Source: Methanospirillaceae archaeon (lineage in GTDB: Archaea; Halobacteriota; Methanomicrobia; Methanomicrobiales; Methanospirillaceae). Taken from it: a stretch of 64,000 nucleotides of DNA. The stretch is taken from the NCBI GenBank assembly GCA_016926505.1, contig JAFGOM010000009.1:2805-66804 (forward strand). The letters are read 5' to 3'. Below are positions 1 through 64,000 of this stretch, piece after piece. Made by a program: the position numbers and the translations under genes. The notes beneath the pieces are model-generated. The model did not search any database. It saw only the letters and a list, made by a program, of their open reading frames with translations, and was not told where the DNA came from. Every line of letters starts with the position of its first letter. Positions within the stretch are counted from its first letter, which is position 1.

Positions 1-476
1 GTTATGCCGTTATATTATTCATTAGGGACACAATTGGACTTGAATCGGAATTTCTTTCTTTCAAATTCGGGTTTTTGGAACAGCGGGTAAATTCGTATCA
101 GAAAGAAACAGAAATCCAATAATTCAGGTTGGTTGATGTGCCATGAATGTTTGAGACGCGGGACCCGGGTGATCATATACCCATGTGATTCCATGCCTTT
201 TTATACTAGAGAGAAAGATTCATTACTTACCAGGTTCTTATCGGGCCTGCACTCCTACACAAACAACCACTCCTTGAATCCAATATCCATTACAAATCTC
301 TTTCATTCTTTTTTACCCTTAAAAAATCGATACAATCGTTTTTTTCTGATTTACGGGCAGTTCATGCCGATTGCACTATGTGGGGCATGGATCCGTTCCC
401 TATGTTATGCAAAAAATGTCTGTATTCATCTGATACCGGGGATACTCTTTAAACACCTGCAGAGTGCAGTACTTTC

Positions 477-872
477 ATGGATGAGAGCAATACATTCTTC
501 TCTGACGATACGTTTGCAAAAGAACTGGGAATAATCGTAAAAACCAGCTCTCCGGGAACTGCAACGGTAGCCCTGCAGGTAACCGATAAACATAAAAATT
601 TTCACGGGACTGTTCATGGGGGAGTATTATTTTCCCTTGCTGATGCAGCCTTCTCTATTGCCTGTAATTCACACGGTATCCCGGCTGTAGCAATAAATAC
701 CTCAATAACCTTCATGAAAGCAGTACACCAGGGAACAATCACTGCACATGCAGAGGAGTTCTCAAAAAATCCGAAACTGGGAACGTACCATGTCGAGATA
801 ACCGATGAGAACGGGGATAAGATCGCCCTTTTTGTCGGACTCGCATACCGGAAATCCATACGTCCTCAATAG
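477..872 (+). CDS. PaaI-family hotdog-fold acyl-CoA thioesterase
   Basis: 131-aa ORF. 'FHGTVHGGVLFSLADAAFSIA' and the overall length and layout are typical of PaaI/4HBT-type thioesterases. Confidence 0.75.
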   Translation: MDESNTFFSDDTFAKELGIIVKTSSPGTATVALQVTDKHKNFHGTVHGGVLFSLADAAFSIACNSHGIPAVAINTSITFMKAVHQGTITAHAEEFSKNPKLGTYHVEITDENGDKIALFVGLAYRKSIRPQ

Positions 873-1069
873 ATTCCTGTCGAATGTGATATCAGTTTTC
901 CAATCCGGTTTTCAAGCTACTGATCTCTCCTGGTATCGTTTCCTGTTCGCAAAGAATGAGAACACAAAACGTCCGGACCTTTCATCTTTTAAATGAGAAC
1001 ACAATTTCTGAAACTTCTTTTCGTCCCGAATTGCCAGGATACTTATAATATCAGCCAGACAAACAGAAA

Positions 1070-1478
1070 TTGTGCCATTTATTCTGTGAAGTGATATATC
1101 AGACAGGAATCACAAGTATCGATGACCAGCACAGGCATCTGATCTCTACGTATCAACCGGATGTTTGAAGCAGTGATGCAGTCAAAGGCAAAAGAAGATC
1201 TTGCCTGCATTATCGACGAACTACAAAAATACCGGCTTTCTCACTTCTCAACCGAAGAAGATTATATGCAAAAGGCAGGATACACGGAACGGGAAGCCAA
1301 CAGACAGGAACATACCATCTTTACTGCCAGGGTGGATGAATTCATAAAACGATACCGGGAAGGAGATGATGGGCTTGTCGCTGAGATCATGGTGCATCCC
1401 ACCACATGGATCCATGAACATCTCTGTGGGACAGACCAGAATTATGTTGCATGCTTACAAGAGCACGGAATACCATGA
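1070..1478 (+). pseudogene. Hemerythrin-like (bacteriohemerythrin) gene interrupted by a +1 frameshift near 1143-1166
   Basis: The N-terminal signature 'YQTGITSIDDQHRHLIS' is in one frame and ends at TGA 1166-1168. The rest ('HFSTEEDYMQKAGY..HRQEH..F', 'WIHEHLCGTDQNY') is in the ORF 1161..1478. Removing a single T near 1151 would give a continuous '..HLISTINRMFEAV..'. The 5' end (TTG 1070 or GTG 1091) is uncertain. Confidence 0.55.
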
Positions 1479-1564
1479 GGAATACTCAATTATTTTCTTA
1501 CCGGCATCCCTCATTCATCCCGGATAAAGAAGGCAAAGGGATACCGCAAACAGAGACAGATGTC

Positions 1565-2137
1565 TCATTTCTTCTTTCTCATCCCTCTTATCTGTTTTAT
1601 CCTCTGATCTGAATAGAACGTGAAGTCATCACTTGCCCGTTTCACATCCTCAACCGTATAAAATGCATGGGGATTCCATTTCTGAATCCTCTCAAGTACA
1701 TCCGGGATCTCTTTTCTCTTCACAACCGTAAAGATAAGGTTAACCTCTCCCCGCTGACCCATGGCATCAATAACGGTTGTCCGGTATCCCAATGCCTTAA
1801 AATCATCAATCAGGCGATCTGCCGGGAACTGGGTAATAATTCTGATGATGGATATGCCCATTGCCATCTTCTCCTCGATCCAGATTCCGACGTAATTCCC
1901 ACATGCAAACCCGAGTGCATAGGCAAAAAAAACGGTTGGCGGGCTGTTTAAAGAGAAAACTGCACTGATAGCAAAGAGCCAGATGGAGATCTCGACAAAC
2001 CCGAATATCGGGGCCAGCAGCTTAAACCCCCGGGAGACAAAGATGATGCGTATCGTTCCTAAAGATACATCAAAAATACGAGCACAAAAAATCGAGACTG
2101 GCAGGATTCCATATACATATACGGTTGGATCTATCAT
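1565..2137 (-). CDS. UPF0316/DUF2179-family membrane protein
   Basis: Three to four hydrophobic helices are followed by a soluble C-terminal domain ('GYRTTVIDAMGQRGEVNLIFTVVKRKE'). The start was chosen at the internal Met (MIDPTVYVY); the ORF is open up to 2248. Confidence 0.6.
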   Translation of the reverse strand: MIDPTVYVYGILPVSIFCARIFDVSLGTIRIIFVSRGFKLLAPIFGFVEISIWLFAISAVFSLNSPPTVFFAYALGFACGNYVGIWIEEKMAMGISIIRIITQFPADRLIDDFKALGYRTTVIDAMGQRGEVNLIFTVVKRKEIPDVLERIQKWNPHAFYTVEDVKRASDDFTFYSDQRIKQIRGMRKKK

Positions 2138-2492
2138 GCGACGTGTGTTATCCCTGTTTTTCCCGGGGCTGATAATAGGAATCATTTTCTGCATCGAACC
2201 GATGCAGAAGCCCGGTGATAGGTAGTTATTATCTATTTTAAGACCCAAAAAGGATATCGGTTAAAAAAAATAAGATATCCCCGGATATCCGATGTAACGG
2301 GGGGATACTCATTCATCCCCCTGATTTCAGATAGTGGTTTATTGCCGGATTTTCCCTGCATAAAGTAAAAATCCTGTAATTTTTACACCTGCTCTGAACT
2401 GATATCGTGCTTTTTGCATGTACACCTCCCGGCAGGAAGACGGTATCGATGATATCTCTGCCCTGCTATTACCCAAAAAAGAGAGGAATAAC

Positions 2493-3725
2493 ATGCTGTA
2501 CCGGAACGTACCGAAAACGAATGATGCTCTCTCCATACTCGGGTATGGATGCATGCGGTTCCCTGAGCGGTTCGGATCGATAGATGAGAAACGATCTACT
2601 GCCCTGCTACGAACCGCTATCGATAACGGGGTCAATTACCTCGATACCGCATGGCTGTACCACAATGGCCAGAGTGAGGCATTCGTTGGGAGGGCACTCA
2701 AAGACGGGTATCGCAGCAAGGTAAGACTTGCCACAAAACTTCCCCAGTGGCTCGTGAAAAACAGGGTTGATATGGACGTATTTCTGGATATGCAGCTTGA
2801 AAGACTGCAGACCGATATCATCGATTACTACCTCCTGCACAGTCTGGATAATGACAGCTGGCACCGTCTTCTTGATTGCGGGGTTCTTGACTTCCTTGAT
2901 GCCGCGAAAGCAGATAAAAGAATCAGATATGCCGGATTCTCGTTCCATGACAACACTGCCTCATTTAAAAAGATCGTAGACGCATATGACTGGGAATTCT
3001 GCCAGATTCAATATAACATCATAGACGAGCATAGTCAGGCAGGAAGAGAGGGGCTTTTGTATGCAGCAGAAAAAAACCTGGCGGTATTCATCATGGAACC
3101 CCTCCTTGGAGGGAAACTGGGAACAGACCTGCCGGGGGATGTCAGGAAGATCTACCAGGAAGCAGAGATAAAACGGACACCTGCGCAATGGGCACTCCTC
3201 TGGCTCTGGGATCATCCCCAGATAACCGTTGTATTATCAGGGATGAATTCAGAGAAACATCTGCAGGAGAACTTACAGACTGCATCCATTGCCTGCCCGG
3301 ATGCATTAACAACCGGTGAGCATCTTGTTATCAGGCAGGCTGCTGATACCTACCGGTCACGGGTAAAGATCCCATGTACCGGATGTGGATACTGCATGCC
3401 CTGTCCGTTCGGAGTCGATATTCCCCTCTGTTTTGAACTCTATAACAGGCGGTTCATGTTTGATGACCACCGGCACACCTGGTTTACCTATGCAGGAAGA
3501 GCAGGAGCAGCCTTTCGGCCTTCCCGGGGGGCATCCCTGTGCAGGGGATGTAATACCTGTGTCTCATCCTGTCCCCAGCATATCCCGATACCGGATGTCC
3601 TCAAGGATGTAGCAGGAGAGTTTGAAGGAATAAAATACCGGCTTTTTGTTGCTATAGCAAGGATTGGCATCCCGCTCATCAGAATACTGACGTTATTCTA
3701 CCAGCGGTTACACAACCGGGTATAG
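2493..3725 (+). CDS. Aldo/keto reductase with C-terminal 4Fe-4S ferredoxin-type cluster motifs
   Basis: AKR N-terminus 'LGYGCMRF..ID..S..LLRTAIDNGVNYLDTAWLYHNGQSE'. C-terminal Cys clusters 'CTGCGYCMPCP' and 'CRGCNTCVSSCP'. ATG 2493 is preceded by GAGAGG. Confidence 0.8.
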   Translation: MLYRNVPKTNDALSILGYGCMRFPERFGSIDEKRSTALLRTAIDNGVNYLDTAWLYHNGQSEAFVGRALKDGYRSKVRLATKLPQWLVKNRVDMDVFLDMQLERLQTDIIDYYLLHSLDNDSWHRLLDCGVLDFLDAAKADKRIRYAGFSFHDNTASFKKIVDAYDWEFCQIQYNIIDEHSQAGREGLLYAAEKNLAVFIMEPLLGGKLGTDLPGDVRKIYQEAEIKRTPAQWALLWLWDHPQITVVLSGMNSEKHLQENLQTASIACPDALTTGEHLVIRQAADTYRSRVKIPCTGCGYCMPCPFGVDIPLCFELYNRRFMFDDHRHTWFTYAGRAGAAFRPSRGASLCRGCNTCVSSCPQHIPIPDVLKDVAGEFEGIKYRLFVAIARIGIPLIRILTLFYQRLHNRV

Positions 3726-4009
3726 AGACCGTAACAGATTCTGATTTCACGGGCACGAAGAAGAATTCTATCCTTTTTCATCTTTTTCCTTCCAATAACA
3801 GGGATATGAGGGGATCAACGCTTTTGACAAAGAGCAGATAAAAGTATTATCCCGTATCCGGGTTTTTCCGGGTGAACCCGGAGTCTCACCTTATAAAGCT
3901 GGGTGCATCTATTCTGTAGCAAAGCGGGCTACAAAAGAATTATCTCATTCGTATATCATTAGTACATCATGGGCAGGTCTGATATAACAGGATGTAACAG
4001 AGGGAGAAG

Positions 4010-4750
4010 ATGAAAAACGCCGGTAAAGAGGAGGATCAAGAGACGGGAAAAACCGTAGTTCTTATCGTTGATGACAATGAAAATAATCTTCAGATAACCG
4101 CACAGGTTGTGCATAATGCAGGATATCAGGTTCTTTTAGCCTCTGACGGGGCACATGCACTAACCCTCGCATCAGAAGAACACCCTGATGTAATCCTTCT
4201 TGACATCATGATGCCGGGTATGGATGGTCTTGAGGTCTGCAGGCATCTGCAGTCTGACGCATCGCTCGCATCAATCCCGGTAATTTTTCTTTCAGCAAAA
4301 GATGAAGACGAGAGCATCGAGACCGGCCTGGATATCGGAGGATCTGATTATATCACAAAACCGTTCTCTGAAAAGGTTCTTCTTGCCAGGCTGCGGTCCC
4401 ATATCGACCGCAGCAGGTATCAACGGGAACTGGTTGACCTTAATGTAACCCTTGCCCAGAAAAATTCAGAACTTCTCGCGATAAAAGAAGATCTGGTCAT
4501 GATTAATAAACAGCTGGATGGGCAGATACAGCACAACATCATGATGCTTGCAGCCATCAATGATCAGGTCAGAAATCCCTTAACAATAGCGGTTGCGATG
4601 ATCGAGATGAGCGAACCTGAGAACGGTCCGGAGATAATTGATGCCCTCAGACGAATCGATGCTGTTATCGATGATATCGACAAAGGTTTTATCGAATCTG
4701 ACAAGATAAGGGAATACCTGCGAAAGCATCACCACCATGACACCCCGTAG
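4010..4750 (+). CDS. Response regulator (receiver domain plus C-terminal coiled-coil/dimerisation-like region)
   Basis: REC signatures 'VLIVDDNENN', 'DVILLDIMMPGMDG', 'PVIFLSAK', 'DYITKPF'. It overlaps the downstream kinase gene by 14 nt. Confidence 0.85.
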   Translation: MKNAGKEEDQETGKTVVLIVDDNENNLQITAQVVHNAGYQVLLASDGAHALTLASEEHPDVILLDIMMPGMDGLEVCRHLQSDASLASIPVIFLSAKDEDESIETGLDIGGSDYITKPFSEKVLLARLRSHIDRSRYQRELVDLNVTLAQKNSELLAIKEDLVMINKQLDGQIQHNIMMLAAINDQVRNPLTIAVAMIEMSEPENGPEIIDALRRIDAVIDDIDKGFIESDKIREYLRKHHHHDTP

Positions 4751-7358
4751 AGAGGAAGGAGAAGGGACAGGAGAAAAAGACGCGAAAGGTATCACCCACG
4801 GCTCCATTCCGATAACCGACAGTCTCAGAAAGAAGGTTCTCATAAAACTGGGAATCGTAGCGATAGCAGCCCTGGTCCTGCTCTATTGCATCCCGACCTA
4901 TTATATCAGTGAAGAACTCATCAGGAATGAGAATGCAATCACCTTTGGGTCCATAAGCCAGGGAATGAATATCATTGATCATGAGACCCGGTTCCTTGAA
5001 GAGATAATAGAAGACAAGGCATATTCACTCGGTAAATGGATATCTGTTTCCGGATCAAAAGGAGGAGATTTTTATACCATAGAGGGGATGAACACGGCTG
5101 TTGATACACCAGATAATTTTCATCCTGACAGCCTCTGTTTTATCTCAGATAACGGGGATGTAATCTTTTCTGATGAATATCTTTACCTGTCTCCTTATAA
5201 CCAGTCGATATCCGGACTCTATCATCTGATAGAAGAGAACCCATCGCAATTTTATGACCAGAAGAGTGGATCTACCAGATCCGGATTCCTCGATCTTGGT
5301 GACGATATCATGATGATCGCATCAACGCCGGTTTACACAGATCCGGATAAAAAAACAGCAGGATATCTGGTCGGAGGAAGAGTAATCACACCAGAGTATG
5401 AACACTACTTCTCATCGGTCATGGAAGCAGAGGTGTCCCTTCTCCCGTACCGGCAGGCTGTCTCATATCTTACGCAGGGAGATAAACTACCCGGACCACC
5501 CTCGATTACCATCATCGGAAAGATAAACCAGGATGATTCCACCATTACTGCGTTCCGGCAGCTTACTCCGGTTATTGATGATAAAGGAGTTATCCTCTTA
5601 ATCACGGTTCCCCGGGTGAATATCGGAGAGATACGAAAGGCAAAGGATCGGATTGTCGTTGGTGTCGGGATTGTGTTTATCGTTTTTATTCTCATCGTTC
5701 TTCTGACTCTGAACAGGGATTTTTTTCAAAGGATGACACAATTATCCCGGAATCTTGCCGGTATAAAAAAACCCGGGGATATTGATCCGGAAAATTTAAT
5801 CATCCCGGGAGAGGATGAGATCTCGGCACTCTCACGAATTTTATCAGATCTGGTAAAGCGACTTACGGCAGCACATGAAAACCTCCTGATTGCTAAAAAA
5901 GAAGCAGAATCTGCTAACAATGCAAAGAGTATCTTTCTTGCAAACATGAGCCATGAGATCCGGACGCCCTTAAATGCCATCATCGGTTTTAGTGCCCTTC
6001 TGTCATCATTAGTCACGGATAAAAAACAGGTGCGGTATGTAACCTCGATTCATGCTTCAAGCAGGGGGCTTCTTACCCTGATTAATGACATTCTGGATCT
6101 CTCAAAGATAGATGCAGAAAAGCTGGAGATCTCACTCCTCCCGACAGATATTCTCTCTCTTATTCATGAGATTCAGATGATGTTTCTTCATCAGACAGAA
6201 GAGAAGGGACTCGGATTTTTCGTCTCTACTCCCCCTTCTGCCCCGCTTCTTATGCTTGATGAAGCGAGAGTGAAGCAGATCCTGATAAACCTCCTTGGGA
6301 ATGCAATAAAATTTACCCATCAGGGGAATATCTCGCTCAACCTCACCCTGAATGATGCAGGACCCGGTACCTGTCACATGAGCATCCCGGTCAGTGATAC
6401 CGGAATTGGTATCCCTAAAAAAGACCAGGACCGGATATTTCAGGCTTTTGAACAGCAGGATGCCGAGGTGGTTCACCAGTATGGAGGAACAGGACTTGGT
6501 CTCGCAATAAGCAGGAAACTTGCAGAACGGATGGGGGGAACGATAACCCTGTCAAGTAACCCGGGGAAGGGAAGTGTCTTTACCCTGCATCTCAACCATA
6601 TTCCTGTTGCGAAAGAGAAGAGCATTACTCACCATAACGGGGATGAAATGCTCTTGAATGTCAGGTTTGTGGAGGCAACGGTTCTTGTAGTCGATGATGT
6701 CCCCAATAACCGGGTTGTTCTCGCTGACCTGCTGGAACAGGCAGGACTCACACCGCTTGTCGCTTCATCAGGAGATGAGGCATTACGGATATTATCCACC
6801 ACCCATCCTGCTCTTATCATGACCGACCTGCGTATGCCGGGGATAAGCGGGGATCAGCTGGCGTCAATGATTAAACAGAAAAAAGATCTGGCAGATATCC
6901 CGATCATTGCAGTGACTGCCCTTGCCTCTGGCTGGAATACTGCCGATATGACTCATTTTAACAGTATATTGAATAAACCCATTATTCCGTCAGAACTGAA
7001 AAAAATACTCTCACTCTACCTTCCCCTGCAGGAACAGGATTCGGGTCTGTCAGATACCGGTCATGCAGATACACCCGTTATAAGTGAAGATACACGATAT
7101 CTGGCAACAGATTTATCCAAAGAAACGCGCCTGCTCTTTTTAGAGAGGGTACAGGAACTTGGTTACTCTTTCTCCCAGGAGAAAACCAGGATACTCGCCG
7201 ATGAAATTCGCATTTTTGCCCAAAAAAAATCCAGTGACGAACTCAGACAGGTAGCAGATGATCTGGTTGAAGCAGCAGACTCCTTTGATATCAGGCTGAT
7301 AAAAGAGATAGGAGTCAGACTTTTTAAGATGACCGCACCCGTTCATAAAAAGAACTAA
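4737..7358 (+). CDS. Hybrid sensor histidine kinase (two TM helices flanking a CHASE4-like sensor, HisKA, HATPase_c, receiver domain)
   Basis: H-box 'MSHEIRTPLNAIIGF'. N/G boxes 'LLGNAIKFT', 'DTGIGI', 'GGTGLGLAISRKLAE'. C-terminal REC 'VLVVDDVPNNR..TDLRMPG'. Extracytoplasmic 'DIMMIASTPVY..GYLVGGRVI' resembles CHASE4. Confidence 0.9.
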   Translation: MTPRREEGEGTGEKDAKGITHGSIPITDSLRKKVLIKLGIVAIAALVLLYCIPTYYISEELIRNENAITFGSISQGMNIIDHETRFLEEIIEDKAYSLGKWISVSGSKGGDFYTIEGMNTAVDTPDNFHPDSLCFISDNGDVIFSDEYLYLSPYNQSISGLYHLIEENPSQFYDQKSGSTRSGFLDLGDDIMMIASTPVYTDPDKKTAGYLVGGRVITPEYEHYFSSVMEAEVSLLPYRQAVSYLTQGDKLPGPPSITIIGKINQDDSTITAFRQLTPVIDDKGVILLITVPRVNIGEIRKAKDRIVVGVGIVFIVFILIVLLTLNRDFFQRMTQLSRNLAGIKKPGDIDPENLIIPGEDEISALSRILSDLVKRLTAAHENLLIAKKEAESANNAKSIFLANMSHEIRTPLNAIIGFSALLSSLVTDKKQVRYVTSIHASSRGLLTLINDILDLSKIDAEKLEISLLPTDILSLIHEIQMMFLHQTEEKGLGFFVSTPPSAPLLMLDEARVKQILINLLGNAIKFTHQGNISLNLTLNDAGPGTCHMSIPVSDTGIGIPKKDQDRIFQAFEQQDAEVVHQYGGTGLGLAISRKLAERMGGTITLSSNPGKGSVFTLHLNHIPVAKEKSITHHNGDEMLLNVRFVEATVLVVDDVPNNRVVLADLLEQAGLTPLVASSGDEALRILSTTHPALIMTDLRMPGISGDQLASMIKQKKDLADIPIIAVTALASGWNTADMTHFNSILNKPIIPSELKKILSLYLPLQEQDSGLSDTGHADTPVISEDTRYLATDLSKETRLLFLERVQELGYSFSQEKTRILADEIRIFAQKKSSDELRQVADDLVEAADSFDIRLIKEIGVRLFKMTAPVHKKN

Positions 7359-7567
7359 CATCTCTCTGAATGGAATAGTATTACACGGACAGGGATAATA
7401 CAGATGCATGGGGTTTTATTCTTATCAATGCGAGTACAGGACCTTAAATGAATAATACCGGCGTGTCTGGATTCGTAAGGCGTATACCTGACAGGAGAAA
7501 GATGAGAGATACAGAACCGGTAGTACCGGTTCCCGTATTCATGATATAAAAACACAGGTCTTCTGAT

Positions 7568-9229
7568 ATGACTCAATACACTGTTCTTATTGGGGGAAAA
7601 GCAGGGGATGGTATTTTACAGGCGGGTAAGGTGATCGGTTCTCTCTTTGCCGGTCTTGGGTATCATGTGTACCTCTCTGTTGATTATCCATCCCTGATTC
7701 GGGGGGGACATAATTTCTGTATCATCAGGATAGCAACAAAACCGGTCGGAGCGTTCAACACTACGATTGATATTCTGCTCGCTCTTGATCAACAGACAAT
7801 CACACTCCATGAAAAGAAACTGAACCCTGGCGGAATCATAATTTATAATTCAGATACCGTTACCACAGACGGGGAGGGCATTGCCATAGAACCACTATTA
7901 CGCAGACATAACGGAAGACCCATCATGGGAAATACTGCAATGATCGGAGCGTTATGTGGTGTTGCGGGTCTTCCCTGGAGCCGGATATCACCGGTACTTG
8001 CCTCACAATTCCAGAAAGAGACCGAATTAAACCTCGCAATTGCACAGGATTCCTGTTTATCTGTCACACCCCGGCTTTCTGTCCCGGCAGATACGACCAT
8101 GAGATACCCGTTCTTCTCAGGAAATGAATGGATCGGTCTTGGACTGCTGGCAGGAGGGCTTGATGCCTATATCGCCTATCCGATGACGCCATCTTCAGGA
8201 ATCCTGCATTTTTTTGCACAGATCGCAGAAGAGACCGGTATTCTTGTGTACCATCCTGAAAGTGAGATCGCAGTTATCCTGATGGCTGAGGGGTGTGCAT
8301 ATGCAGGAAAAAGAGCTGCGGTAGGCACATCAGGAGGAGGTTTCTGTCTTATGACCGAGGCACTCTCCTGTGCAGGACAGGCAGAGATTCCCCTCGTTAT
8401 CGTCCTTGCACAGCGGGCAGGCCCATCTACCGGTATGCCAACCTATAATGCCCAGACCGATCTTCTTTTTGCCTGTTATGCAGGACACGGAGAGTTTCCC
8501 CGCTACCTTGTCGCACCAGCTACTGCCTCTGAAGCATACCGGTTCTCTGCCCAGGCACTTCATATTGCATGGAAATATCAGATACCATCAATCATCCTCT
8601 CTGACAAGACATTTTCTGAAGGATATTACACCGCTGACAGCATACCTGACATCATATCTGACATCATACCTGATTCACCCCAAATCCCGTATTCAAGACC
8701 GTACGAACGTTATGCAGCAGGAGAATGGGGAATCTCACCGCTCATCCATCCCCCCTGTACCGGCGAGGTGGTAAAGGTGAACAGTTACACCCATGACACA
8801 AAGGGAATTTCATCAGAAGAGCCTCGTGATGCCATTGCAGGTGCTGCAAAGAGACAGATGAAATCAGATGCACTGGCTAAAGAGACAGATACCAGGGAAG
8901 CGGTCTGCACAAGCGGTTCGCCTGACAGTGAAACTGCCCTTATATGCTGGGGTTCAACCCGCGGTGTCGTCAATGAAGTTGCAGATGCCTTGGGGTTACG
9001 GATTATCTCACCGGTTGTTCTTTTCCCATTTCCCAAAAAAACCTATTTAAAAGCTATTCATGGAGTTACCCGGTTCATTCTCATAGAAGAGAGTGCAACC
9101 GGGCAGTTACAAACACTTCTTTTAAAGGAAGGATTTACCATTACAGAGACCATTCTCTCGTCTGACGGCAGACCGTTCCCGGTTGAATCGTTACTTGAGA
9201 GGGTAAGGGAGATTATACATGGCCAGTGA
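7568..9229 (+). CDS. 2-oxoacid:ferredoxin oxidoreductase, fused gamma-alpha subunit
   Basis: The N-terminal gamma-type 'GGKAGDGILQAGK' is followed by alpha-type 'GNEWIGLGLLAGGLDAYIAYPMTPSS' and 'GTSGGGFCLM'. Confidence 0.85.
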   Translation: MTQYTVLIGGKAGDGILQAGKVIGSLFAGLGYHVYLSVDYPSLIRGGHNFCIIRIATKPVGAFNTTIDILLALDQQTITLHEKKLNPGGIIIYNSDTVTTDGEGIAIEPLLRRHNGRPIMGNTAMIGALCGVAGLPWSRISPVLASQFQKETELNLAIAQDSCLSVTPRLSVPADTTMRYPFFSGNEWIGLGLLAGGLDAYIAYPMTPSSGILHFFAQIAEETGILVYHPESEIAVILMAEGCAYAGKRAAVGTSGGGFCLMTEALSCAGQAEIPLVIVLAQRAGPSTGMPTYNAQTDLLFACYAGHGEFPRYLVAPATASEAYRFSAQALHIAWKYQIPSIILSDKTFSEGYYTADSIPDIISDIIPDSPQIPYSRPYERYAAGEWGISPLIHPPCTGEVVKVNSYTHDTKGISSEEPRDAIAGAAKRQMKSDALAKETDTREAVCTSGSPDSETALICWGSTRGVVNEVADALGLRIISPVVLFPFPKKTYLKAIHGVTRFILIEESATGQLQTLLLKEGFTITETILSSDGRPFPVESLLERVREIIHGQ

Positions 9230-10061
9230 CCGGAGTCTTATCACCGATGCCAAAAACACCTGGTGCCCGGGATGTGGTAATTTTGCAATACAACATGCAT
9301 TTGTCTCTGTTGTTTCAGAACTCGGGAAAGAGGGCATCCCCCGTGAGAAGATGGTGGTGGTTAGTGGCATCGGGTGTCATGCAAAGATTGCAGATTACCT
9401 GCAGATGAACAGCTTTTACTCCCTGCACGGCAGAACCATACCGGTAGCAACGGGGATAAAGATGGCGAATCCGGATATGTCTGTTATCTGCTTTGCCGGT
9501 GATGGAGATCTCTATGCAGAAGGAATCGGGCATCTGGTCCATGCAGCCAAACGAAATATCGATGTTACGGTTATCTGCCATAACAACAGGGTGTACGGGT
9601 TGACAACCGGTCAGTATACCCCGACCTCTCCGTACGGGTTTCGGGGGAGGTCTACTCCCCGGGGAATCCATGAGTATCCATTGAATGTTTTAGATATCCT
9701 TCTCTCCTGCGGCGCAACCTTTATCGCGAGGGGATACTCACGCAGGATGCCATTACTAAAGCGGATCATCAGGGAAGCCATTCTTCATCACGGTTTTGCA
9801 CATGTCGATATTCTTCAGATCTGTGCAAGTTTTTTCAACCTTACCCGTTATTATGATGAACTGGTCTACGAAATACCGGAAGAGAATACGACCCGGTATG
9901 ATACGGCGAGAGAATTAACCGAACAATGGAATTATAATGATACCGGAAGAATTCCCCTTGGTATTCTTTACAAAGCTGAAAAACCCTCAATTCCTGAGAC
10001 AGGAGAATTAAAAGAGTATGACAGGATGGCATTCATCAGATCCCTTCTTGATCAGGAATAA
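9219..10061 (+). CDS. 2-oxoacid:ferredoxin oxidoreductase, beta (TPP-binding) subunit
   Basis: 'WCPGCGNF', 'GIGC', 'GDGDLYAEGIGHLVHAAKRNIDVTVICHNNRVYGLTTGQ' (TPP motif). It overlaps the upstream subunit gene by 11 nt. Confidence 0.85.
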   Translation: MASDRSLITDAKNTWCPGCGNFAIQHAFVSVVSELGKEGIPREKMVVVSGIGCHAKIADYLQMNSFYSLHGRTIPVATGIKMANPDMSVICFAGDGDLYAEGIGHLVHAAKRNIDVTVICHNNRVYGLTTGQYTPTSPYGFRGRSTPRGIHEYPLNVLDILLSCGATFIARGYSRRMPLLKRIIREAILHHGFAHVDILQICASFFNLTRYYDELVYEIPEENTTRYDTARELTEQWNYNDTGRIPLGILYKAEKPSIPETGELKEYDRMAFIRSLLDQE

Positions 10062-10200
10062 AACGAATCGGGATCTCTTTATTGAGAGGAAAAGAGATTT
10101 TCGGGGAAAACCCGGTATGAGAATAATAAGATGATATTTTACCGGTTTTTATTTACTATTCAAATAAACTGAAGGTGGAAAAAAGATAACGATTACCGTA

Positions 10201-10374
10201 TCAGAGGCCGTGAGCAGTTCTCATCCGGGTGCTGATACGATAATCCTGGTAATCGATATCGAGAAGATCGATATCCCTTCCCTTTTTTTCTGCTGCCAGC
10301 TCAAGCCTCTTGTTGCACCTCTCTATCGCTTGTTTCTTCATTTCTTCTATCTTTTCTGCAGTTGTGCAGATCAT
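10201..10374 (-). CDS. Small hypothetical protein (about 57 aa)
   Basis: GGAGG lies 9 nt upstream of the second ATG, and a TATA-like box lies about 45 nt upstream. No family was recognised. Confidence 0.35.
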   Translation of the reverse strand: MICTTAEKIEEMKKQAIERCNKRLELAAEKKGRDIDLLDIDYQDYRISTRMRTAHGL

Positions 10375-10415
10375 AATAATCATCCTCCGGACTCATAGTA
10401 TCATATTCCTAATAG

Positions 10416-10432
10416 TTTTAAATATATAAAAA
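10416..10432 (-). promoter_or_regulatory. TATA-box-like element for the small minus-strand ORF
   Basis: 'TTTTTATATATTTAAAA' on the minus strand, at the distance expected for an archaeal promoter with a short leader. Confidence 0.3.
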
Positions 10433-11180
10433 TGTATCTTTCATCTCTCACACTCTTTTTCAGATACCCCCTGCTGATCCTGATCAGCCTGCTGCAGGTA
10501 CGAAATTCCCGTTTGTTTGTATTTATATCAGAAAGAGACCCTGATCCGGTAATTTTCAGACAGGACTACCCGGACTCCGGTCAGGGGATAAACCTTTCCC
10601 GTCCTTCTCTTTCCGGTAAAACGAAAAACCACTGATATTCAGAGAAAATAACAATAATCAATAGAATCGGGAATCTGCAACACATATATCAGGATGACTC
10701 TTCTTAGAGTACTTCCTGCCCTCAACCATCACTAATGAGACACACCAGAAATTCCTGATGCGTTCTTCCGGGTACTGACCTTTTTTTTATGCGCGATAAC
10801 ACCCTGAAACGAATACCCGCACCGTAATGACAGGATATCTCCTTTTCCTGACCCCTGGAATCGTTAAGCCGGAACGATTCTGTCATCCCTGCCAGGAACC
10901 AGCAAAGATCTCACCTGCGAAATTTCCACCGGATTAGCCGTTTCCTCGAAAAAAACGACGTTATTGATTAATATCACCATAAAGGAGTCATCAGTCCAGA
11001 CTATCCTGCATGACTATCAAGAACAGAGTTGTTTCTCCAGGACAAAAAAAAGAGCATTACTCTCTTAACAAACGACGGTGCCATACCGAATTACGCTCAT
11101 GAACCCTGCCCGGAGAATAAAAACAGTTCTCTTCTGATACCATTTCATAATCAAGAAGAACAAATCTTTATGGGATTGTC

Positions 11181-12188
11181 GTGAAGGCCAGACTCGACGG
11201 GAAACAGATTTTTCTTGACAAGGATGGGATCCAGTTCTATGAACAGAGCGGTTACGGCCGCCCTGTCGGGGATGGACTACGGTTACGTCCGGCCGAGGCA
11301 TTGTATCTTGTGTACCGAAACAAGATCGAGATCCCTGACCATACCTTTGACTCCCTTTTATCATTATTCTGCCAGGACTCAGGATTTATCAGGCAGTTTT
11401 TAGTATACTGGGACATTCGTGAACGGGGATATGCAATCCAGACAGGACCACAGGACTTCAGGATCTTTAAACGCGGTCACCGGCCCGGGCGTGGTGAGTC
11501 CCTGTACATGTTACGGGTCCTCTCTGAACGCGAATTAATCGACTTCTCGCAGATACACTCGGATCTCTGTGCTACTGCACATATGAGAAAGCAACATCTT
11601 CTTGGCGTCGTTGATGATGAGAACGAGATAACCTATTATGAGATAAAAAGACAAAAGCCGATCCCGGTTACCGAACTCAATGAAATATCACCGGCAACCG
11701 GCTCCCTTGCAGGTCGCTCTGTTGTTGTATCCATCTCCCCTGATTCTTCGTTTGATACCGCGTTTCTCGGTAAACGGCTTGACAATGAGCGCCTGATGCT
11801 CTCCCCTGTTGAAGCAGTCTGGCTGATGCGAACGAGGCTCCTCTCTCTTTTTCGCGATGCCGGACAGATCTCTCCTGACCTGTTTTTAGATGAATTAACA
11901 GAGAGTGATCCTGAGATGCGTGAGAAACTTGCCGTATATGAAGACTTACGAAGGCTTGGATATACCCCGAAAACAGGGTACAAATTCGGACATCATTTCC
12001 GGGTATACTCAGGGAAGAAAATTCATTCAGAGATGCTTGTCCAGGCAATACCTCCCGGAATGACACTTCCCATGAATATCATCTCTCGATCCGTGCGAAT
12101 GGCTCATAGCGTCAGGAAGCAGATGTTTTTTGCCTGTGTTCAGTCTGAAGGAATCGTTTACATTGAATTTGCCAGGATTAAACTGTGA
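11181..12188 (+). CDS. endA: tRNA-splicing endonuclease, tandem two-repeat type
   Basis: The C-terminal repeat carries the catalytic pattern 'GHHFRVYSG..HSEMLV..HSVRKQMFFA' (Y/H/K). The N-terminal repeat is degenerate ('FRIFKRG..ESLYML..HMRKQ'). GTG start. Confidence 0.85.
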   Translation: MKARLDGKQIFLDKDGIQFYEQSGYGRPVGDGLRLRPAEALYLVYRNKIEIPDHTFDSLLSLFCQDSGFIRQFLVYWDIRERGYAIQTGPQDFRIFKRGHRPGRGESLYMLRVLSERELIDFSQIHSDLCATAHMRKQHLLGVVDDENEITYYEIKRQKPIPVTELNEISPATGSLAGRSVVVSISPDSSFDTAFLGKRLDNERLMLSPVEAVWLMRTRLLSLFRDAGQISPDLFLDELTESDPEMREKLAVYEDLRRLGYTPKTGYKFGHHFRVYSGKKIHSEMLVQAIPPGMTLPMNIISRSVRMAHSVRKQMFFACVQSEGIVYIEFARIKL

Positions 12189-12200
12189 TTGTGGTTTTAC

Positions 12201-13469
12201 ATGGAAGGATCATCTATTAACCCCTGGGCATCAGAGACCAGTCTTTCGGTAGAACGGCTCTTTGCCGAGTTTGGTATTGAACCCATTGACCAGGTAGTTG
12301 ACCGGCTCCCTGAAAAACCGGTATTCTTTCGGAGAGGAATTGTCTTTGGCCACCGGGATTACAACCAGATTGCCGATGCCATCAGGCTCAATCATCCATT
12401 TTACGTTATGACCGGTTTCATGCCCTCAGGCCATCCCCATCTTGGACACCTGATGGTGATGAAAGAGGTAGTCTGGCATGTCATGCAGGGGGGAACGGGA
12501 TCTATCTGTATCGCGGATCGGGAAGCCCATGCGGTCAGGGACCTCTCCTGGGATGACTGTGACCGGTATGCAAAGGAGTACTTAAACTGTCTCTTTGCAT
12601 TAGGTTACACCGGAAAGACATACAGTCAGCGAAAGAGCCGTGATCTCCAGGATCTCTGCTTTGAAGCATCAACAAAGGTTAACTTCTCAGAACTGGCAGC
12701 AATTTACGGATTCGGACCTGATACCGATCTCGGACATGCAATCAGTGTCACAACCCAGGTTGCTGATATCCTGTATCCGCAGGTAGCAGGAAAACCGGCA
12801 CCAACCGTTGTCCCGGTCGGTCTTGACCAGGATCCCCATATCAGGCTTACCAGAGGGATCGCTCACAAGATGAGAATGTTTACGATACAAGAACACGACG
12901 GCTGTATCAGTGTAAGATCAAAAAATGCACCAGAATCAGCAATGGATTCGATTGCAGGGATGTTTCCCAGAGTCAGACGGTGTAGCGGTCATATTGATAT
13001 CTACGACGCATCCTGCGGGGACGTAAAAACGCAAATCAGAAACATTGAGATTGCACACGGAGGCTATGGATTTGTCACTCCTTCGGCAACATTTCACCGG
13101 TTCATGCCAGGATTACAGGGAGGGAAGATGTCCTCATCAGTACCTGACAGCATCATCGGGTTTATGGAGGATGATATAACGGTGAAAAAGAAGGTGATGG
13201 GAGCTCTTACCGGAGGGCGGCAGACTCTCGCTCTACAGAAGGAATTTGGCGGGCGGCCTGATGAGTGTCCGGTATTTCTCTTAAACCTCTTTCATATGAT
13301 TGATGATGATGCAACACTTGCCGCCCTGCATGAACAGTGTATCAGGGGAGAACTCATGTGCGGACAATGTAAATCAGATACTGCATCACGGGTACAGGAA
13401 TTTCTTGTCAAATTCCGGGAAAAGATGGATGAAACAGAACACCAGGTAAAGGAGTGCGGATGGCTCTGA
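12201..13469 (+). CDS. trpS: Tryptophan--tRNA ligase (archaeal/eukaryotic type)
   Basis: Class I motifs 'PSGHPHLGH' and 'KMSSS'. C-terminal 'TGGRQT..GGRPDECPVF..CGQCK' is typical of archaeal TrpRS. The endA-trpS arrangement also fits. TyrRS is the less likely alternative. Confidence 0.75.
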   Translation: MEGSSINPWASETSLSVERLFAEFGIEPIDQVVDRLPEKPVFFRRGIVFGHRDYNQIADAIRLNHPFYVMTGFMPSGHPHLGHLMVMKEVVWHVMQGGTGSICIADREAHAVRDLSWDDCDRYAKEYLNCLFALGYTGKTYSQRKSRDLQDLCFEASTKVNFSELAAIYGFGPDTDLGHAISVTTQVADILYPQVAGKPAPTVVPVGLDQDPHIRLTRGIAHKMRMFTIQEHDGCISVRSKNAPESAMDSIAGMFPRVRRCSGHIDIYDASCGDVKTQIRNIEIAHGGYGFVTPSATFHRFMPGLQGGKMSSSVPDSIIGFMEDDITVKKKVMGALTGGRQTLALQKEFGGRPDECPVFLLNLFHMIDDDATLAALHEQCIRGELMCGQCKSDTASRVQEFLVKFREKMDETEHQVKECGWL

Positions 13470-14950
13470 CATATCATGAGAAGGTGCTTCTGGGAGCCCT
13501 CTCAGAGAAAGGATCCGGAACACCACAGGAACTGGGAACTGCAATCGGCAGGGATGGGGATGCAGTTCTCCAGTATGGATACCTCCTGCAGGACAGAAAC
13601 CTTGCATCAATCCACCGGGAAACAACAGTCAGTTATACGAGGACCGATGAGGGGGAAGAATATAACAGAAACGGACTCCCTGAACGTCAGCTGTACAGGA
13701 GCTTTGAATCATCCATACCGGTTGCTGAGCTCAATACCCATCCCCTTGCACGGATAGGGATTGGATGGATGAGACGGCTGGGCTGGATATCCATTGCTGA
13801 TGGTATTATCACAAAGAAAAATGATGCCCCGGTATCGGATATTGAGAAGGCACTCGCAGATCCCGGAGCAGCAGATGCCGGAAATATTGCCGATCTTCTC
13901 AGGAGAGGACTCATCTCGCAGGTCGAATCAGTGACCTATACCATCGGTATCACAAAAGAGGGAACAAAGGTCGCTGCTGCAGGTCTTGACCTGACCGAAG
14001 AGACGGGTACACTTTCCAGTGACCAGATAACATCAGGAGAATGGAAAAACCTCTCCCTTCGGCGATATGACATCAGAAAACCACCAAAACCGCTCTATCC
14101 CGGAAAGATACACCCCTACCAGCAGCTCATTGACCAGATGCGCAGGATACTTCTCGAGATGGGTTTTACCGAACTGCACGGAGAGATCGTCCAGAGCAGT
14201 TTCTGGAATTTTGACGCCCTTTTTCAGCCACAGGATCATCCGGCACGCGAGATGCAGGATACGTTTCATCTCGCAGGAAAGATGCCACTCCCCCGGGGGT
14301 GGGAAGCGGTACAGGCAATGCATGAGAACGGGGGAGAGACCTCCTCAACCGGATGGGGAAGGAGTTGGGATCCAGAGAAAGCCAAAGCCACAGTCCTGCG
14401 GACCCATACCACCTCCCTTTCAATCCAATACCTTGCATCCCACACAAAACCACCGGTAAAGGCCTTTGCAATAGGCAGGGTTTACCGGCGTGAGGCGATC
14501 GATCCGACACATACTCCTGAATTTGAACAACTGGAAGGGATCGTCATGGATGAAGAGGTCAACTTCCGTCACCTGATGGGATACCTCCGCGAGTTTTATC
14601 ACCGGATGGGGTTTTCAGATGTCCGGTTCAGACCCGGATATTTCCCCTATACCGAACCCTCGGTTGAACCGGAGGTCTATGTATCAGGACTTGGCTGGGT
14701 TGAACTCGGGGGTGCCGGTATCTTCAGGCAGGAAGTAACAGCACCGTTTGGGATCGAATATCCGGTTCTTGCCTGGGGTCTTGGTGCCTCCCGGGTTGCA
14801 ATGCTCAAGATGGGTTTAAAAGACCTGCGGGAACTTTACCAGAGCGATATCGACTGGATACGGAATACTCCGGCAGGACCGGGGAATATCCGGGCCGGGC
14901 TACGCGTTCAACCTGCCATGGATACTGATAAAGACCGGGAGGAACACTGA
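13460..14950 (+). CDS. pheS: Phenylalanine--tRNA ligase alpha subunit
   Basis: Class II motifs 'FQPQDHPAREMQDTF', 'LRTHTTS', 'GRVYRRE..D..H..EFEQLEG', 'GAGIFR'. ATG 13460 lies after GGAG. Confidence 0.9.
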   Translation: MALTYHEKVLLGALSEKGSGTPQELGTAIGRDGDAVLQYGYLLQDRNLASIHRETTVSYTRTDEGEEYNRNGLPERQLYRSFESSIPVAELNTHPLARIGIGWMRRLGWISIADGIITKKNDAPVSDIEKALADPGAADAGNIADLLRRGLISQVESVTYTIGITKEGTKVAAAGLDLTEETGTLSSDQITSGEWKNLSLRRYDIRKPPKPLYPGKIHPYQQLIDQMRRILLEMGFTELHGEIVQSSFWNFDALFQPQDHPAREMQDTFHLAGKMPLPRGWEAVQAMHENGGETSSTGWGRSWDPEKAKATVLRTHTTSLSIQYLASHTKPPVKAFAIGRVYRREAIDPTHTPEFEQLEGIVMDEEVNFRHLMGYLREFYHRMGFSDVRFRPGYFPYTEPSVEPEVYVSGLGWVELGGAGIFRQEVTAPFGIEYPVLAWGLGASRVAMLKMGLKDLRELYQSDIDWIRNTPAGPGNIRAGLRVQPAMDTDKDREEH

Positions 14951-16566
14951 TGCCGATAATATCACTCCCCAATGCGTACTTACAAAGACTGACCGGTGCC
15001 GATATAGAGACCATCATTAAAAGACTTCCGATGATAGGAAGTGATATCGAACGGATTCTCCCCGAACAGGTTGACGTTGAGTTCTTCCCCTGCCGTCCGG
15101 ATCTCTTCTCAACAGAAGGAGTTGCACGGGCCATGCAGGGATTTTTAAATCTTGTCACCGGAGAAGAAGAGTTCCAAACAACACCGGGGACAATCTCGTT
15201 CTCTGTTGATCCCAATATTGCTTTGATCCGCCCATATATCGGTTCTGCCGTTATCAGGAATGTCTCACTTGATAACGAGGCTATCCTCTCCCTTATGGGC
15301 GTTCAGGAGGCACTTCACTGGGTTGTCGGCAGGGGTCGGGCAAAGGTCGCCATCGGCGTTCATGATCTCGACACGGTCAGACCACCGTTCCGGTACTTTG
15401 GTGCACAAAAAACCCGGTCTTTTATCCCCCTTGATTTCAATGAGGAGATGACACTTGAGCAGATCTGCAATGATCATCCGAAAGGACGGATGTATGCCCA
15501 TATCGTTGCCGATAAACCACTTATGCCATTAATCGAGGATGCAGACGGACAGGTGCTTTCTTTTCCTCCCATCATAAACGGTGAATTAACGAGGGTAACT
15601 GAAAAGACACATAATCTTCTCCTTGATGTGACCGGAACCGATCTGCCTTCGGTAACCACTGCAGTGCAGATACTCTGTACTTCGCTTATCACTGCAGGCG
15701 GGACCTGCGAAGAGGTACAGATAGACGGCACCATCTGGCCTGACCTCTCCTCAAAAGAGCGGATGATATCGGTGAGTGAATGCAACAGTCTTTTAGGTCT
15801 GGATCTCTCTGCAGCCGATATGGCTGAGATTCTTAGACGTATGCGATATGATGCAAAACCCGCAGAAGACGATACCGTCCTCGTATCTGTGCCCTGCTAC
15901 CGATCAGATATCATGCATGACTGGGATATCTTCGAGGATGTCTGCATCGGGTACGGATATGATCAGATCGTACCAAAACTCCCCCTGACATCAACCATCG
16001 GAGAAGAACACCCGGTCATGCAGATGGCTTCAGGGGTCAGGAGTATCATGACAGGTATGGGTTTTTCTGAAGTGATGCCATTCTCCCTTACCAACGAACG
16101 GATCATGTACGACAGGATGCAACGGGAGCGGGATACCCGTGCTCTCTCTGTTTTACATCCCATCAGTGAAGAACAGACCATGATACGGACAGATCTCCTT
16201 CCGGTTCTCATGGAGATGCTTCAGTTAAACAAGAAACGTGAGTTGCCACAGAGGTTGTTTATGATCGGTGATGTCGTATGTGACCAGTGCACGTATCAGA
16301 AGGTTGCAGGGGTCTGTATCCAGCCGGGTGCTGACTTCTCGCTTGCATATGCTACGGCAGATGGACTGATGCGTGAACTGGGACTGAGTTACACAGTCAG
16401 AGAATCATATGACCCTGCATTTATTCCCGGCAGAAGCGCAGACCTGCTTGTCGACGAGAGAGAGGCAGGGGGTTTTGGTGAGATTCATCCCGGAGTTCTG
16501 AATGCGTTTGACCTGGATCAGCCGGTTGCTGCTGTAGAACTCGATCTCAGGGTTCTTTTTATCTGA
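14950..16566 (+). CDS. pheT: Phenylalanine--tRNA ligase beta subunit (archaeal type)
   Basis: ATGA overlap with pheS. The B3/4 and B5-like regions and the length (538 aa) are typical of archaeal PheT. Confidence 0.9.
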   Translation: MPIISLPNAYLQRLTGADIETIIKRLPMIGSDIERILPEQVDVEFFPCRPDLFSTEGVARAMQGFLNLVTGEEEFQTTPGTISFSVDPNIALIRPYIGSAVIRNVSLDNEAILSLMGVQEALHWVVGRGRAKVAIGVHDLDTVRPPFRYFGAQKTRSFIPLDFNEEMTLEQICNDHPKGRMYAHIVADKPLMPLIEDADGQVLSFPPIINGELTRVTEKTHNLLLDVTGTDLPSVTTAVQILCTSLITAGGTCEEVQIDGTIWPDLSSKERMISVSECNSLLGLDLSAADMAEILRRMRYDAKPAEDDTVLVSVPCYRSDIMHDWDIFEDVCIGYGYDQIVPKLPLTSTIGEEHPVMQMASGVRSIMTGMGFSEVMPFSLTNERIMYDRMQRERDTRALSVLHPISEEQTMIRTDLLPVLMEMLQLNKKRELPQRLFMIGDVVCDQCTYQKVAGVCIQPGADFSLAYATADGLMRELGLSYTVRESYDPAFIPGRSADLLVDEREAGGFGEIHPGVLNAFDLDQPVAAVELDLRVLFI

Positions 16567-16606
16567 TATTTTGTCAGATGACGGATCGGTTCAGATAAAG
16601 ATCCCC

Positions 16607-16613
16607 TTTTTTT
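16607..16613 (+). terminator. Oligo-T tract downstream of pheT
   Basis: A T7 run 41 nt after the pheT stop. Archaeal termination commonly uses oligo-T. Confidence 0.3.
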
Positions 16614-17169
16614 CGTGATACGGGTGGTTTTTTCTATCATGGGATCGAAACCACCAAATAAAAAGATGATCGATCACTACAGACCAAAAATTCACAATGA
16701 GACGAGTGAATACCTTCAGCAGAACAGAAGAGGGTACCGGGTATCGATTATGCTGCACAACGGGCTCTCTTTACCGGGGACCGGATTAATTGAGCATGTT
16801 ACAAAAAACAGGCAGGGATTGTTGTCAGAAGCAGTGATGATAAACCAGATCTCTTTTTTGCAGATACCTCTGCATCCGGAAACCCGGCACACAGGAATCA
16901 GGTATTGAAATGAACGGACGTTCGCACATGAGGGAATTCTTATTGTTTTTTATCCGGTTTTTAGGAGAAGATCCGGAAATGTCTGCCCGCAGTGGCACCA
17001 TCATCAGATACGTGCATGAACCATTGACCATGCAACGGCTTTTTCTTTCTGCACAGCAGAAACTCTCAAAGAAAAAGTGTATTAACAGAACACCGGTAGA
17101 ACGGCAAAAAAGTCTTCAAACAGGTTATCAAAGGAATATACACGCAGGGATTGCAATAAGGGAATATCT

Positions 17170-17589
17170 ATGAGTACAAAATCAGAGATTCAATCTCTCC
17201 TGGATCTTCCCGGGAGTGATATTTTAGAGAAATATCGTCATATCGGGATAGTGCCGGGAGACGAGATCGAGATCCAGACCCTCTCTGCACTGGCAGAAGA
17301 GTATGATATTCTTATTATTCTCTATTTTGAAGAGGACCTGGCACGAAATTCACAATACGAAAAAGACATAATCACGTTTCAGAATGACGGCGAGTATGAA
17401 CGGCCGTTCATCAGAATTGACCGTTTTATTGATTTTCAGAGAAGAAACAACCCGGTGTTTGATGAAGCACTTGCAATGGTACCGCTCATGGTTGAGATCA
17501 TCACTGCAGGCACCATGCAGACCAATGCAGGAGACCAGCCTCTTGTCACCGCTCTTCTGCCCTTCCTTGACGAGTTAGATCTTGATTAG
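17170..17589 (+). CDS. Hypothetical acidic protein
   Basis: 139-aa ORF with coding-like composition. No family was recognised. Confidence 0.45.
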   Translation: MSTKSEIQSLLDLPGSDILEKYRHIGIVPGDEIEIQTLSALAEEYDILIILYFEEDLARNSQYEKDIITFQNDGEYERPFIRIDRFIDFQRRNNPVFDEALAMVPLMVEIITAGTMQTNAGDQPLVTALLPFLDELDLD

Positions 17590-17775
17590 GGATTTTTCTC
17601 TGTATATGGATAAAAATCCCAAAAATCTGTACCCGCTCCTTTCAAATCCAGCCTTGATTTTCCCTTCATTGCAGTGTGCCTGAAATTCCGCCGGGTTTGA
17701 TATCTGACCCAAAACCGGATATGATACCCTGACATGACCATACATTTTTATACACACAACCGGTACGTATAGTTT

Positions 17776-18084
17776 ATGAAAAAAACGGGGATGCTTATCC
17801 TGGGTCTTGTCATCATCGTGTGCATCTTTTTATCAGGTTGTACCCAGCAGCAGGAAGAAGATATTGCAAATAAAACGTCTGTAATCACCCATGCTGAGGA
17901 GATTGGTGATACCGTCCATGTTGTATCACAATTCCCTGCACAGGCCACTATCCCTTCTCTTATCCCTGCTGCATCTGAAAAGCCGATACAGGTCATGGTA
18001 GAGGTAGGGAATACAGAGGGAAAGCCGGTCAAAGACGTTGAGGTGAAGGTCTCTTTCTATCCTGAACAACAGGATAACCCTTAA
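17776..18084 (+). CDS. Small secreted/lipoprotein-like protein
   Basis: Signal peptide with a lipobox-like 'FLSGC'. Confidence 0.5.
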   Translation: MKKTGMLILGLVIIVCIFLSGCTQQQEEDIANKTSVITHAEEIGDTVHVVSQFPAQATIPSLIPAASEKPIQVMVEVGNTEGKPVKDVEVKVSFYPEQQDNP

Positions 18085-18149
18085 TCTGTTTTTTCGGGAA
18101 AAACAGACTCTGTTCTTCTTCTTTGTATATTTTTTGCTGCAGGCAAACC

Positions 18150-21100
18150 TTACGGGTGACACCGGAGCCGGCTTGCGATAGCCTCTATCTGGACACGGTC
18201 ATACCGGGGATCGAGGATTATCCGGCAGAGCCAGTCACAGATCTGAACCTTGTACTCAAAGAGGGCGTAATCAAACAGTTCATCATGCCTTTTTAGAGAA
18301 GAATCTGCAAAGAGAGAGAGGAAATACCTGACCGGTTTCGGATCATCAATATCAATAATGGAACGGATTACCGGGGTATACGGTTTTTTGGTTTTGGAAC
18401 TGGTATCCCTGACCTGGTTTATCAGGCATGCGATAACTTCCTCATTCCCGTAAGCTTCTCCAAACCTGATGATGGCATCCAGAGCTTCCTTCCGTACATC
18501 CTGGTCCTGATCTGCAAGAACATGAACCAGGGGACAGATCTTTCGTGCATCCTGGATCTTTGCAAGGGCAGCTGTCGCTTCCTTCCGGATACCTGGATCT
18601 TTATAGTATAAACATGAGATAAGGGCATCGGTTGAGGTATCTCGTGCAATCTGCCCGAGAATCCTGATAATTGCATAACAGTGCTCGCGGGTCTCGTGCC
18701 GTAATGCATTCGTTAAGGGGAAGATATCATCCCCGGAAAGATCCCGGACCCGATCCCAATCCCGTTTTCCTACATGATAAAATATCTCGTTGTAATGATC
18801 CGTCACCGTTCGTTCGAGCATATCAACAATCCGTGACAGGGGTGCAAGGTCACTGTAATACACCCCGTTTATCTGTTCCATGAACCAGTCACCAAACAGG
18901 GTTTTGGTATCAATGGATATGTGTGAGACAAGTCTTTTTGTAAAAAGGGGGATGAATAGTGAGACTGCCTCCTTGCCCGTAATTGCAGGTATATTCCTGA
19001 TAACGTCCTGGTACCGGGGATCGGTGCAAAGAATCTCAAATCCCTGGATTTTAATATCCTCTTCCATCCTCCGTAAAGCCAGTTCTGATTCTTTTGATTC
19101 CGGTGAAGAATCGGGTAATGCAGAGATAAGAAGAGGAACAATACGCGGATCCCTGATGTATCCGGCCAGCCGGTACAGTTCCAAAGACCGCTCTGATCTC
19201 TGTACGAGGTGTAGGAACGGTTCTGTTGCGGTCGTACCGGCCTGCCGTATCCCTTCAGTATCATTCGACCCTGCATAATACAGAATGGTATCATGAACAC
19301 TTTCCGGATGCCAGTCGAGCTCGTCAAGGATACGAATAATCGCCGGCAGTTCCTTAAAAGGAGCGGATACTAAAGCACGGGTAATGAATGGGAGTATCCT
19401 GCTTTTGTCGTTTCTGGTTGCAAGAGAGAAATCCAGGAGATGATTCCACTCATGGGTGGCAAGAAAATACATAAACCGGCTCTCATCACCGACCGGGTAC
19501 CATGCAAGTTTAAGAAGAAGTGCTGCTGACCTGCTCACGAGGTAATCATCACGGGATAAAAGACCGGAAGATAACCAGGTCACCAAAACTCTCCTGTTCC
19601 GGTCAATGACATCTCGACAAACGGGTATTTGGATAACCGAATCAAGCAGCCCTGCCAAATACTTTTTACTCTCTTTATCCCGTACCCGGGTACAGGCAGC
19701 AGGGAATGTAAGAGAACAATTCTCATCTGCCAGAAGATCTGCAGTAACGCTCATTACATCCCTTTCATCAAACAATGCAAGCAGGGAGACCAGATCTGAT
19801 ACAAAAACCCCTTTGGACAGGGATATAAGCCGCATGATCTGGAGAATTGCAGGTCTGCCGTACGGTAAAATCCGATAATGATCTCTTTTGCCGATATGGT
19901 ACAATATACCGGTCCCGGTATCTGCCGGGGGAATACCTCCGATCCGCTCGACAATACCGCACGCCATGACCAGTTCAGGGTAAGAAAGCCATAACATCTG
20001 CCGATATATCCAGGATAAGACCTGATCCTTCTCGTCTGACTGAAGCAGTTTCACGATCTCGGGAGTCTCCTCATCTCCAAAAGAGAAGAGAGAGAAGAGG
20101 AATATCCTTTCGGATGAAAGGGATACCCGGGACAGATTCGCGATGAACGTTTTCAGGTAATCCGATCCGTTATGCCCTGACCGGTTCCGTGCAAAGACCG
20201 GGATGATATCCACCGGTGCACAATGCGATAATGCAAAGAAATAAGGGAAAGAAGACGAGTTATCCTCTCTTCCTGCATATGCAAGAACATTCGAAACTCC
20301 TGAAATTCCGTGACGCCCGATGGCCTCCCAGTCGTTCTTACCGATAGAATACAAAATCCATGACTCTTCCCCTGGCGGACACCATCCGTACCGGGAAAGA
20401 AGCGTACAGCAGTCGATAAGCTGATGATAGGGAAGAGATGGAAGAAGTGAGTTAAGAAAAGAGAGTAACAACGGTCTTAATTCAGGAGATACATCCCGGA
20501 TGCCGGAGGGGTGCAGCTCGCTTGTCTCTTTGGGATCTGATATCAGGAGAAGGGCAGAGATCAGGATCCCGACAGAGGCGGTATCATGAATCAGGAGATG
20601 AGTACTGTCATGCAAGGCCTGGATAAAGGAAAGAAGACCAGGTTTCTTTCTTGTAAGCGGCTGTAAGAATGTTGCCAGGATATCGGCCCCTGACCGGGTG
20701 AGAACCCGGATCATCTGTATCTTTGTTTGCAGGTCTGCTTCACCAATGCGATACAGAACCGGGTTAAACGCAGCCGGACCGTAAAGAGTTACTGTTTCCC
20801 AGTCCCTGCTCCCGATAGCATATAAAAGCCGGGCGGTAAACCCGAGAGGGTAGTAGTGAGTATGTGCAAGAACCGATACCAGCAAAAAGAGATCAGAAAG
20901 AGCAGAGTACGGGATATGCGAAGCAACCCATTCGATCAACTCTCCTGACATGAGATCCTGTGAGGCAGGAAGACAGGCAAGCATCTCTTTCCATCTTCGT
21001 AACCCGGCATAGTAGAGTAATTTCCGGTTACCGATGGGGTACCAGTCCAGTTCCTCTAAAAGACCTGATGCCAGGGGGAGACAGGATGGTGGAATACAGG

Positions 21101-22154
21101 GGAGGGAATCTGTTGCAAAGGAGATTAAACAGGATCGGTATGGTTCTAATCTGCTGATAAGCGTATGATGGTGTGGTGATGGGGTATCGGAAAGGAGATG
21201 TAAAACATACGTTCTGTCCCCGGGATCCCGGACTGAGGTAAGGGTGTGCATGGCAGTCGCCAGATCTCTATCAGTAAGTGAGGAGAGTGCAAAGATGACC
21301 TCTTCCTCCTCGAAGTGCTGTAATACCCATATATAGACAGAATTATGGTCTGCTTTTTCACACCCCCGCATCTGCAAAAAAAGCCGGCATCCGGGGGCTC
21401 CGGTCTCTGCAAGATCATCCCACCTGCCTGTTCCGATATACATATGGATACGGTTTTCCTGGCCAGTCGGGTACCACCTCATCGAATCCAGAATACGGGA
21501 TACTGCCCGAACCATCGCGTACGAGTCAGAAGAGAGTTGCATGGTAAGCCACCTGATCCAGTCATCCTCCATTTCTCCCAGTGACTGAATGCATGTATCT
21601 TCATCTCCCTTCCCGTCACCTGCGATAAGCTGTACCAGATACCGGGTCAATGCACTGTCCGGTTGTCCGGAGAAGAGGGAGAAGATCTTTTTCGCACCAG
21701 AAGGACGGGCCAGGATCCGTTTGAAAACCGGTGCAACCATCTCTGTATCAAAGGTCAGCAGTCCGGCACAGAGAGAAGGATCATGATAATTTTCAGGAGT
21801 AAGGAGAAGATCAAAAAGGATCTGCACCGCAGGCTGGTCAAACCTTTTGAGATCCTCCCATCTCTCCTTTCCGGCATAGTACCGCATTGTTGCATCACTA
21901 CCAACAGGATACCAGTTGAACCATTCTAAAAGTCGTGCGGACGCCTTTATTTTCAAAAAATCAGGTGAATTGAGTTGTTTTGAGAAGAGAGAGATGAGTG
22001 GTGCCTGAAACGAGAAAAGATCAACAGGAAGAGAGTCAGGCATTTTCCTAATCATCTCCACAACATCCTTATGATCTGCTAAAACCTCCGGTCCCTCATC
22101 ATAGTCTGACCATGAATAATCTGAAGAAAAAAAGATGCTCTCCTGCGTGCGCAT
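18150..22154 (-). CDS. Large repeat protein with at least 9 'WYPxG...YYxG..W' modules and C-terminal HEAT/PBS-lyase-like repeats
   Basis: Recurrent motif: 'NWYPVGSDATMRYYAGKERWEDL', 'RWYPTGQENRIHMYIGTGRWDDL', 'DWYPIGNRKLLYYAGLRRWKEM', 'AWYPVGDESRFMYFLATHEWNHL' and others. C-terminal 'DPGIRKEATAALAKI..DQDVRKEALDAIIRFG'. The start was set at Met31 of the 1,364-aa ORF. Confidence 0.8.
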   Translation of the reverse strand: MRTQESIFFSSDYSWSDYDEGPEVLADHKDVVEMIRKMPDSLPVDLFSFQAPLISLFSKQLNSPDFLKIKASARLLEWFNWYPVGSDATMRYYAGKERWEDLKRFDQPAVQILFDLLLTPENYHDPSLCAGLLTFDTEMVAPVFKRILARPSGAKKIFSLFSGQPDSALTRYLVQLIAGDGKGDEDTCIQSLGEMEDDWIRWLTMQLSSDSYAMVRAVSRILDSMRWYPTGQENRIHMYIGTGRWDDLAETGAPGCRLFLQMRGCEKADHNSVYIWVLQHFEEEEVIFALSSLTDRDLATAMHTLTSVRDPGDRTYVLHLLSDTPSPHHHTLISRLEPYRSCLISFATDSLPCIPPSCLPLASGLLEELDWYPIGNRKLLYYAGLRRWKEMLACLPASQDLMSGELIEWVASHIPYSALSDLFLLVSVLAHTHYYPLGFTARLLYAIGSRDWETVTLYGPAAFNPVLYRIGEADLQTKIQMIRVLTRSGADILATFLQPLTRKKPGLLSFIQALHDSTHLLIHDTASVGILISALLLISDPKETSELHPSGIRDVSPELRPLLLSFLNSLLPSLPYHQLIDCCTLLSRYGWCPPGEESWILYSIGKNDWEAIGRHGISGVSNVLAYAGREDNSSSFPYFFALSHCAPVDIIPVFARNRSGHNGSDYLKTFIANLSRVSLSSERIFLFSLFSFGDEETPEIVKLLQSDEKDQVLSWIYRQMLWLSYPELVMACGIVERIGGIPPADTGTGILYHIGKRDHYRILPYGRPAILQIMRLISLSKGVFVSDLVSLLALFDERDVMSVTADLLADENCSLTFPAACTRVRDKESKKYLAGLLDSVIQIPVCRDVIDRNRRVLVTWLSSGLLSRDDYLVSRSAALLLKLAWYPVGDESRFMYFLATHEWNHLLDFSLATRNDKSRILPFITRALVSAPFKELPAIIRILDELDWHPESVHDTILYYAGSNDTEGIRQAGTTATEPFLHLVQRSERSLELYRLAGYIRDPRIVPLLISALPDSSPESKESELALRRMEEDIKIQGFEILCTDPRYQDVIRNIPAITGKEAVSLFIPLFTKRLVSHISIDTKTLFGDWFMEQINGVYYSDLAPLSRIVDMLERTVTDHYNEIFYHVGKRDWDRVRDLSGDDIFPLTNALRHETREHCYAIIRILGQIARDTSTDALISCLYYKDPGIRKEATAALAKIQDARKICPLVHVLADQDQDVRKEALDAIIRFGEAYGNEEVIACLINQVRDTSSKTKKPYTPVIRSIIDIDDPKPVRYFLSLFADSSLKRHDELFDYALFEYKVQICDWLCRIILDPRYDRVQIEAIASRLRCHP

Positions 22155-22593
22155 AGGTATAGGTGCCCTTTTTGGGGTATAAATATTACGATACTGAATT
22201 GAAGAATGAATACAATTCCGGAACACAATTACCGGAACATGCACATTATGCCCAGGTTTTTCGAAGCGTCATGGATAAAAGTGTTCGCAATCCCTCACAC
22301 CGCCATCCGTGATTCAAAAAAACCAGAGCCGGAAAAATGGTAGTACGCGTATGAGAGAACGAAAGAGCCCGATAACTCCTTCCCGAGGGATTTTCTGTAA
22401 TGAAAAAAAGAGAGATACTGCAGGGGAAGAGAAAGAATCAGATGTATCGTGGCATTACCCAAAAGCCTTATCCCCATATGTCTCTAAAACACCAGAAGGG
22501 ATAAAATGGATAGGTGCAATACTGCAATCAGAATATGCGCTTTTTCTTCGATCCCCATAATCCTGATCTGATATCAGAACATACCGGTATCAT

Positions 22594-23442
22594 ATGACAA
22601 CAAACCTAAAACCCGACAGAAATTCCCTATACCGCGAAAGCAACATCGGTATTTTGGCACTCATACAGAATCCCTATATCAGGCACAAGGGAGACACCAT
22701 CCTGCAACAGACACTCGTGTCATGGGTGTTAAGTTTTCTTGGATCACACACGGATTCCCCATTAAAAAGGCGGGAAATCCTTGAGATTATCTCCATCCTC
22801 ACCCTTGACAACATTTTTACCGCAACAAAAGCAGGGAGGTATATCTCTCTTACCGCAACGGACCGGTACGAAGAGCTGGTTGCATTATACCATACCGGGA
22901 CGATCCGGATACCACAGGAAGAACAAAAATCCCCTGACCGGGGAGAGGAAGGGGGAGAAGAAACAGAGATATCAGTCACTATTCCGCATGAAAGGCATCT
23001 CTACTATGAATATCTCCTGCAGCAGATAAACGGGTACCAGGGTTCATACCAGGACGTCGTCTCATACTGCCCGGTTCTTTTTGCCCTGCTTTCACGGATA
23101 TTCAGATCACAAACAACCCCATTTCAAATGAAAGTCCTTGCCAGTCTCGCCATGAGCTACCTGGTTCTGGACGAGGACAATATTCCGGACTGGCGTGAAT
23201 GCGGTTATCTCGACGATATCTTTGTGATGCTCTCTGTTCTGCAGATCATGTATTCCAGTGGGGAAGAGGATCTTATACGGAAAAACTGGCTTTCTGATAG
23301 TGATATTATCGATCTTATCGGCAGACTGGTTCCAGAGGTAAACCGGATCCTGGAAGGGAGAACCGACATTATCGCTGCCATTGCAGGGCTTGATCAGTAT
23401 CAAAAAAGTTCCCGCAGGAAACCTGAAAATACCATCCGATAA
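22594..23442 (+). CDS. Hypothetical protein with a DUF1232-like segment
   Basis: 'DEDNIPDWRECGYLDDIFV' resembles the DUF1232/YkvA motif. The rest is unassigned. Confidence 0.5.
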   Translation: MTTNLKPDRNSLYRESNIGILALIQNPYIRHKGDTILQQTLVSWVLSFLGSHTDSPLKRREILEIISILTLDNIFTATKAGRYISLTATDRYEELVALYHTGTIRIPQEEQKSPDRGEEGGEETEISVTIPHERHLYYEYLLQQINGYQGSYQDVVSYCPVLFALLSRIFRSQTTPFQMKVLASLAMSYLVLDEDNIPDWRECGYLDDIFVMLSVLQIMYSSGEEDLIRKNWLSDSDIIDLIGRLVPEVNRILEGRTDIIAAIAGLDQYQKSSRRKPENTIR

Positions 23443-23449
23443 CAGGAGA

Positions 23450-24268
23450 TCACGGTTTTACGATATCATATACCGTATGGAACCGGCCAGCAGAGTAAGA
23501 TCTGACCATCCGTTCAAAAACATCACGAGCTCCCAGTTGCTTTATATCAAGAAGCTGTTCCCCTTTTTCACTGACAAGGACATACCAGTGGATCGTTCCT
23601 CCCGGACGGCAGAGCTCGTACGCATATGTAAGAAAGAAAGATCCTGACAGCGGGAGATTCATAATAACCCGGTCAAATGAGGGGGGGAGAATCGCAGGAA
23701 GGGTGGTGGCGTCAGCCAGTACCGGGATGATATTCTTTCTGTGGTTCCGTGCAATATTTTTCTGCATGAGAAGAACCGCAGCAGGATTGATATCACAGGC
23801 ATATACAACCGATGCCTGATCTGCAAGAGCGATTGAGAACGGTCCGACACCGGCAAACATATCAAGAACACGCTCCCCCTCCCGCATCATTGCATGAATC
23901 CGCTGGCGTTCCAGAGCCAGCCTTGCAGAGAAGTAGGCGGTTGCAAGATCAATCGTATAGGTCAGGTTGTACTCGGTATACTCGGTTCTTGTGGTATTCT
24001 CTCCTGCAAGAACAATAAATTCCCGGGTTCTGTATTTTCCTGATACCGCACTGACCGGGTATAAGACCGTGTGAACAGAGGGTCTTGATGCAAGGATGCC
24101 GGCTGCACCTTCCTTATCTTTCTCCTGCATCACGGCTATACCGCCAATACGTTCATGCCGCATGAGCGGTTTTTTCTCATCCAGCATCTCAAACAGATAC
24201 CGCTCACCGCCTGGCAAAAACGATTGCACCGGGATGAGGAGATCGTCATTCTCCTGTGCGATCTTCAA
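23450..24268 (-). CDS. Trm5/Met-10+ family SAM-dependent tRNA methyltransferase
   Basis: 'RVLDMFAGVGPFSIALA..VYACDINPAAV..NLP' is the class I methyltransferase core of the Trm5/Taw family. Confidence 0.8.
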   Translation of the reverse strand: MKIAQENDDLLIPVQSFLPGGERYLFEMLDEKKPLMRHERIGGIAVMQEKDKEGAAGILASRPSVHTVLYPVSAVSGKYRTREFIVLAGENTTRTEYTEYNLTYTIDLATAYFSARLALERQRIHAMMREGERVLDMFAGVGPFSIALADQASVVYACDINPAAVLLMQKNIARNHRKNIIPVLADATTLPAILPPSFDRVIMNLPLSGSFFLTYAYELCRPGGTIHWYVLVSEKGEQLLDIKQLGARDVFERMVRSYSAGRFHTVYDIVKP

Positions 24269-24656
24269 GCCTGCATCGATACATCCCTGATTCAGAAGGT
24301 CTCTCCGGAACTCCTCCCCTCTCTTTTTTGGAACGCGTACTGCCCATTGTTCCTGCTTTATATGATCATCTCCATCCGGGATTGCATCGTGCTGAAATAA
24401 TTGTGCGGGGAACAGATAAGAAAACGATTCCTTGTTTCCTGTGCTGCCCTCCGGGTCTCATCGCCCTCCATTCTATCCGCTACTCTGATATATACCGGTG
24501 ACGGGCAGGAATTGCCCCTGCATAGGCTCAATGCGCATGAAACTGAATCGTGATCTGATGAGAAAAGGGGTTGATACCGGGAATTGAGCAGGAAATTTAA
24601 AAAGGCAAAACAGCCATGCATTCTCTATAGAGGTTTGAGAGAGAGGAAGAGATCGG

Positions 24657-25175
24657 TTAACTCAGGTGAATCTGGCGCATAATATCACGGATATGAATCC
24701 AGATGATGAGATCAGTTCTCTCTTTATCTCCCTCTTTTGTCTTCTTCTTTATAATTCCGATGATATGATCCCCGGTATCATCTCCCCCGCTGCCACCCCG
24801 GCGATCGATATCTGAATCGGTGTAGGTAGAGACTGCCAGTACCTCGTCAACGAGAATGCCTACCGGCCTCTTGGTAAAGGCAGGATCGAGAACGATAAAA
24901 CAGGCATTTTCATTATGCGTGTTTTCAGACTGCATCTGGAGAAGTTGTTTTAAATCAATTACGGTGGTAATCTCGCCCCGAAGATTAATTATACCAATAA
25001 TATAACTGGGAGTATTGGGGAGGGGAGTGGTTGGTGCAAAGGGAATGACCTCTTTGATGTCATATAATTCAATTGCAAAAAGATCTTTTCCGAGCATAAA
25101 CTCAACAATCTGAATCTCTGAGTCTGCTTTCTTCTCCTCAACCTTTGCCATGATACCAAATGAGTTTTGAGCCAT
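24657..25175 (-). CDS. cheW: Chemotaxis coupling protein CheW
   Basis: 'IVEFMLGKDLFAIELYDIKEVIP...IINLRGEITTVIDLKQLL' is a canonical CheW fold signature. Confidence 0.85.
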   Translation of the reverse strand: MAQNSFGIMAKVEEKKADSEIQIVEFMLGKDLFAIELYDIKEVIPFAPTTPLPNTPSYIIGIINLRGEITTVIDLKQLLQMQSENTHNENACFIVLDPAFTKRPVGILVDEVLAVSTYTDSDIDRRGGSGGDDTGDHIIGIIKKKTKEGDKERTDLIIWIHIRDIMRQIHLS

Positions 25176-25497
25176 GAAACACCTTCTATCTGATTATCTC
25201 TATATCAGTATTTAATTCCTCGTACTGTCGTTACAAAAAATGAACGAAATGTCAGGAAAATCTCTGCCTTAAAGAAGCGTCTGTCCGAAACCCGATAATG
25301 GCCGCAAACCTGCGACACCATGTTCATCGGCAAGCCAGAGAAGAAATAGCCCTTACAGACCAGTGATTTTAGATGGACATCATGTAACGTCATACAATAA
25401 AAACCATATTGAATATCCAATTAGCTTCCTCTTTTTCAGATTGCCTGATTCCCCAAAAAAATCAGGATCCTATTTATGAAAGAACGATCAAGATTGA

Positions 25498-25953
25498 ATG
25501 ACATCCATGAAGAAGAACACCTATTTTCTGATTATTGGTGCGATTGCTCTTTGTGTGTTATTCTCCATTATTCGCGCTTCAGAACTCCATTCCCCAAATC
25601 TGGCAATAATTATCTTTCTTATCGGTGTTGTTATCGCATACATCTCACGCGGTTTCGTGGATGATACCCTGGAAGATGAACTGACCCACCAGATTACAGA
25701 AAAAGCAGCCCTCCGAACCCTGCAGATTGCCCTTGTGTTCACCACGGCAACAGCAATAGGGATGATTGTGTTTAGTATAAACCCTCTGCCACCCCCGTTT
25801 GAACACCACTTCCCCCGGCCGGACAGGATTATCGGGAATATGGGACTTACCCAGCTCTTTCTTCCGGTATTTCTTCTCTTTATTTATACCGGGTTTCGAC
25901 AGTACTACGCACATAAATTCGGGTATAGTGATTCCTTTGAAGAACAGGATTAA
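25498..25953 (+). CDS. DUF2178-like membrane protein
   Basis: A four-TM small protein immediately upstream of a YozG-like HTH gene, which is the usual pairing. Confidence 0.6.
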   Translation: MTSMKKNTYFLIIGAIALCVLFSIIRASELHSPNLAIIIFLIGVVIAYISRGFVDDTLEDELTHQITEKAALRTLQIALVFTTATAIGMIVFSINPLPPPFEHHFPRPDRIIGNMGLTQLFLPVFLLFIYTGFRQYYAHKFGYSDSFEEQD

Positions 25954-26158
25954 AGTTTTCCGGGCATTACATGATCTCTCTCAGGAGGCACTTGCCCGGC
26001 AGGTGGGGGTAACGAGACAGACCATCCTTGCTATTGAGAAGGGAAGATATGACCCGTCTCTTCTCCTTGCCTACAAGATAGCACGATTTTTCGGTGTCAC
26101 TATCGAGGATATCTTCCTTTACGATGAAGAAGAGAGTCCAAAAAAACTCCCATTCTGA
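25928..26158 (+). CDS. XRE-family helix-turn-helix transcriptional regulator
   Basis: 'LSQEALARQVGVTRQTILAIEKGRYDPSLLLAYKIARFFG'. There is no in-frame ATG, so the start is GTG 25928 or TTG 25937. Confidence 0.7.
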   Translation: MIPLKNRIKVFRALHDLSQEALARQVGVTRQTILAIEKGRYDPSLLLAYKIARFFGVTIEDIFLYDEEESPKKLPF

Positions 26159-26306
26159 CGACAGAAAGAAAGGGGCAATATCGGTGATTCTGAAAAGAAC
26201 CGATCGATTAGGTAAGTATTAATATTCATTATGTAAAATAAACATTACATAATTGGCGTCGAATATTCTCACTTCATATTCAAGCCTGCCGATAACGAGG
26301 ATTATC

Positions 26307-27614
26307 ATGTCTAAATTCAGAAATATCATACTCTTCCTTCTTATTGCATCATTGTGCACCGGTGCCTCTCATGCTGCACTTCTCAACGAAGAAGCAGAGA
26401 CTGCAGCCGGTCAGGTGACGGTGACAAATGTTACCGTCAATCCATCAGTACCAATGATGGATGATACCGCAACGATAACCATCACTATCAAGAATAATGG
26501 TGATACTGCGGTGCCGATCTCAACCGCCAGGCTGTACTCAGATGAACTCAGGATCATAAATGACAAGACATACGGTGCTGTCGGGACACTTGGTGCAGGA
26601 AATTCGATGATGCTGACATTTTCCATCACAGCCGATGCCAGGGATGGTATCTATTATCTCTGGTTTTATCTTGATTTCCGGGACGCTGGATCATTAAAGT
26701 ACCACATCCCGATCACAATCGAGAGCACCCCGCTCCTGGTATCAGTCATTGATGCTCCCGAGATCTTCCAGACCGGGGCCAAGCAGAAAGTGACCGTCCT
26801 CGTTGCCAATCCCAGGGATAATGAACTGACCGGTGTAAACGTAATCCTGGAGGGGGAAGGAATACAAACCACCCAGTCTGTCGGTTTTGTCGGCACCCTT
26901 CCCCCCGGCTCATCAAAGGAGGTTTTGTTTGATGTCACGGCAAACCAGGATACCATTCTCTCATGCATTGCCACATACAGAAACGGCATCAATGAACATA
27001 CCGCTGATACAAAAATCCCGGTCAGGACCGGGGACGGAAAGATACGGGCAGAGGTTATCGTCAATAACATCGAGCTTGCCGGCGGAACCGGAAAGTATAC
27101 GCTCACTGCCGATGTCACCAATGCAGGTCTTGACGAGGCTTATTCCATCGTTACGACCGTTTCTGATCCCGCGGTGCCAACCGACCCCTACCGATCCTAC
27201 ATTGTGGGGTCTCTTGAACCTGATGACTTCTCAAGTTTTGAACTGACCTTTTCCTCCCGGGTTAATGAGATACCGCTCCTCATCACGTACAAGGACAGTT
27301 ACGGGAATGACTATGCAAAGGAGGTTACCTTAAACCTGAATGAGATCATGGGGGGTGGACAATCCATGGGTGCGGAGGCAGGAGGATCCTTTTCAGGTGA
27401 CCCCATGAGTTCCCAGGGTGGACCGGGTGGAAGCACCCGGGGTGGAGGCCCGGGAATGATGGGATCCTTCGGGGCAGGGATGAATCATATACCGGTTATG
27501 GAAATAGGGATTGGAATTGTCGTTCTCATCCTCATCGTGGCCGGATTCCTTTTGTTCCGGCGGATTCGCAATAAAAGGAAACTCATGAAACGCTTGGAAC
27601 AACATTCCGGGTGA
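26307..27614 (+). CDS. Secreted CARDB/S-layer-domain-like protein with a Gly-rich linker and a C-terminal TM anchor
   Basis: Signal peptide 'MSKFRNIILFLLIASLCTGASHA' follows GAGG. Repeated beta-rich 'V.V.N.G....' modules. 'GGPGGSTRGGGPGMMGSFGAG' linker plus a TM helix. First gene of an ABC operon. Confidence 0.65.
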   Translation: MSKFRNIILFLLIASLCTGASHAALLNEEAETAAGQVTVTNVTVNPSVPMMDDTATITITIKNNGDTAVPISTARLYSDELRIINDKTYGAVGTLGAGNSMMLTFSITADARDGIYYLWFYLDFRDAGSLKYHIPITIESTPLLVSVIDAPEIFQTGAKQKVTVLVANPRDNELTGVNVILEGEGIQTTQSVGFVGTLPPGSSKEVLFDVTANQDTILSCIATYRNGINEHTADTKIPVRTGDGKIRAEVIVNNIELAGGTGKYTLTADVTNAGLDEAYSIVTTVSDPAVPTDPYRSYIVGSLEPDDFSSFELTFSSRVNEIPLLITYKDSYGNDYAKEVTLNLNEIMGGGQSMGAEAGGSFSGDPMSSQGGPGGSTRGGGPGMMGSFGAGMNHIPVMEIGIGIVVLILIVAGFLLFRRIRNKRKLMKRLEQHSG

Positions 27615-27619
27615 GATAA

Positions 27620-28297
27620 TTGGAAAAAAATCCAGTCATCCGGCTGGAACGGGTAAAAAAGGTATATCCCCTTGCTTCCGGAGATGTTGTGGCACTTGAT
27701 TCCGTCAGTCTGTCTATCATGCCGGGTGAATTTATTGCGATCATGGGCCCCTCTGGTTCTGGAAAATCCACCCTCTTAAACCAGATAGGGTGCCTTGATA
27801 CTCCGACGTCAGGAGATCTCTGGATTTCCGGAATAAACATCAGGCATTTGTCTGATAATGAACTGACTGATCTCAGGAGGGATAAAATCGGGTATATCTT
27901 TCAGAATTTTCATCTTATCCCGCTTCTGACTGCATACGAAAATGTCGAGTACCCGTTTTTACTTCAAAACCACCAGCATGACAAATCCGGGCATATCAGT
28001 ACTCTCCTCTCCTCAGTCGGGATCGATATCTACTTAGCAGAGCACCGGCCAAGTGAGTTATCAGGAGGACAACAGCAGCGGGTGGCTATCGCACGTGCTC
28101 TGGTGAACAATCCTCCCATACTGCTCTGTGATGAACCAACCGGTAACCTTGATTCAAAAACCGGTCTGCAGATCATGGAGATGCTCCAATCCCTAAACGA
28201 ACAGGGACGAACCATTATCATGGTTACCCATGACTCTGCAATTGCCGGGTATGCTGACAGGATAATCGTCATCAGGGACGGGAGGATCGTCTCATGA
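27620..28297 (+). CDS. ABC transporter ATP-binding protein (MacB/LolD-like)
   Basis: Walker A 'GPSGSGKST', signature 'LSGGQQQRVAIARAL', Walker B 'ILLCDEPTGNLD'. Confidence 0.9.
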   Translation: MEKNPVIRLERVKKVYPLASGDVVALDSVSLSIMPGEFIAIMGPSGSGKSTLLNQIGCLDTPTSGDLWISGINIRHLSDNELTDLRRDKIGYIFQNFHLIPLLTAYENVEYPFLLQNHQHDKSGHISTLLSSVGIDIYLAEHRPSELSGGQQQRVAIARALVNNPPILLCDEPTGNLDSKTGLQIMEMLQSLNEQGRTIIMVTHDSAIAGYADRIIVIRDGRIVS

Positions 28298-29505
28298 TCG
28301 GTGATATCTTCTTCTCATTGTCGGTGCGCAGTGTACGGTTACACTTTCTCCGTTCCCTGCTCGCCGCCCTTGGCATTGTTATCGGTGTTGTTGCCATATC
28401 ATCAATGGGGATACTGGGAACAAACATGACATTGTCTATTACTGCAAGCCTCTCTGAAAATGCCAATGAACTATCGGTAAACCCGGTAAGCGGAACCGGG
28501 GGGGGAGGGGGAATGTTTGGTTCCCAGCAGAGTGAATCTGATGATGATCAGTGTATCGACCGTGACCAGGTCAGGGATATCAGGCGTATCGCCATACAGG
28601 ACACGGTCATTCCTATCTACTCAGAATCAGGAGAGACGATTACCATCGGAGACGAGGAGACCAGGTGTACGATATACGGTCTAAAACCTGAAGATGTGGT
28701 TGCAGGGATAAAAATATCAGAAGGATCGTACCTGAAAGGATCCAGCGGCGCAATTGTCGGATCTGAACTGCAGGAACGATACAGTCTCCACATCGGTAGC
28801 AGGATAAAGATCGGAGATCCTGATGAGGGCACACCGCATATCGTCAGGGTGGTCGGATTTGCAGAAGAGAAAGGGATGTCAATGGCATTAAACCCGGATA
28901 ATGCCATTATCGTTGATGCAAAACTCTTTGTCGACTGGTATGGAGGAGAGTACGAGTACGACCAGGTTCTCATTATTGTTTCAGACATCAACACGGTCAC
29001 CGAAACAGGGGATGCCATCGAGGAACAACTCAACAGGAAGGAAGAGACCGTGAGTGTCCGTGACTCAAGCGGGATGCTTGAGAATGTCACTTCATCACTC
29101 TCTACCATGACGTCATTTGTCACTGCTATTGGAGCCATCTCACTGCTGGTTGCAGCAACATCTATCTTTAATGTCATGATGATGTCTGTTACCGAACGGA
29201 TAAAGGAGATTGGAATCCTGCGGAGCATTGGCACCAAAAAAAGAGAAATTCTTAAGATGATACTCTATGAAGCGAGTATTCTCGGGCTGGTAGGATCGAT
29301 AATCGGGGGGATTATGAGCTTTGTCGGGGGATATCTTATCTGTATGATCATGCTCAGTGATACCACCTACTTCTGGATGCCTGCGAGTCTGGTTAATATT
29401 GCCAACGGGGTTGTGGTTGGTATCGCAATCTGCATTTTTTCAGGCATGTACCCGGCATGGCGGGCTGCAAACCTGGATCCCATAGAAGCCCTGCGTTCAA
29501 ACTGA
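28294..29505 (+). CDS. ABC transporter permease, FtsX/MacB family
   Basis: N-terminal TM helix, a large extracytoplasmic domain, and a C-terminal FtsX-type 3-TM bundle ('ERIKEIGILRSIGTKKREI'). ATGA overlap with the ATPase gene. Confidence 0.85.
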   Translation: MIGDIFFSLSVRSVRLHFLRSLLAALGIVIGVVAISSMGILGTNMTLSITASLSENANELSVNPVSGTGGGGGMFGSQQSESDDDQCIDRDQVRDIRRIAIQDTVIPIYSESGETITIGDEETRCTIYGLKPEDVVAGIKISEGSYLKGSSGAIVGSELQERYSLHIGSRIKIGDPDEGTPHIVRVVGFAEEKGMSMALNPDNAIIVDAKLFVDWYGGEYEYDQVLIIVSDINTVTETGDAIEEQLNRKEETVSVRDSSGMLENVTSSLSTMTSFVTAIGAISLLVAATSIFNVMMMSVTERIKEIGILRSIGTKKREILKMILYEASILGLVGSIIGGIMSFVGGYLICMIMLSDTTYFWMPASLVNIANGVVVGIAICIFSGMYPAWRAANLDPIEALRSN

Positions 29506-29618
29506 TCCAGGCCCCATTTTTGCCTGAATTGTGCGTGTAAAGAAGATTAGAGGGTTCTACAGATTACTCCCCGGCAGATCAGAAAGACAGCAGGAGAAAG
29601 AGTGTGATTCAATCATGC

Positions 29619-30710
29619 CTACCCGGTTGAAAAATGCTTCCTGGTGATCAGGATTATTACCGAATGACCCTTCTTGTACGGATCCGATATCTCCCGTTCC
29701 CTTAGAAGCACCAGTCCTGCATCACTCAGGGCTGTTAGATACTTCTCATCAGGGAACGGAACCCTTCCTTTCCAGTCCCGGCTACCCTTATCGTCATCTG
29801 AAAAGTTCCATAAAAGCCACTCAAGGCGGGAAAAAAGGTTTTCCTGTTCTCCTCCCCGGGACTGAACCGTGATGAAATAACCGCCGGGACGTAAGGCATC
29901 AGTTATCTTTTGTACCATATCTGGTCGTCTCCCACCCGGGTTTGAGGAGGAGAAGATGATATCGTACCCGGATCCGATTGAGTCGGTAAAAAAATCCCCG
30001 GGAAGGGTTGTAACCCGGCCTGCAACGCCATATCTGGCGATATATTCTTCAGCAAACGGAATTACCAAGGGGAGATCCTGGATTACACAGGTCATCCGTG
30101 GGTTTTTCAGGGCAAGAGCGATTGCATACAGTCCATGTCCCCCACCAAGATCAAGAGTTTTTCGGCAGTTTGAAAAGCCTTCAAGGGAGGTAATTTCATA
30201 CAATACATCCTGGAGACGACCACAGATCGCATTTTCTGCCATCGAAGGAAGACTTAAATCTTTAAAATAGTGTTCCCGCGAGTAGGATACCGGGCCTGCC
30301 ATTATCCGCCCGGCAAGCGGGAACCAGATATCAAAAAGAACCTTCCTGTTGTTTTCCAGATATGCCTTCTGAAAATACGGTGACGTGGAACGCAGGTAAA
30401 CTGAAGCCATTTCCGAATTTTTATACCTGCCATCTGCTTCTTTTGTAAGAATCCCGGAAGAACAGAGTATCTCACAAAGGATCTCAATCACCTCGTGGGG
30501 ACTGTTCTTCCGGCAGATTTCAGAGATATCCCTCGCTTCTTGTAGCATATCAAAGAGATGCAACTCTGATGCCGCAAGGATGACCGTAAACAACATCATC
30601 CCGGTCACCTGATCCGTTATAAGGTTGAAAAAATTCTCTGGCGGAGAAGGAGGATAGTGACGTAATCCATCCTGTAATGCACGGATATCCGGCCCTGGTA
30701 CCTGATTCAT
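29619..30710 (-). CDS. Class I SAM-dependent O-methyltransferase (family 2-like, with N-terminal dimerisation/wHTH region)
   Basis: 'TLDLGGGHGLYAIALA', 'VIQDLP', 'GDFF..YDIIF'. Confidence 0.75.
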   Translation of the reverse strand: MNQVPGPDIRALQDGLRHYPPSPPENFFNLITDQVTGMMLFTVILAASELHLFDMLQEARDISEICRKNSPHEVIEILCEILCSSGILTKEADGRYKNSEMASVYLRSTSPYFQKAYLENNRKVLFDIWFPLAGRIMAGPVSYSREHYFKDLSLPSMAENAICGRLQDVLYEITSLEGFSNCRKTLDLGGGHGLYAIALALKNPRMTCVIQDLPLVIPFAEEYIARYGVAGRVTTLPGDFFTDSIGSGYDIIFSSSNPGGRRPDMVQKITDALRPGGYFITVQSRGGEQENLFSRLEWLLWNFSDDDKGSRDWKGRVPFPDEKYLTALSDAGLVLLREREISDPYKKGHSVIILITRKHFSTG

Positions 30711-30846
30711 GATGCGATAAAAAGAGACCTCAGCACTTTCCTTTCCAGGATGATCGATTATTCATAAAACAGGGATGTTTCGCTCCTGCACTTTGTTGTA
30801 GCATTGATCCGGAATTTTTCATTCTTTTCATGAAAATCTTTACCGA

Positions 30847-32958
30847 TCAGATAGAATCAGAACGGGATTTTTCTCTCTGGTATTTTCCGGGAGGTATCGT
30901 CATCTCAAACCGGGCGCCGGATCCAAATATTCCGGTCTCTTTTATCTCTATCCCGGTCATTGAAAGGATCTCTTTGGTAAGAAACAGACCAAGGCCTGTG
31001 TTTGATCCAACGCCCTTCCGAAAGATCTTCTCTTTCATGGAATCGGGAACACCCCTGCCGTCATCTGAAACGATTAAAACACAGGTGGTATCTTCCTGTA
31101 TCTGAAATGACACCCATATTGTTGTTACCGTTTCCCCGTGCCTTATTGCATTCTCAAAGAGATTGTATAATACTCTCTGGAAGAGAGGATCAGCGTACAC
31201 TAACAGATTCCCGGTCCGGTCTGATATCGTTAACTCCTCAAATGCTTTTTCATTTTTTAAGATATGTATTGAATTGTGGATATCGATCCAGACCGGGTTT
31301 TTTATCCCTATCTCTTCATAATCCCTGCTGAACAGGATCTCTTTATAAATCATCGAGCCAAGCAGGTTCATCTTATCGATAGTACTTTTTATCTCGGGAT
31401 CTGTCTGATATGGCTCGGATTCCTGCATCAATTCATTATACAGCATCAGTGATGTTATCTGATTGAGGATATCATGCCGGGTAATCGAAGAGAGCATGTG
31501 GAGTTTTTTATTGGTCGTCTCGATTGCCTCCTGGTACTGGTGAATCTCTGTAATGTCGAGGAACGCCCCGATAAGCCCTTTATGTAATTTTTTCGAGTCA
31601 ATGATACCTGCCACGGTCATTAAAATATCATGGGTTGTTCCCTCAACCGAGACTGACATCTCATACTCCCTGACCCCTCCGGACTCAAGCAATTCCCTGA
31701 CAACCGAGCGGTGAACCTCTTCATTGGTTTTTGGAATGATGATCTCATCAAGGGGGCGTTTGAGGATAAGATCTTCAGGCAGGAAAAAAAATGAACAGAA
31801 AGCCGGATTGCAGCCGCGGAAACAATTGTTTTTATCAGTAAAGAAGAGAGGAATCGGGATCGTCAGGATGAGATGCTGCAGGAACTCCAGATTCTCCCGA
31901 ACTTCTGTTTCCGCACGAACCTGGGGGGAAATATCATGGAGAATAACGATGAATCCTTCTTCCCCGGCATGGGAGGAAGGACATTGATGCAGAATCTCGA
32001 TACATTCATATGAGAAGTAACGATCGCCTTTTTCTGAAATTCTACTGATGATATCAGATGATGCATAGGATCCCCTTCTCAACTCTACATCGGGAAGGAG
32101 TGTACCAATGTCTTTTGCATAGGCCTCCTGCAATGTCGTGTTAAACATCTTCTCTGCTGCAGGGTTGAGGCTGGTTATCTTCCTCTCCCTGTTTACCACG
32201 ATAACGCCTGCATGGATATGATAAAACAGATGCTGTCCTGCATGTATAATCTCGTGAACCGGTTTTTTATACATGATGATGTACCACACGAAGAATACAA
32301 TAACCGTCGCTATCACCGGTACAATCTGCATCGTGAAAACAAAACCAGATATCAGAAAGACAGGAGAGAAGATGAGCGGGATCAGGGAAGCAAATAAAAC
32401 AGGAAGTATCTGGTTTTTACCCGGTTCTGACGCCCGGTGAAAAAATATTCCCAAAATAACGGCCGGGATCAGTAACAGCACAACTCCGTAACCAAACAGG
32501 AGTGCACAGACCGGGTTGAAGAAACCCTGCAGGAGGTTATCCATTCCCCGGTTACCCCAGGGAATCCAGAACTCAATAATTACCGGATCACTACAGGAAA
32601 AGAGAAGAATATATCCGGATACGATTGCAGTAACACAACAAAGGGATATCTCAGTGATACCAAGATGCGATACCCTCCTTACAAAGAACAAAATAAAGAG
32701 TGCCCATCCGGTAAGGAGACAGACAAGACTTATGTACGATATCCGGATACACACTTCTGATCCGGTACTATCCCATATCAATGAGAGGATAGTACTTCCG
32801 ATAAAAAGGACAAGAAAGAAGGGAATAAATAAAAAAACGTATTCTGCAGGATCTCCTGATTTTTTTATCCCGGAAATGAGCAGGTACAGGAGCAGGCCGC
32901 TCATGAGAATGCCACAGGCAAGGGCAGGCAACAGGGATATACTCAGGAGATGTATCAT
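30847..32958 (-). CDS. Sensor histidine kinase (N-terminal 7TM region, PAS domains, HATPase_c)
   Basis: Six to seven N-terminal TM helices. PAS-like 'GVIVVNRERKITSLNPAAEKMF'. H-box 'ITRHDILNQ'. 'NLFENAIRHG', 'DDGRGVP', 'GLGLFLTKEIL'. Confidence 0.85.
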   Translation of the reverse strand: MIHLLSISLLPALACGILMSGLLLYLLISGIKKSGDPAEYVFLFIPFFLVLFIGSTILSLIWDSTGSEVCIRISYISLVCLLTGWALFILFFVRRVSHLGITEISLCCVTAIVSGYILLFSCSDPVIIEFWIPWGNRGMDNLLQGFFNPVCALLFGYGVVLLLIPAVILGIFFHRASEPGKNQILPVLFASLIPLIFSPVFLISGFVFTMQIVPVIATVIVFFVWYIIMYKKPVHEIIHAGQHLFYHIHAGVIVVNRERKITSLNPAAEKMFNTTLQEAYAKDIGTLLPDVELRRGSYASSDIISRISEKGDRYFSYECIEILHQCPSSHAGEEGFIVILHDISPQVRAETEVRENLEFLQHLILTIPIPLFFTDKNNCFRGCNPAFCSFFFLPEDLILKRPLDEIIIPKTNEEVHRSVVRELLESGGVREYEMSVSVEGTTHDILMTVAGIIDSKKLHKGLIGAFLDITEIHQYQEAIETTNKKLHMLSSITRHDILNQITSLMLYNELMQESEPYQTDPEIKSTIDKMNLLGSMIYKEILFSRDYEEIGIKNPVWIDIHNSIHILKNEKAFEELTISDRTGNLLVYADPLFQRVLYNLFENAIRHGETVTTIWVSFQIQEDTTCVLIVSDDGRGVPDSMKEKIFRKGVGSNTGLGLFLTKEILSMTGIEIKETGIFGSGARFEMTIPPGKYQREKSRSDSI

Positions 32959-33246
32959 AAGAACGAAGGGTTATTAAGCAGTCAAAATGCCAATTCCCGA
33001 TCAGATAACTATAGTATACTCATCCCATTGGTTTAAGGGTACCGGATTGAATCAGTATCTGGATCACCGATATAATCAAAAAAAGATGCTATTACTCATA
33101 CTCCCTCCAATAGGAATGTGATCTCTTCTCATCCGGTCCTGTTCACCAGGAATTATCATATCTATCTGATGGTTCATACCCGGCATTCGATAGAAGAAAG
33201 AAAGGTATAAATCTCCCTCATCTGATTACTAATCTGGAAGTGTATC

Positions 33247-33525
33247 ATGACTGAAAAAAGTACTATCATCAAGAAGTTTGGTGTATTGAGTGTTGCGAAA
33301 TTCTCCGCTGTTCTTGGATTGATATGGGGACTTATCTACGGCATCATCATCTTCGTTATTGGAACCAGTTACATGGGTGCCCTGGCAGGTGTAGGCGGTC
33401 TCATCCTGGCAATTATCGGTGGTGCTATCATCGGATTTATTGCAGGAGCAATCACCGCATTCATCTACAACCTCGTCCTTGGTTTTATCGGCGGTATCGA
33501 GATGGATCTCGATATCCTCGATTAA
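33247..33525 (+). CDS. Small Gly/Ile-rich membrane protein
   Basis: 92-aa ORF with two long hydrophobic segments. No family was assigned. Confidence 0.5.
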   Translation: MTEKSTIIKKFGVLSVAKFSAVLGLIWGLIYGIIIFVIGTSYMGALAGVGGLILAIIGGAIIGFIAGAITAFIYNLVLGFIGGIEMDLDILD

Positions 33526-33817
33526 TCTTTTTCTTTTTTGATCTACCGGCCAATTGTGGCAGTAACGATGATAAAAAGGCAGGTTAAGAAGAGAACCATC
33601 ACAGAAAAGAGACTGGATGGAAATATCTCTCTGCCAGATAACAGGCATCCGGTACTCGTTATCTCTCCCGCTCATGCCCCGGCATTTGTAACCATAAATC
33701 ACTTTTTTCCGTAATAATTACAGGATTGCAGGAAAAAAAAGAGGAGACAAAAGAAGAGAAACAAAAAGATCAGGAGATGTATCATCGTAAAAAAAGAAAT
33801 GCATGTATCGGCACATC

Positions 33818-34837
33818 TTATTGGCAACAGCACGTCTCTCTCTTATGATATGCCGTCCGGACGATCGTTCCGATACCCATGAGCAGAACGATGAGTACGC
33901 AGACAAAACCGATTACCGGGATAAGGGAGAGTACGCAGATGATGATAAAACCGATAAGATACGCAAGATAGGGTGAAACCTCACGCTTGCATAACCCTGA
34001 TATCCACCCTCCAAGAGAACCGGAGATGATAAGAGGAGCAATAATGGTTGCAATTCCCAGGAGAAGGAGTATGAGAAGGGCAAACGGGATGCCGATAACC
34101 GTCAGGGTAAGAAGGATTATCAGAAAAACAGAGACGACGACCGTGGCAAGTCCATACAAGAACACGTGCAGTGGTTTTGTGGCGGGAACTACTGTTAATT
34201 CCTTCCACGGTTCAGGCATCAGGTAGATGATGACAAGCCCGAGAAGGAAAAACCCGATTGCAATGAAAATGATGCATAAAAGAACAAAAGCCTGTATGAG
34301 CGCTCCTAACTGCTCCATCCCCGGAAAAGAGAGACCGGTATCCTCTGCATTCCAGGTTCCATCAACTATCCCTTCTTTTTCTATCGTGTCTGCAGAGACC
34401 TCAGCATCTTTTCTGATGTGAGCGCTCTCTCCAAGGGCAACCCGGTTTCCTGCCGCGATGAGATTATCTGCAGAACCATCGACTGTTACCTGCTCTCCGG
34501 CTGCAATGATCTTGCCACCGACATCCCCGCCGATATGTACGTTCGCACCGGCTGCAATGAGATCAACACCAACCGGAGCCTGAACAGAGATCGACTCTCC
34601 GACTGCGATGAGATTTGTTTCAACCGGTGCAGTTACCAGAAGTGAATTCCCTGCATAAACCAGGCTCTTTACCGGGGCGGTAACCTCCATATGCTCTGCT
34701 GATGCAAAGATGTCATCATCAACCGGCGTGTCGATAATAACAGATTCACCTGATTCAAATATCAGTGCAGATACCGGCGATATGATGAGAATTACCAGAA
34801 GAATGATCATTCCCATAGTCAGATTGTTCCGAGGCAT
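33818..34837 (-). CDS. Bactofilin-like (polymer-forming, beta-helical repeat) protein fused to a polytopic membrane domain
   Basis: N-terminal signal/TM segment. Repeats such as 'NLIAVGESISVQAPVGVDLIAAGANVHIGGDVGGKIIAAGEQVTVDG..NLIAAGNRV'. Four to five TM helices follow. Confidence 0.6.
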   Translation of the reverse strand: MPRNNLTMGMIILLVILIISPVSALIFESGESVIIDTPVDDDIFASAEHMEVTAPVKSLVYAGNSLLVTAPVETNLIAVGESISVQAPVGVDLIAAGANVHIGGDVGGKIIAAGEQVTVDGSADNLIAAGNRVALGESAHIRKDAEVSADTIEKEGIVDGTWNAEDTGLSFPGMEQLGALIQAFVLLCIIFIAIGFFLLGLVIIYLMPEPWKELTVVPATKPLHVFLYGLATVVVSVFLIILLTLTVIGIPFALLILLLLGIATIIAPLIISGSLGGWISGLCKREVSPYLAYLIGFIIICVLSLIPVIGFVCVLIVLLMGIGTIVRTAYHKRETCCCQ

Positions 34838-34994
34838 ACATAGATATCAGGGAGTGAATCATTATCAAATGATCCAGAGAGAGAGGAAAAACCCTGATGC
34901 CACACTATCACTTTCCTATACCGGATTCGTATCCATCATTCACACGGGTCTGCCGGCGTGGGCTTCATATGCATTGAGACGATAAGATCTTTTC

Positions 34995-36269
34995 ATGGAT
35001 CTCCCGGATACAAAACCAGAGATAATGAGAGAGCAACTATCCCGTGATGCTCTTTTTCTGCATAAAACCTATCAGGGAAAACTCGGTATCCACTCAAAAG
35101 TACCGCTACAGACCCCGTATGATCTCTCCCTGGCATATACCCCCGGAGTCGCTGCAGTCTGCCGGGAAATTGCCGAAGATCCGGATCAGGTCTGGCATTA
35201 TACACTAAAAAAGAACACGATTGCCATCATCACCGACGGAACTGCAGTACTTGGCCTGGGAAATATCGGACCCTCTGCTGCGATTCCGGTTATGGAGGGA
35301 AAAGCAATTCTTTTTAAGGAGTTTGCAGGAATCGATGCGTTCCCCATCTGCCTTACAGACACACACGGGGATCTTGTCGGGCATATCAGGTCCCTGGCAC
35401 CGGTATTCGGGGGGATAAACCTTGAGGATATCGCAGCCCCCCGCTGTTTTGAGATCGAGGAAGCCCTGCAGGATCTGGGTATCCCGGTCATGCATGATGA
35501 CCAGCACGGGGCAGCCATTGCCGTCTTTGCAGCCCTTATGAATGCATGCAGGGTCACAGGAAAAAACCTCGCCGAACTCTGTATCGTGATCAGTGGTGCC
35601 GGGGCTGCCGGATATGCCGTCACCCGGCTGCTCCGCTGCATCGGGTATGATGCATCGGTCTGTCACCCGGTTCGTGATGTTATCGTATGTGACTCAAAGG
35701 GAATTATTCATAAGAATCGTCCTGGTCTGTACAATAATAAGTACAAGTATATTCTTGCTGAAGAGACGAACAGGAACAATAAAACCGGAAGTCTTGCAGA
35801 TGCTCTCGTTGGTGCCGATGTCTTTATCGGAGTCTCTGCACCGGGAATTGTCACCCGTGAGATGATTCAGAAGATGAACAGAAATCCCATCATATTTGCC
35901 CTTGCAAACCCGGTCCCTGAGATTATGCCTGATGAGGCTAAAAAAGCGGGAGCTGCCGTTGTCGGAACCGGCCGCAGTGATTTTCAGAACCAGATAAACA
36001 ATGCACTGGTCTTTCCCGGACTCTTTAAAGGAGCTCTTCAGGCATCTGCAACCGGTATCAACGACGATATGAAACTCGCTGCTGCTCATGCCCTTGCATC
36101 ATACATCAAAGAACCGGATCCCCAGCATATCCTTCCCAGTGTACTGGATCGGTCAGTAACGAACGCTATCGCAGATGCCGTCTGTGCCGCTGCGGTACAG
36201 AGCGGGGTTGCCAGGAATTGTGCAGCAATTAAAACTGAGAATACGCCGGATCATCATTCTAATCATTGA
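34995..36269 (+). CDS. NAD(P)-dependent malic enzyme (short form)
   Basis: 'LSLAYTPGVAAVCREI', 'GTAVLGLGNIGP', 'GINLEDI..P.CFEIE', 'ISGAGAAG'. Confidence 0.85.
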   Translation: MDLPDTKPEIMREQLSRDALFLHKTYQGKLGIHSKVPLQTPYDLSLAYTPGVAAVCREIAEDPDQVWHYTLKKNTIAIITDGTAVLGLGNIGPSAAIPVMEGKAILFKEFAGIDAFPICLTDTHGDLVGHIRSLAPVFGGINLEDIAAPRCFEIEEALQDLGIPVMHDDQHGAAIAVFAALMNACRVTGKNLAELCIVISGAGAAGYAVTRLLRCIGYDASVCHPVRDVIVCDSKGIIHKNRPGLYNNKYKYILAEETNRNNKTGSLADALVGADVFIGVSAPGIVTREMIQKMNRNPIIFALANPVPEIMPDEAKKAGAAVVGTGRSDFQNQINNALVFPGLFKGALQASATGINDDMKLAAAHALASYIKEPDPQHILPSVLDRSVTNAIADAVCAAAVQSGVARNCAAIKTENTPDHHSNH

Positions 36270-36405
36270 TCGATTACAGAACAATCTGTTACAGAACAGG
36301 CCCATGGAGAGAGGCCCAAAAAACCCAAAAAGTGAGAAAATCCCGGGTAAATCCTCTGCATACTATCTCCATAAGACTTATCCGGATACAGAGTAAGGTA
36401 ATAGT

Positions 36406-36696
36406 ATGGCCATTGACACAAGTGATCCCGGTTACCAGAAAGCACTTGCACGGGTAAAGAAGGTAAAGGGATTCTATGAGATGCTTGCCACATTTATCCT
36501 GGTAAACATCATTCTTATCGGAATAAACCTCATAACCAGCCCTGACAGCCTGTGGTTCTACTGGGTTACGTTTATCTGGGGAATCTGGCTTATCTGGTAT
36601 GCATTCCAGGTTTTTGTCATCGCAGATCACAGCCAGGACTGGGAAGAGAAGAAAATACAGAAGTACATGGAGAAGGAACGGAAAAAACAGGAATGA
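36406..36696 (+). CDS. 2TM-domain small membrane protein
   Basis: 'ARVKKVKGFYEMLATFILVN...WFYWVTFIWGIWLIWYAF' fits the 2TM family pattern. Confidence 0.6.
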   Translation: MAIDTSDPGYQKALARVKKVKGFYEMLATFILVNIILIGINLITSPDSLWFYWVTFIWGIWLIWYAFQVFVIADHSQDWEEKKIQKYMEKERKKQE

Positions 36697-36836
36697 GGTG
36701 ATACAGGTTTCGTTTTCTCCTGAAGCTGGTCAGATAACGATATGTGTTCTTTTTTAAAGAACGAATACTCTTATTTCCGATATCAAAACCGGGTAGTACC
36801 GGATTCGGCACCCCGGTTCTCTTTTAAAAAAAAAGA

Positions 36837-38123
36837 TCAGGCCTTCTCTTCAACCGGGTGGAGGAGAAGAGCGGCAACGATCATACCTACTATGGCAAAT
36901 ATCATGACAAAGGGGAAGACACCGAGATAGGTACCCGTGGTAGTCTTGATAAACCCTGCAAGCTGCGGTCCGGCAATTGCACCGGCCCCGTATGCAAGGA
37001 AAACAATCCCATAGCACCGGGGATCCGATGTGCCATAAAACCGTGCCGTCGTAGTTGGAGCAATAGCCAGCCATCCTCCCAGGCACCCCCAGAGGATCGC
37101 AAACGCAAGAATGTATACAATGACTGAAGGGAACTGCCACATGAAGAGGGATGAGAGTGCGATGAGTACAAAGGAGAGGATGGCAGTGTTCCTTGGATTA
37201 AGCCTGTCCGTTAGTCCGCCAAAGACCGGTCTTCCTCCGCCGTTAAAGATGGCAAAAAAACCAACCAGTGCTATGGAGAGAGCGGACTCAATGCCGACAA
37301 TTTCAGTTCCGACCGGCTTTGCGATAGATATCGCCATCAGACCTGCCAGACAGCCGATAAAGTAACAGAACCACAGGGCATAAAATGACCTTGTTCTTAT
37401 CATGAAATCCCAGGTATGCTCAACCGCTGCCTTGCGGGCACCGGCATCAGGATCCCATCCACGCGGTCTCCAGTCTGCCGGCGGAAATGAGAGCGGAAGT
37501 GCAAGAAGCACAATCAGCAGGATAAAGGCTACCCCGAATATCCGGAAGGTATCCATGACTCCGAAGGATCCGATAAGAAAACCTGCGATATTTGCGGTAA
37601 CCAGGGCTGAGAATCCAAACCCAAGGAGAGTAAGACCAACGGCAACCCCTCTTTTGTCAGGAAACCACCTGGCAGCCACTGCTACCGGCACACCGTATGC
37701 TATTCCGACTCCAAGACCTCCGATTACTCCGTATACCAGGTACAGCATCTGGACCGAGTCAACCATCGATGCCATAAGCCATCCAAGCCCGGTCAGGACA
37801 CCTCCAAGGATCGTTGTTTTCTTGGGTCCGAGAATGTCGATGTATTTCCCGGTCAGCGGCATGGCTATCGCAAAAAATGCCAGGAATACAGAGAATGGCA
37901 TCAGAATCTCACTTGCCGTGACTACCTGACCAAGATTGTTGGTAAAGAAATCAGTCAGCGGACCTACAAACACACTCCAGGAGTAGATACTCCCCAGACA
38001 GAGGTTGATTAACAAACCCAGAATAACCAGTACCCATCTGCCTTTCTCAGCTTCCATCGATAAAACCTTTACATGTTCCATTTTTTTCTCTCCATCATGA
38101 ATCCAATCATTTTCCTCAATCAT
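36837..38123 (-). CDS. MFS transporter, oxalate/formate antiporter (OFA)-like; possible monocarboxylate/acetate carrier
   Basis: 12-TM MFS layout with 'GSIYSWSVF' and 'GKYIDILGPKK'. It lies immediately downstream of two acs genes. The start may be an internal Met. Confidence 0.8.
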   Translation of the reverse strand: MIEENDWIHDGEKKMEHVKVLSMEAEKGRWVLVILGLLINLCLGSIYSWSVFVGPLTDFFTNNLGQVVTASEILMPFSVFLAFFAIAMPLTGKYIDILGPKKTTILGGVLTGLGWLMASMVDSVQMLYLVYGVIGGLGVGIAYGVPVAVAARWFPDKRGVAVGLTLLGFGFSALVTANIAGFLIGSFGVMDTFRIFGVAFILLIVLLALPLSFPPADWRPRGWDPDAGARKAAVEHTWDFMIRTRSFYALWFCYFIGCLAGLMAISIAKPVGTEIVGIESALSIALVGFFAIFNGGGRPVFGGLTDRLNPRNTAILSFVLIALSSLFMWQFPSVIVYILAFAILWGCLGGWLAIAPTTTARFYGTSDPRCYGIVFLAYGAGAIAGPQLAGFIKTTTGTYLGVFPFVMIFAIVGMIVAALLLHPVEEKA

Positions 38124-38168
38124 CCCTTCTTTCGTTCACCGTATTTTTCGTGAGAATCCGGCTCTATC

Positions 38169-40061
38169 CTACTCTTCAAGCGTGGATACATCTCCAGGAT
38201 CAATTCCCATCTCCTGTGCTTTTAAGACACGTCTCATGATCTTGCCACTCCGGGTCTTTGGCAGCGAACTGACAAACTCAATCTCAGACGGCATGGCTAT
38301 CGGACCAAGGCTCATCCGTACATGGTAGATCAGATCCTTCTTCAGGTTCTCACCCGGCTCATACCCGATACAGAGGATGACAAAAGCCTTAATAGACTGC
38401 CCCTTTATCGGATCAGGTCTGCCTATCACTGCAGCTTCAGCAACCGCTTCATGAGAAACAAGGGCACTCTCTACCTCGGCAGTACCGATATTATGCCCTG
38501 CAATGATGATGATATCATCAGATCGCCCAAGAAACATGATGTACCCGTCATCATCTTTGACCGCCAGGTCACCTGCGGTATAGTACTGTTTGATCGTTGT
38601 CCAGTACTTCCGGTACCGCTCATCATGGTTCTGGATGGTCCGCATCATCGCCGGCCATGGCTCTTTTATCACGAGCAGACCCCCGATTCCCGGAGGATTC
38701 GAATTCCCTTCCCGATCTACGACATCAGCAATCACACCCGGGATTGGTCTGCCGGAAAACCCGGGTTTCATCGGCTCTCCAACAAGAGTGGTTATCATCT
38801 GCATCCCGGTCTCGGTCTGCCACCAGGTATCAAGGATCGGGCACCTGCCCTTGCCGATTACCCGGTGGTACCATTCAAATGCTTCCGGGTTTAAGGGTTC
38901 TCCGACAGAACCAATGATGCGTAAGGAATCAAGGTTGTACCGAAAAGGCCACTCCTCCCCGAATTTCATGAACATCCGGATAGCAGTCGGAGAGGTATAA
39001 AAGACTGTGACACCCTGTTCTTCAATGATATCCCACCATATTCCGGGATTCGGGTAATCAGGAACAGATTCAGAGATGAGTATCGTTCCTCCTGCTGCAA
39101 GGGGACCATATATGATATAGCTGTGCCCGGTTATCCAGCCGGGATCCGCTGTACACCAGTACACATCAGAATCTTTCAGATCCATGACATATTTGGTGGT
39201 ATAATAGGTACCAACCATATATCCGCCACAGGTGTGAACAATACCCTTGGGAGTGCCTGTTGTCCCGCTGGTATACAGAATAAAAAGCGGATCTTCTGCA
39301 TCCATCACCTGGGGTTTGCAGAATGGATCTGCAGCCCGCATTATCTCATAAAAATCAACCTGTTTCTCAGAGATAAGTTCCTCATGTGGTTTTGAACGGA
39401 ACAGAACCACAACCTTCTCCACACTTGGTGCATTCCTGATGGCATCATCAACAATACTTTTTAACGGTATGGTATTTCCCCGCCGGTACCCGATATCTGC
39501 AGTTATGATAACCTTCGCCTTTGCATCCCTGATTCTCGTGTGAAGTGCTGCAGCACCAAATCCTCCATACACGATGCTGTGAACGGCTCCGATACGGGCA
39601 CATGCAAGGATAGCGACGATATGCTCAAGGACAAAGGGCATATACAGGCATACCGCATCACCCTTCGTCACCCCAAGATCTTTGAGTGCATTGGCAAACC
39701 GCATCACCTGATGATAGAGCTGACGATACGTAAGCACCCGCTCAGAGAATTCATCCTCGCCACGCCAGATAAGGGCAACCTTGTTCTTGTTATCACCATT
39801 TGCATGCCGGTCAAGACAGTTATGAGTGATGTTTAATTTACCCCCGACAAACCACTGTGCATACGGATGGTTCCACTGCCTGACACATTCCCACCGTTTA
39901 AACCACTCCAGTTCTTCTGCTTTTTCTTCCCAGAATCGTGTAGGATTATCAAGAAACCGCTGGTATGCAGTATTCCAGTCACCCATCCATGATTCTTTCT
40001 GGTAGATGGGATCAGGATGATACACGGTACTTTCCAGTTTCACATTAAAATCAATATTCAT
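38169..40061 (-). CDS. acs: Acetyl-CoA synthetase (AMP-forming), copy 1
   Basis: 'YTSGTTGTPKG', 'WWQTETG', 'YYTAGD', 'GRSDDIIIIAGHNIGTAEVESAL', 'LPKTRSGKIMRR'. Confidence 0.92.
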   Translation of the reverse strand: MNIDFNVKLESTVYHPDPIYQKESWMGDWNTAYQRFLDNPTRFWEEKAEELEWFKRWECVRQWNHPYAQWFVGGKLNITHNCLDRHANGDNKNKVALIWRGEDEFSERVLTYRQLYHQVMRFANALKDLGVTKGDAVCLYMPFVLEHIVAILACARIGAVHSIVYGGFGAAALHTRIRDAKAKVIITADIGYRRGNTIPLKSIVDDAIRNAPSVEKVVVLFRSKPHEELISEKQVDFYEIMRAADPFCKPQVMDAEDPLFILYTSGTTGTPKGIVHTCGGYMVGTYYTTKYVMDLKDSDVYWCTADPGWITGHSYIIYGPLAAGGTILISESVPDYPNPGIWWDIIEEQGVTVFYTSPTAIRMFMKFGEEWPFRYNLDSLRIIGSVGEPLNPEAFEWYHRVIGKGRCPILDTWWQTETGMQMITTLVGEPMKPGFSGRPIPGVIADVVDREGNSNPPGIGGLLVIKEPWPAMMRTIQNHDERYRKYWTTIKQYYTAGDLAVKDDDGYIMFLGRSDDIIIIAGHNIGTAEVESALVSHEAVAEAAVIGRPDPIKGQSIKAFVILCIGYEPGENLKKDLIYHVRMSLGPIAMPSEIEFVSSLPKTRSGKIMRRVLKAQEMGIDPGDVSTLEE

Positions 40062-40233
40062 ACCGGATCACCCTGATAATGCATAAAAACCAGAAGAGAA
40101 CTTCCTGAAATAGGGGAAATCACCGATGAGCCACCGGATACAAAAGTACCACTGATACAGAGAGACGGGAAATTGGGAAAGAGAGGATATCTCACAGGAC
40201 CTGGCATTTTTGGTACTTCTGAACCGGACATTA

Positions 40234-42123
40234 TTACTCTTCCAGCGTTGATATATCCCCGGGGTCCACTCCCATCTCTTTTGCCTTTAAGACCCGTCTC
40301 ATGATCTTGCCACTCCGGGTTTTTGGCAGTGAATCAACAAATTCTATCGCAGCAGGCATCGCAATCGGACCTATCGTCATCCTGACGTGGTAGATCAGTT
40401 CTGAAACGAGTTTATCACTCGGCTCATATCCCTTTATCAGGGTGACAAAGGCTTTCACCGCCTGTCCCTTGATATCGTCAGGGATTCCGATAACTGCAGC
40501 CTCGGCAACCGATTCGTGCTCAACAAGAGCTGATTCCACCTCTGCCGTACCGAGGTTATGCCCTGAAACAATGATGATATCATCTGCACGGCCTAAGACC
40601 ATGATATACCCATCCTCATCTCTGACGGCAAGGTCACCGACGGTATAGTAATTTCGGATCTGGTTCCAGTACTTTTCGTACCGCTCCTCGTTCTTGTAGA
40701 CCGTCCGCATCATCGATGGCCAGGGTCTCTTGATAACCAGTAGTCCACCCTGTCCGGCCGGGACGGGATCTCCCTGTTTATCAACAACATCTGCAAGGAC
40801 ACCCGGTATCGGCAGTCCGGCAAATCCCGGTTTCATCGGCTCACCGATTGGCGTTGTTATCATGTGCATCCCGGTCTCGGTCTGCCACCAGGTGTCCAGT
40901 ATCGGGCACCGGTTCTTTCCAATCACCCGGTAATACCACTCAAACGCCTCGGGATTTAAGGGTTCTCCGACAGATCCGATGATACGTAAGGACTGCAGAT
41001 CGTACTTGTTCGGCCATTCCTCACCAACCCGCATGAACATCCTGATGGCAGTCGGTGCGGTGTAAAATATGGTCACACCAAGATCCTCGATGATATTCCA
41101 CCAGACACCCGGGTCAGGGTATTCCGGAGTGGTCTCAGTTATCACAACCGTTGCACCGACCGCAAGCGGACCATAGACGATGTAACTGTGACCGGTAATC
41201 CAGCCGGGGTCGGCGGTACACCAGAACACATCGCTGTCCTTGATATCAAAGATGTATTTACAGGTGTAATGAGTTCCTACCGCGTATCCTCCACAGGTAT
41301 GAACGATACCTTTCGGCTGACCGGTTGTCCCGCTGGTGTAGAGGATAAAGAGCGGATCTTCTGCATCCATCTCCTCGGCCGGACACGTGTCTTCCAGGCC
41401 TTCCTGGATGGCATAATAATCAACCTCCATCTCCTTGTACAACTCGAGGGGAGAGCGTTCCCGTGAGAGTATCACAACCTTCTCAACACAGGAGGAGTTC
41501 TTAACCGCATCTTCAACGATCCCACGCAGGTTAATTGACTTTCCTTTCCGGTAACTGACATCTGCCGTGATGACTACCTTGGCCTGGGCATCACGTATCC
41601 GGGAGTGCAGTGCTTCGGCACCAAACCCGGCATAAACAATGGAGTGAACCGCACCGATCCGGGCACAGGCGAGCATCGCAATGATGTGTTCAGGGATGAG
41701 CGGCATGTACAGGCAGACCCGGTCACCTTTCGTAACACCGAGTTTCTGTAAGGCATTTGCAAGCAGCATCACTGCACGGTGCAGCTGGCGGTAGGTGTAT
41801 ACCTCCTCACTGTCGTTATCACCACGCCAGATAAGTGCAAGTTTATTCCTCCTGCCATTCTTTACATGCCGGTCCAGACAGTTGCAGGTGATGTTTAATT
41901 TCCCCCCGGCAAACCACTGTGCTTTCGGGTAATCCCATTTAAGCACGGCATCCCAGGGTTTCATCCAGTCCAGTTCCTTCGCTTTTTCATCCCAGAATGC
42001 ATCCGGGTTATCAAGGAATTTCTGATATGCAGTTGTGTAGTCCCCGAGAGCCGATCCGGCCTTGTAGGAAGGATCAGGAATGTAGGACTTTTTTTCCAGT
42101 TTTACATCGAAATCTGTGCTCAT
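40234..42123 (-). CDS. acs: Acetyl-CoA synthetase (AMP-forming), copy 2
   Basis: Same motifs as copy 1, which it strongly resembles by eye. The start was set at 'MSTDFDVKLE' (ATG 42123), colinear with the copy 1 N-terminus; the ORF is open up to 42318. Confidence 0.92.
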   Translation of the reverse strand: MSTDFDVKLEKKSYIPDPSYKAGSALGDYTTAYQKFLDNPDAFWDEKAKELDWMKPWDAVLKWDYPKAQWFAGGKLNITCNCLDRHVKNGRRNKLALIWRGDNDSEEVYTYRQLHRAVMLLANALQKLGVTKGDRVCLYMPLIPEHIIAMLACARIGAVHSIVYAGFGAEALHSRIRDAQAKVVITADVSYRKGKSINLRGIVEDAVKNSSCVEKVVILSRERSPLELYKEMEVDYYAIQEGLEDTCPAEEMDAEDPLFILYTSGTTGQPKGIVHTCGGYAVGTHYTCKYIFDIKDSDVFWCTADPGWITGHSYIVYGPLAVGATVVITETTPEYPDPGVWWNIIEDLGVTIFYTAPTAIRMFMRVGEEWPNKYDLQSLRIIGSVGEPLNPEAFEWYYRVIGKNRCPILDTWWQTETGMHMITTPIGEPMKPGFAGLPIPGVLADVVDKQGDPVPAGQGGLLVIKRPWPSMMRTVYKNEERYEKYWNQIRNYYTVGDLAVRDEDGYIMVLGRADDIIIVSGHNLGTAEVESALVEHESVAEAAVIGIPDDIKGQAVKAFVTLIKGYEPSDKLVSELIYHVRMTIGPIAMPAAIEFVDSLPKTRSGKIMRRVLKAKEMGVDPGDISTLEE

Positions 42124-42360
42124 TGTACCTCCTTGTCCGGATTTCACATGGGTATCATCAGAAGCATGACACCATGCCGGGCAATTATACAGATATCCTG
42201 CATAATTCCCTGAGAGAGGCATCCTCGTAAGAGGGGTGTGCACCAGCCACTTCTGCTTTGCAGTGCACTTAGATACAAATCGACAAGGATGGGTATATAT
42301 TCTTTGTATGCACAACATATATGCAGTGCAAATACAGGATACGAGGAGACCAGAGAATAC

Positions 42361-42912
42361 ATGACTGACTATCTTGATGACCTTGTGCGAATCAGGGAAC
42401 TTTTAAAGAAGAATCCGAAAGGGATGTCAATCCGTGAGATATCAGAAGCGCTTTCGCTTCACCGGAATACCGCTGCAAAATACCTGGACCTGCTGAAGCT
42501 GAAAGGCGATGTCGACAGGAAACAGGTTGGAACGGCAAGGATGTACTTTTTAATCCAGAGAATGCCGGTTACCGCCCTCGTCAGGTTCTGTATCTTTCCT
42601 CTTATCATCGTCAATAACCGGCAGGAAATTGTGATGGTGAATAACGCAGCCCTGCAATTATTGAAATGTCCGCTCGAGGTGTTATATGGCGAAAAGATTG
42701 ACGAGATACCCTATCCCTTACATACTGATACTCCAGTCGGGGATCTCTGCCGGGAGGTTATCGGAGGTGATGAGAAACAGTACTCTGTCCGGATGATAAT
42801 CCAGAAAGATCCCCATGATCTCTTTATCCATCTCATGCCGGTGGTCTTTGATACGGGAAAGGACGGCTGTGCTATCGTTTTATACAACAAGAAGGTCCTT
42901 CATATCCCCTGA
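42361..42912 (+). CDS. Winged-helix DNA-binding regulator with a C-terminal PAS-like domain
   Basis: 'MSIREISEALSLHRNTAAKYLDLLKLKGDV' (wHTH), followed by 'IIVNNRQEIVMVNNAALQLL'. Divergent from acs copy 2. Confidence 0.6.
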   Translation: MTDYLDDLVRIRELLKKNPKGMSIREISEALSLHRNTAAKYLDLLKLKGDVDRKQVGTARMYFLIQRMPVTALVRFCIFPLIIVNNRQEIVMVNNAALQLLKCPLEVLYGEKIDEIPYPLHTDTPVGDLCREVIGGDEKQYSVRMIIQKDPHDLFIHLMPVVFDTGKDGCAIVLYNKKVLHIP

Positions 42913-43002
42913 TGAGGCTATTGCATGCAATCCTGAACCGGTTTTATAGAAGAGACAGAAATTTCAGACCCTGCATGCTGACCAATCCTACGTATTTTAA
43001 TA

Positions 43003-43791
43003 ATGAAAAACGAATACTACGTTACCGTGAAAGATCCAGGAGCCAGAAGATATTATTGTATTCAGGAAAAAAGACGGATTGTGCATTCCACCCGTTTCCT
43101 TTTTTCGGCAATCCTGATCGTAATACTTTTCTTTTCTCTTCTCGCGGGTTGTATCAACCAGGAATCCTGGACAGCACAACAATGGTATGACGAAGCCGCC
43201 CTTCGTGCAGCTGCCGGCAGTTATCAACAGGCACTTGATGCCTATAACCGGTCCATCGGACTGGATCCGGCTAATGCTGCTGCATATACCCAGAGGGGAA
43301 TTGCTTTTCAGAATCTGGGCCTCACATCGGAAGCACTCCGTGATTTTGATCAGGCCATTGCATTACATCCTGATGAAACTGCTGCATGGCAGGGAAAAAG
43401 CCTGATTTATATCGAACAGGAAAAATATTCCCTCGCACGGATAGCTGCACAACAGGTGATTCGAATCGGAACAGGCCCGGTCCAGAATGCCTGGTACTTA
43501 AAAGGGATCGCCGATGCAAAGAACGGAGACCTGGAAGAGGGACTCAGAAGTTTAAATGAAGCAATCCAGATAGAACCTGCAAGGGAAGATTTCTGGAAGT
43601 ACAAGGCTTTTATTCTGAACCAGCTTGGAAGAAACAGCGAAGTTCTCCTCTGTTATGAGAAATTGACCGAAATAAACCCAGGGAATCCGGAGTACTGGAA
43701 TATGAAAGGCCAGATGCACGTAAACCTCGGGGAGATAAACCAGGCGACCGAGGCTTTTTCCATGGCAAAGAAACTGGTTGAGACGGCGTAA
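43003..43791 (+). CDS. Tetratricopeptide-repeat protein (lipobox-like N-terminus)
   Basis: Repeated 'A..Y..AI.L.P....AW..KG' units. 'LLAGC' follows a hydrophobic segment. Confidence 0.8.
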   Translation: MKNEYYVTVKDPGARRYYCIQEKRRIVHSTRFLFSAILIVILFFSLLAGCINQESWTAQQWYDEAALRAAAGSYQQALDAYNRSIGLDPANAAAYTQRGIAFQNLGLTSEALRDFDQAIALHPDETAAWQGKSLIYIEQEKYSLARIAAQQVIRIGTGPVQNAWYLKGIADAKNGDLEEGLRSLNEAIQIEPAREDFWKYKAFILNQLGRNSEVLLCYEKLTEINPGNPEYWNMKGQMHVNLGEINQATEAFSMAKKLVETA

Positions 43792-44191
43792 TTAGTTACT
43801 GCGGGGACGAACTTTCAGATTTCAGTGATTCTTCCAAAAACTTTTTCTTTCCCTTAATCATCCCTATCTATTGATATAATCATCATATCCCCTTTTATTA
43901 ATAAGGAATATTAAGGTATAGTTATTATCGGGACCAGAAAAGGGAATAACCAACCATCTCCTTTCATCCTATCTCATATTCCCTTTATCATCGAATAAAC
44001 TACATGAAATTGTGTCTTTTTCACGGATAAATGGAATATGTCATTTTTTTTGAAATATTCATCCCTTACTACTTAAAGTAAGTAAACACGTGGAAACGAA
44101 AAATAATTAAGAATTATTTCGATATCTTTAATGGTTTTTTATTACTATACTAAAGTATTACCAGATACTTATGCAATCTGCCGTTTGAAAT

Positions 44192-44971
44192 ATGACTGTT
44201 TTATATACATCAAAAATCCTCAAAGCGTCTGCTCTTGTAGATGATACCCTTCAATTATTTTCATCCTGGGATCTCTCACGTAATCAAAAGGACAATCTCA
44301 TAAACATCAAGGAAAACAATATACTGGCTAAAACCTCCAGATCTCGACTTGAGGACATTCTTGTCATCCTTAAACAGCGCTATCTCTCTGATGACGATCT
44401 CATCACCGCACTCCACCTTTTTGTCAGTCAGCGAGTTTCAAATGAAATATTATATCCAATTCTCTTTTTCCTGACAGTACGATCTGATCTCCTTATTCAT
44501 GATCTCATAATCGATTATGTTTACGAACGAAGACGCTCTGGTGCTGAATCGATATCATCTCCTGAAATTGATCACGTTGTTCAACGATATGTAAAGGAAG
44601 GAAAAACAATTACCTCATGGTCTCCAGAGACCACAATTCGGGTTTCTCAGCATTTTTTAGCCCTTCTGAGGGATTTTGGCATTTTTGAAGGAAAAAGCAA
44701 AAAACAATTTGCACCGTTTCTTATTCCAAATGAATCTTTCTCATTTCTTTCATTGTATCTTGAAAAAAGAGGATTTTCTGGTCAGCAATTGATCATAACT
44801 AATGAATGGAAGATTTTATTTCTGGAAAAAGATCTCGTAGAACGTTTTTATGTCGATTGTGAACAGGACGGGCTCCTGATCTATAATGCAGCCTGGCCAG
44901 TGATTCGAATAGATTATCCAGCCCAAACCTTAGCGGAGTATGCGCATGTCATCATTAACCGGACGAATTGA
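44192..44971 (+). CDS. brxA: BREX protein BrxA (DUF1819-like)
   Basis: It holds the first position of the BREX operon and has DUF1819-like size and helical character. The call rests on position plus weak recognition. Confidence 0.65.
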   Translation: MTVLYTSKILKASALVDDTLQLFSSWDLSRNQKDNLINIKENNILAKTSRSRLEDILVILKQRYLSDDDLITALHLFVSQRVSNEILYPILFFLTVRSDLLIHDLIIDYVYERRRSGAESISSPEIDHVVQRYVKEGKTITSWSPETTIRVSQHFLALLRDFGIFEGKSKKQFAPFLIPNESFSFLSLYLEKRGFSGQQLIITNEWKILFLEKDLVERFYVDCEQDGLLIYNAAWPVIRIDYPAQTLAEYAHVIINRTN

Positions 44972-45545
44972 ACAACTACGACAAGATATTATGAGCAGTC
45001 CACCCCGGATCAGTGTGTACCGGGAGATGCCGTTTGCTATCTTCAGATACAATCCGGAAGATGAATGGACGCTCCGATCAGAAACACAAAATCTCGCGAT
45101 CCAACTTCGGAATGCCGGGAAAAATGTGGTCCTATTTTCGATGGAGACGATTCTCTGGGAAATTCTTGAGAAGATAGAAGAGGAGAACCCGGGAGAAGGG
45201 AGACTCGGGGGGCTTATCGACCAGGAGAAGTTTGAGGGGTTTTCTAATATGCAAGAGCAGATGGTGACCTACCTTTCAGATGAAGAGTACTGTCCGCTTT
45301 CGTCCTACATCGAGAAGAAACTTAACGCTTTAAATCCGAAACAGGATATCGGGTTTCTGGTGCATGTCGGGGCACTGGCTCCCCACTTTTACCAGGTCTC
45401 AAAACTGCTGGATGAACTCCAGGGACGGGTTGCCGTCACGACGATTCTCTTTTATCCTGGATCGCTCGAAGAACCGCATGGACTTCGGTTTATGGATATG
45501 CATGATCGTCCTGCTACCGGGGGATACCGGGTGAAGATATACTGA
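44946..45545 (+). CDS. brxB: BREX protein BrxB (DUF1788-like)
   Basis: 'PFAIFRYNPEDEW..L......L...G..V' is the characteristic DUF1788 N-terminus. Second position in the operon. Confidence 0.7.
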   Translation: MSSLTGRIEQLRQDIMSSPPRISVYREMPFAIFRYNPEDEWTLRSETQNLAIQLRNAGKNVVLFSMETILWEILEKIEEENPGEGRLGGLIDQEKFEGFSNMQEQMVTYLSDEEYCPLSSYIEKKLNALNPKQDIGFLVHVGALAPHFYQVSKLLDELQGRVAVTTILFYPGSLEEPHGLRFMDMHDRPATGGYRVKIY

Positions 45546-45549
45546 TACT

Positions 45550-48500
45550 ATGACACTTATTCGAGATATATTAGAACGGGATCTGAATCAGAAGATCGCC
45601 GAGATTATCAAGGTGAATCAGGCTGATGAAGAGACCGTATTTGAAGAGATTACTGAATATGTGGTGACCGATAATATCAGGAAACAGTATTTGGCGGTTC
45701 TGGAAGCGATCTCAAAAGGACCGCAAACTCATCAGACTGATGAGAATATTGGTATCTGGGTGTCTGGTTTCTTTGGGTCAGGTAAATCTTCTTTTGCGAA
45801 GATTCTCGGGTATATCTTAAAAAACCCATCAATTCACGGGAGCTCTGCCAGTGCTCTCTTTAAAGATCAGATCAAGGATGTCCGGGTAAGTGAATATCTG
45901 GATTATATCAATGCAGGTATTCCGACCGATGTGATTATGTTTGATATCTCAACCGATCGGCTGGTCAGGCATGGAGGGCTTGAACCGATAGCTGAGATAA
46001 TGTATCGCAAGCTCCTTGAGTATCTCGGGTATTCTACCGATTTTGATATCGCAGAGCTGGAGATTCAGCTTGAGGAGGAAGAAACAATGGATACGTTCCT
46101 CTCGCTGTTTGCGTCGCTCTATCCTGATACCACCTGGGAGAAAGCCAGAATTGGTGCGACGAAACTCAACCGGGCGAGTGCGACCCTGTATCAGATGGAG
46201 CCGCAGACCTTCCCGACCCCTGCGACCTGGGCTGAGTCGGTGAAGACCCGTCAGGCTGAATTAACAGTGAATAAGATCGTGAGCCGGATTTTTGATCTTC
46301 CTTCCCGAAGGATGCCAGGGAAGGCAATTGTCTTTGTGATAGATGAGGTTGGTCAGTATGTTGCCCGCAGTTCTGATAAAATTGAAGATCTTCGAGCTCT
46401 CGTGGAACAGGTCGGAAAAGAAGGGAAAGCCCGGCTGAAAGAGCGAAAGATACCTGCTCCAATCTGGCTGGTTGTCACCTCGCAAGAGAAACTCAATGAG
46501 GTGATTGCTGCTATTGATAGTAAGAATGTGCAGATTGCCCGGCTGCAGGACCGGTTTGCGTACAAGGTGGATCTCTCCCCTGCTGATATCAGGGAGGTTG
46601 CAAGCCGGAGGGTGCTCTCGAAGAAGAAGGAGGCAGTTCCGGTTCTTCAGACTATGTACCAGCAGTCTGAAGGACGGCTTATTGCACAGTGTTCCCTTGA
46701 GCGGTCCGGTATTGCGACAACGATATCAGCTGATACCTTTGTTGAATCGTATCCATATCTGCCCTACATGATCGATCTCTCCATTCGGCTGATGTCTGCG
46801 ATTCGGCTGCAGTCTGGAGCGGTGAAACATCAGGGAGGAGCGAACCGGACGATCATCAAGCAGGCGTATGAGATGCTGGTCTCTGAACGGACCCGGCTTG
46901 CAGATGCTCCGGTTGGCCGGCTCGTGACCCTTGATCTTATCTATGAACTAGTAGAAGCGAACCTCTCGGTTGAAGGCCGGATGGATATGATGACGATCCT
47001 CTCATCATTTGAGGAGGAAGGAGATCCGGAGTGGCCGGTGCGGTCTGCGAAGGCGATCATGCTTTTGACTTTTGTGCGAGAGATTCCCCGGACACCGAAG
47101 AATATTGCATCGGTTCTGATATCAGAGGTCGGGCAGGATGCTCCGGTTGCCGAGGTGAAGGCTGCGGTGGACCGGTTGCTTGCCAAGCGGTTCATCAAAG
47201 AGACTGAAGAGGGGTATAAACTGCTCTCACAGGGTGAAAAGACCTGGGATGAGGAACGGCAGGGGCTGAAAGGGGTTATCAGACCGGCAGATCGTACTGG
47301 AATTTTGCGTGACCTGCTGGGGAAGAGTCTTACTGATCCGAAACTGAAGACATACCGGCATCAGAATCTGAAGAATTTCAAGGTCTCTTACTCGGTGGAT
47401 GGCACCCGGGTCTCTGATCCCGGCTCCATCGTGGTGTATATTGAGATCTCTGAGGACCCGGAGAAACTTGCGACCGAGATTGAGCGGGTTCAGAGTGAGA
47501 GCAGGGGCAAGGATCGGCAGTATGACATCTTCTGGGTGATGACCGCGACCCCGGAGATTGATGGGATGGTGACTGAGCTCTATGCCTCCCGCGAGATGGT
47601 CAGGAAGTACGACCAGGCACGGGCACAAAATAAGATTAATGCGATCGAGCAGGAGTGCCTTGAAGCTGAGAAGAAGGAGCAGGCCAGGTGGCAGGCCCGG
47701 CTTTCAGAGAAACTCTTCCAGTCGCTCAGTGAGGGGGTCGGGATTTTCCAGGGAGTTCGGAAGGAGAGTGCCTCTCTTGGGAAGGATCTCTCGTCAGCAT
47801 TCCCGGCCCTCTTTGGGTATGCTGCACCGATTCTCTTCCCTCATCTCTCAACCGGGGCGGTGAACCTGAAAGGGGATGAGGCCACCCGGGTGCTTCGCGA
47901 TCAGAACCTCTCCGGTCTGCCTGCAATCTTTTACGAGGGGAATGGCGGCCTCTCGCTTGTCAGGAAAGAGAATAATAATTACGTGGTCAATCCGGAAGCC
48001 CCGATTGTTGCCCTGGTGCTTGAGCCGGTCCGTCGTCAGCATGAGTACGGGGGTGAGGCAATCTCGGGGAAGTACCTTGAGCAGTACTTTGGCGGGTATG
48101 GCTTTGGCTGGGATAGTGCGGTGGTGATGATGACCCTTGCAACCCTCTTCCGGGGTGGGATGCTTGCGGTGATGCATCAGGGGACCACATACGAAAGTTA
48201 TGATGAGAAGGAGGCACAGGCGATCTTCACCACGATCCCGAAGTTTCGGAGTAGTGCGTTTATCCTCTCTGATACGAATATTCCGGTAGAGGCACTGGTG
48301 AGGCTCTCGGATCTCCATCGGGATATGACCGGGCATGAACTGGATATTGATGAGGTGAAGATTGCTGCCGGGTTTGTGGAACTGGCAAATAAGGAGTATG
48401 ACGGGGTGGTCTCACTCGTGGCAACCATCCGATCGAACAAGCTTCCGCAGCTTGAGGATGTCGAGAGTCTGAAAGTGATGCTCCAGGCGATTCGGTCTGC

Positions 48501-49206
48501 CCCTTCATCCCGGGCGGTCTGCAAGGTTCTGCAGGGGTATGATCAGTCACTCCGTCATGCACGGGACCGGTACCTGGTGGTATCACGAAAACTCACCGAT
48601 TCCTTCCTTTCGATTGTTGAAAAGGCTCGGAAACTTGTTCCGATTGCAGCACCGGCAGTTGATAATAGGGACGGAGAGCAGGTAGTTAAAGATTTGGCAG
48701 CCTTGCTTGAGTCTGATGACCTCATTGACCAGGAAGAAGAGTTAGTCAAACTTCTTACAGATGCTGAAGCTGCATACCTGAAAATGTATAAGGATGCTCA
48801 TGCTGAGCGGAACCATATCATCAAGAGTTATATTGAACTCGTGAATGGAAATCCGGATTTTGATGCACTTTCACCAGCACAGCAGGATATTGTGCATGGA
48901 GTTATCAGGCCCTATCTGTGTGAGGGGGAGGGGCTGAATGAGCAGTATGTCTGTCCGGTCTGTAAAGCAAATGTTCCTACGATTATTTCCCTCTCCCCTC
49001 GGGGTGTAGAACTTTTTGAGAAGATGAACCTGATGATCCAGAAATTTCTCATCCCCCCGGAGCGGATCAAGCAGGTGAATATCTCTACGTATCTTCCAAA
49101 TCGGATTGAAGATATGGAGTCCCTTGACCTTGCCGTTGCGGAACTGAAGGCTGAACTAGAGAAATTCCTTGATGAAGGATATACGCTCGTCTTTACCTCA
49201 CGATGA
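45550..49206 (+). CDS. brxC: BREX P-loop ATPase BrxC/PglY
   Basis: 1,218 aa. Walker A 'GFFGSGKSSFAKILGY', Walker B-like 'IVFVIDEVGQY'. Size and position are typical. Confidence 0.85.
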   Translation: MTLIRDILERDLNQKIAEIIKVNQADEETVFEEITEYVVTDNIRKQYLAVLEAISKGPQTHQTDENIGIWVSGFFGSGKSSFAKILGYILKNPSIHGSSASALFKDQIKDVRVSEYLDYINAGIPTDVIMFDISTDRLVRHGGLEPIAEIMYRKLLEYLGYSTDFDIAELEIQLEEEETMDTFLSLFASLYPDTTWEKARIGATKLNRASATLYQMEPQTFPTPATWAESVKTRQAELTVNKIVSRIFDLPSRRMPGKAIVFVIDEVGQYVARSSDKIEDLRALVEQVGKEGKARLKERKIPAPIWLVVTSQEKLNEVIAAIDSKNVQIARLQDRFAYKVDLSPADIREVASRRVLSKKKEAVPVLQTMYQQSEGRLIAQCSLERSGIATTISADTFVESYPYLPYMIDLSIRLMSAIRLQSGAVKHQGGANRTIIKQAYEMLVSERTRLADAPVGRLVTLDLIYELVEANLSVEGRMDMMTILSSFEEEGDPEWPVRSAKAIMLLTFVREIPRTPKNIASVLISEVGQDAPVAEVKAAVDRLLAKRFIKETEEGYKLLSQGEKTWDEERQGLKGVIRPADRTGILRDLLGKSLTDPKLKTYRHQNLKNFKVSYSVDGTRVSDPGSIVVYIEISEDPEKLATEIERVQSESRGKDRQYDIFWVMTATPEIDGMVTELYASREMVRKYDQARAQNKINAIEQECLEAEKKEQARWQARLSEKLFQSLSEGVGIFQGVRKESASLGKDLSSAFPALFGYAAPILFPHLSTGAVNLKGDEATRVLRDQNLSGLPAIFYEGNGGLSLVRKENNNYVVNPEAPIVALVLEPVRRQHEYGGEAISGKYLEQYFGGYGFGWDSAVVMMTLATLFRGGMLAVMHQGTTYESYDEKEAQAIFTTIPKFRSSAFILSDTNIPVEALVRLSDLHRDMTGHELDIDEVKIAAGFVELANKEYDGVVSLVATIRSNKLPQLEDVESLKVMLQAIRSAPSSRAVCKVLQGYDQSLRHARDRYLVVSRKLTDSFLSIVEKARKLVPIAAPAVDNRDGEQVVKDLAALLESDDLIDQEEELVKLLTDAEAAYLKMYKDAHAERNHIIKSYIELVNGNPDFDALSPAQQDIVHGVIRPYLCEGEGLNEQYVCPVCKANVPTIISLSPRGVELFEKMNLMIQKFLIPPERIKQVNISTYLPNRIEDMESLDLAVAELKAELEKFLDEGYTLVFTSR

Positions 49207-52200
49207 CCATGACCGATACACCGGATGTGAACAAGTCTGCACTCCATGATCTCTCCCTGACCGCCCGAAAAACCCTGACCACTGATGTCCAGGATCTTCT
49301 CGAAGGGGTGTATGGTCTCTCTGATAAAGGAGTATTTACGCCGGCAGAGAAGATCCCGGCGATCCAGGATGAACCTGAAGTTGCAGAGACCCGAAGGCTC
49401 CTTGAGCAGCTGTTTGCTGATGAGACGTCTTCAGGTATGCCTGCTCCGGAAGCATACCGGCGACTGGTAAAAGAGGTCTCGTTCACCTGGACCAACCGGC
49501 TCGTTGCTCTCCGGATGATGGAGGTCCGGGGGCTTATCAGGAAATCGCTGGAAGGGCAGGTAGATTCAAATGGGTTCCTCCGGTGGTCCGTTTCTCCGGA
49601 GCAGGCAGCGATCAAGCGAGATATGGGGGATCTCACCCTGAATAGCCGGGGAGAGACCGGGCATACCGGATTTTTATCCTCTCGGTTTGTGGTGATATCG
49701 CCGGTGAGATAGCAGTCCTCTTTGATCCAGAGAATCTTCCGTCTCGTTTATTTCCCCGGCCTCCGGCTTTGAAAGAGATGATCCTGATACTTACGCATCA
49801 GGATCTTGATTCCTCCTGGCAGGCAGAAGAGACGATCGGGTGGGTGTACCAGTACTTCAACGAGGAGGAGAAGGCTGCGGTCTTTGACCGGCTCTATAAG
49901 CAAAAAAAGAAGATCCAGGCAGAGGATATTCCGGCTGCCACCCAGCTCTTCACTCCCCGGTGGATTGTCAAATATCTGGTGCAGAATACCCTGGGGCGTC
50001 AGTGGGTACAGATGCATCCCGATACCCGGCTCGTAGAGTTTCTGGATTATCTCGTTCCCCTACAGGGAGAGGTTCCTCCGGTTCCGATGAAACCGGTCCG
50101 GGAGCTGACTCTCCTGGATCCGGCATGTGGGACGATGCATTTTGGGCTGGTGGCGTTTGATCTCTTTACCCGAATGTACGAAGAGGAACTGGAGAAGGCC
50201 GGGACTTCAGGATGGCCTGTTGCTCCTTCGATAAAGGATACCAGAGAGATTCCTTCTGCGATTATTGAGAATAATATCTGGGGGGCTGATATTGATCTTC
50301 GGGCCATCCAGCTCTCGGCATTGACGCTGTTCCTGAAAGCGAAGGCATACCATAAAGATACGAAGATCACGAAGCATCACCTGGCCCATGCCGGAGTACA
50401 GCCGATCAGCGGAGAGCATTTAGAGAAGTTTGTGCAGGATTCAGAACTGTCTCCATTATATAACCGGATTCTCCGGCAATTACTTGAAGAACTAAAACTT
50501 GCTCCGCATCTGGGGTCATTACTCAAGATCGAGGAGTCGATCACCCGGCTGGTGCAGGAGGAGAAGGACCGATTCGAGGTGAAGGGCAGGCAGATCGATC
50601 TTTCTGGGAAACCATTGGAGGGGTTTGATACAGCTGCTTTTGACGAGGTCTTCTGGGAACGGCTCGGGAATGATATCGCTAAGAAACTTCAGGAGTATGC
50701 AACGGCTCACGGGACCCTGGAAGAGAATTTTTTTGCAGGAGAGGCAGAGAAGGGGCTTCGGTTACTGGAGGTACTGAGGAGAAAGTATGATGTGGTTATT
50801 GCTAATCCTCCTTATCTCCACAATAGAGGAATGAGTATAGAAATTCGTAATTATCTTAACTCGCATTATATTAATTCCGATAAAGACCTATATAGTGCCT
50901 TCATTTATAAATTAATACAATTATCTACTCAATATTCTCGCATTGGAATGATTACTCAACAATCATTCATGTTCACTAACAATTTCGAATTATTACGCAA
51001 TTTTATTGATGAATGTGCACTTTTAGAGTCTATGATCCATTTAGGTCCACATGCATTTGTGGATATTAGTGGGGAAAAAGTCAATACAACTGCATTCATT
51101 TTAAACATTTTTGATACAAAAACTAAATATAAAAGAAATTCTTCAATTTTTTTTAGATTAATTAAAATTCAAGACCCAATTGAGAAAAAAATTAATTTTG
51201 GAAAGTTTTTTTATGATTTAAAATCCAATCACGAAAATAAGTGTTATCTCTATAGTACGATTAATTTTAATAGAATTCCTGAATCTCCTTGGATTTATTG
51301 GTTAAGTTCAGAAATATTATCTTTTTTTGATAATTATAAATTATTATCAGAAATCTCTCCCTCTCGAGTTGGGTTGCAAACAGGAGATAATTTCAGATTT
51401 TTAAAATATTGGTGGGAAATAGAAAATAGAACTACAGTCCTAAAATGGACACCATATATGAAAGGAGGAGAGTATTGTAAGTGGTACGGAAACCAAGAAT
51501 ATATTGTTAATTGGGATAATGATGGTTATGAAATTAAAAATATTGTGGATTCAAAAGGAAAAATTGCATCTAGGCCACAAAATACTGGTTATTATAAGTT
51601 AAAGGGGATAACATATGGAGATTTATCATCAACAGCATTTAATGCTAGGTTATCTCCAGGTGGATTCATTTTCGATGTAAAAGGTTCTTCCCTGTTTCCA
51701 GATAATAATTATAAATTCTTAGGATTATTAAATTCAAAGTTTTCAAATTATATTCTGTCTTCGTTGAATCCCACAGTTTCTTTCCAAGTCGGAGATCTCG
51801 CCCGTCTCCCCATCCCCGATAAAAATTCACCCCTTCTCGAATCACTCGTCGAAAACGCCATCACCCTCGCTAAGATTGACTCAGCCGAAGACGAGATCAC
51901 CTACGACTTCACGGCTCCCCCATTCGCCCCCACCCTCTCCGGCATGACCGATCTCGTGAAACAACGTCATGACCATCTCCGGGACATAGAAAATAAGATC
52001 GACGACGAAGTATATCGTCTCTACGACATCACTGACGAGGATCGGGCAGCCATCGAAACCGAAGTCGGACAGCCTCCGGCACTCCCGACCCCGACACCCG
52101 TGGATCTGGTTAATCACTGGATCGGGTATGCCATCGGGATCATCATGGGCCGGTTCATCCCCGGAGAAGAGGGAGCACTCGGGTCCGGAATCGTGGATGG

Positions 52201-52990
52201 CAAGCACATCTTCTCCCCGGAAACAGAGAAACAACTCCGGGAGCTGACCGATGCCGATGCGGTGACAGTCCTGGAAGACGGGCATCCCGATGACCTGGGA
52301 GTTAAGGTGCTCACTGCCCTGACCCTGATGCTCGGAGAGGAGACGACCACCGAGATTCTGTCGCTTTTGGGCGGGGATATGGCAATAGGAGCAGCGACGA
52401 TCCGATCATTTCTGCTGAAAGATTATTGGAAGATTCATCTCCAGTGGTATCGGAAGCGACCTATCTACTGGCTTATCCAGTCACCAAAGAAAGAATACAG
52501 CTGTTATGTCTTCCATGAGCGGATGACGTCTGATTCGCTCTTTTTGATTCAGTCGGCCCGGTATCTGGGTGGACGGATCAATGCTCTCCGGAGCAGGATC
52601 GGCGAGGTCATGGAGGCTATTCAGACTGCTGAAGGCCGGGAGCGGAAGGCTCTTGAGAAGGAGCGGGAACAGCTCGAGAAGGCCCTTGTAGATTGCGAAG
52701 AACTGGATAGTTCTCTCACCCGGATCATTCAGAAGACGGATGAGACCGGGAAGACGGTTGGATGGAAACCCGAACTCGATGACGGGGTGATCCTGAATAT
52801 GGCACCGCTCCGGGAGCTCTTCCCGTCGTGGAAAGTTGAACCGGTGAAATTCTGGAAAGAACTGGAAGAGGGGAAATACGATTGGTCATATACTGCAATG
52901 CGATACTGGCCGACGCGGGTTAGGGAGGCATGTAAGCGGAATAAGAGCTACGCGATTGCACATGGGTTGGAAGAGGAGTATGAGGGATGA
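49203..52990 (+). pseudogene. pglX: BREX N6-adenine DNA methyltransferase PglX, split by a 1-nt frameshift at about 49646-49660
   Basis: The N-terminal 169-aa ORF (49203..49712) and the 49769..52990 ORF are both PglX-like. The downstream frame is open from 49646 and reads 'AYRIFILSVCGDIAGEIAVLFDPENLPSRLFPRP...WVYQYFNEEEK...TPRWIV...ANPPY'. Confidence 0.8.
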
Positions 52991-53754
52991 AAAAATTAAT
53001 TCTATCAATTCTGACTACTCCAGGAACACTCCCTATTATGACAGGTATTATTGGATTTTTTAGTGGATATTTGCTTAATCGGCATTTTGACAGGCAGAAA
53101 GCTCTCCGAGATAAAGCCAGACAACTCGATTCTGTTTTATACTCTGATATGAGACCTGAAATTCTTGAAGTGATCAAATCTCTCGAAAAAGGCACATACA
53201 TTAAAGTAAAGGGGGAAGGAATTGATGAAATATCTATTACTGATAAAAAAATACGTGAGATGTTATTAGGTTCTAAAGTCTTTATCGAAAAATCAGGTAA
53301 ATTGGAGCTCATCTATACTCAAGATAAGGTGTTTACCAAACCCGCGAATGAAATTATCTCTTTGGTTGAACAGTTTACAAAAGAACTGAACGATTTCCTC
53401 ACATCTCTAAAGGCTATTGATACGGCCATCATTCCATCTTCTTTTGAATCGGATATTTTTCGAACCTTCAAAGTGGAACGAGAATCGGCAAAAATGAAAG
53501 AATTTTCAATGAATCTCATTTATTGTGCAATATTAGATTCTCAAAATGCATTTACAGGCGGAAGAACCTGGGTAGATGAAATGGTTCAAAATAAATTTCC
53601 TGTTCTCCAATTGTTTGTTTTTCAATATGACTCACTCAAAAGGAAATCTGAAGAACTAGCAGAAAAAAGAAATGAATTAATTGAGATATTATCAAAAATA
53701 GAAAAACAAATCTCTAAACTTCATAATCGGTTTCTGAATGAGAGATTGGTATAA
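52987..53754 (+). CDS. Hypothetical protein with an N-terminal TM helix and a C-terminal coiled coil (nested cassette gene 1)
   Basis: ATGA overlap with the pglX stop. 'LILSILTTPGTLPIMTGIIGFFSGYLL' TM segment. AT-rich. No family was recognised. Confidence 0.6.
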   Translation: MKKLILSILTTPGTLPIMTGIIGFFSGYLLNRHFDRQKALRDKARQLDSVLYSDMRPEILEVIKSLEKGTYIKVKGEGIDEISITDKKIREMLLGSKVFIEKSGKLELIYTQDKVFTKPANEIISLVEQFTKELNDFLTSLKAIDTAIIPSSFESDIFRTFKVERESAKMKEFSMNLIYCAILDSQNAFTGGRTWVDEMVQNKFPVLQLFVFQYDSLKRKSEELAEKRNELIEILSKIEKQISKLHNRFLNERLV

Positions 53755-53774
53755 AATATAAATAGTGGATTCGA

Positions 53775-54206
53775 ATGACAAAATATTCAAATTTAATTGA
53801 TGATTATAAATCCTCAGCCAAACGGCATCTAAATGGTTCGGACACACTCTTGAGAGAAAACCAGTATGAAGAATCGGCATATCTCGCAGGGTATGTATCT
53901 GAGTGCTCAATAAAGAAGATGGTTCAACTGATCTTAAAAAATGATGCTCCAATATTTCAGCATGATATTTCATTATTATCTAATCAGTTAATACAATTAA
54001 TTCAAAAGACGGCTGAATTTTCATTATCTAAATATATACCAACCCCGCAAGGAAATTTGTTCGAAGGTTCAATTAATAATTGGGATCCTGTTCTTCGGTA
54101 CAAAACTGACGGGACTATAAATGAAACAACAGCAAAAGAATGGTATCGTGAAGCTTCAGTTCACTACAATATTCTGCAGGAGATGTGGAAGGATGGATAC
54201 TCATGA
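53775..54206 (+). CDS. HEPN-like small protein with an Rx4H motif (nested cassette gene 2)
   Basis: 'AKRHL..LL....YEESAYLAGYVSECSIKK', 'HDISLL', 'WDPVLRY' and 'YREASVH' (R125..H130) match the HEPN layout. Confidence 0.55.
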   Translation: MTKYSNLIDDYKSSAKRHLNGSDTLLRENQYEESAYLAGYVSECSIKKMVQLILKNDAPIFQHDISLLSNQLIQLIQKTAEFSLSKYIPTPQGNLFEGSINNWDPVLRYKTDGTINETTAKEWYREASVHYNILQEMWKDGYS

Positions 54207-55513
54207 ATATTCACCTTGATGAAGCCCGGAATAATACTCTTACCTTTCTAAGGTCACTTCTGAAAAAGAACACGGATATTGAAAAGATTATCTTTATTGA
54301 AGATGTATTCAGCCGATTCAGAATAATATACTGGACCCAGAAGCCATATGACTTCGACAAGATAAGTGCGACTATCGAAAAAACGGCAAGACCATTCTGG
54401 TCTCAGGAATATATCAATATTTCAGTCACATCTCCAGCCTACGATCGTGAATTCTATGATCAGAGCTGGGACGAAGGAAAAGAAGATGACGAAATGGATT
54501 CTCTTCGGATACTTGAGCGGCATCGCAACCGCCGTGGATGGTTTGAACCATTCACAAAACCCCTTTGGCTCCCATTAGATCCTGGTAACCCGCGGACTCC
54601 CCCAATCATCACCTTCTACTCATTCAAAGGAGGAATTGGGAGAACCACCGGACTTGCAGCTTTCGCAATAGATCGGGCACATGCAGGAGAGAGGGTAGTA
54701 GTCCTTGATTGCGATCTGGATGCTCCAGGTATTGACCGACTTATCACCGGAGATCCTACTATCCAGGCTCCATGGGGGATTGTTGATTATCTCCTCGAAG
54801 CCCCGTTGATTGAATTACCCCTTACTGATTACAAACACCGTTGTCAGTCAGAAAAAATTACCGGGGAAGGAGAAATACTGGTTTTTCCAGCCGGCAAACT
54901 TGATGACAGATATCCGGAAAAATTAGCCCGGATCGATCTCAATCAGTCTACGGATGATTCCGATCATCCTCTGATGAGACTAATCTCCAGAATCGCAGCC
55001 GAATTAATTCCGGACTGGATTCTGATTGACGCACGAAGTGGCTTGTCTGAAATATCCGGGTTAGTTCTTTCCGATTTATCCCATCTCCTCGTATTATATG
55101 GCACCACTTCAGAGCAGAGTTGGGATGGTCTTCGATATATTATTGAAAGAGCAGGAAAAGAGAGAATAAACCGTGATACCCCACAACAACCCTGCATTAT
55201 TGTTCAGTCATTGATACCTGAAGTAAAATCAACCCCATCTGCCCAGGAATGGTTTGAGACGAGATCCCTCGATCTATTTTCAGAGATATACTACCGCGAA
55301 GACCCTGAGGATCCTTCAGAACGAGAAGAGAATTATTGGTATCTTACCGATATCAATGATGAAAAAGCCCCTCATCTCCCGGTAGGGATTACATATTCAC
55401 CCGGACTTGCCTTCTTTCATACCCTTTCTGATATTGTTCCTGACATTCGGAATAATAAAGACTTTCAGGCTTTGGTACAGAAGATCTATGATTATTTCAA
55501 ACCAGATGTATGA
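54203..55513 (+). CDS. ParA/MinD-like (SIMIBI) ATPase with a variant Walker A 'KGGIGRTT' and an N-terminal extension of about 135 aa (nested cassette gene 3)
   Basis: 'ITFYSFKGGIGRTTGLAAFA', 'VVVLDCDLDAPG', 'WILIDARSGLSE'. ATGA overlaps with both neighbours. The ORF is also open from 54185. Confidence 0.7.
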   Translation: MNIHLDEARNNTLTFLRSLLKKNTDIEKIIFIEDVFSRFRIIYWTQKPYDFDKISATIEKTARPFWSQEYINISVTSPAYDREFYDQSWDEGKEDDEMDSLRILERHRNRRGWFEPFTKPLWLPLDPGNPRTPPIITFYSFKGGIGRTTGLAAFAIDRAHAGERVVVLDCDLDAPGIDRLITGDPTIQAPWGIVDYLLEAPLIELPLTDYKHRCQSEKITGEGEILVFPAGKLDDRYPEKLARIDLNQSTDDSDHPLMRLISRIAAELIPDWILIDARSGLSEISGLVLSDLSHLLVLYGTTSEQSWDGLRYIIERAGKERINRDTPQQPCIIVQSLIPEVKSTPSAQEWFETRSLDLFSEIYYREDPEDPSEREENYWYLTDINDEKAPHLPVGITYSPGLAFFHTLSDIVPDIRNNKDFQALVQKIYDYFKPDV

Positions 55514-57006
55514 CATTAACACAGGAACAGCAAAGATCTCTCATCCATGACGTATCATCCCTGGATAGCCACGGGCACGGAGATATGGAAGATAAAGAGA
55601 ATTTCCTCAGATATTTTTATCCGGTTCCTGCTCATATCCGTGGCTTTGATCCTGAAGTCGTCATTATCCTTGGAAAGCGAGGGGTTGGGAAATCTGCATT
55701 ATATGAAGCGGTAACAACCCATAGGTTAATTTCAGTGATTTCACGTTTTTCTCCACAGCAACGAATTCAGCAAGCCTCATTATCAAAGACCTCTTGGTGC
55801 AAGGGATATAATCCACAAAAAAGGTTTCCTGACCCACAGGTAATATTTAAGATATTTGAAAAAGACTGGAATGGGCGCATTATTGAACAGATTTTCTGGC
55901 ATTGTTACCTTCTTCGTGAATTATCTGATAACTTACCAGAAGTCGATAAAAACTCTTTAGAATTGATAATATCAGGGGAAAATTATGAGCCCCTTAAAAT
56001 TATAGAAGCATTTATTGCAGCTGGGGAGTTTCCATATTACGCATTAGATCGTCTTGATCAATCACTCGAAAAAGAAGGGCGATTTATCTATATTGCATAC
56101 GATGCGTTAGATTCTTTAGGAATCGAACAATGGGAATTGCATCGCCGATTAATATCAGGTCTCATTTCATTTTGGGCAAAACAGAGCAGGAGGTGGTCCA
56201 ATATCCGTGCAAAAATCTTTATTCGGACTGATCTCTATGAACGCTATCTGCAGATCGGAGAACCAGATGTAATTAAACTCGCAGCGAATAGAGTGGAGAT
56301 AACATGGCTGCCTCATCACCTCTATGCAATGTTGATTAAACGTATTGCAAATATCAATCCATCTTCATTAGCATATTGTCAGGACGCAGGAATTCACTTT
56401 AAAAAAGATAATGTCCTTGGTCATATCCCCCAAATCTCTTCACTAGATGATGCCGATTTGTTTATTACAAGGTTTATCGGGCAATATATGGGTTCTGATA
56501 ATAGAAAGGGAAAGACGAATACTTGGATACTAAATCATCTACAGGATGGCAAAAAAAATGCCAATCCACGACCTTTAATAAGATTGATCGGTAAAAGTGC
56601 GACTGCTCAAAAAGATAGTACCTTACCATCTCCTCCCCATCTTATTTCGCCGGTAACAATCCGAAGAGAATTAGACCAAATATCTGTCGAAGAGATCATG
56701 AGCGCTCAGAGTGAGTGGCCATGGATTAATGACCTTAAACAGAAACTTGAAGGAAAACAGATCCCTATGGAGGAAAAAGATCTGGAACAGATTATTACGA
56801 AATTATTTAGAACTGAATGGAAAGAGGGATCGAAAAACAGGCCACCTTCTGATAATCCATCTGCATTCATTGAGTATCTCGATAAACTTGGATTAATTAA
56901 GGAGAGGCCTGACAAGAGAATAGATGTTACTGATTTATATCGTGCGGGACTTGGCTTAAAACGAAAAGGCGGAGTTAGAAAAAACTCCCCTTCAAAGAAG
57001 AAATAA
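55510..57006 (+). CDS. P-loop NTPase of unknown family (nested cassette gene 4)
   Basis: Walker A 'ILGKRGVGKSALYEAV', Walker B 'FIYIAYDALD', then 'KIFIRTDLY'. Basic C-terminal tail. Confidence 0.7.
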   Translation: MTLTQEQQRSLIHDVSSLDSHGHGDMEDKENFLRYFYPVPAHIRGFDPEVVIILGKRGVGKSALYEAVTTHRLISVISRFSPQQRIQQASLSKTSWCKGYNPQKRFPDPQVIFKIFEKDWNGRIIEQIFWHCYLLRELSDNLPEVDKNSLELIISGENYEPLKIIEAFIAAGEFPYYALDRLDQSLEKEGRFIYIAYDALDSLGIEQWELHRRLISGLISFWAKQSRRWSNIRAKIFIRTDLYERYLQIGEPDVIKLAANRVEITWLPHHLYAMLIKRIANINPSSLAYCQDAGIHFKKDNVLGHIPQISSLDDADLFITRFIGQYMGSDNRKGKTNTWILNHLQDGKKNANPRPLIRLIGKSATAQKDSTLPSPPHLISPVTIRRELDQISVEEIMSAQSEWPWINDLKQKLEGKQIPMEEKDLEQIITKLFRTEWKEGSKNRPPSDNPSAFIEYLDKLGLIKERPDKRIDVTDLYRAGLGLKRKGGVRKNSPSKKK

Positions 57007-57039
57007 TCCGATTTTCCTCTCAAATATCATCCAAAAGAT

Positions 57040-58137
57040 ATGGAATCCCCTAGAATCCCCTCTGATTATCCCACCTTCCTCACCGACCTGAAGAACCGTA
57101 TCCGCCAGGCCCAACTCAAAGCCACAATATCAGTAAACCGGGAACTCATTCTCCTCTACTGGCAGATCGGCAAAGATATTCTCACCAATCAGGAGATACT
57201 CGGCTGGGGAGCAAAGGTCATCGACCAACTTTCCCAGGATCTCCGCACAGAGTTCCCTGATATGAAAGGTTTCTCGGTCAGAAACCTCAAGTATATGCAG
57301 GCTTTTGCTGCCACTTATCCAGACCCTGAATTTGTGCAGCAGGTTGCTGCACAATTGCCCTGGTTCCATATCTGTCTCCTCATAACCAGAATAAAAAACC
57401 CTAATGAACGGTTGTTTTACCTGAATCAGGCCATCGAACATGGGTGGAGCAGGAGCATTCTTACTCATCAGATTGATCTCAACCTCTATGATCGTCAGGG
57501 GAAAGCCATCACAAATTTCTCCCATACGCTCCGTTCCCCAGCATCAGATCTGGCTCGAGAGACTCTGAAAGATCCCTATATCTTCGATTTCCTGACGCTC
57601 TCTGAAGAAGCACAGGAAAGGGACCTTGAAGATGCCCTCATCTCTCATATTCAGCAATTCCTGCTCGAACTCGGCATCGGATTTGCGTTTCTTGGAAGAC
57701 AATATCCCCTAACCGTTGGAGATCAAGATTTTTATCTCGACCTCCTCTTCTATCATACCCGTCTCCACTGCTACGTGGTCATTGAACTCAAGGCTCATGA
57801 ATTCAAACCGGAATGTGCAGGAAAATTAAATTTCTACCTCTCTGCAGTGGATGATCTCATAAGGCAGGAAGGAGACAACCCTACCATCGGGATTCTCCTG
57901 TGTCGTGAGAAGAACCGGGCGATTGCAGAATATGCCCTGCGGGATATCCAGAAACCCATCGGAGTATCAGAGTATCAATTGACCAGGGCATTGTCTGAAG
58001 ACCTGAAAGAACGACTTCCGAGTGTTGAAGAAATTGAAAAGACATTGGAAGAGATTGAACTGAAGACAATGTCATCAATGTCTGGAGAAATTGAGATTAA
58101 CTATAAGGATGGGACAAAATATCATGAAAAATTCTAA
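57040..58137 (+). CDS. DUF1016/YhcG-family PD-(D/E)xK nuclease
   Basis: N-terminal 'I..AQ.KA..SVNRELILLYWQIGKDIL' and 'FSVRNLKYMQAF'. C-terminal nuclease core 'DLLFYHTRLHCYVVIELK'. Confidence 0.8.
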   Translation: MESPRIPSDYPTFLTDLKNRIRQAQLKATISVNRELILLYWQIGKDILTNQEILGWGAKVIDQLSQDLRTEFPDMKGFSVRNLKYMQAFAATYPDPEFVQQVAAQLPWFHICLLITRIKNPNERLFYLNQAIEHGWSRSILTHQIDLNLYDRQGKAITNFSHTLRSPASDLARETLKDPYIFDFLTLSEEAQERDLEDALISHIQQFLLELGIGFAFLGRQYPLTVGDQDFYLDLLFYHTRLHCYVVIELKAHEFKPECAGKLNFYLSAVDDLIRQEGDNPTIGILLCREKNRAIAEYALRDIQKPIGVSEYQLTRALSEDLKERLPSVEEIEKTLEEIELKTMSSMSGEIEINYKDGTKYHEKF

Positions 58138-58168
58138 CACAGTTGCACGTAACCTTCGGTGACCCACT

Positions 58169-60751
58169 ATGCCAACCGCAACAGAATACCTTAAAACCCA
58201 GATAACCTCAAGCCTCAAGAACCATCACCTGGTTGTCCTCTTTGATCCCGAGAAACACTACTCAGATATTATCAAAAACCTGGACCTGAACGGGATACCC
58301 ATTCATACCTATACCGGTTCATTCATCGAACTCCGGAAAGAGATAGCCGGACTCATGACAGGGGAGAAACCACCCGATCTCCTCCTCTACATTCCGATGG
58401 CTGAAAAGGATTCCAACAATGCACTCATCGGCTTCACCAAACCGGGTGTCACCCTCCAGCCCGGTCAGCACCCCTGGGAACGAAACACCCGGCTATCGGT
58501 TATTGCTCGACAGGTTCTGAAGAACCATCTGTCAGAACAGGAGATGAGTGATATTGAAGCAAAGATCGAGGCAGGAAAGCTGACGCTCTCTGACATCGAT
58601 ATCATGGCTGAATCAGTCCGGCCCCCTCTCCCTGAAGCTCTCTCCCTCGTATTTCGCACGAAGTCACCACAGGAAACCCTCCTCTCATTCATCACTGATG
58701 AGAGCCGGGATAACGATCTCATAACAAAGGGACTCATCCCTGACCTGATATCAGTAATTCAGACCACAACCGGATATACTCCGGGAGATGATCAACCAGA
58801 GACCATCAGACCAAATCTCATCAAATATCTCCTGTTCTCTGCGTTCATCAGTGAGATTGGAGAAACTCCGTCAGAACTCGTAAAGGTTCCTCATACAGAA
58901 GGTAAAGAACTCCAGGATATCTGCAGGGATATCATCTACTCCTGGCAGAGCCGACGGAAAACCGCAGCTCTCTATGAGCAATACGCACGAAATATCGAGA
59001 ATACCCTCCATCTCTCAAACCTGACCATTTCATCTGAACAACTCACCGTGAGCCGTGTATTCCCCGGAACCGAAAAGAAACTCATCGCTCTTGCAGAAGA
59101 GGCATGTTTGTCAGGAACCATTGCTGACCTCGATATTAAAACCCTGGCAAGCGATCGCCTTCACCTATACTGGTCACAGCAGGATCCGGTCATCAGTTTC
59201 AGATGGAAGATTCTGGAAGAGATCAGCCAGTTTACCTCCCTCTCAAAAGAGATCGAGACAAAAATCAGAGAAAAAGTATGGCAGGCTCAGGATCTCATCT
59301 CTGCCTATATCAACCCGCAGCAGGGATGGTATCACCTTGACACCCTCCATCGAACCATACTCAAACACCAGTATGATGACACCCTGGACTCCGGGTGGCA
59401 GGATGACTTCCTGGATCGCATCATCGGAAAAGTGCAGAAGCAGTACTCGACCACTGCCGACCTGATGACCAATGCCCTCACGCTTGCAATCGCCCAGGAA
59501 GGAACCCGGCAGATAACCAGTCCGATGCAGACCAGAACCTTCTCCTCATATGTGAGGCAGGATGAAAACCCTGGAAAGACTGCATATATCCTCGTCGATG
59601 CATTCCGATACGAGATGGGAGTTGCTCTTCAGGAGGTACTCAGTGGCACACATGAACTCTACGCAACCATTGGAACCCTCCCCTCGTACACTCCGGTGGG
59701 AATGGCCGCCCTCATGCCAAACGCGGAAAAAGAGTTTGCCATTATCGCATCACCACAAGGAGGGCTGACTTCGCTCGTTCATGGTACGCCGCTGACTACC
59801 CGGGAAGAACGGATTACGTACCTCAGAGACCAGGTAACCAGTGACCTCCTCGCTTGCAAACTCTCTGATCTCTTCCCCAGGCCGAAGAAAAAGATAGAAG
59901 ACCAGATCAGGAGTAGTCCATTCATCCTCATCACCTCCCTGGAGATCGATGCAGCAGGGGAACAATTAGAACCGCATCTCGCCAGGCAGAGTATGGATGA
60001 GATCATCCGCTATCTGAAACGGGTCATCTCACACCTCACCCGCCTCGGTGTTACCCGGATTGTGATCACTGCCGATCATGGGTACCTCTTTGGGGAGGAA
60101 CTCACCGAGGCAATGAAGATAGATCCCCCAAGCGGTCAGACTATCGCAATACATCGCCGGTTCTGGGCAGGAACCGGAGGAGACGCTCGCGACTCCTATG
60201 TTCGGATACGACCTGAAATGGTAGGAGTGAAGAGCGATCTCGAGTTTGCCTACCCTGCAGGTATCGGGGCATTCAAAGCAAAAGGAGGAGGAACCGCCTA
60301 TCACCATGGGGGAATATCTCTTCAGGAACTAATCATTCCTGTTCTCGTTATCGAACATACCGGCCAGGTCCTTTCATCAGATTCAAGTATCTCCTGGTCA
60401 CTTGCAATCAGCGGAGACAAAATATCCAGTCGGATGGTTTCAGTAAAGATCAACGGGACGATCACGAGTATCACCTGCGACCAGGTCCCGAAAGTCAGAG
60501 TAGAGATCCGGTCAGGAGATCTGACAATATCAAACCCGCTGACCGCTCATTATGACTACCGGGAAGCAACAGGTGACATAAGCATGAGGATAAACCATGA
60601 CCCGGCGAAAAACCGAAGTCTTGAGGAGAACACCGCAATAATGCAGGTACATACCATCCCGAAAGGTCAGGCAACCATCCATCTTCTTGACAGCGAGACC
60701 GACGTAGAGCTCACAAAAATAGGTCCATTCCCCGTAGACATCAGCTTTTAG
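58169..60751 (+). CDS. pglZ: BREX alkaline-phosphatase-superfamily protein PglZ
   Basis: 860 aa. 'AYILVDAFRYEMG', 'ITADHGYLF', 'YHHGGISLQELIIPV'. Confidence 0.85.
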   Translation: MPTATEYLKTQITSSLKNHHLVVLFDPEKHYSDIIKNLDLNGIPIHTYTGSFIELRKEIAGLMTGEKPPDLLLYIPMAEKDSNNALIGFTKPGVTLQPGQHPWERNTRLSVIARQVLKNHLSEQEMSDIEAKIEAGKLTLSDIDIMAESVRPPLPEALSLVFRTKSPQETLLSFITDESRDNDLITKGLIPDLISVIQTTTGYTPGDDQPETIRPNLIKYLLFSAFISEIGETPSELVKVPHTEGKELQDICRDIIYSWQSRRKTAALYEQYARNIENTLHLSNLTISSEQLTVSRVFPGTEKKLIALAEEACLSGTIADLDIKTLASDRLHLYWSQQDPVISFRWKILEEISQFTSLSKEIETKIREKVWQAQDLISAYINPQQGWYHLDTLHRTILKHQYDDTLDSGWQDDFLDRIIGKVQKQYSTTADLMTNALTLAIAQEGTRQITSPMQTRTFSSYVRQDENPGKTAYILVDAFRYEMGVALQEVLSGTHELYATIGTLPSYTPVGMAALMPNAEKEFAIIASPQGGLTSLVHGTPLTTREERITYLRDQVTSDLLACKLSDLFPRPKKKIEDQIRSSPFILITSLEIDAAGEQLEPHLARQSMDEIIRYLKRVISHLTRLGVTRIVITADHGYLFGEELTEAMKIDPPSGQTIAIHRRFWAGTGGDARDSYVRIRPEMVGVKSDLEFAYPAGIGAFKAKGGGTAYHHGGISLQELIIPVLVIEHTGQVLSSDSSISWSLAISGDKISSRMVSVKINGTITSITCDQVPKVRVEIRSGDLTISNPLTAHYDYREATGDISMRINHDPAKNRSLEENTAIMQVHTIPKGQATIHLLDSETDVELTKIGPFPVDISF

Positions 60752-60759
60752 GTGAACTC

Positions 60760-62802
60760 ATGGAACCACTTGTAAAAGACGAACTGGATAAGAAAGCAAC
60801 CAAAGTATTTGCAGGGAGAGTCGTCAGAAAAGACCTGGTTCGGAATGTAAAAGTAGGAGCCAATGTTCCGGTTTTTGTCCTGGAATTTCTCCTCGGTACC
60901 TATTGTGCCAGTGACGATCAGGTTGCCATAGATGCCGGCCTGAAGATAGTAAACTCAACCCTCTCTGAGAACTTCGTCCGTCCTGACGAATCCACCAAAG
61001 CCCAATCCCTTGTCCGGGAACGGGGCAAGCACATGATCATCGATAAAATAAAGGTGCGGTACGATTCAGAAGAGGATAAGTACTGGGCTGAACTGGTTAA
61101 TTTCAGCCATAAATATGTGCATATTCCGGAGAAGTACGTCATCCAGTTTGATCGTCTGCTCCTTGGGGGAATCTGGGCTCAGGTCACCATCCGGCATATG
61201 TATGACGAGGAGGCTACCGGGAAGAAGAGCCCGTTCTGGATAGATAATATAAAACCGATCCAGTTGGCCTCGTTCAATCTTGATGAGTATAAAGAAGGAA
61301 GGAAAGCATTCACCACTGATGAGTGGATAGATTTCCTCATTCGCAGTCTCGGGATGCAGCCATCAGAATTTAACCGGCGGCTGAAGATGCTCTATCTACT
61401 CAGGCTGGTTCCGTTCTGTGAGCATAACTATAATCTCATCGAACTCGGACCCAGGGGGACCGGAAAATCCTACGCATACCAGGAGATCTCCCCTTATGGG
61501 ATTCTTCTCACCGGACCGACCACGGTTGCAAACCTCTTCTATAACATGGGAACCGGGAAGATGGGGCTCATTGGCCTTTGGGATGTAGTTGCATTTGACG
61601 AGGTTGCTGATCTGCAAAAAATGCCTAAAGAGATCATCACAATGCTCAAGACCTATTGTGAGTCTGGATCTTTTGCACGCGGCCGGGAACAACTAGCAGC
61701 ATATGCATCCCTTGCCATGTTCGGCAATACGAACCAACCGATTGATGTCATGGTGAAATCATCTCATCTCTTTATGCCGCTGCCTGATATCATCCGAACC
61801 GATATGGCATTCATCGACCGGATTCATTCCTATCTTCCTGGATGGGAGATCCCAAAGATGCAAACCCGGTTCTTTACCAGCAATTACGGGTTTGTCGTTG
61901 ATTACTTAGCCGAGGCTATCCGGGATCTTCGCAAATATAATTTCACTGATGTTATCGATCAATACTTCTCATTTGGAACCCATCTAAACGCTCGTGATGT
62001 AAAAGCAGTCAGAAGAACCGTCTCAGGAATGATGAAACTCCTCTACCCTCATAGTGAATATACCAAAGAGGAACTCGCCGAGGTTCTGGAGCTCTCACTT
62101 GAATGCCGGAGAAGGGTGAAGGAACAACTCAAGAAGATGGGATCGTTTGAGTACTATCAGACTTCATTCTCTTATATTGACAACGAAACTCGAGCAGAAG
62201 TATATGTCGGTGTTCCGGAAGAAGGAGGACGGGGACTGATATCTCCGGACCCACTCGCTCCTGGATCGGTATATTGTGCATCGGTTGACACCGAAGGAAA
62301 AGTCGGTCTTTACCGGATAGAAGTGGGGATGAGTGCCGGAACCGGAAAACTCAAATTTCGTGGAGGAATTGCAGGAAGTATGAAAGAGTCAATTCAGCGG
62401 GCTTTTTCATACATCGAGAGTCATAAAGTTTCGATGGGAATCGGCCAGGAGTTTGATACCTCAGATTTCCATGTCGAGGCAATTGACCTATTAAGTAACC
62501 GCATCCCGGCAGATTCTGGAGTTGCATTCATCACCGCTGTTTATTCAGCAATCAGATCTCATCCGGTCCGACCAGGAGTTGTCATACTTGGTGATATCAG
62601 TATTCAAGGGAACATCAAACCGTTATCTTCACTCATTGAGGTTCTCCAGAATACCATGGATAACGGAGGAAAGTCAGCAATTATTCCGTTAGAAAATAAG
62701 CGGATGTTTCTTGAAGTGTCCGGTGATATTCTCGAGCAGGTAGATCCGATTTTTTATGGAGATCCGATAACAGCGGCAATGAAAGCGTTAGGGTTGCATT
62801 AG
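60760..62802 (+). CDS. brxL: BREX Lon-like protease BrxL
   Basis: 680 aa. AAA-like 'IELGPRGTGKSY', 'VAFDEV', and a C-terminal Lon protease-like domain. Terminal position in the operon. Confidence 0.85.
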   Translation: MEPLVKDELDKKATKVFAGRVVRKDLVRNVKVGANVPVFVLEFLLGTYCASDDQVAIDAGLKIVNSTLSENFVRPDESTKAQSLVRERGKHMIIDKIKVRYDSEEDKYWAELVNFSHKYVHIPEKYVIQFDRLLLGGIWAQVTIRHMYDEEATGKKSPFWIDNIKPIQLASFNLDEYKEGRKAFTTDEWIDFLIRSLGMQPSEFNRRLKMLYLLRLVPFCEHNYNLIELGPRGTGKSYAYQEISPYGILLTGPTTVANLFYNMGTGKMGLIGLWDVVAFDEVADLQKMPKEIITMLKTYCESGSFARGREQLAAYASLAMFGNTNQPIDVMVKSSHLFMPLPDIIRTDMAFIDRIHSYLPGWEIPKMQTRFFTSNYGFVVDYLAEAIRDLRKYNFTDVIDQYFSFGTHLNARDVKAVRRTVSGMMKLLYPHSEYTKEELAEVLELSLECRRRVKEQLKKMGSFEYYQTSFSYIDNETRAEVYVGVPEEGGRGLISPDPLAPGSVYCASVDTEGKVGLYRIEVGMSAGTGKLKFRGGIAGSMKESIQRAFSYIESHKVSMGIGQEFDTSDFHVEAIDLLSNRIPADSGVAFITAVYSAIRSHPVRPGVVILGDISIQGNIKPLSSLIEVLQNTMDNGGKSAIIPLENKRMFLEVSGDILEQVDPIFYGDPITAAMKALGLH

Positions 62803-62897
62803 ATGGGGATGAATTCACACAGTGGGCTCACTACTCAATATAAAAGTACATATTACCTGCTGACATCAGATACCCTTTTGTCATGAAAAAACTGTTC

Positions 62898-62904
62898 TTT
62901 TTTT
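62898..62904 (+). terminator. Oligo-T tract downstream of brxL
   Basis: A T7 run about 95 nt after the brxL stop. Confidence 0.25.
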
Positions 62905-63149
62905 GTTAGTCAACCCGGATGATTATATCATCACGATTTTAAAGAAGGATAGCATCCTTTCTGGTTATTCGGGGAACAAACGGTTAATTCTTCCCTTCAC
63001 ATGATACTCAATGGGTAGATTTACCATAAAATATCCCACTAAACAAATTTCGTATCTGACCTAAAGAAAGAAGTGATGAACCTGCCATTATGAATACCGG
63101 TAAGAAGAATCAATGGATTCGATTCTTTGAAGAAAAAAAGATGGATCTC

Positions 63150-63938
63150 CTACATCATCAGAAACTGGTATACAAACCCGATAACAACGAGAGCAAGACA
63201 ACAGCCAGCGACGAGATCGTATCGGGTATAGGGCTCCTTATGGACCAACAGGCGGTTCTTTGTCCGGTACCCACGCATATCAAGGGTAAGACCGATGACC
63301 TGGGTCTTTGCAAGTGAATTTGCCACAAGCGGGATGAGAATCGGTTTTAAACTCTTAATCTTGCCTTTAATTCCGGTTCCCGGATTGTATCCGCGTGAGA
63401 GTTGGGCCTCGTGGATCCGTCGCCCCTCCATCTGCAGGCTCGGGATAAACCGGATGGTAATCAGGAACATGAGAACGTAATCAACCGGCATCCGGAAGAT
63501 GAGAAGACCACTGACAAGTTCACTGGGCTTGGTTGAGAAGATAAAGAGCTGAAACGTCAGGATCATCACGATGAACCGGAACGAGAGGAGGAGACCGAGC
63601 ATTAATCCCCCGGTGGTTATCGGGAATGCACCCCCGATCACCGGAACCGCCATTGGGATAAGGTGACCAATCACCGGCCCTGAAGTGACCGTGCAGACCG
63701 TAATTATCACAAGAATGATGATTAAAAGACCAAGAAACGGTAATTGCCTGATAAATTCATGATGCAGTCTGCAAGCCGCTGCAATAAGAAAGATAGCGAC
63801 GAGAAGCAGGAGTAAAAAGACAAGATTCGGTGAGAAGACACAGAGTGATACGATGACAAGGACGGCTACCAGTTTCGTGACCGGATGCAGCCGGTGAAGA
63901 AGACTGTTACCCGGAATATACTGGAGGATCTCAGTCAT
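63150..63938 (-). CDS. ECF transporter T component / cobalt ABC permease CbiQ family
   Basis: Five to six TM helices and the conserved 'EAQLSRGY' (A-R-G motif region) of the EcfT/CbiQ family. Confidence 0.8.
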   Translation of the reverse strand: MTEILQYIPGNSLLHRLHPVTKLVAVLVIVSLCVFSPNLVFLLLLLVAIFLIAAACRLHHEFIRQLPFLGLLIIILVIITVCTVTSGPVIGHLIPMAVPVIGGAFPITTGGLMLGLLLSFRFIVMILTFQLFIFSTKPSELVSGLLIFRMPVDYVLMFLITIRFIPSLQMEGRRIHEAQLSRGYNPGTGIKGKIKSLKPILIPLVANSLAKTQVIGLTLDMRGYRTKNRLLVHKEPYTRYDLVAGCCLALVVIGFVYQFLMM

Positions 63939-64000
63939 GGCACACCCCTTTCATCTGGTAATCCCCGGTAATTCTTCCGTTCTCCATGCAGATGATCCGA
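63931..64000 (-). CDS. C-terminal end of an upstream ABC/ECF ATPase gene (partial, runs off the window)
   Basis: The reverse frame reads '..RIICMENGRITGDYQMKGVCHD*', the usual ABC ATPase C-terminal 'v..l..G.i' pattern. It overlaps the EcfT start by 8 nt. A second frame is also open, so this call is tentative. Confidence 0.35.
   Translation of the reverse strand, partial: RIICMENGRITGDYQMKGVCHD

Follow-up and report, generated by a model that had tools for sequence, protein, structure and literature searches.

In type 1 BREX systems, methylation of a non-palindromic 6-bp motif is carried out by the methyltransferase PglX (BrxX), which defence also requires. In the BREX system of E. coli, deletion of brxX/pglX abolishes both methylation and defence with the cells remaining viable (PMC6326788), and pglX is the usual target of inactivating mutations in unbalanced BREX or Pgl systems (PMC4365076; PMC6326788). 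Frequent pglX disruptions have been reported before (PMC9122589; PMC11341690), and Goldfarb et al. (2015), as that study is cited in PMC9122589 and PMC11341690, described BREX type 1 loci whose pglX allele is disrupted or irregular. pglX is also the BREX gene known to phase-vary. In Streptomyces coelicolor Pgl (BREX type 2) a G8 tract in pglX changes to G7 or G9 at 10^-2 to 10^-4 (PMC4365076), and in the BREX-1 systems of Lacticaseibacillus rhamnosus and Brevibacterium casei pglX varies by programmed inversion of the shufflon type (PMC9881135). The N-terminal domain of Salmonella PglX is a helical bundle spanning residues 1-227 (PMC11341690), while in E. coli BrxX the N-terminal and methyltransferase domains together form the upper jaw of the protein (bioRxiv 10.1101/2024.04.12.589305), the N-terminal domain being conserved around the SAM pocket (PMC11341690; bioRxiv 10.1101/2024.04.12.589305).

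The locus described here lies in a 64,000-nucleotide stretch of a Methanospirillaceae contig (the window). As in the disrupted type 1 alleles reported before, the methyltransferase gene is interrupted and the other BREX genes are intact, an arrangement consistent with a loss of PglX that is tolerated with methylation and defence switched off (PMC6326788). It differs from them in that the molecular event is identified, an apparently recent loss of 10 bp between short direct repeats within the N-terminal domain, and in that the host is a methanogenic archaeon.

The BREX Operon and Its Cargo

The genes follow the type 1 order brxA-brxB-brxC-pglX-cargo-pglZ-brxL, with all five partners of pglX on the same strand. 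The initial annotation described these partners as intact, and each is full length when set against profiles and orthologues. brxA (44192-44971, +; 259 aa) matches Pfam BrxA at 7.8e-23 and PADLOC BrxA with residues 5-254 against profile positions 7-259 of 262. brxB (44940-45545, +), which has 201 aa as the longest ORF and is called as 184 aa in the Logan contig described below, matches Pfam BrxB and, with residues 4-201, positions 2-203 of the 203 in the PADLOC model. brxC (45550-49206, +; 1218 aa) matches PADLOC BrxC at 2.9e-197, with residues 4-1212 against positions 6-1176 of 1180, and its orthologues in two close relatives (L113 and L114) have 1217 aa. The start of pglX overlaps the brxC stop (ATGA). 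Beyond the cargo, pglZ (58169-60751, +; 860 aa; PADLOC PglZ 7.2e-91) encodes a product with 90% or more identity to the PglZ (861 aa) of an uncultured Methanospirillum genome, while brxL (60760-62802, +; 680 aa) matches PADLOC BrxL at 3.8e-284, with residues 6-679 against positions 5-679 of 680, and has orthologues of 680 aa in the relatives.

The gap between pglX and pglZ is a variable defence-gene slot inside BREX, its cargo differing between relatives. In the window (52987-58137) it holds a 255-aa ORF of unknown function, the three genes of the PADLOC candidate defence system PDC-M28 A/B/C (53775-57006, +), which encode a 143-aa protein, a 442-aa KGGVGR-type AAA ATPase and a 498-aa Sll1717-family P-loop ATPase, and a DUF1016/YhcG PD-(D/E)xK nuclease gene (PADLOC PDC-S02; 57040-58137, +). 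The corresponding gap in L113 (5870-9969) carries a 237-aa ORF, a 752-aa TPR protein and DUF1016, and that in L114 (5930-7126) a single 398-aa PIN-domain protein. Just upstream of the BREX genes (38169-42318, -) lies a pair of neighbouring acetate--CoA ligase paralogues (630 and 694 aa), together with a gene for an MFS lactate/formate-type transporter. Within the window, the BREX locus has no flanking integrase, transposase or tRNA gene.

A pglX Gene in Two Reading Frames

In place of one uninterrupted ORF of ~1,200-1,270 codons, pglX in the window consists of a 169-codon ORF and a 1114-codon frame. Translation of the first runs from ATG 49203 to TAG 49710-49712 (+). The second frame (+), shifted by -1, is open from 49646, immediately after a TAG at 49643-49645, until the stop at 52988-52990 and reads PGRDRAYRIFILSVCGDIAGEIAVLFDPENLPSRLFPRP, so that the two frames overlap by 64 nt. 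Both match consecutive parts of a single PglX profile: the 5′ piece matches positions 3-105 of NCBIfam BREX_1_MTaseX (NF033452) and the 3′ frame positions 154-1209, the latter at 798 bits against a cut-off of 500, with the PADLOC PglX models giving the same picture for both pieces. The split and the positions given for it in the initial annotation are therefore correct, as is its placing of the first possible downstream starts at TTG 49769 and ATG 49778. The 3′ frame also matches Pfam Eco57I and N6_Mtase, and its translation contains motif I (DPACG-type, xGxG; LLDPACGTMHFG) and motif IV (VIANPPY) of a gamma-class N6-adenine methyltransferase, both invariant or almost so among aligned homologues. 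The curated-model score, the methyltransferase motifs and the gene context place the gene in the BREX-1 PglX family and, being split in two ORFs, it is a disrupted member of that family.

The 5′ fragment (49203-49712, +) comprises 153 native codons (M1 to ...NSRGETG), 90-92% identical in amino acid sequence to the N-terminus of PglX from L113, followed by 16 out-of-frame codons (HTGFLSSRFVVISPVR) and the TAG. The 3′ reading frame (49646-52990, +), in which the native reading resumes at GAC 49655 (the D of RDRAYR), holds the remainder of the N-terminal domain, the methyltransferase domain (DPACG, NPPY), the target-recognition domain and the C-terminal domain. This domain order is that of the solved PglX/BrxX structures (Salmonella 8C45; E. 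coli 9EWZ and 8ZEK), in which the residues around the join align to approximately residues 140-155 of the N-terminal domain, although the sequence match to these structures (E ~ 1e-40) is confined to residues 84-382 and the target-recognition module of the window is a different, low-G+C allele. TTG 49769 and ATG 49778 (49769-49780, +), the earliest canonical starts of the 3′ frame, lie 57-66 nt past the TAG of the upstream ORF, correspond to internal codons (ALKEM) of intact homologues and have no GGAGG or GGTGA motif upstream. In the NCBI record of the source contig (92.7 kb) the two pieces are entered as separate proteins of 167 and 1106 aa, the length of the second implying a start at ATT 49670.

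Comparison With Intact Relatives

The residues A-Y-R, read in the second frame from GCA at 49661, are invariant across the alignment with 17 homologues that are 48-56% identical, and the join of the two frames must therefore lie within 49646-49661. When every possible join was scored against a profile built from 120 PglX homologues, the score formed a plateau of 479.4-479.5 bits at 49646-49655 and fell steadily further downstream. Both results agree with the interval of about 49646-49660 that had been proposed from the reading frames. The distant homologues could not by themselves locate the lesion, since the profile scores for a 1-nt loss in the G4 run (479.4 bits) and for a 10-nt loss (478.8 bits) were too near to separate until close relatives were compared. 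Scans of genome contigs and metagenome contigs and a first protein search yielded no close intact relative, the best proteins being ~52% identical; three relatives with an intact pglX (L112, L113 and L114) were reached by cluster look-up. An apparent breakpoint near residue 136-151 common to three other loci (L092, L096 and L099) was attributed to contig ends or a possible chimera rather than to a recombination hotspot.

L112 is a JGI metagenome contig with 86% nucleotide identity to the window over 49622-52990 and an uninterrupted PglX of at least 1125 aa, L113, a 3.92-Mb genome that carries the label uncultured Methanospirillum sp., encodes a PglX of 1274 aa, and the JGI contig L114 encodes one of 1269 aa. 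Across the lesion site they read NSRGETGRDRAYR or NASGETGRDRVYR, all three following the pattern ...N-S/A-R/S-G-E-T-G-R-D-R-A/V-Y-R..., and in the DNA alignment all three have 10 nt more than the window. The window reads GGGGAGA, ten gap positions and then GACCGGGCATACC, where L112 reads GGGGAGAGACAGGCCGGGACCGGGCGTACC (split as GGGGAGA-GACAGGCCGG-GACCGGGCG), L113 GGGGAGAAACGGGACGGGACCGGGCATACC (split as GGGGAGA-AACGGGACGG-GACCGGGCA) and L114 ..CGGGGAGACGGGGCGGGACCGGGTATACC (also given as CGGGGAGACGGGGCGGGACCGGGTA). This 10-nt gap is the sole indel in the 3379-nt alignment of the window with L112. Its junction falls at 49654-49658 (+), the gap being placeable anywhere from 49654/55 to 49657/58 because of a GAC microhomology. 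Of the initial annotation's account, the split thus stands and its molecular detail, a single-nucleotide frameshift in a CCGGGG/CCGGG run, does not. The loss produces a net -1 frame shift at codons 153/154, inside the N-terminal domain, putting the remaining 1,111 pglX codons in the -1 frame and ending translation from the native start after 169 residues.

The 17 distant homologues are, like the three relatives, continuous through the site, and since the distant homologues share the loop length of the intact relatives (consensus GEGPRDxAYR) the longer state is ancestral and the deletion in the window derived. An ancestral GEGPRD encoded with GAGAG repeats, considered before the relatives were available for comparison, proved wrong in detail, the relatives reading GETGRD. 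The frameshift is not the gain or loss of one repeat unit; ten nucleotides were deleted between two imperfect copies of a GAC(N)GG repeat. Such repeats flanking a deleted stretch would be the signature of slippage during replication or of a microhomology-mediated deletion between direct repeats 10 nt apart, and the event would be placed in the stretch GAG-ACN-GGN-CGG-GAC-CGG. The microhomology may have been 3 to 6 nt long depending on the ancestral codons, as judged from relatives that are 74-86% identical.

Selection and Age of the Allele

Branch-specific codon changes were counted with L113 as outgroup. The window branch, with the split pglX, carries 89 synonymous and 15 non-synonymous changes (ratio 0.17), and the L112 branch, with an intact pglX, 108 and 27 (ratio 0.25). 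The downstream ORF has been under purifying selection for essentially the whole of the window branch, and its 1114 codons contain no further stops or indels. It follows from the substitution pattern and the lack of any other lesion that either the deletion is recent or the downstream ORF is still in use. The deletion appears to be evolutionarily recent, with the selection signal fitting a still expressed and useful ORF equally well. The initial annotation had taken the intact neighbouring genes as an argument against long-term decay; this argument stands, and the substitution pattern adds to it.

Decay of the whole locus in the lineage had been considered on account of remnant loci on other Methanospirillum contigs and was weakened when the remnants in L005, L012 and L085-L087 were found to resemble a second pglX remnant of L113, which lies downstream of its intact BREX system.

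Probable Loss of Function and Alternative Explanations

The best reading of the allele is that a recent 10-bp deletion has probably caused a loss of function of pglX, silencing an otherwise intact archaeal BREX-1 system. Full-length PglX would not be made and, as PglX is needed in BREX-1 for methylation and for defence, BREX would be off with the cell unharmed. Inactivation of the methyltransferase was one of the possibilities raised in the initial annotation and is the best supported of them. It is unlikely that the split gene still functions through re-initiation of the downstream ORF at TTG 49769, ATG 49778 or ATT 49670, in which case the product might be a PglX lacking ~155-195 N-terminal residues, either partnering the 153-residue N-terminal fragment or acting as a deregulated methyltransferase. 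The purifying selection on an ORF free of other lesions, the start codons placed merely 57-66 nt past the TAG and the two proteins of the NCBI record would all suit such a product, and a cis-inhibitory role for the N- and C-terminal domains is put forward as speculation in the BrxX structure paper (bioRxiv 10.1101/2024.04.12.589305). Against this, the candidate starts are internal in every intact homologue and lack a recognisable ribosome-binding motif, the conserved N-terminal domain packs with the methyltransferase domain, a single ORF is kept in all three relatives, and a recent deletion explains the selection signal equally. There would be only a slim chance that the deletion leaves pglX alive in the fuller sense of a split or N-truncated PglX, made from about 49769/49778 and held under selection, that uncouples methylation from defence in this archaeon; were this so, the methyltransferase would be freed of the proposed N-terminal cis-inhibition, or a two-piece PglX would reassemble with the 153-residue fragment.

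That the organism really has an intact pglX, with the split arising from assembly or sequencing or from a minority variant fixed in the consensus, is quite improbable. Only two sources carry the exact allele, an NCBI contig of 92.7 kb and a single Logan sample, which may share reads, and the site is locally G+C-rich and repetitive (CCGGGG..CCGGG). However, a clean 10-nt loss is atypical of a homopolymer or polishing error, and there is no further indel relative to L112. Over 46203-52712, lesion included, a Logan assembly of SRR13394437 does not differ from the window by a single base, so that two different assemblies agree over 6.5 kb, and the 32.7-kb Logan contig crosses the site without a break. 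A homopolymer miscount, the error at a G/C run that had been suggested, is therefore unlikely. Reversible switching of BREX between ON and OFF by phase variation, whether by slippage in the short G runs or the short junction repeats or by compensating indels, is very unlikely too. It would suit a gene known to phase-vary in a locus whose remaining BREX genes are intact, and a +1 or -2 change anywhere in 49646-49661 would give back a PglX shorter by three residues, in a loop of variable length among homologues. In S. coelicolor, where a pglX frameshift would likewise turn the system off, the tract is G8; the join in the window has nothing longer than a G4 (49648-49651) and a G3 (49659-49661), TRF found no repeat at the lesion site, and the 10-nt deletion removed the second repeat copy, leaving no tandem repeat and nothing to suggest reversibility. 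The two assemblies show a single allele, with no variation observed. Since the missing 10 nt would not be regained by simple slippage, a knock-out is favoured over a reversible switch, and the deletion is best regarded as an effectively one-way mutation and not a programmed or rapidly reversible one; the phase-variable G-tract switch of the initial annotation is not supported. Programmed -1 ribosomal frameshifting, which would join the two frames in translation, can practically be dismissed. The needed shift is indeed -1 and the frames overlap by 64 nt, but no X XXY YYZ heptamer occurs in any frame of 49620-49712, the RNA fold of 49640-49770 lacks significance (z = -1.17, with 26 of 200 shuffles giving a fold as good or better), and the arrangement is not conserved, a single ORF being present in all relatives and distant homologues. 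A shufflon-type programmed inversion was considered on the model of L. rhamnosus and B. casei (PMC9881135), with which the window shares a split or altered pglX ORF and a DUF1016 gene close by, and was rejected. The split lies in the N-terminal domain rather than at the edge of the target-recognition region, inverted repeats in 43000-63000 (16-25 nt) are at chance level only, the same interval contains no partial pglX copies or recombinase genes, and no recombinase domain was found among the cargo ORFs.

The Target-Recognition Module and Other pglX Loci

From just past NPPY to the end of the target-recognition region (50600-51850) the G+C content of pglX falls to 25-36%, against 50-58% in the rest of the gene, a dip common to L112 and L113. 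In this segment the window protein is 84-100% identical to that of L112 and 24-42% identical to that of L113, with 85-100% identity to L113 in the flanks. The segment looks like a low-G+C specificity (target-recognition) cassette that has been exchanged among Methanospirillum BREX loci. A scheme in which a swap of target recognition led to autoimmunity and so to selected loss of pglX was rejected, because the intact L112 shares the module (84-100% aa identity) and the swap therefore predates the deletion. Longer homopolymers occur elsewhere in pglX, namely A7 at 49902-49908 (in conserved YKQKKKIQ codons), G6 at 50280-50285 and T8 at 51147-51154 (in the low-G+C module); slippage is more likely at these than at the G4 and G3 runs of the lesion, yet all are in frame.

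Decayed pglX remnants ~80-85% identical to the window are present on other Methanospirillum contigs (L012, 1490-4114; L085-L087, 4001-6625; L005, 2164-5120; L113, 19095-20608). In these, codons 15-126 from the N-terminus of pglX run directly into the C-terminal third, the equivalent of window 49569-51850 being absent. Those in L005, L012 and L085-L087 have extra stops, a broken yhcG after them and no brxABC upstream, and they are not evidence for decay of the window's own BREX locus.

Among the top PglX homologues (P0001-P0120; Chloroflexota, Methanothrix and others) many have merely ~670-700 aa, stopping right past the methyltransferase domain on contigs that extend well beyond, and at some loci (e.g. 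L014 and L017) the full protein is matched over 4.2-4.8 kb. A split or interruption of PglX at the methyltransferase/target-recognition boundary may be common in Chloroflexota, Methanothrix and others, for which the pglX of Brevibacterium casei (PMC9881135) is the described comparison. In the pglX of a Methanotrichaceae MAG (L015, 7440-11290) the query is matched in alternating frames (3, 2, 1, 2) and the called protein (P0061) has an out-of-frame tail, from which several frameshifts follow; these could be real decay or long-read homopolymer errors.

Implications

For annotation, the locus should be recorded as a BREX system with a disrupted pglX, predicted to be inactive, and should be entered neither as phase-variable nor as a pair of distinct genes. 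Disruption of pglX is an established and frequent occurrence and the window allele is another instance, adding one more well-resolved example, from an archaeal methanogen, to the known pattern in which pglX is the BREX component most often lost or altered. Given access to the organism or sample, the allele would offer a simple natural test of the need of archaeal BREX-1 for full-length PglX.

What the first reader, a model, noticed from the sequence alone, without database searches (positions are those of the whole stretch)
50816..51788. Sharply bounded AT-rich ~1-kb segment inside pglX, starting right after the NPPY motif: possible swapped specificity module
Up to the catalytic 'VVIANPPY' (aat 50804 ... 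tat 50815), pglX is G+C-rich; 50101-50160 has 35 G+C of 60. Immediately afterwards the composition collapses; 51121-51180 has 10 G+C of 60. It returns abruptly at about 51788 ('gtcggagatctcgcccgtctcccc'). The reading frame is maintained throughout. The segment encodes the C-terminal half of the methyltransferase fold plus the region expected to contact the target DNA. This mosaic is what recombinational replacement of a target-recognition region from a low-GC donor would leave. That process would reprogram the BREX recognition motif, as shuffling of hsdS or type IIG TRDs does.
Basis: partly seen in the sequence, partly recalled or inferred. Interest (0 to 1): 0.6.

Follow-up and report, generated by a model that had tools for sequence, protein, structure and literature searches.

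The report
Exchangeable AT-rich specificity cassette in pglX
The AT-rich kilobase inside this archaeal BREX anti-virus methyltransferase gene is real. It is the part that reads the DNA target, it has a different ancestry from the rest of the gene, and the same AT-rich cassette recurs in relatives, so it is a clear example of a known kind of variation and not a one-off import.

Summary
**Observation: confirmed exactly.** pglX codons 350-673 (50816-51787) have 28% G+C (GC3 0.21). The flanks have 51-55% (GC3 0.58-0.63). Only 3 of 11,332 equal-sized windows of the 2.9-Mb genome are as AT-rich. The frame stays open.

**What the block is.** Aligned to solved PglX/BrxX structures, it comprises the methyltransferase half after NPPY, the hinge and the target-recognition domain (TRD). 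It runs to two residues past the last base-reading residue, so it holds every known specificity determinant.

**Separate history.**
- Flanks are 82-91% identical to three relatives; the block is 40-43% identical.
- Synonymous sites are saturated in the block but not in the flanks.
- AU tests reject shared ancestry for the whole block (p=0.015) and for its first half (p=0.004).

**Not a one-off import from a low-GC donor.**
- Each close relative carries its own divergent AT-rich block with the same junctions.
- G+C drops at or soon after NPPY in nine other methylase genes of this archaeal order, in Deinococcus and on an E. coli plasmid.
- In 82 PglX genes the block's GC3 lies below both flanks in 52 and above both in 5.
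- Two Methanothrix BREX loci are 91-100% identical except for this block, which shows the exchange directly.

**Verdict.** This is a new allele of a known kind, specificity-module exchange. The gene here is also broken by a 10-base deletion upstream. The cause of the AT-richness is unresolved.

The parts
44192..49206 (+). brxA (44192-44971), brxB (44940-45545) and brxC (45550-49206) of a BREX type 1 locus
   Evidence: Pfam BrxA and BrxB. NCBIfam BREX_BrxC scores 617.8 bits against a cut-off of 400.
49203..49712 (+). N-terminal fragment of pglX (169 codons). A 10-base deletion between 49654 and 49655 puts it out of frame with the rest of the gene.
   Evidence: NCBIfam BREX_1_MTaseX profile positions 3-105. 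There is a 10-nt gap against the intact genes of L011 and L012. The relatives encode uninterrupted proteins of 1267 and 1269 aa.
49769..50815 (+). pglX N part (residues 1-349 of the long ORF): the end of the N-terminal domain and the methyltransferase domain up to motif IV. NPPY lies at 50804-50815.
   Evidence: GC 0.51, GC3 0.58. Identity to P0122, P0109 and P0119 is 84-89%. NPPY aligns to Salmonella PglX 509-512 and E. coli BrxX 508-511.
50816..51271 (+). Cassette part M1 (residues 350-501): the half of the methyltransferase domain after NPPY, up to the hinge.
   Evidence: AT-rich. It is only 27-31% identical to the clade and sister proteins, which are 44-57% identical to one another. The best match among the 186 aligned full-length PglX proteins is 41%. 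The AU test rejects grouping it with clade plus sister, p=0.0036. It keeps the family-invariant residues F378, F400, F402, R410 and K473.
51272..51787 (+). Cassette part M2 (residues 502-673): the target-recognition domain, ending two residues after the position of E. coli N823 / Salmonella S838.
   Evidence: Residue 502 aligns to E. coli BrxX 651, the TRD start. S671 aligns to Eco N823 / Salm S838, and K638 to Salm T802. Identity to clade members is 55-60%, the same as among those members. Clade monophyly is not rejected. Synonymous sites are at chance level.
51788..51811 (+). Right junction: codons for the conserved VGDLARLP, where G+C and identity to relatives return.
   Evidence: DNA alignment with L011 and L012. 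G675 and P681 are invariant in 30 PglX proteins. Contigs from runs X2 and X4 span this junction.
51788..52990 (+). pglX C part: the last ~12 residues of the TRD, the helical spacer and the C-terminal domain.
   Evidence: GC 0.547, GC3 0.63. Identity to the three relatives is 82-91.5%. It aligns to Salmonella PglX 968-1187 and E. coli BrxX up to residue 1166.
52987..58137 (+). Passenger genes between pglX and pglZ: 255-aa, 143-aa, 442-aa ParA-like and 498-aa ORFs, plus a DUF1016/YhcG nuclease. They are not part of the cassette but belong to the same compositional mosaic.
   Evidence: Pfam. GC 0.33-0.46. The relatives carry different passengers at this position.
58169..62802 (+). pglZ (58169-60751) and brxL (60760-62802)
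   Evidence: The best NCBIfam hit for pglZ is TIGR02687, PglZ type A: 174.6 bits, below that model's cut-off of 270.35. BrxL scores 1058 bits on TIGR02653.

Best explanation
Nucleotides 50816-51787 are the specificity cassette of a BREX type 1 PglX methyltransferase. The cassette comprises the methyltransferase half after the NPPY motif, the hinge and the target-recognition domain. Together these form the cleft that reads the 6-bp BREX motif.

This cassette is one allele of an old, very diverse set. Alleles are exchanged between otherwise conserved BREX backbones by homologous recombination in the conserved codons on either side: NPPY on the left and QVGDLARLP on the right.

In this lineage the two halves of the cassette have different histories.
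- The first half (M1, 50816-51271) comes from outside the clade that the flanks belong to.
- The second half (M2, the TRD proper) is a clade-level hypervariable allele.

Exchange would change which motif is methylated and which phages are excluded. The AT-richness is not the mark of one recent donor. It is a property that such cassettes share in this archaeal order and in many bacterial PglX genes.

What is shown: the mosaic ancestry, the junctions, the domain content, and the exchange in relatives. What is inferred: the change of motif, and the recombination mechanism for this particular copy. What is unresolved: why the cassettes are AT-rich.

In this genome the gene is in addition interrupted by a 10-base deletion upstream, so the allele is probably not expressed as a full-length enzyme.
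For: 1. **Identity.** NCBIfam BREX-1 PglX scores 774.8 bits against a cut-off of 500. BrxC and BrxL pass their cut-offs; pglZ's best hit is PglZ type A at 174.6 bits, below that model's cut-off of 270.35. Solved PglX/BrxX structures match at E = 1e-115 and 1e-101, and they are the best fold matches.
2. **Domain content.** The block corresponds to E. coli BrxX 512-825 and Salmonella PglX 513-840. It contains the TRD (Eco 651-837, Salm 684-838), the extra specificity loop Salm 591-600, and the engineered or base-contacting residues Eco G785 and N823 and Salm T802 and S838.
3. **Mosaic identity.** Against P0122, P0109 and P0119 the N part is 84-89% identical, the block 40-43% and the C part 82-91.5%. 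Those three are themselves only 47-53% identical to each other in the block.
4. **Synonymous sites.** Codon sharing at identical residues gives z = 3.7-10 in the flanks but z = -1.2 to 1.3 in M1 and M2.
5. **Trees.** The flank tree puts the four proteins in one clade (100*), with a window end branch of 0.059. In the block tree the window's branch is 1.54 and it falls outside that clade. The AU test rejects the 4-member clade for the block (p=0.015) and rejects placing the window's M1 with clade plus sister (p=0.0036).
6. **Junctions.** In the window, L011 and L012, identity and G+C collapse at the codon after NPPY and return at QVGDL. A 1956-nt contig of run X2 diverges exactly at 50815 and rejoins at about 51826.
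7. **Exchange seen directly in relatives.** The Methanothrix loci L109 and L110 are 91-100% identical in DNA from brxC to brxL, and 97-100% away from the cassette. The exception is 4650-5690 (45-67%), between the NPPY end at 4611 and QxGD at 5640. Several other pairs have flanks 90-97% and a block 46-54% identical.
8. **This allele exists elsewhere.** Short contigs in four other metagenomes are 96.6-97.6% identical to 51254-51816. The flank pieces in the same runs are 83-95% identical.
Against: - For the TRD proper (M2), the tree with the four clade members together is not rejected and even scores better than the free search (p=0.95). Vertical descent with very fast divergence cannot be excluded for that half from the tree alone.
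- No backbone nearly identical to this window's but carrying another cassette was found. No full-length gene with this cassette on another backbone was found either. The best block match among full-length proteins is 47%, and 45-49% in JGI contigs. For this copy, exchange is therefore inferred from the pattern, not seen.
- The window's block has a biased amino-acid make-up (FYMINK 0.42) and very long branches. These can mislead trees and AU tests.
- The run contigs are short and low-depth, and they cannot be linked to particular flanks.
- The motif was not measured.
Confidence: 0.78

Rival explanations
1. One reading: one recombinational import of a target-recognition region from a low-GC donor genome into this gene. 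The AT-richness would then be the donor's signature.
For: GC3 is 0.21 against 0.58-0.63 in the flanks, and the amino-acid make-up is typical of AT-rich genomes (FYMINK 0.42, GARP 0.15). The window's M1 is phylogenetically foreign to its clade.
Against: - L011, L012 and the remnant L097 all have equally AT-rich blocks (GC3 0.20-0.21 in L011 and L012) at the same junctions, each with a different sequence.
- The sister-group genes L095 and L096 dip too.
- Nine other NPPY methylase genes of the same order dip at or soon after NPPY.
- The closest relatives of the block, P0003 and P0004, have GC 0.49-0.53 there.
- No donor above 49% identity turned up in 5.8 billion proteins or in the JGI contigs.
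Confidence: 0.08
2. No exchange at all: the block diverged in place from the clade's common ancestor. The cause would be diversifying selection combined with a locally raised or AT-biased mutation regime. One such regime is a recombination cold spot that escapes GC-biased gene conversion.
For: - The M2 tree is compatible with clade monophyly.
- The dip is one-sided across the family: 52 of 82 genes below both flanks, 5 above, and none higher by 0.1.
- The three clade alleles have nearly the same GC3 (0.20-0.21).
- Low-GC hosts show no dip.
Against: - L109 and L110 have flanks 91-100% identical in DNA but a block of 45-67%. Divergence in place cannot produce that.
- The window's M1 is rejected from its clade.
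- Selection on protein sequence does not saturate synonymous sites. A dedicated hypermutation process would be needed, and nothing of the kind is seen nearby: no repeats and no retroelement.
- Cassette pieces 97% identical to the window occur in runs whose flank pieces are 83-95% identical.
Confidence: 0.12
3. Artefact: a chimeric metagenome assembly that joined reads of two organisms inside pglX.
For: The genome is a 121-contig assembly, and AT-rich stretches are prone to assembly breaks. A second pglX of the same genome is split at a contig end just after NPPY.
Against: - The frame is open across both junctions, and all family-invariant residues are present.
- The same architecture occurs in independent assemblies from other samples.
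- Contigs of two other runs span the right junction, with the window's cassette on one side and the GC-rich flank on the other.
Confidence: 0.02

Closest known systems
BREX type 1 PglX/BrxX of E. coli HS (PDB 9EWZ, 8ZEK; motif GGTAAG) and Salmonella (PDB 8C45, 8Q56; motif GATCAG); PMC11842806, PMC11341690
   Same: The four-domain architecture is the same: N-terminal domain, gamma-class methyltransferase with NPPY, TRD and C-terminal domain. The match is full-length (E 1e-115 and 1e-101) and these are the best fold matches. Both papers identify the TRD as the specificity determinant and, for BrxX, as the most variable part. Point changes in it alter the motif.
   Different: Identity is only 25-27%, and the host is an archaeon. 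Those papers changed specificity by point mutation. In the text I read and searched they do not describe natural whole-cassette replacement, its junctions at NPPY and QVGDL, or the AT-rich composition. The copy here is frameshifted.
Movement and replacement of target-recognition domains in Type I HsdS, Type IIG and Type III Mod methyltransferases (Furuta, Kobayashi and colleagues: PMC3077401, PMC3467074, PMC3983042, PMC3575425)
   Same: A DNA-recognition module is replaced by recombination within conserved flanking sequence, which changes methylation specificity while the catalytic scaffold is kept.
   Different: Here the unit also carries the second half of the catalytic domain (motifs after IV). 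There are no flanking repeats. The enzyme is the nuclease-free methyltransferase of a six-gene BREX system. The two halves of the unit have different histories.
MmeI-family Type IIL enzymes, the closest structural relatives of PglX outside BREX according to PMC11341690
   Same: A methyltransferase domain is followed by a TRD in one polypeptide. The specificity residues lie at equivalent positions (MmeI A774 and R810 correspond to Salmonella T802 and S838, per PMC11341690).
   Different: PglX has no nuclease domain. It has extra N- and C-terminal domains and works with BrxA, BrxB, BrxC, PglZ and BrxL.
Phase-variable specificity switching by inversion between duplicated hsdS or pglX copies (PMC7394358, PMC4948785; phase variation of pglX noted in PMC11341690)
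   Same: The outcome is the same: alternative specificity modules in one defence methyltransferase.
   Different: No inverted repeats bracket the block. The genome holds no second or silent copy of the cassette. No Pfam recombinase domain turned up in the locus genes scanned. The variation here is between genomes, not within a cell.

Membership tests
BREX type 1 PglX (BrxX) methyltransferase | Matches the curated PglX family model above its cut-off | tested here: met
   NCBIfam NF033452 BREX_1_MTaseX scores 774.8 bits against a cut-off of 500, over profile positions 201-1209. The upstream fragment matches positions 3-105.
BREX type 1 PglX (BrxX) methyltransferase | Gamma-class N6-adenine methyltransferase core with motif IV NPPY | tested here: met
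   Pfam Eco57I (E = 1.2e-23) and N6_Mtase. NPPY at residues 346-349 aligns to the NPPY of 8C45 and 8ZEK.
BREX type 1 PglX (BrxX) methyltransferase | Lies in a locus with brxA, brxB, brxC, pglZ and brxL | tested here: met
   All five genes were recognised in canonical order. The pglZ hit is below its model's cut-off. Passenger genes sit between pglX and pglZ.
BREX type 1 PglX (BrxX) methyltransferase | Intact full-length reading frame (about 1200-1300 aa) | tested here: not met
   A 10-base deletion at 49654/49655, relative to L011 and L012, splits the gene into 169-aa and 1073-aa frames.
BREX type 1 PglX (BrxX) methyltransferase | Methylates the fifth adenine of a 6-bp non-palindromic motif in vivo | not testable with these tools
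   No methylome data were available. The gene is frameshifted in this genome.
Specificity-module (TRD) exchange in DNA methyltransferases | The module is far more divergent than its flanks between otherwise close relatives | tested here: met
   Identity to the nearest relative runs 89% / 43% / 89% across N part, block and C part. Flanks are 96-97% and the block 49% in P0154 versus P0160.
Specificity-module (TRD) exchange in DNA methyltransferases | Module and flanks give conflicting trees | tested here: met
   The flank clade has 100* support. The AU test rejects that clade for the block (p=0.015) and rejects placing M1 with clade plus sister (p=0.0036). It is not rejected for M2 alone.
Specificity-module (TRD) exchange in DNA methyltransferases | The module holds the residues that read the DNA sequence | tested here: met
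   By alignment to solved structures, the block corresponds to Eco BrxX 512-825 and Salm PglX 513-840. It includes Eco G785 and N823, Salm T802 and S838, and the loop Salm 591-600. The AlphaFold model was too poor in this region (pLDDT 28-50) to add anything.
Specificity-module (TRD) exchange in DNA methyltransferases | Near-identical backbones carrying unrelated modules (direct evidence of replacement) | tested here: inconclusive
   This is met in related Methanothrix loci: L109 and L110 are 91-100% identical outside the module and 45-67% inside. No such partner was found for the window's own backbone, whose nearest flanks are about 82% identical in DNA.
Specificity-module (TRD) exchange in DNA methyltransferases | Different modules give different methylated motifs | not testable with these tools
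   This needs SMRT or Nanopore methylomes, or an expression assay.
Inversion or shufflon-type phase-variable specificity genes | Inverted repeats around the variable segment, plus a silent alternative copy in the same genome | tested here: not met
   No meaningful repeats bracket the block. tblastn and blastn of the block against the whole genome find only the block itself and a 31%-identical TRD of a second pglX.

The most novel reading that the evidence does not exclude
The AT-richness may be a rule and not an accident. In PglX and related NPPY methylases across archaea and bacteria, the segment from NPPY to the TRD end sits at or below the G+C of its flanks, by up to 0.4 in GC3, and never clearly above. 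The junctions are the same codons each time.

This would fit specificity cassettes being very old alleles kept by balancing (frequency-dependent) selection. Such alleles are too divergent to recombine internally. They would then drift towards the AT-rich mutational equilibrium, while the recombining flanks stay GC-rich.

If so, a compositional dip would be a sequence-only marker that delimits the specificity cassette of any such defence methylase. It would also give a read-out of how long alleles have been maintained.
Probability: 0.3. Interest if true: 0.6.

Novelty: new member of a known kind. Interest (0 to 1): 0.42.

Why it matters
- **Natural boundaries for retargeting BREX.** The data give the boundaries of the exchangeable specificity unit of BREX PglX: the codon after NPPY through the codon before VGDLARLP. 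This is a ready design rule for retargeting BREX by cassette swap instead of point mutation. It also suggests that the second half of the methyltransferase domain travels with the TRD, though sometimes with a separate history.
- **Natural reassortment.** BREX specificity is reassorted in nature among methanogens of anaerobic digesters and sediments.
- **An evolutionary question.** The one-sided AT-richness of these cassettes across phyla can be tested in well-sampled species. Candidate causes are balancing selection, a recombination cold spot, or a mobile allele pool.
- **The window itself.** The allele is new, with at most 47% identity to any full-length protein found. It sits in a gene that is already broken.

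Tried and rejected
- **Shufflon or phase variation.** No inverted or direct repeats bracket the block. The genome holds no silent copy.
- **Search for a donor.**
  - A protein search with the block alone gave at most 47% identity.
  - A scan of JGI metagenome contigs with the block gave at most 45-49%.
  - The best hits, P0003 and P0004, are not AT-rich.
- **Structure prediction.** AlphaFold2 with a 30-sequence alignment gave pLDDT 28-50 over residues 430-610. It was unusable for mapping the TRD, so I used sequence alignment to the solved structures instead. The fold search only re-found PglX/BrxX.
- **DNA of P0109.** The DNA of this closest relative in the C part could not be fetched. Only its protein was used.
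- **More clade members in the host's order.** A search of 401 genomes gave only a decayed remnant (L097) and C-terminal fragments.
- **A universal AT-rich cassette pool.** This is not supported as a general statement. In 35 metagenome loci, block GC3 tracks flank GC3 (r = 0.94), with only a one-sided tail.
- **Amino-acid requirement of the domain as the cause of AT-richness.** Rejected. GC2 barely changes (0.34, 0.33, 0.39) while GC3 falls from about 0.6 to 0.21. Homologues without a dip have an ordinary composition in the block.
- **Literature.** Four full-text searches found no description of an intragenic G+C dip, or of natural cassette replacement, in pglX. That library lacks most subscription journals.
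Full report
**1. The observation**

The window carries a complete BREX type 1 locus:
- brxA, 44192-44971
- brxB, 44940-45545
- brxC, 45550-49206
- pglX, 49203-52990
- five passenger genes, 52987-58137
- pglZ, 58169-60751
- brxL, 60760-62802

Within the long pglX frame (49769-52990) composition runs as follows:

| Segment | Coordinates | G+C | GC3 |
|---|---|---|---|
| N part, up to the NPPY codons | to 50815 | 0.510 | 0.58 |
| Block | 50816-51787 | 0.282 | 0.21 |
| C part | from 51788 | 0.547 | 0.63 |

- GC2 hardly changes (0.34, 0.33, 0.39), so the shift lies in first and third codon positions.
- A two-breakpoint likelihood fit puts the AT-rich segment at 50780-51769.
- The genome averages 46.5% G+C. 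Only 3 of 11,332 windows of the same length are as AT-rich.
- The pglX frame is open through all 324 codons of the block. The other five frames have 17-43 stops.
- All residues that are invariant in a 30-sequence PglX alignment are present.

The block is real, coding and under constraint.

**2. What the block encodes**

The protein matches the curated BREX-1 PglX model (774.8 bits against a cut-off of 500). It also matches the solved Salmonella PglX and E. coli BrxX structures (E = 1e-115 and 1e-101; best fold matches). From those alignments:
- NPPY (residues 346-349) equals Salmonella 509-512 and E. coli 508-511.
- Residue 502 equals E. coli 651, the start of the TRD.
- The last residue of the block, Q673, equals E. 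coli 825 and Salmonella 840.

The published domain limits are methyltransferase domain 211-650, TRD 651-837 and hinge loops 638-675 in E. coli BrxX (PMC11842806). In Salmonella the TRD is 684-838, with one further specificity loop at 591-600 (PMC11341690).

The block therefore equals the methyltransferase half after motif IV, the hinge, and the TRD up to two residues past the base-contacting E. coli N823 / Salmonella S838 (here S671). Every residue shown experimentally to set the motif lies inside it: E. coli G785 and N823, and Salmonella T802 and S838.

The AlphaFold model was poor exactly here (pLDDT 28-50 for residues 430-610), so I did not use it.

**3. The block has a different history from its flanks**

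- **Best matches.** A search of 5.8 billion proteins with the block alone found nothing above 47% identity apart from the window's own product. A search with the two flanks joined found three relatives at 79-88%.
- **Segment by segment.** Identities to P0122, P0109 (named uncultured Methanospirillum) and P0119 are 84-89% in the N part, 40-43% in the block and 82-91.5% in the C part.
- **DNA level.** In the alignment with the two relatives whose DNA could be fetched (L011, L012), identity falls from about 80-90% to about 40-60% at the codon after NPPY. It recovers at the codons for QVGDLARLP.
- **Synonymous sites.** At residues that are identical between two sequences, the same codon is used far more often than shuffling predicts in the flanks (z = 3.7 to 10). 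It is no more often than chance in the block, whether taken whole or as two halves (z = -1.2 to 1.3). The block is thus saturated at silent sites while the flanks are not. Faster protein evolution alone cannot produce that.
- **Trees.** In the flank tree the four proteins form a clade with full support, and the window's end branch is 0.059. In the block tree that branch is 1.54 and the window falls outside the clade and its sister group. The AU test rejects the four-member clade for the block (p = 0.015).

**4. The two halves of the block differ**

- **M1 (residues 350-501, 50816-51271).** It is only 27-31% identical to the clade and sister proteins, which are 44-57% identical to each other. 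Its best match among the 186 aligned full-length PglX proteins is 41%. The AU test rejects placing it with clade plus sister (p = 0.0036). Its sequence follows the general PglX consensus (GMITQQSFMF, HLGPHAF, GEKVNT) and not the clade's own type.
- **M2 (residues 502-673, 51272-51787, the TRD proper).** It is 55-60% identical to the clade members, which is the same as they are to one another. Clade monophyly is not rejected and even scores better than the free search.

The part that is demonstrably foreign in this lineage is therefore the methyltransferase half. The TRD is a hypervariable allele of clade-level origin whose silent sites are nevertheless saturated.

The window's block has an extreme amino-acid make-up (FYMINK 0.42, GARP 0.15) and long branches. 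These tests therefore carry the usual long-branch caveat.

**5. The AT-richness is not peculiar to this gene**

*Close relatives.* L011 and L012 have the same dip (G+C 0.31 and 0.30, GC3 0.21 and 0.20) at the same junctions, with different sequences. A decayed remnant in a genome of the same family (L097) shows the same AT-rich stretch up to the same right junction. The sister-group genes dip as well: L096 has two tandem pglX at 0.36 and 0.32, and L095 is at 0.45.

*The host's order.* Eleven other NPPY or NVPY methylase genes, only 25-34% identical to this one, were profiled in gene contexts of roughly 45-65% G+C.
- In nine of them G+C falls by 0.15-0.30 for about 0.3-1.2 kb. In five the fall comes in the first 150 nt after the motif, and in the other four 150-300 nt later.
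- The other two are L011 and L012, already counted above.
- The second pglX of this same genome (contig C111) falls only to 0.40 before its contig ends.

*Other phyla*:

| pglX | Before NPPY | After NPPY | Afterwards |
|---|---|---|---|
| Deinococcus wulumuqiensis plasmid | 0.61-0.67 | 0.39-0.46 for 1050 nt | back to 0.61-0.69 |
| E. coli IncX1 plasmid | 0.45-0.49 | 0.32-0.39 | rises again |
| Acinetobacter | 0.44 | 0.35 | - |
| Paraburkholderia | - | no dip | - |
| Ligilactobacillus, Bacillus mycoides (low-GC hosts) | - | no dip | - |

*Family-wide count.* Over 82 PglX genes with DNA in hand, block GC3 is below both flanks in 52, above both in 5, lower by at least 0.2 in 15, and never higher by 0.1. 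The window's dip (0.40) is the second largest.

*Closest relatives of the block.* P0003 and P0004 are not AT-rich (0.49-0.53).

The dip is therefore a one-sided, recurrent property of this cassette. It is extreme in Methanomicrobiales and is not the fingerprint of one low-GC donor.

**6. Exchange is seen directly in relatives**

Among 17,391 pairs of full-length PglX proteins, several have flanks 90-97% identical and a block of only 46-54%.

For one such pair I fetched the DNA. The Methanothrix loci L109 and L110 are 91-100% identical from brxC through brxL, and 97-100% away from the cassette. The exception is positions 4650-5690, which are 45-67% identical. This stretch lies between the end of NPPY (4611) and QxGD (5640). 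Both alleles are AT-richer than their flanks. Identity sags to 91-97% over the 1.2 kb to the left of the cassette.

Protein-level profiles of ten such pairs put the left break between NPPY and about 30 residues after it. The right break lies between the QVGD motif and about 40 residues after it. This is replacement by recombination in conserved flanking sequence.

**7. This allele elsewhere**

The full-length searches found no close relative of the window's cassette. Short, low-depth contigs in four other public metagenomes (anaerobic digester, sludge, bioreactor and one unspecified) do match 51254-51816 at 96.6-97.6% identity.
- Two of them span the right junction.
- Flank pieces in the same runs are 83-95% identical.
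- In the X2 contig that spans the junction, the listed mismatches concentrate on the flank side. That implies roughly 97% identity on the cassette side and about 83% in the first 100 nt beyond it.

This suggests, but does not prove, that the allele sits on more than one backbone. The contigs are too short to link.

A 1956-nt contig in X2 is another clade member. It leaves the window's sequence exactly at 50815 and rejoins at about 51826.

**8. What was excluded**

- No repeats bracket the block.
- There is no second or silent copy in the genome.
- No Pfam recombinase domain turned up in the locus genes scanned.
- So this is not a shufflon or a phase-variable switch.
- An assembly chimera is excluded by the open frame, by independent assemblies with the same architecture, and by junction-spanning contigs from other samples.

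**9. Function in this genome**

pglX is split by a 10-base deletion at 49654/49655 relative to L011 and L012. The cassette is intact, but the enzyme is probably not made at full length, so no effect on the methylome of this organism should be expected.

By the covariation rule reported for enterobacterial PglX, lysine at Salmonella position 802 goes with C just 5' of the methylated A (PMC11341690). K638 here would predict a C at that position. This is a weak inference across 27% identity.

**10. Comparison with what is known, and verdict**

Specificity-domain replacement is well documented for Type I HsdS, Type IIG and Type III Mod enzymes (PMC3077401, PMC3467074, PMC3983042). The PglX TRD is known to be the variable specificity determinant (PMC11842806, PMC11341690). 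The papers I could search do not describe three things: natural whole-cassette replacement in pglX, its fixed junctions, or the compositional dip.

Other agents of this scan have noted the same pattern in E. coli, Salmonella-like and ARMADA methylase genes. Those notes are leads, not evidence, though my independent checks agree with them.

The finding is thus a new allele of a known kind of variation.
- The "swapped module" reading is supported.
- The "low-GC donor" reading is not supported.

Why these cassettes are AT-rich remains open. Candidates are old balanced alleles in a recombination cold spot that drift to the AT-rich mutational equilibrium, or a lineage-level pool of AT-rich alleles.

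Noticed in passing
genome contigs C111:6143-7780 and C23:275-6447 (outside the window): The same genome holds a second BREX-1-like pglX.
- Its N-terminal and methyltransferase part runs off the end of contig C111 just after NPPY, where G+C falls to 0.36-0.40.
- A 562-aa TRD plus C-terminal part lies at C23:2103-3788, with G+C 0.24-0.32 and then 0.51 and above.
- That part is preceded by a Schlafen/AlbA_2-HATPase_c_4 gene and followed by a PglZ gene.

Either the gene is interrupted, or the assembly broke inside the AT-rich cassette.
   Followed up: partly
window 49654/49655: A 10-base deletion relative to L011 and L012 puts the first 169 codons of pglX out of frame with the rest.
   Followed up: yes
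L109:3450-5850 versus L110: In two otherwise 100%-identical Methanothrix BREX loci, DNA identity sags to 91-97% over about 1.2 kb left of the cassette and about 0.3 kb right of it. Two causes would fit: recombination tracts of varying length, or linked divergence around a long-maintained polymorphism.
   Followed up: no
L003 (G030:C19:13260-18921): A methanogen of the same order has a methylase gene followed by two further ORFs in tandem. Each encodes only the TRD plus C-terminal part, and each has its own AT-rich TRD stretch. This may be an array of alternative specificity modules.
   Followed up: no
L096:2054-9888: Two full-length pglX paralogues (1316 and 1295 aa) lie head to tail between brxC and pglZ. 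Both have AT-rich cassettes, and one has NPPF instead of NPPY.
   Followed up: no
L097 (G290:C298): A decayed copy of this clade's pglX begins inside the cassette (about residue 564). It has in-frame stop codons and is preceded by an AAA-ATPase-like ORF. Its C part is about 75% identical to the window's.
   Followed up: partly
window 44192-44971 and 52987-57006: The BREX locus is a wider compositional mosaic. brxA (G+C 0.38) and the four passenger genes after pglX (0.33-0.44) are also well below brxC, pglZ and the pglX flanks (0.50-0.55). The relatives carry different passengers at the same position: TPR and DUF1016 genes in L011, and a PIN gene in L012.
   Followed up: no
L114 (Nostoc sp. MS1 plasmid, NZ_AP023442.1): pglX is annotated in three pieces, with an IS630 transposase inserted between the methyltransferase part and the TRD/C-terminal part. 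This is another pglX broken in or near the cassette.
   Followed up: no

Follow-up and report, generated by a model that had tools for sequence, protein, structure and literature searches.

The junction between pglX and pglZ in the type 1 BREX operon of a Methanospirillaceae archaeon probably holds three independent cargo units: g1, the operon g2-g3-g4 (hereafter the trio), which corresponds to PDC-M28, and g5, which corresponds to PDC-S02. In this interpretation, the trio would be a self-contained NTPase-switch immune module. An earlier note, made from the sequence, had taken g1 to g4 as a candidate undescribed four-gene system. The trio, however, is not uncatalogued, since its proteins match the PADLOC models PDC-M28A (1.4e-10), PDC-M28B (2.2e-56, profile positions 1-426 of 438) and PDC-M28C (4.1e-67, profile positions 5-479 of 480) full-length, and Payne et al. 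2024 already include the cassette among their candidates. It represents a previously listed candidate anti-virus system that merits testing, not a new discovery.

The cargo lies within a complete type 1 BREX operon

PADLOC identified BrxA, BrxB, BrxC, PglX, PglZ and BrxL around the cargo in the window, that is, the whole 64,000-nucleotide stretch analysed (Table 1). As described in the earlier note, five co-directional ORFs, all on the forward strand, occupy the pglX-pglZ junction, with ATGA overlaps at 52987, 54203 and 55510 and a 20-nt gap between g1 and g2. The hand counts behind its claim of AT-richness were exact (20/60 G+C in 53041-53100 versus 35/60 in 50101-50160); the GC content is 0.33 in g1, 0.35 in g2, 0.44 in g3 and 0.39 in g4, compared with 0.47-0.51 in brxB, brxC, pglZ and brxL and 0.466 in the whole window. 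An AT-rich mosaic segment (50900-51900, GC 0.31) was also found in the interior of pglX.

Table 1. Genes of the BREX operon and its embedded cargo in the window.
Gene	Position	Strand	Description	Evidence
brxA	44192-44971	+	First gene of the upstream BREX half (44192..52990)	PADLOC
brxB	44940-45545	+		PADLOC
brxC	45550-49206	+		PADLOC
pglX	49203-49712 and 49769-52990	+	Two frames, frameshifted	PADLOC
g1	52987..53754	+	255 aa; N-terminal TM-like segment, helical/coiled-coil body	ORF, hydropathy
g2	53775..54206	+	143 aa; HEPN-fold, PDC-M28A	PADLOC PDC-M28A 1.4e-10
g3	54203..55513	+	436 aa from ATG; ParA/Soj/MinD-fold NTPase, PDC-M28B	PADLOC, NCBIfam, AF2, Foldseek
g4	55510..57006	+	498 aa; Sll1717-family P-loop ATPase, PDC-M28C	PADLOC, NCBIfam, AF2, Foldseek
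g5	57040..58137	+	365 aa; YhcG/DUF1016 PD-(D/E)xK nuclease, PADLOC candidate PDC-S02	Pfam, PADLOC
pglZ	58169-60751	+	First gene of the downstream BREX half (58169..62802)	PADLOC PglZ 7e-91
brxL	60760-62802	+		PADLOC BrxL 3.8e-284

The trio is a conserved operon

Our survey covered 80 related loci, which belong to several methanogenic archaea and to bacteria of more than 15 phyla. All of them contain g4, 78 contain g3 and 71 contain g2, always in the order g2-g3-g4 and on one strand; the missing genes mostly correspond to loci on contigs that end early. The median distances at the two junctions were -1 nt and -4 nt, and 97-99% of the junctions were of 30 nt or less. The distance matrices of g3 and g4 showed a correlation of 0.91, and the pairs that include g2 of approximately 0.82. 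The three genes co-evolve and form a translationally coupled, co-inherited operon across bacteria and archaea. The same architecture was observed in remote trios (23-30% identity) carried on Enterobacter, Calothrix and Sphaerotilus plasmids. No fourth conserved gene flanks the trio on either side in the 80 loci. The linkage that the earlier note had proposed to look for was found for g3 and g4, which are adjacent, for g2, which travels with them, and for defence genes as neighbours, but not for the TM gene g1.

Predicted properties of the trio proteins

For g2, the HEPN fold proposed previously was supported, but the R125/H130 pair assigned as its RNase catalytic site was not conserved. The Pfam HEPN model PF05168 matched 43 of 46 members of the g2 family (best 2.4e-10), with the window protein scoring below the cutoff (0.0054). 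No Rx4-6H motif holds across the family, and the R125-x4-H130 string present in the window protein is not conserved. The alignment revealed instead invariant columns at H18, Y36, G39-Y40, E43, K47, H63, W103 and R108-Y109. Given that R-x4-H is unconserved and that other residues are invariant, an RNase activity of g2 seems doubtful from the alignment, and the point mutants suggested for R125 and H130 would miss the right residues.

The KGGIGRTT motif reported for g3 is present. Across the family, this Walker A motif reads KGG[VIL]GR[ST]T, with the P-loop Lys invariably replaced by Arg. In g3, the signature Lys is retained, as are its Mg/switch aspartates. The protein matched NCBIfam NF047398 (AAA_KGGVGR) with 162 bits (cutoff 90), and its AF2 model (pLDDT 85) aligned in Foldseek with Soj, ParA and MinD, with TM up to 0.73 (target-normalised). 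An extra alpha/beta domain occupies about residues 1-115 at its N-terminus.

g4 matched NCBIfam NF047389 with 105 bits (cutoff 75). In addition to its AAA+ core, which is ORC/Cdc6/STAND-like, the protein (AF2 model, pLDDT 86) has a helical domain and, C-terminally, a winged-helix-like region; its basic tail is conserved. The GKRGVGKS and IYIAYDALD motifs were correctly read in the earlier note; Walker A is intact, but this copy has Ala in place of the Walker B Glu (YDALD versus YDELD in the family). The best Foldseek matches were Cdc6, ORC2, BrxC-N, Dark and RdrA; since they are weak (TM 0.3-0.45), the likely role of g4 as a sensor rests on analogy. No close relative of the trio was found in the PDB. 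The copy in the window may be impaired, because the Walker B Glu of g4 is Ala and pglX is frameshifted.

The trio is repeatedly associated with methylation-based defence loci

In an unbiased survey, the trio was found within type 1 BREX operons at no fewer than four different junctions: after brxC (L012), inside pglX, which is split into two intact ORFs (L002, L020, L025 and L028), after pglX-C (L048), and before pglZ (L068, L069 and the window). The trio on the Sphaerotilus plasmid is nested in BREX type 2. At all the BREX insertions, the ORFs overlap or abut. PADLOC matches in the flanks of other trio loci included mad3 (four), mad6, HmaA (two), HmaB/HmaC (three), DrmA/DrmD (two) and DrmMI (two), as well as BrxC, HEC-01A/AriA-like ATPases, PD-T4-6, PDC-S01 and PDC-S02. 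The trio is repeatedly nested in or beside multi-gene methylation-based defence loci (BREX, MADS, Hma and DISARM); except for the matches to specific systems, which are very strong, the enrichment of defence genes near it is qualitative. The very strong linkage among homologues and the defence genes around them support the earlier proposal that horizontally acquired cargo is nested within BREX, and make a defence module based on NTPases plausible as its core.

These independent insertions, their overlapping or abutting ORFs and the neighbouring MADS, Hma and DISARM genes could also indicate a functional coupling to the host system. The trio would then watch BREX-like methylation systems as a guard or backup and be triggered, for instance, by the inhibition of PglX by a viral DNA mimic or an anti-restriction protein, comparable to PrrC with EcoprrI or to the response of PARIS to Ocr. 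The two predicted DNA-binding NTPases could then act as decoys for DNA mimics. Guard precedents have been discussed (Payne et al. 2024, bioRxiv 10.1101/2024.01.29.577857; PMC11341690). However, most of the 80 loci have no BREX genes within 7-10 kb, and the neighbours of the Enterobacter and Calothrix trios are, instead, a TIR-domain gene and a type III restriction gene. Moreover, embedding need not imply functional coupling, because it is common to many unrelated defence genes, and we consider such a coupling unlikely. The trio may alternatively modulate BREX itself, as the earlier note suggested.

A non-defence role, either as a partition-replication-like maintenance module of a mobile element or as an addiction module hitch-hiking in defence loci, would agree with the ParA/Soj fold of g3, the ORC/Cdc6-like fold of g4, the plasmid-borne remote relatives (five conjugative) and the integrase that adjoins the Enterobacter trio. 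Nevertheless, the trio has neither a ParB nor a centromere-like partner, an integrase is not conserved in its flanks, neither terminal repeats nor a tRNA were found at the insertion in the window, and the copies are mostly chromosomal, within operons with overlapping codons. The replacement of the P-loop Lys by Arg is atypical of working partition ATPases, the trio is essentially missing from phage and viral collections, and bacteria are not known to use ORC-type initiators. We judge this role very improbable.

g1 and g5 are separate cargo genes

The single N-terminal hydrophobic segment reported for g1 was detected, although it is borderline (mean Kyte-Doolittle 1.68, residues 4-22). The depositor's annotation starts at Met18 (238 aa), and the longer form is backed by homologues. 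No family was assigned to g1 in Pfam, PADLOC or NCBIfam, and only 20 representatives were found among 1.84 billion proteins, adjoining PIN-like, MNT, CoiA-like and KAP NTPase genes and never the trio. Since none of the 80 trio loci carries g1 and the homologues of g1 occur in unrelated contexts, it is not part of the cassette; it is a rare membrane-anchored orphan cargo gene. Abortive-infection systems often employ membrane effectors, and this, together with the overlap of g1 with the pglX stop, its 20-nt distance to g2 and the similarly low GC of both genes, speaks for the four-gene model, in which the two NTPases free a HEPN RNase and/or g1 as a membrane effector; with g1 lacking in every trio locus, no conserved fourth flanking gene, g1 homologues apart from the trio and R125/H130 unconserved, this model is very improbable.

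g5 matched Pfam YhcG_C (4e-68) and DUF1016_N (4e-47), and PADLOC PDC-S02 (2.8e-157). Such a gene likewise follows the trio in L001, the closest relative (61% identity), and in L075. g5 is a separate, third embedded cargo gene.

Proposed mechanism of the trio

For the trio as a self-contained module, we infer the following roles. g4 would act as sensor and switch by binding a cue from the virus, either a nucleic acid or a protein. g3 would form an ATP-bound dimer with little or no hydrolysis, and serve either as an adaptor that depends on nucleotide or as a platform for DNA binding. Because g2 lacks Rx4-6H, no component of the trio has a clear toxic enzymatic activity; g2 would be the only candidate effector, through a non-canonical site (H18/E43/K47/H63/R108/Y109), or merely a regulatory subunit. 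As its output, the module would presumably back up BREX by arresting growth or by abortive infection.

Comparison with known defence systems

Other BREX-embedded cargo includes PARIS in Salmonella BREX, BrxU (GmrSD) on pEFER, and HEPN, PIN or PD-(D/E)xK "auxiliary/backup effectors" (PMC11341690; PMC12839542). Like the trio, cargo of the PARIS/BrxU type is co-directional between core BREX genes and has been proposed as a BREX backup. The proteins themselves are unrelated: PARIS, OLD and HEC-01 combine ABC ATPases with TOPRIM partners, whereas the trio combines a ParA-like K-to-R NTPase with an ORC/STAND-like AAA+ protein. PADLOC detected in the cargo only marginal PtuA matches (E about 0.04), and no match to PARIS, Septu, Gabija or similar systems. 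g2 resembles HEPN-MNT (HepT/MntA) and other HEPN RNase toxins in being a small stand-alone PF05168-type HEPN fold, but differs from them in lacking Rx4-6H and an MNT partner and in its other invariant residues.

STAND/AP-ATPase conflict systems with predicted-inactive MinD/ParA-like domains have been described (Kaur, Burroughs, Iyer & Aravind, eLife 2020, PMC7159879). As in the trio, a STAND/ORC-type NTPase occurs there with a predicted-impaired MinD/ParA-like module in a conflict context. There, vWA-MoxR ternary or peptide-processing systems contain the ParA-like domain as a fused part; g3, in contrast, is a protein by itself, has an additional N-terminal domain and a HEPN-fold partner, and is accompanied by no vWA or MoxR component.

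PDC-M28 is a three-family cassette (CAS_00115, count 121, supplementary file 8; Payne, Hughes, Fineran & Jackson, bioRxiv 10.1101/2024.01.29.577857), given there as a prediction only, without annotation, mechanism or test; no experiment on anti-virus activity of PDC-M28 or any homologue was found in the searchable literature. Assignment to a catalogued system had been named in the earlier note as a refuting outcome, though PDC-M28 is only a candidate. It was found by the same logic as that of the note, from genes embedded in BREX, DISARM or type I RM loci, and its A, B and C proteins correspond to g2, g3 and g4 without a change of order. Compared with the bulk of PDC-M28, the copy in the window is archaeal, shares about 40% identity, and is distinguished by the Walker B replacement in g4 and by the unrelated TM gene and YhcG nuclease alongside.

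Results

Gene content of the pglX–pglZ junction

The five co-directional ORFs at the pglX–pglZ junction (g1 to g5) lie within a complete type 1 BREX locus, in which PADLOC recognized six genes (BrxA, BrxB, BrxC, PglX, PglZ, and BrxL) in one co-directional cluster flanked by metabolic genes (acetyl-CoA synthetases, an MFS transporter, malic enzyme, and CbiQ). The ORF map in the earlier note was confirmed in its positions, its ATGA overlaps, and its 20-nt gap, and the exact-match proteins of the window carry the locus tags JXA44_00905–00915 of a MAG. The hand counts of G+C (20/60 and 35/60) were also exact, and g1–g4 are indeed more AT-rich than their BREX neighbors, with GC contents of 0.33 for g1, 0.35 for g2, 0.44 for g3, and 0.39 for g4, against 0.47–0.51 for brxB, brxC, pglZ, and brxL and 0.466 for the whole window. 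Neither a tRNA nor terminal repeats were found around the insertion; the repeats detected near 52500–58300 were short and at chance level only. The junction is made of three cargo units: g1 (a TM protein), the trio g2–g4 (PDC-M28), and g5 (PDC-S02).

Coordinates of the genes at the pglX–pglZ junction of the window
Feature	Position	Strand	Remark
pglX, main ORF	49769–52990	+	ends in ATGA overlap with g1
g1	52987–53754	+	ORF map
g2	53775–54206	+	20 nt after g1
g3	ATG at 54203	+	ATGA overlap with g2
g4	55510–57006	+	ATGA overlap with g3
g5	57040–58137	+	fifth co-directional ORF, 33 nt after g4
pglZ	start 58169	+	31 nt after g5

The trio is a conserved three-gene unit that corresponds to PDC-M28

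The g4 family alignment was scanned over one genome per GTDB species, which yielded 80 loci from Acidobacteriota, Planctomycetota, Verrucomicrobiota, Desulfobacterota, Myxococcota, Elusimicrobiota, Omnitrophota, NC10/Rokubacteria, Spirochaetota, Chloroflexota, Latescibacterota, KSB1, Binatia, Gemmatimonadota, Bacteroidota, Betaproteobacteria, and several methanogen lineages. Each NTPase (g3 and g4) has more than 300 homologues, distributed over more than 15 bacterial phyla and several methanogen families. The homologues of g3 and g4 are adjacent across genomes, with g3 immediately preceding g4 in 78 of the 80 loci, and g2 is located upstream of g3 in 71; gene order and strand are invariable, and the misses are mostly contigs cut short. 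The junctions are tight (median −1 nt for g2–g3 and −4 nt for g3–g4, with 97–99% at 30 nt or less), and the pairwise-distance matrices of the three families are correlated (r = 0.91 for g3–g4, 0.83 for g2–g3, and 0.82 for g2–g4). A fourth conserved gene was not found on either flank of the 80 loci, the largest cluster being present in 10 of them and the remaining ones representing synteny among related Vicinamibacterales. A four-gene unit, as first proposed for g1–g4, was therefore not borne out: the small gene that travels with the NTPases is the HEPN-like g2, and the TM gene g1 has no homologue in any of these loci. We also observed a few variants, in which g2 is internally deleted (L047), an unrelated ORF lies upstream (L029), or g4 is found alone (L031).

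The proteins of the window match the A, B, and C profiles of the PADLOC phage defence candidate PDC-M28 along almost their entire length (g2, 1.4e-10, profile positions 3–136 of 138; g3, 2.2e-56, 1–426 of 438; g4, 4.1e-67, 5–479 of 480), and their genes follow one another on the same strand as A>>B>>C (53775–57006). PDC-M28 is one of the 145 'phage defence candidates' of Payne et al. (bioRxiv 10.1101/2024.01.29.577857), listed in their supplementary file 8 as cassette CAS_00115 (FAM_01482>>FAM_02546>>FAM_01036), with a count of 121 and the decision 'Assign as candidate PDC-M28'. The PDC systems are predictions that were put into PADLOC 'to enable future functional studies', and the tests in that work covered Hma-embedded candidates, not PDCs (Payne et al., 10.1101/2024.01.29.577857). 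The window trio is a new archaeal member of this catalogued candidate system, and its finding re-discovers PDC-M28. The initial statement that the genes belong to no named system holds for PARIS, Septu, Gabija, and other ATPase-based systems, for which g1–g4 gave no significant PADLOC match (the sole marginal matches to a named system were those of g4 to PtuA, E = 0.038–0.045); it fails for g2–g4, already catalogued as a candidate. In the searchable literature, we found no mention of PDC-M28, KGGVGR, or Sll1717, nor of an anti-phage combination of HEPN and ParA-like proteins.

Properties of the three proteins

g4 was assigned to the NCBIfam family NF047389, 'P-loop ATPase, Sll1717 family' (105.3 bits, cutoff 75), with residues 27–469 aligned to profile positions 7–421 of 454. 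The best Foldseek matches of its AF2 model (pLDDT 86) were Cdc6, ORC2, BrxC-N, RdrA, and Dark, an Apaf-1-like STAND protein, all of them remote (E = 3.5e-5 to 5e-2, TM only 0.3–0.45); among solved structures, neither of the two NTPase families has a close relative. The Walker A motif of g4 is canonical and conserved (GxRGxGK[ST]), and the Walker B motif, YDELD in the family, reads YDALD in the window protein and in the four relatives closest to it.

g3 is a member of NCBIfam NF047398, 'KGGVGR-motif variant AAA ATPase' (162 bits vs. a cutoff of 90). Its AF2 model (pLDDT 85) contains a ParA/Soj/MinD core preceded by an extra N-terminal alpha/beta domain, and Foldseek retrieved Soj, pNOB8 ParA, MinD, BcsQ, and NifH (E about 1e-7, TM at most 0.73 normalized to the target). 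The motif KGG[VIL]GR[ST]T was present in all 25 aligned members, so that the P-loop Lys of the ParA/MinD Walker A (KGGxGK[ST]) is replaced by Arg (R147) in every one of them; the signature Lys (K142) is retained, as are the DxDLDAPG switch and the Walker B Asp. In analogy to P-loop NTPases that carry a K-to-R mutation, R147 suggests a protein that may bind nucleotide with little hydrolysis. A basic motif with near-invariant R102, R106, R108, R110, and W113 (RLRxLxRHRNRxAWF; window 54500–54570, g3 residues ~100–122) falls in the lower-confidence linker between the N-terminal domain and the ParA core, and could serve to bind nucleic acid or a partner.

The HEPN fold of g2 is predicted from Pfam and profile evidence. 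The window protein scored 17.3 bits against Pfam HEPN (PF05168), below the 22-bit cutoff, and 43 of 46 homologues in the family, which was assembled from the fetched trio loci, matched PF05168 (best 2.4e-10); the HEPN structure 1wol was also matched, weakly, by profile comparison (E = 0.3). The invariant residues are H18, L25, Y36, G39, Y40, E43, K47, H63, L68, W103, R108, and Y109. In 18 of the 46 members, the 10 residues before H63 include no Arg, the Arg positions being scattered in the others, and in 39 no His occurs in the 8 residues after R108. Since there is neither a consistent Arg before H63 nor a His after R108, the family does not carry the Rx4-6H motif that defines HEPN nucleases. 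The R125-x4-H130 pair, initially taken as the HEPN active site, was rejected, given that neither residue is conserved, and the mutants proposed for it should be replaced by mutants of residues that actually are.

g1 and g5 are separate cargo

g1 has a single, N-terminal hydrophobic segment and no match in Pfam, PADLOC, or NCBIfam, and its family comprises only 20 representatives in an exhaustive HMMER search of 1.84 billion proteins. Four exact-match look-ups, a thin sample of mostly short contigs, placed its homologues next to genes unrelated to the trio (PIN-like, MNT nucleotidyltransferase, CoiA-like, and KAP NTPase genes). After the closest homologue (31% identity), in contig L081, the next gene (819–998) begins with MIDTNVFLY, as expected of a PIN-like protein. 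Members of the g1 family may be paired with various small nuclease-type genes, contigs of this type being too short to judge.

g5 is a YhcG/DUF1016 PD-(D/E)xK nuclease (Pfam DUF1016_N, 4.1e-47; YhcG_C, 4.3e-68) that matches PADLOC PDC-S02 (2.8e-157). Such a nuclease follows the trio in the window (57040–58137), in the closest relative, L001 (3119–4192, 61% identity), and in the Leptothrix locus L075 (12553–13623). In L001, an ABC-type AAA_15/AAA_21 ATPase lies downstream of the nuclease.

Genomic context of the trio

BREX genes were found in 10 of the 80 loci, in one of them (L076) as a fragment only.

Arrangement of BREX genes and the trio in related loci
Locus	Arrangement
L012	BrxA-B-C, trio, ABC ATPase, DUF3226, PglX (single 1614-aa ORF), PglZ
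L020, L025, L002, L028	trio exactly between 692-aa PglX-N (methyltransferase module) and 908-aa PglX-C (specificity module)
L031	g4 only, at the PglX-N/PglX-C position
L048	PglX-C, trio, PglZ
L068, L069	trio, PglZ (9e-254), BrxL
L076	short brxC-like fragment, opposite strand, upstream of the trio

The loci in which the trio splits pglX belong to Desulfobacteraceae and Planctomycetota (L020, 6174–14181; L025; L002; L028). Both half-genes are intact ORFs with overlapping stop/start codons, and their products align contiguously to the single PglX of L012 (12182–17026). We considered that the 908-aa protein of L020 might be unrelated to PglX, and rejected this possibility because it is the C-terminal part of the PglX encoded by one ORF in L012. 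Between L020 and L025, PglX-C is 64% identical and the other BREX proteins are 89–94% identical. In the Desulfobacteraceae UBA2174 locus L031, the g4 homologue stands alone between the two pglX halves (7896–14190), and neither g2 nor g3 was present throughout the 21-kb locus; either the trio has decayed here, or the Sll1717-family ATPase is used on its own. Other genes accompany these insertions: the AAA_21/AAA_15 ABC ATPase and DUF3226 pair of L012 directly follows the trio (10099–11996), and in L020 a PIN-domain gene is located just before pglZ (14444–14899). A type 2 BREX system on a Sphaerotilus plasmid also contains a remote trio, with pglX on one side of it and DUF6079/pglZ on the other.

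PADLOC was also applied to 292 flanking ORFs from the other 60 loci in a qualitative survey. Matches were obtained to MADS (mad3 four times, best 9e-146, and mad6), Hma (HmaA twice, HmaB/HmaC three times, E = 0), DISARM (DrmA/DrmD twice, DrmMI twice), one more BrxC, DpdE, HEC-01A/AriA-like ATPases, PD-T4-6, type I specificity subunits, type IIG enzymes, PDC-S01, and PDC-S02. Although the survey is qualitative, the matches are very strong and system-specific and clearly associate the trio with multi-gene methylation-based systems, in agreement with the expectation that the homologues lie near known defense genes.

The trio is essentially absent from viral and phage collections (IMG/VR gave one remote match, GenBank phages gave none), and remote versions are carried on plasmids. 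In Enterobacter asburiae SD4L, the conjugative IncFIB/IncFII plasmid NZ_CP063442 encodes a remote PDC-M28-type trio (L089, 3053–6389; INS04_RS21955–21965) next to which lie genes for a tyrosine recombinase and a TIR-domain protein. Its first two proteins are g2-like (probability 97.7%) and g3-like (99.9%, with KGGVGRSS); in this remote g2 branch H63 is not retained, and H18, E43...K47, and W103...R108-Y109 are kept. This trio is a convenient experimental candidate in a tractable host.

State of pglX in the window

The reading frame of pglX in the window is not intact: 169 N-terminal codons (49203–49712) are read in one frame and the remaining 1073 codons (49769–52990) in another. The main ORF, open from 49646, has its first start codon at 49769, and the shift occurs between 49646 and ~49692, most narrowly at 49683–49692 as suggested by reading the sequence; no long homopolymer or simple repeat is present at this site. 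The frameshift could be genuine and inactivating, or an error introduced when the MAG was sequenced or assembled. Because of the frameshifted pglX and the Ala in the Walker B motif of g4, the window copy of the trio may be compromised; alternatively, either feature could be particular to the lineage or result from misassembly.

Within pglX, the segment 50900–51900 has a GC content of 0.31 (down to 0.27 over 51000–51500), whereas the parts on either side have 0.50 and 0.55. It spans the region homologous to the split point between PglX-N and PglX-C and the start of the specificity part. Its position and composition suggest that recombination replaced the target-recognition module with one from an AT-rich donor. 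The GC content of this segment resembles that of g1 and g2.

Discussion

The observation that a compact gene cassette is nested in this BREX locus stands; the four-gene model and the HEPN active site attached to it do not, and we replace the former by the three-gene unit g2–g4. The best-supported reading of this unit is that of a candidate self-contained immune module operated by an NTPase switch, in which g4 would act as sensor and switch, g3 as a nucleotide-dependent adaptor that hydrolyzes poorly, and g2 as the only candidate effector, or else as a regulator. Its parts are unusual for immunity: a ParA-like NTPase with an invariant Arg in place of the catalytic Lys, a putatively ORC/STAND-like AAA+ protein without a close solved relative, and a predicted HEPN-fold protein without the catalytic motif. 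Once shown, its mechanism would add a new mechanistic class to NTPase-switch immunity.

A guard-type functional link of the trio to BREX-like systems is possible and, if true, would be the most interesting outcome; work on the mechanism would also test whether nesting in these systems reflects functional coupling. We consider rather doubtful the more specific proposal that PDC-M28 is, rather than ordinary island cargo, a dedicated companion of BREX types 1 and 2, MADS, Hma, and DISARM, in which its two DNA-binding-type NTPases would sense the inhibition or evasion of the host system, the cue being for example DNA-mimic anti-restriction proteins that inhibit it, and would trigger a non-canonical HEPN-fold effector. 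If this were so, the position of the trio between intact pglX half-genes would imply that PglX is able to work split. That the trio is a non-defense maintenance module is unlikely.

The trio can be compared with systems already described. PARIS is embedded in the BREX locus of Salmonella, as the earlier note stated (PMC11341690). The 'auxiliary/backup effectors' embedded in BREX (HEPN, PIN, and PD-(D/E)xK) are treated in general, without the trio, by a 2026 survey of BREX diversity (PMC12839542). In conflict systems, MinD/ParA-like domains that are predicted to be inactive are coupled to AP/STAND ATPases (Kaur et al. 2020, PMC7159879), an arrangement that constitutes a conceptual parallel to the trio.

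Follow-up and report, generated by a model that had tools for sequence, protein, structure and literature searches.

Results

Genes of the locus

The window, a stretch of 64,000 nucleotides of contig JAFGOM010000009.1 from a Methanospirillaceae archaeon, holds a type 1 BREX operon on its forward strand, and within this operon a variable cargo slot is occupied by three genes, here termed A, B and C:

44192..62802, + strand: host type 1 BREX operon, in the order brxA, brxB, brxC, pglX, cargo slot, pglZ, brxL
52987..53754, + strand: 255-aa TM/coiled-coil gene, the constant left frame of the slot, with homologues in collinear BREX loci
53755..57039, + strand: variable cargo slot of this BREX lineage, holding genes A-B-C (from comparison with loci L087, L088 and L089)
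53775..54206, + strand: gene A, 143-aa HEPN-like protein, PDC-M28A, the 'PA-HEPN1' of HINPO (PADLOC E=1.4e-10)
54203..55513, + strand: gene B, 436-aa protein, PDC-M28B / NF047398, an N-terminal α/β domain followed by an Arg-P-loop ParA-like ATPase (PADLOC E=2.2e-56)
55510..57006, + strand: gene C, 498-aa ORC/Cdc6/STAND-clade AAA+ ATPase, PDC-M28C / NF047389 (PADLOC E=4.1e-67)
57040..58137, + strand: YhcG/DUF1016 PD-(D/E)xK nuclease, PADLOC PDC-S02, the right frame of the slot

An earlier sequence-only reading of this DNA had placed gene B inside a restriction-like operon, which is more exactly a type 1 BREX locus. The host pglX is split into two parts (49203-49712 and 49769-52990). The three cargo genes overlap by 4 nt at both the A/B and the B/C junction: the start ATG of gene B at 54203 overlaps the stop of gene A as ATGA, and its stop overlaps the ATG of gene C at 55510-55513.

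Sequence and fold of gene B

The following elements were located within gene B from the translation, the homologue alignment and the AlphaFold (AF2) model:

54203..54547, + strand: N-terminal domain, residues 1-115 (AF2 model, conserved columns)
54620..54649, + strand: deviant Walker A S-F-K-G-G-I-G-R-T-T, residues 140-149 (translation, alignment)
54695..54730, + strand: sensor/A' motif V-V-V-L-D169-C-D171-L-D-A-P175-G176, with the DxD Mg/water ligands and the 'PG' motif
55016..55042, + strand: Walker B W-I-L-I-D276-A-R278-S-G, residues 272-280 (translation, alignment)

Translation and codons agree with the earlier description of the SFKGGIGRTT loop, in which the signature Lys is kept (K142, codon AAA, 54626-54628) and the position of the P-loop Lys is taken by Arg (R147, codon AGA, 54641-54643). 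The Walker A' region (residues 165-176, VVVLDCDLDAPG) and the Walker B stretch 'WILIDARSG' (residues 272-280) are likewise present as had been described. Across 118 aligned full-length homologues (38-46% identity, ~99% coverage) R147 is found in 118/118 sequences and K142 in 117/118, while G143, G144, G146 and T149 are each kept in 118/118 and S/T148 is likewise conserved. Further downstream, D169, D171 and P175 (118/118 each), G176 (117/118), D276 (117/118) as well as R278 and G280 (118/118 each) follow the same pattern. Since every homologue carries Arg at position 147, the replacement is a fixed character of the family and neither a singleton nor a sequencing error. To judge from these columns, gene B retains all catalytic and dimerisation elements of ParA except for the P-loop Lys, which is always Arg.

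The NCBIfam family NF047398 ("KGGVGR-motif variant AAA ATPase") matches gene B with 162.3 bits against a cut-off of 90. The AF2 model is confident and consists of a ParA/Soj/MinD core and a small N-terminal α/β domain; Foldseek searches with the whole model returned ParA, Soj, MinD and FlhG as top matches (TM ~0.7, normalised to the target). According to the model the core is a ParA/MinD-type SIMIBI ATPase, in line with the assignment made from the letters alone. Two more specific identities were rejected. As a ParA of the ParABS/plasmid partition type, gene B reaches 21 bits against a cut-off of 180 for NF041546 (ParA_partition), and its second Lys is Arg; as a MinD it scores 21-25 bits with TIGR01968 and TIGR01969, whose cut-offs exceed 200, and Min genes are not adjacent.

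The N-terminal domain of about 135 aa, which the sequence-only reading had noticed and left unassigned, is conserved in all homologues, with D34, R106, R108, W113 and W122 invariant or near-invariant. In the AF2 model it forms a separate α/β fold (pLDDT 89-97 for residues 1-110 and 81-82 for residues 111-130) with the topology α1(5-22), β1(26-33), β2(39-45), α2(52-62), β3(66-73), α3(79-91) and β4(101-105), followed by a conserved Arg/Trp-rich linker (R102, R106, R108, R110, W113, W122). An 'LFG' motif after β1, whose G37 occurs in 112/118 homologues and is Ser in the window's copy, resembles the hG[GS] motif of nucleotidyltransferases (NTases); acidic residues are absent from β2. Neither the full protein nor 25 isolated N-domains gave a Pfam match, a sequence-profile search of the PDB yielded no match for the domain, and Foldseek with the whole model returned ParA matches only, the core dominating. 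Li, Burroughs & Aravind (2026) assigned the N-domain of the ParA protein of HINPO by structure search as an inactive Pol-beta nucleotidyltransferase.

The flanking genes A and C

Gene A is only distantly recognizable as a HEPN protein: its match to Pfam HEPN (E=0.005) lies below the cut-off, and the sole match of its profile in the PDB, the HEPN protein 1wol, is weak (E=0.28). Among 52 homologues H18, Y36, G39, Y40, E43, K47, H63, L68, W103, R108 and Y109 are invariant. The R125-x4-H130 of the window's copy was considered as a catalytic HEPN signature and rejected as a family feature (R in 8/52, H in 1/52). These 52 homologues share no family-conserved Rx4-6H; R108 is invariant and positions +4 to +7 from it are variable. 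Because this RNase motif is absent as a family character, the role of gene A as an RNase effector is uncertain, and the system may work without any enzymatic effector.

Gene C matches NCBIfam NF047389 ('P-loop ATPase, Sll1717 family') with 105.3 bits against a cut-off of 75, and its AF2 model has a pLDDT of 91. Three motifs were mapped:

55672-55695, + strand: Walker A G55-K-R-G-V-G-K61-S, intact
56083-56112, + strand: Walker B Y-D198-A199-L-D
56947-56976, + strand: invariant C-terminal tail G-L-x-L-[RK]-R-K-G-G-V

In Walker B, Glu is the residue of 61/63 homologues and Ala that of the window's copy. The tail R485-K-G-G-V489 does not vary among the homologues and has a low pLDDT. Foldseek matched the model to the N-terminal ATPase of BrxC (9zll/9zdx), to archaeal Cdc6/ORC proteins (1fnn/1w5t/2qby/2v1u) and to Dark, with E between 7e-5 and 6e-3. 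A specific kinship with BrxC was rejected, as hhalign against the window's BrxC aligns the P-loop alone (probability 0.7%).

The trio as a conserved unit

The PADLOC profiles PDC-M28A, PDC-M28B and PDC-M28C match genes A, B and C in this order and on one strand with the E-values listed above, the latter two over their full length. In a neighbourhood census of 80 loci from other species genes B and C are adjacent throughout (80/80), and gene A lies upstream of B in 73/80. These loci come from Planctomycetota, Acidobacteriota, Myxococcota, Spirochaetia, Elusimicrobia, Proteobacteria and Methanothrix. Homologous cassettes occur also in cultured bacteria such as Ferrovum myxofaciens P3G (locus L037) and Polyangium fumosum DSM 14668 (locus L080). 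Evidently, A-B-C form a unit that has been conserved, with its translational coupling, in many phyla. From the host's close relatives it is missing: gene B scores above the cut-off in 1/41 related genomes, which is the window's own, no homologue was found in 40 relatives of the host, and none of 14 control genomes (0/14) holds it. Among 72,556 plasmids 20 showed a gene B match, none of them full-length, and the phages searched contained no homologue; a plasmid or phage origin of the cassette was therefore rejected. Furthermore, the 80 loci showed neither a ParB-like or centromere partner of gene B nor any transposase or integrase family that recurs.

About 30% of the 80 loci lie inside or beside BREX (~11), Hma (~9) or DISARM (3-4) systems, and the immediate neighbours include HmaB, HmaC, PglX, PglZ, DrmMI, DrmD, mad3, AriA-like, Ppl, PsyrT and Schlafen/AlbA genes. 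In BREX and Hma loci the trio is placed directly behind the methyltransferase gene, and in three loci (L010, L011 and L014) pglX is split and the trio lies, with 4-nt overlaps, between its two parts. In the other ~70% BREX, Hma and DISARM genes are not nearby; since these loci lie outside methylation-based systems, embedding is not required for function. The closest relative of the window's cassette, L085, has a downstream neighbour that differs from the window's. A UPF0175 antitoxin-like gene adjoins the cassette there.

The cargo slot of the BREX operon

Nucleotide homology with the collinear BREX locus L087 stops where the 255-aa gene ends (53754) and restarts in the start region of yhcG (57091). 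The slot is filled differently elsewhere, with a 752-aa TPR gene in L087, a 412-aa PIN gene in L088 and a 405-aa PIN gene in L089, and none of these three collinear loci has the A-B-C trio. Consequently, the trio was ruled out as part of the type 1 BREX core. The G+C content of the slot is 0.35-0.44, compared to 0.45-0.51 for most BREX genes (brxA 0.38). At the slot borders homology stops at a stop codon and restarts at a start codon, and the borders showed neither repeats nor recombination sites nor a junction motif common to the alignments. The 255-aa TM/coiled-coil gene was considered as a fourth member of the cassette and rejected: the 80 loci contain no homologue of it, and its homologues, four in all, occupy the same position in collinear BREX loci with other cargo. 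Taken together, the cassette is a horizontally mobile module that here forms exchangeable cargo within a methanogen type 1 BREX operon. As the Walker B Glu of gene C is replaced by Ala and the host pglX is broken, the window's copy may work differently or be decaying.

Discussion

Identity of the cassette and comparison with known systems

Li, Burroughs & Aravind (2026) defined a ParA clade, ConB2, by Arg replacing the P-loop Lys, named a PG motif downstream of the sensor-1 DxD as its diagnostic feature and tied it to conflict systems. One of these, HINPO, comprises an upstream HEPN protein, a ParA with an extra N-terminal domain and a downstream ORC/Cdc6/STAND-like ATPase; their preprint (October 2026) is purely computational. 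All of these features occur in the window, which contains KGGIGR, the PG motif after DxD, the upstream HEPN-like gene and the downstream ORC-like ATPase. PDC-M28 is listed as a PADLOC candidate embedded in BREX/DISARM/RM loci (cassette CAS_00115, count 121); Payne et al. (bioRxiv 10.1101/2024.01.29.577857) defined it through 'guilt by embedding', the host systems being BREX, DISARM or type I RM. Based on sequence and gene order we identify gene B, with a probability of about 0.93, as the central subunit of the three-gene HINPO / PDC-M28 cassette. The association of a KGGxGR variant family with conflict loci, suggested in the sequence-only reading, holds, both by the NF047398 match (162 bits vs 90) and by the ConB2 clade.

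HINPO is an already catalogued kind (NCBIfam, PADLOC and the October 2026 preprint) and widespread, so that the present locus is of value as corroboration and as a source of concrete test targets rather than as a discovery. The one mention of PDC-M28 in the literature stands in a supplementary table of Payne et al.; the main texts of the papers searched contain nothing relevant on KGGVGR, PDC-M28 or Sll1717, and no experiments on HINPO / PDC-M28 were found in the searchable literature. The trio agrees with the HINPO of the preprint in gene order, domain content and patchy distribution over many phyla. It differs in that the window's copy is archaeal (Methanomicrobiales-like) and fills a slot for BREX cargo, a BREX/Hma embedding of HINPO going unmentioned in the preprint's main text, and in that its ORC-like ATPase carries Ala at the Walker B Glu. 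With PDC-M28 it shares the BREX/DISARM/type I RM context, whereas that entry catalogues three anonymous families and offers no domain analysis.

With ParA, Soj and MinD gene B has the SIMIBI fold, the signature Lys, the DxD sensor and the Walker B Asp in common, but its family is set apart by the P-loop Arg in every member, the extra N-domain, the absence of ParB, MinE and MinC partners and a defence-island setting rather than that of a plasmid or oriC. The Arg-P-loop clade, a large offshoot of an ATPase family that is a classic of cell biology, has apparently moved into immunity, and how a natural Lys-to-Arg P-loop alters the ATP cycle can be put to a clean biochemical test.

BcsQ (6yb5 among the fold matches) is SIMIBI/MinD-like as well, and several gene B homologues carry the name 'BcsQ' in JGI annotation. 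It has a degenerate Walker A, and from BcsRQ structures it is known to be a scaffold, a stable dimer with bound nucleotide, rather than an ATPase that cycles. Its sequence relation to gene B is, however, limited to the P-loop region (23 bits vs a cut-off of 158), it does not have the Arg-for-Lys signature, and its partners and biology are unlike those of gene B.

Systems comparable in placement are PrrC in EcoprrI, BrxU and PARIS in BREX, and HEC in Hma, which are autonomous, exchangeable, nested second-line modules considered to be a fallback for the host system (Payne et al., bioRxiv 10.1101/2024.01.29.577857). Like the cassette they are nested in methylation-based defence operons, but their proteins are unrelated to those of HINPO. 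In domain content HepT/MntA type VII toxin-antitoxin (TA) pairs are similar, with a HEPN-fold protein beside a Pol-beta-type NTase-like domain. In HINPO this domain is devoid of catalytic carboxylates and fused to ParA, the HEPN protein has no conserved Rx4-6H, and a third, ORC-like ATPase is obligatory.

Proposed function and alternatives

Identified as HINPO and placed among defence genes, the cassette probably acts as an anti-invader module, a role suggested by its context, and most probably it is an autonomous anti-phage or anti-plasmid system. The locus offers a clear natural experiment, because the slot of one and the same BREX lineage is filled by HINPO in one case and by a TPR or a PIN gene in others; from this we argue that HINPO is an autonomous and exchangeable defence module.

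For its mode of action we put forward a tentative scheme, to which as a whole we give clearly less than even odds. Gene C would bind the DNA of an invader or an intermediate of replication or packaging, with a change in its ATP state. Its invariant, disordered, basic tail (…RKGGV) could then engage gene B in the way ParB and MinE peptides act on ParA and MinD. Gene B is expected to form an ATP-sandwich dimer via K142, which owing to the P-loop Arg would probably be long-lived, making the protein a latch rather than a fast cycler, an expectation drawn from Walker A Lys-to-Arg mutants of other P-loop proteins. The degenerate nucleotidyltransferase-like N-domain may hold protein A or bind a nucleotide ligand. 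Switching would release or activate A, or nucleate assemblies of B on invader DNA, and the infection would be halted, probably with growth arrest of the cell as the cost.

The most serious competitor to this scheme takes a ParA polymer as the effector: the ORC-like ATPase would sense invader DNA and nucleate a multimeric coat of ParA, by which replication or transcription is blocked, and the HEPN protein would be only a backup or a non-catalytic RNA or nucleotide sensor. This is the model proposed and preferred by Li, Burroughs & Aravind, and both the missing family-conserved Rx4-6H, which fits a non-RNase role of protein A, and the 7/80 loci in which gene A went undetected speak in its favor. 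Their 'backup RNase effector' reading, though, is weakened by the same alignment, in which the HEPN family has no conserved Rx4-6H. Moreover, protein A has 12 invariant residues (among them 2 His, Arg, Glu and Lys) at a mean column identity of 39%, a pattern from which it looks to have an active or ligand site, and gene A is translationally coupled to gene B. The Arg P-loop with its predicted slow turnover would also suit a latch better than a dynamic DNA-bound polymer. We regard the polymer model as possible, yet doubtful.

A more far-reaching version of the latch scheme would make HINPO a guard wired to methyltransferase-based immunity, preferentially lodged right behind the methyltransferase module of BREX and Hma and in three loci between the parts of a split pglX. 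A ParA dimer rendered non-cycling and ATP-latched by the Arg P-loop would cage the non-canonical HEPN protein with its degenerate MNT-like N-domain, until the invariant tail RKGGV of the ORC-like ATPase, in the part of the stimulating ParB/MinE peptide, fires the latch upon inhibition of the host system or upon sensing of invader DNA. In this complete form the idea is unlikely; if true, it would add a new kind of signalling by a SIMIBI ATPase to immunity.

Improbable, too, is a TA-like module that is no immune system and persists by stabilising, through addiction, the islands that carry it, with A as HEPN toxin, the N-domain of B as a degenerate MNT-type antitoxin and the ATPases controlling turnover. 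HEPN plus nucleotidyltransferase is indeed the classical HepT/MntA pairing, coupling between the genes is tight, the module is mobile and patchily distributed, and L085 has its UPF0175 antitoxin-like neighbour. But the NTase-like domain of B is without catalytic acidic residues and gene A without the RNase motif, the HEPN-first order reverses the usual antitoxin-first arrangement, and a plain TA pair would need no two large NTPases. The neighbourhoods, furthermore, are dominated by defence genes, with no recurrent transposase or integrase family in the 80 loci.

That the trio is not autonomous but a subunit dedicated to BREX, or in general to methyltransferase-based defence, with an accessory or regulatory task, could be read from its position directly behind the methyltransferase gene in BREX and Hma loci, from the split-pglX placement in L010, L011 and L014 and from the likeness of the gene C fold to the BrxC ATPase. 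We consider it very improbable: BREX, Hma and DISARM genes are absent from the surroundings of ~70% of the 80 loci, close BREX relatives function as units without the trio and with other cargo in the slot, the following gene differs in L085, the closest relative, and in sequence gene C is related to BrxC through the P-loop only (hhalign probability 0.7%).

That gene B is a common ParA/MinD, which partitions or positions a chromosome, a plasmid or some cellular cargo, is suggested by the fold and the dimer-forming signature Lys of ParA/Soj/MinD. This reading has a next to negligible chance, and the non-partition role favored by the sequence-only reading is upheld, as tabulation of the 80 neighbourhoods revealed no parB or centromere partner and instead HEPN-like and ORC/Cdc6-like neighbours in 73-80/80, as full-length homologues are absent from plasmids (20/72,556 matches, all partial) and phages (0), as the gene is missing from 40 host relatives, and as gene B has Arg at the P-loop position whose Lys defines the housekeeping clades.

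Results

Gene B and its P-loop arginine

The sequence-only reading had described 54203-55513 as a ParA/MinD-like ATPase whose P-loop Lys is replaced by Arg while the signature Lys is kept. The translation agrees with this down to the codons (K142, AAA, 54626-54628; R147, AGA, 54641-54643), and both further motifs named there were found, 'VVVLDCDLDAPG' at residues 165-176 and the Walker B 'WILIDARSG' at residues 272-280. The gene is the middle one of three:

53775-54206, + strand: gene A, 143-aa HEPN-like protein
54203-55513, + strand: gene B, 436-aa translation containing YSFKGGIGRTTGLAAF
55510-57006, + strand: gene C, 498-aa ORC/Cdc6-like ATPase

The ATG of gene B at 54203 overlaps the stop codon of gene A (ctcATGAat) and its own stop overlaps the ATG of gene C (gtATGAca); consequently, the three genes are translationally coupled.

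For the alignment of gene B the best 118 full-length sequences of several hundred relatives from a large protein collection were used (38-46% identity, ~99% coverage). R147 was present in 118/118 homologues, as were G143, G144, G146, S/T148, T149, D169, D171, P175 and R278; K142, G176 and D276 were each found in 117/118. Arg at this position is therefore a family trait and not a singleton or a sequencing error, and the Lys-to-Arg exchange is a fixed character of the family, with the other catalytic and dimerisation elements of ParA intact.

The profile search for KGGxGR families that had been proposed placed gene B above the cut-off of NCBIfam NF047398 ('KGGVGR-motif variant AAA ATPase'; residues 133-316, 162 bits, cut-off 90), and the ParA, MinD, BcsQ and NifH models reached only 11-25 bits, at the P-loop alone. 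With PADLOC, the consecutive genes A, B and C matched PDC-M28A (1.4e-10), PDC-M28B (2.2e-56) and PDC-M28C (4.1e-67), the last two over the full length. The AlphaFold2 model of gene B, built from the 118-sequence alignment (pLDDT 93.6, pTM 0.91), matched ParA, Soj, MinD, FlhG, FleN, McdA and BcsQ in a Foldseek search of the PDB (target-normalised TM ~0.7), in keeping with the proposed ParA/MinD-like core. In the model, residues 1-115 form a separate α/β domain (α-β-β-α-β-α-β), followed by a conserved Arg/Trp-rich linker (R102, R106, R108, R110, W113, W122). Sequence methods gave no assignment for this domain; an LFG motif behind β1 (G37, 112/118) and a β2 free of acidic residues could be compatible with a degenerate nucleotidyltransferase.

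Genes A and C

Gene A is a HEPN-like four-helix protein, which matched Pfam HEPN below threshold and, in the PDB profile search, the HEPN protein 1wol alone (E=0.28). H18, Y36, G39, Y40, E43, K47, H63, L68, W103, R108 and Y109 are invariant in 52 homologues. The family has no conserved His 4-6 residues past R108, and R125-x4-H130 of the window copy (54147-54164) is unconserved (R in 8/52, H in 1/52), so that a canonical HEPN RNase site is not a family feature.

Gene C scored 105 bits with NCBIfam NF047389 ('P-loop ATPase, Sll1717 family'; cut-off 75). The best fold matches of its AlphaFold2 model (pLDDT 91.0, pTM 0.90) were the N-terminal ATPase of BrxC (9zll, 9zdx), archaeal Cdc6/ORC (1fnn, 1w5t, 1w5s, 2qby, 2v1u) and the Apaf-1-like Dark, confirming at the level of the predicted fold the ORC/Cdc6/STAND assignment. 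A specific kinship with BrxC was rejected, as hhalign against the BrxC of the window aligned 19 P-loop residues with a probability of 0.7%. The Walker A is invariant (G-x-R-G-x-G-K-[ST]), and two further sites stand out:

56104-56106, + strand: GCG, Ala199 of the Walker B, where 61/63 homologues have Glu (Y-D-E-L-D)
56947-56976, + strand: invariant C-terminal tail, G-L-x-L-[RK]-R-K-G-G-V, then basic residues where the model has low confidence

The variant Y-D-A-L-D is found in the window and in its closest relative, L085 (L numbers denote comparison loci from other genomes, in local coordinates). Since L085 shares the Ala, it is a lineage trait, the catalytic Glu having been lost in this archaeal lineage. 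The tail resembles a short docking or stimulating peptide. In L066:10004-12202 a deletion has joined genes B (residues 1-350) and C (residues 129-497) into a single ORF, with loss of the Walker A of C, and in L073:11190-16916 a C-like ATPase carries a fused extension of ~1,400 aa containing a second P-loop.

Distribution and neighbourhoods

When one genome per species was scanned, at least 503 species proved to carry relatives. Neighbourhoods were tabulated, as the sequence-only reading had suggested, for the best 80 loci (Planctomycetota, Acidobacteriota, Myxococcota, Spirochaetia, Elusimicrobia, NC10, Proteobacteria, Omnitrophota, Methanothrix). The three genes form a unit: C lies downstream of B on the same strand in 80/80 loci and A upstream of B in 70/80 by phmmer or 73/80 by HMM. 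According to neighbour clustering and PADLOC the trio lies inside BREX in ~11 and inside Hma in ~9 of these loci, typically in the order HmaB methylase, trio, HmaC, and adjoins DISARM genes in 3-4. Other neighbours were mad3, AriA/HEC-01-like ATPases, Ppl, PsyrT and Schlafen/AlbA proteins. Integrase or transposase families did not recur across the 80 loci. The earlier observation is confirmed and its interpretation, including the tie of a KGGxGR family to conflict loci, is supported.

NF047398 was above cut-off in 1/41 relatives, two same-genus genomes among them, the one being the window's own genome, and in 0/14 control genomes. Any match to gene B at 1e-10 occurred in 20/72,556 plasmids, none of the 72,556 with a match covering 80% of it, and no homologues were found in phages.

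In L011:6559-14566, L010:2-5250 and L014:9073-17054 the trio lies, with 4-nt overlaps, between two ORFs aligning to PglX residues 1-475/491 (the N-terminal methyltransferase half) and 489-1008 (the C-terminal half); the cassette thus sits inside a split pglX. The hosts are two Desulfobacterales-like genomes and one planctomycete, from phyla other than that of the window, and no published description of such an arrangement was found.

The cargo slot

The BREX proteins of collinear loci are 74-96% identical to those of the window. The gene upstream of the trio has only four homologues, all in BREX loci collinear with the window:

52987-53754: 255-aa TM/coiled-coil gene
L087: BrxA-BrxB-BrxC-PglX (intact, 1274 aa)-255-aa gene-[752-aa TPR protein]-YhcG-PglZ-BrxL
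L088 and L089: PglX-255-aa gene-[412- or 405-aa PIN protein]-YhcG-PglZ-BrxL

Nucleotide homology spans 44112-50815, 51445-53754 and 57091-62810; it breaks off with the stop codon of the 255-aa gene and is found again from the start of yhcG. In this BREX lineage, 53755-57039 is consequently a slot of variable content, framed constantly by the 255-aa gene and the YhcG nuclease gene, which takes at least three alternative cargos, the trio among them:

Window, 53755-57039: trio
L087:9715-12014: 752-aa TPR protein
L088:1337-2596 and L089:1105-2347: PIN_12/PIN_8 protein

The G+C content of the slot is 0.35-0.44, compared with 0.45-0.51 in most BREX genes (brxA 0.38). Among the matches listed, L085 (L085:1-5177) is the closest trio relative (B 81%, C 70% identical); downstream it carries a UPF0175 antitoxin-like gene, a YhcG nuclease and an AAA_15/AAA_21 ATPase, with no PglZ there. 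With these different neighbours the cassette evidently moves between islands, possibly along with YhcG in the L085/window lineage.

Discussion

Relation to known systems

The 145 'phage defence candidates' (PDC) of Payne et al. go back to genes nested in BREX, DISARM and type I R-M loci; among them, PDC-M28 corresponds to cassette CAS_00115, with three anonymous families and a count of 121. A computational survey of ParA-like NTPases in immunity covers HINPO, which matches the window trio feature for feature (Li, Burroughs & Aravind, preprint of 22 Oct 2026, 10.64898/2026.10.19.760177). The kind is thus already catalogued (NF047398/NF047389, PDC-M28) and detailed as HINPO, to which the window locus adds a new member, from an archaeon and embedded in BREX. 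Searchable paper text held nothing relevant for 'KGGVGR', 'PDC-M28' or 'Sll1717', and no experimental papers on HINPO were found in the literature. The present analysis adds counts for the invariance of the Arg, independent support from predicted folds for the ParA- and ORC-like parts, the identification of HINPO with PDC-M28, the comparison of cargos in the slot, the loci with the trio inside a split pglX, the unconserved HEPN catalytic motif and the conserved tail of gene C.

Proposed mechanism

Since relatives of the ORC/Cdc6/STAND type are DNA binders or switches, gene C is a putative sensor of invader DNA. Gene B would then be an ATP-dependent dimeric switch, nucleotide binding and sandwich dimerisation being predicted because the signature Lys, DxD and Walker B are preserved. 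Arg introduced for the P-loop Lys into other P-loop proteins usually keeps binding and slows hydrolysis, which by analogy would favour a long-lived 'latch' dimer. The N-termini of ParB and MinE stimulate ParA-type ATPases, and the invariant, disordered and basic tail of gene C is a candidate partner peptide that might stimulate gene B. The N-terminal domain of gene B might bind either A, in a degenerate HEPN-MNT relationship, or a nucleotide ligand, the view taken in the preprint (10.64898/2026.10.19.760177). As output, either A would be activated or ParA would assemble on DNA; the latter, which the preprint prefers (10.64898/2026.10.19.760177), is a serious rival because gene A has no canonical RNase motif.

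State of the window copy

In the window the cargo genes are intact ORFs. The host pglX, in contrast to the intact 1274-aa PglX of the collinear L087, is broken into two frames, with positions 3-105 of the NCBIfam PglX profile in 49203-49712 (169-aa ORF) and 200-1209 in 49769-52990 (1073-aa ORF). Together with the Walker B Ala of gene C this suggests that the BREX backbone in the window may be inactive. Furthermore, a stretch inside pglX, 50815-51445, has no nucleotide homology to the L087 locus, which is otherwise 80-88% identical, and is possibly an exchanged target-recognition segment.
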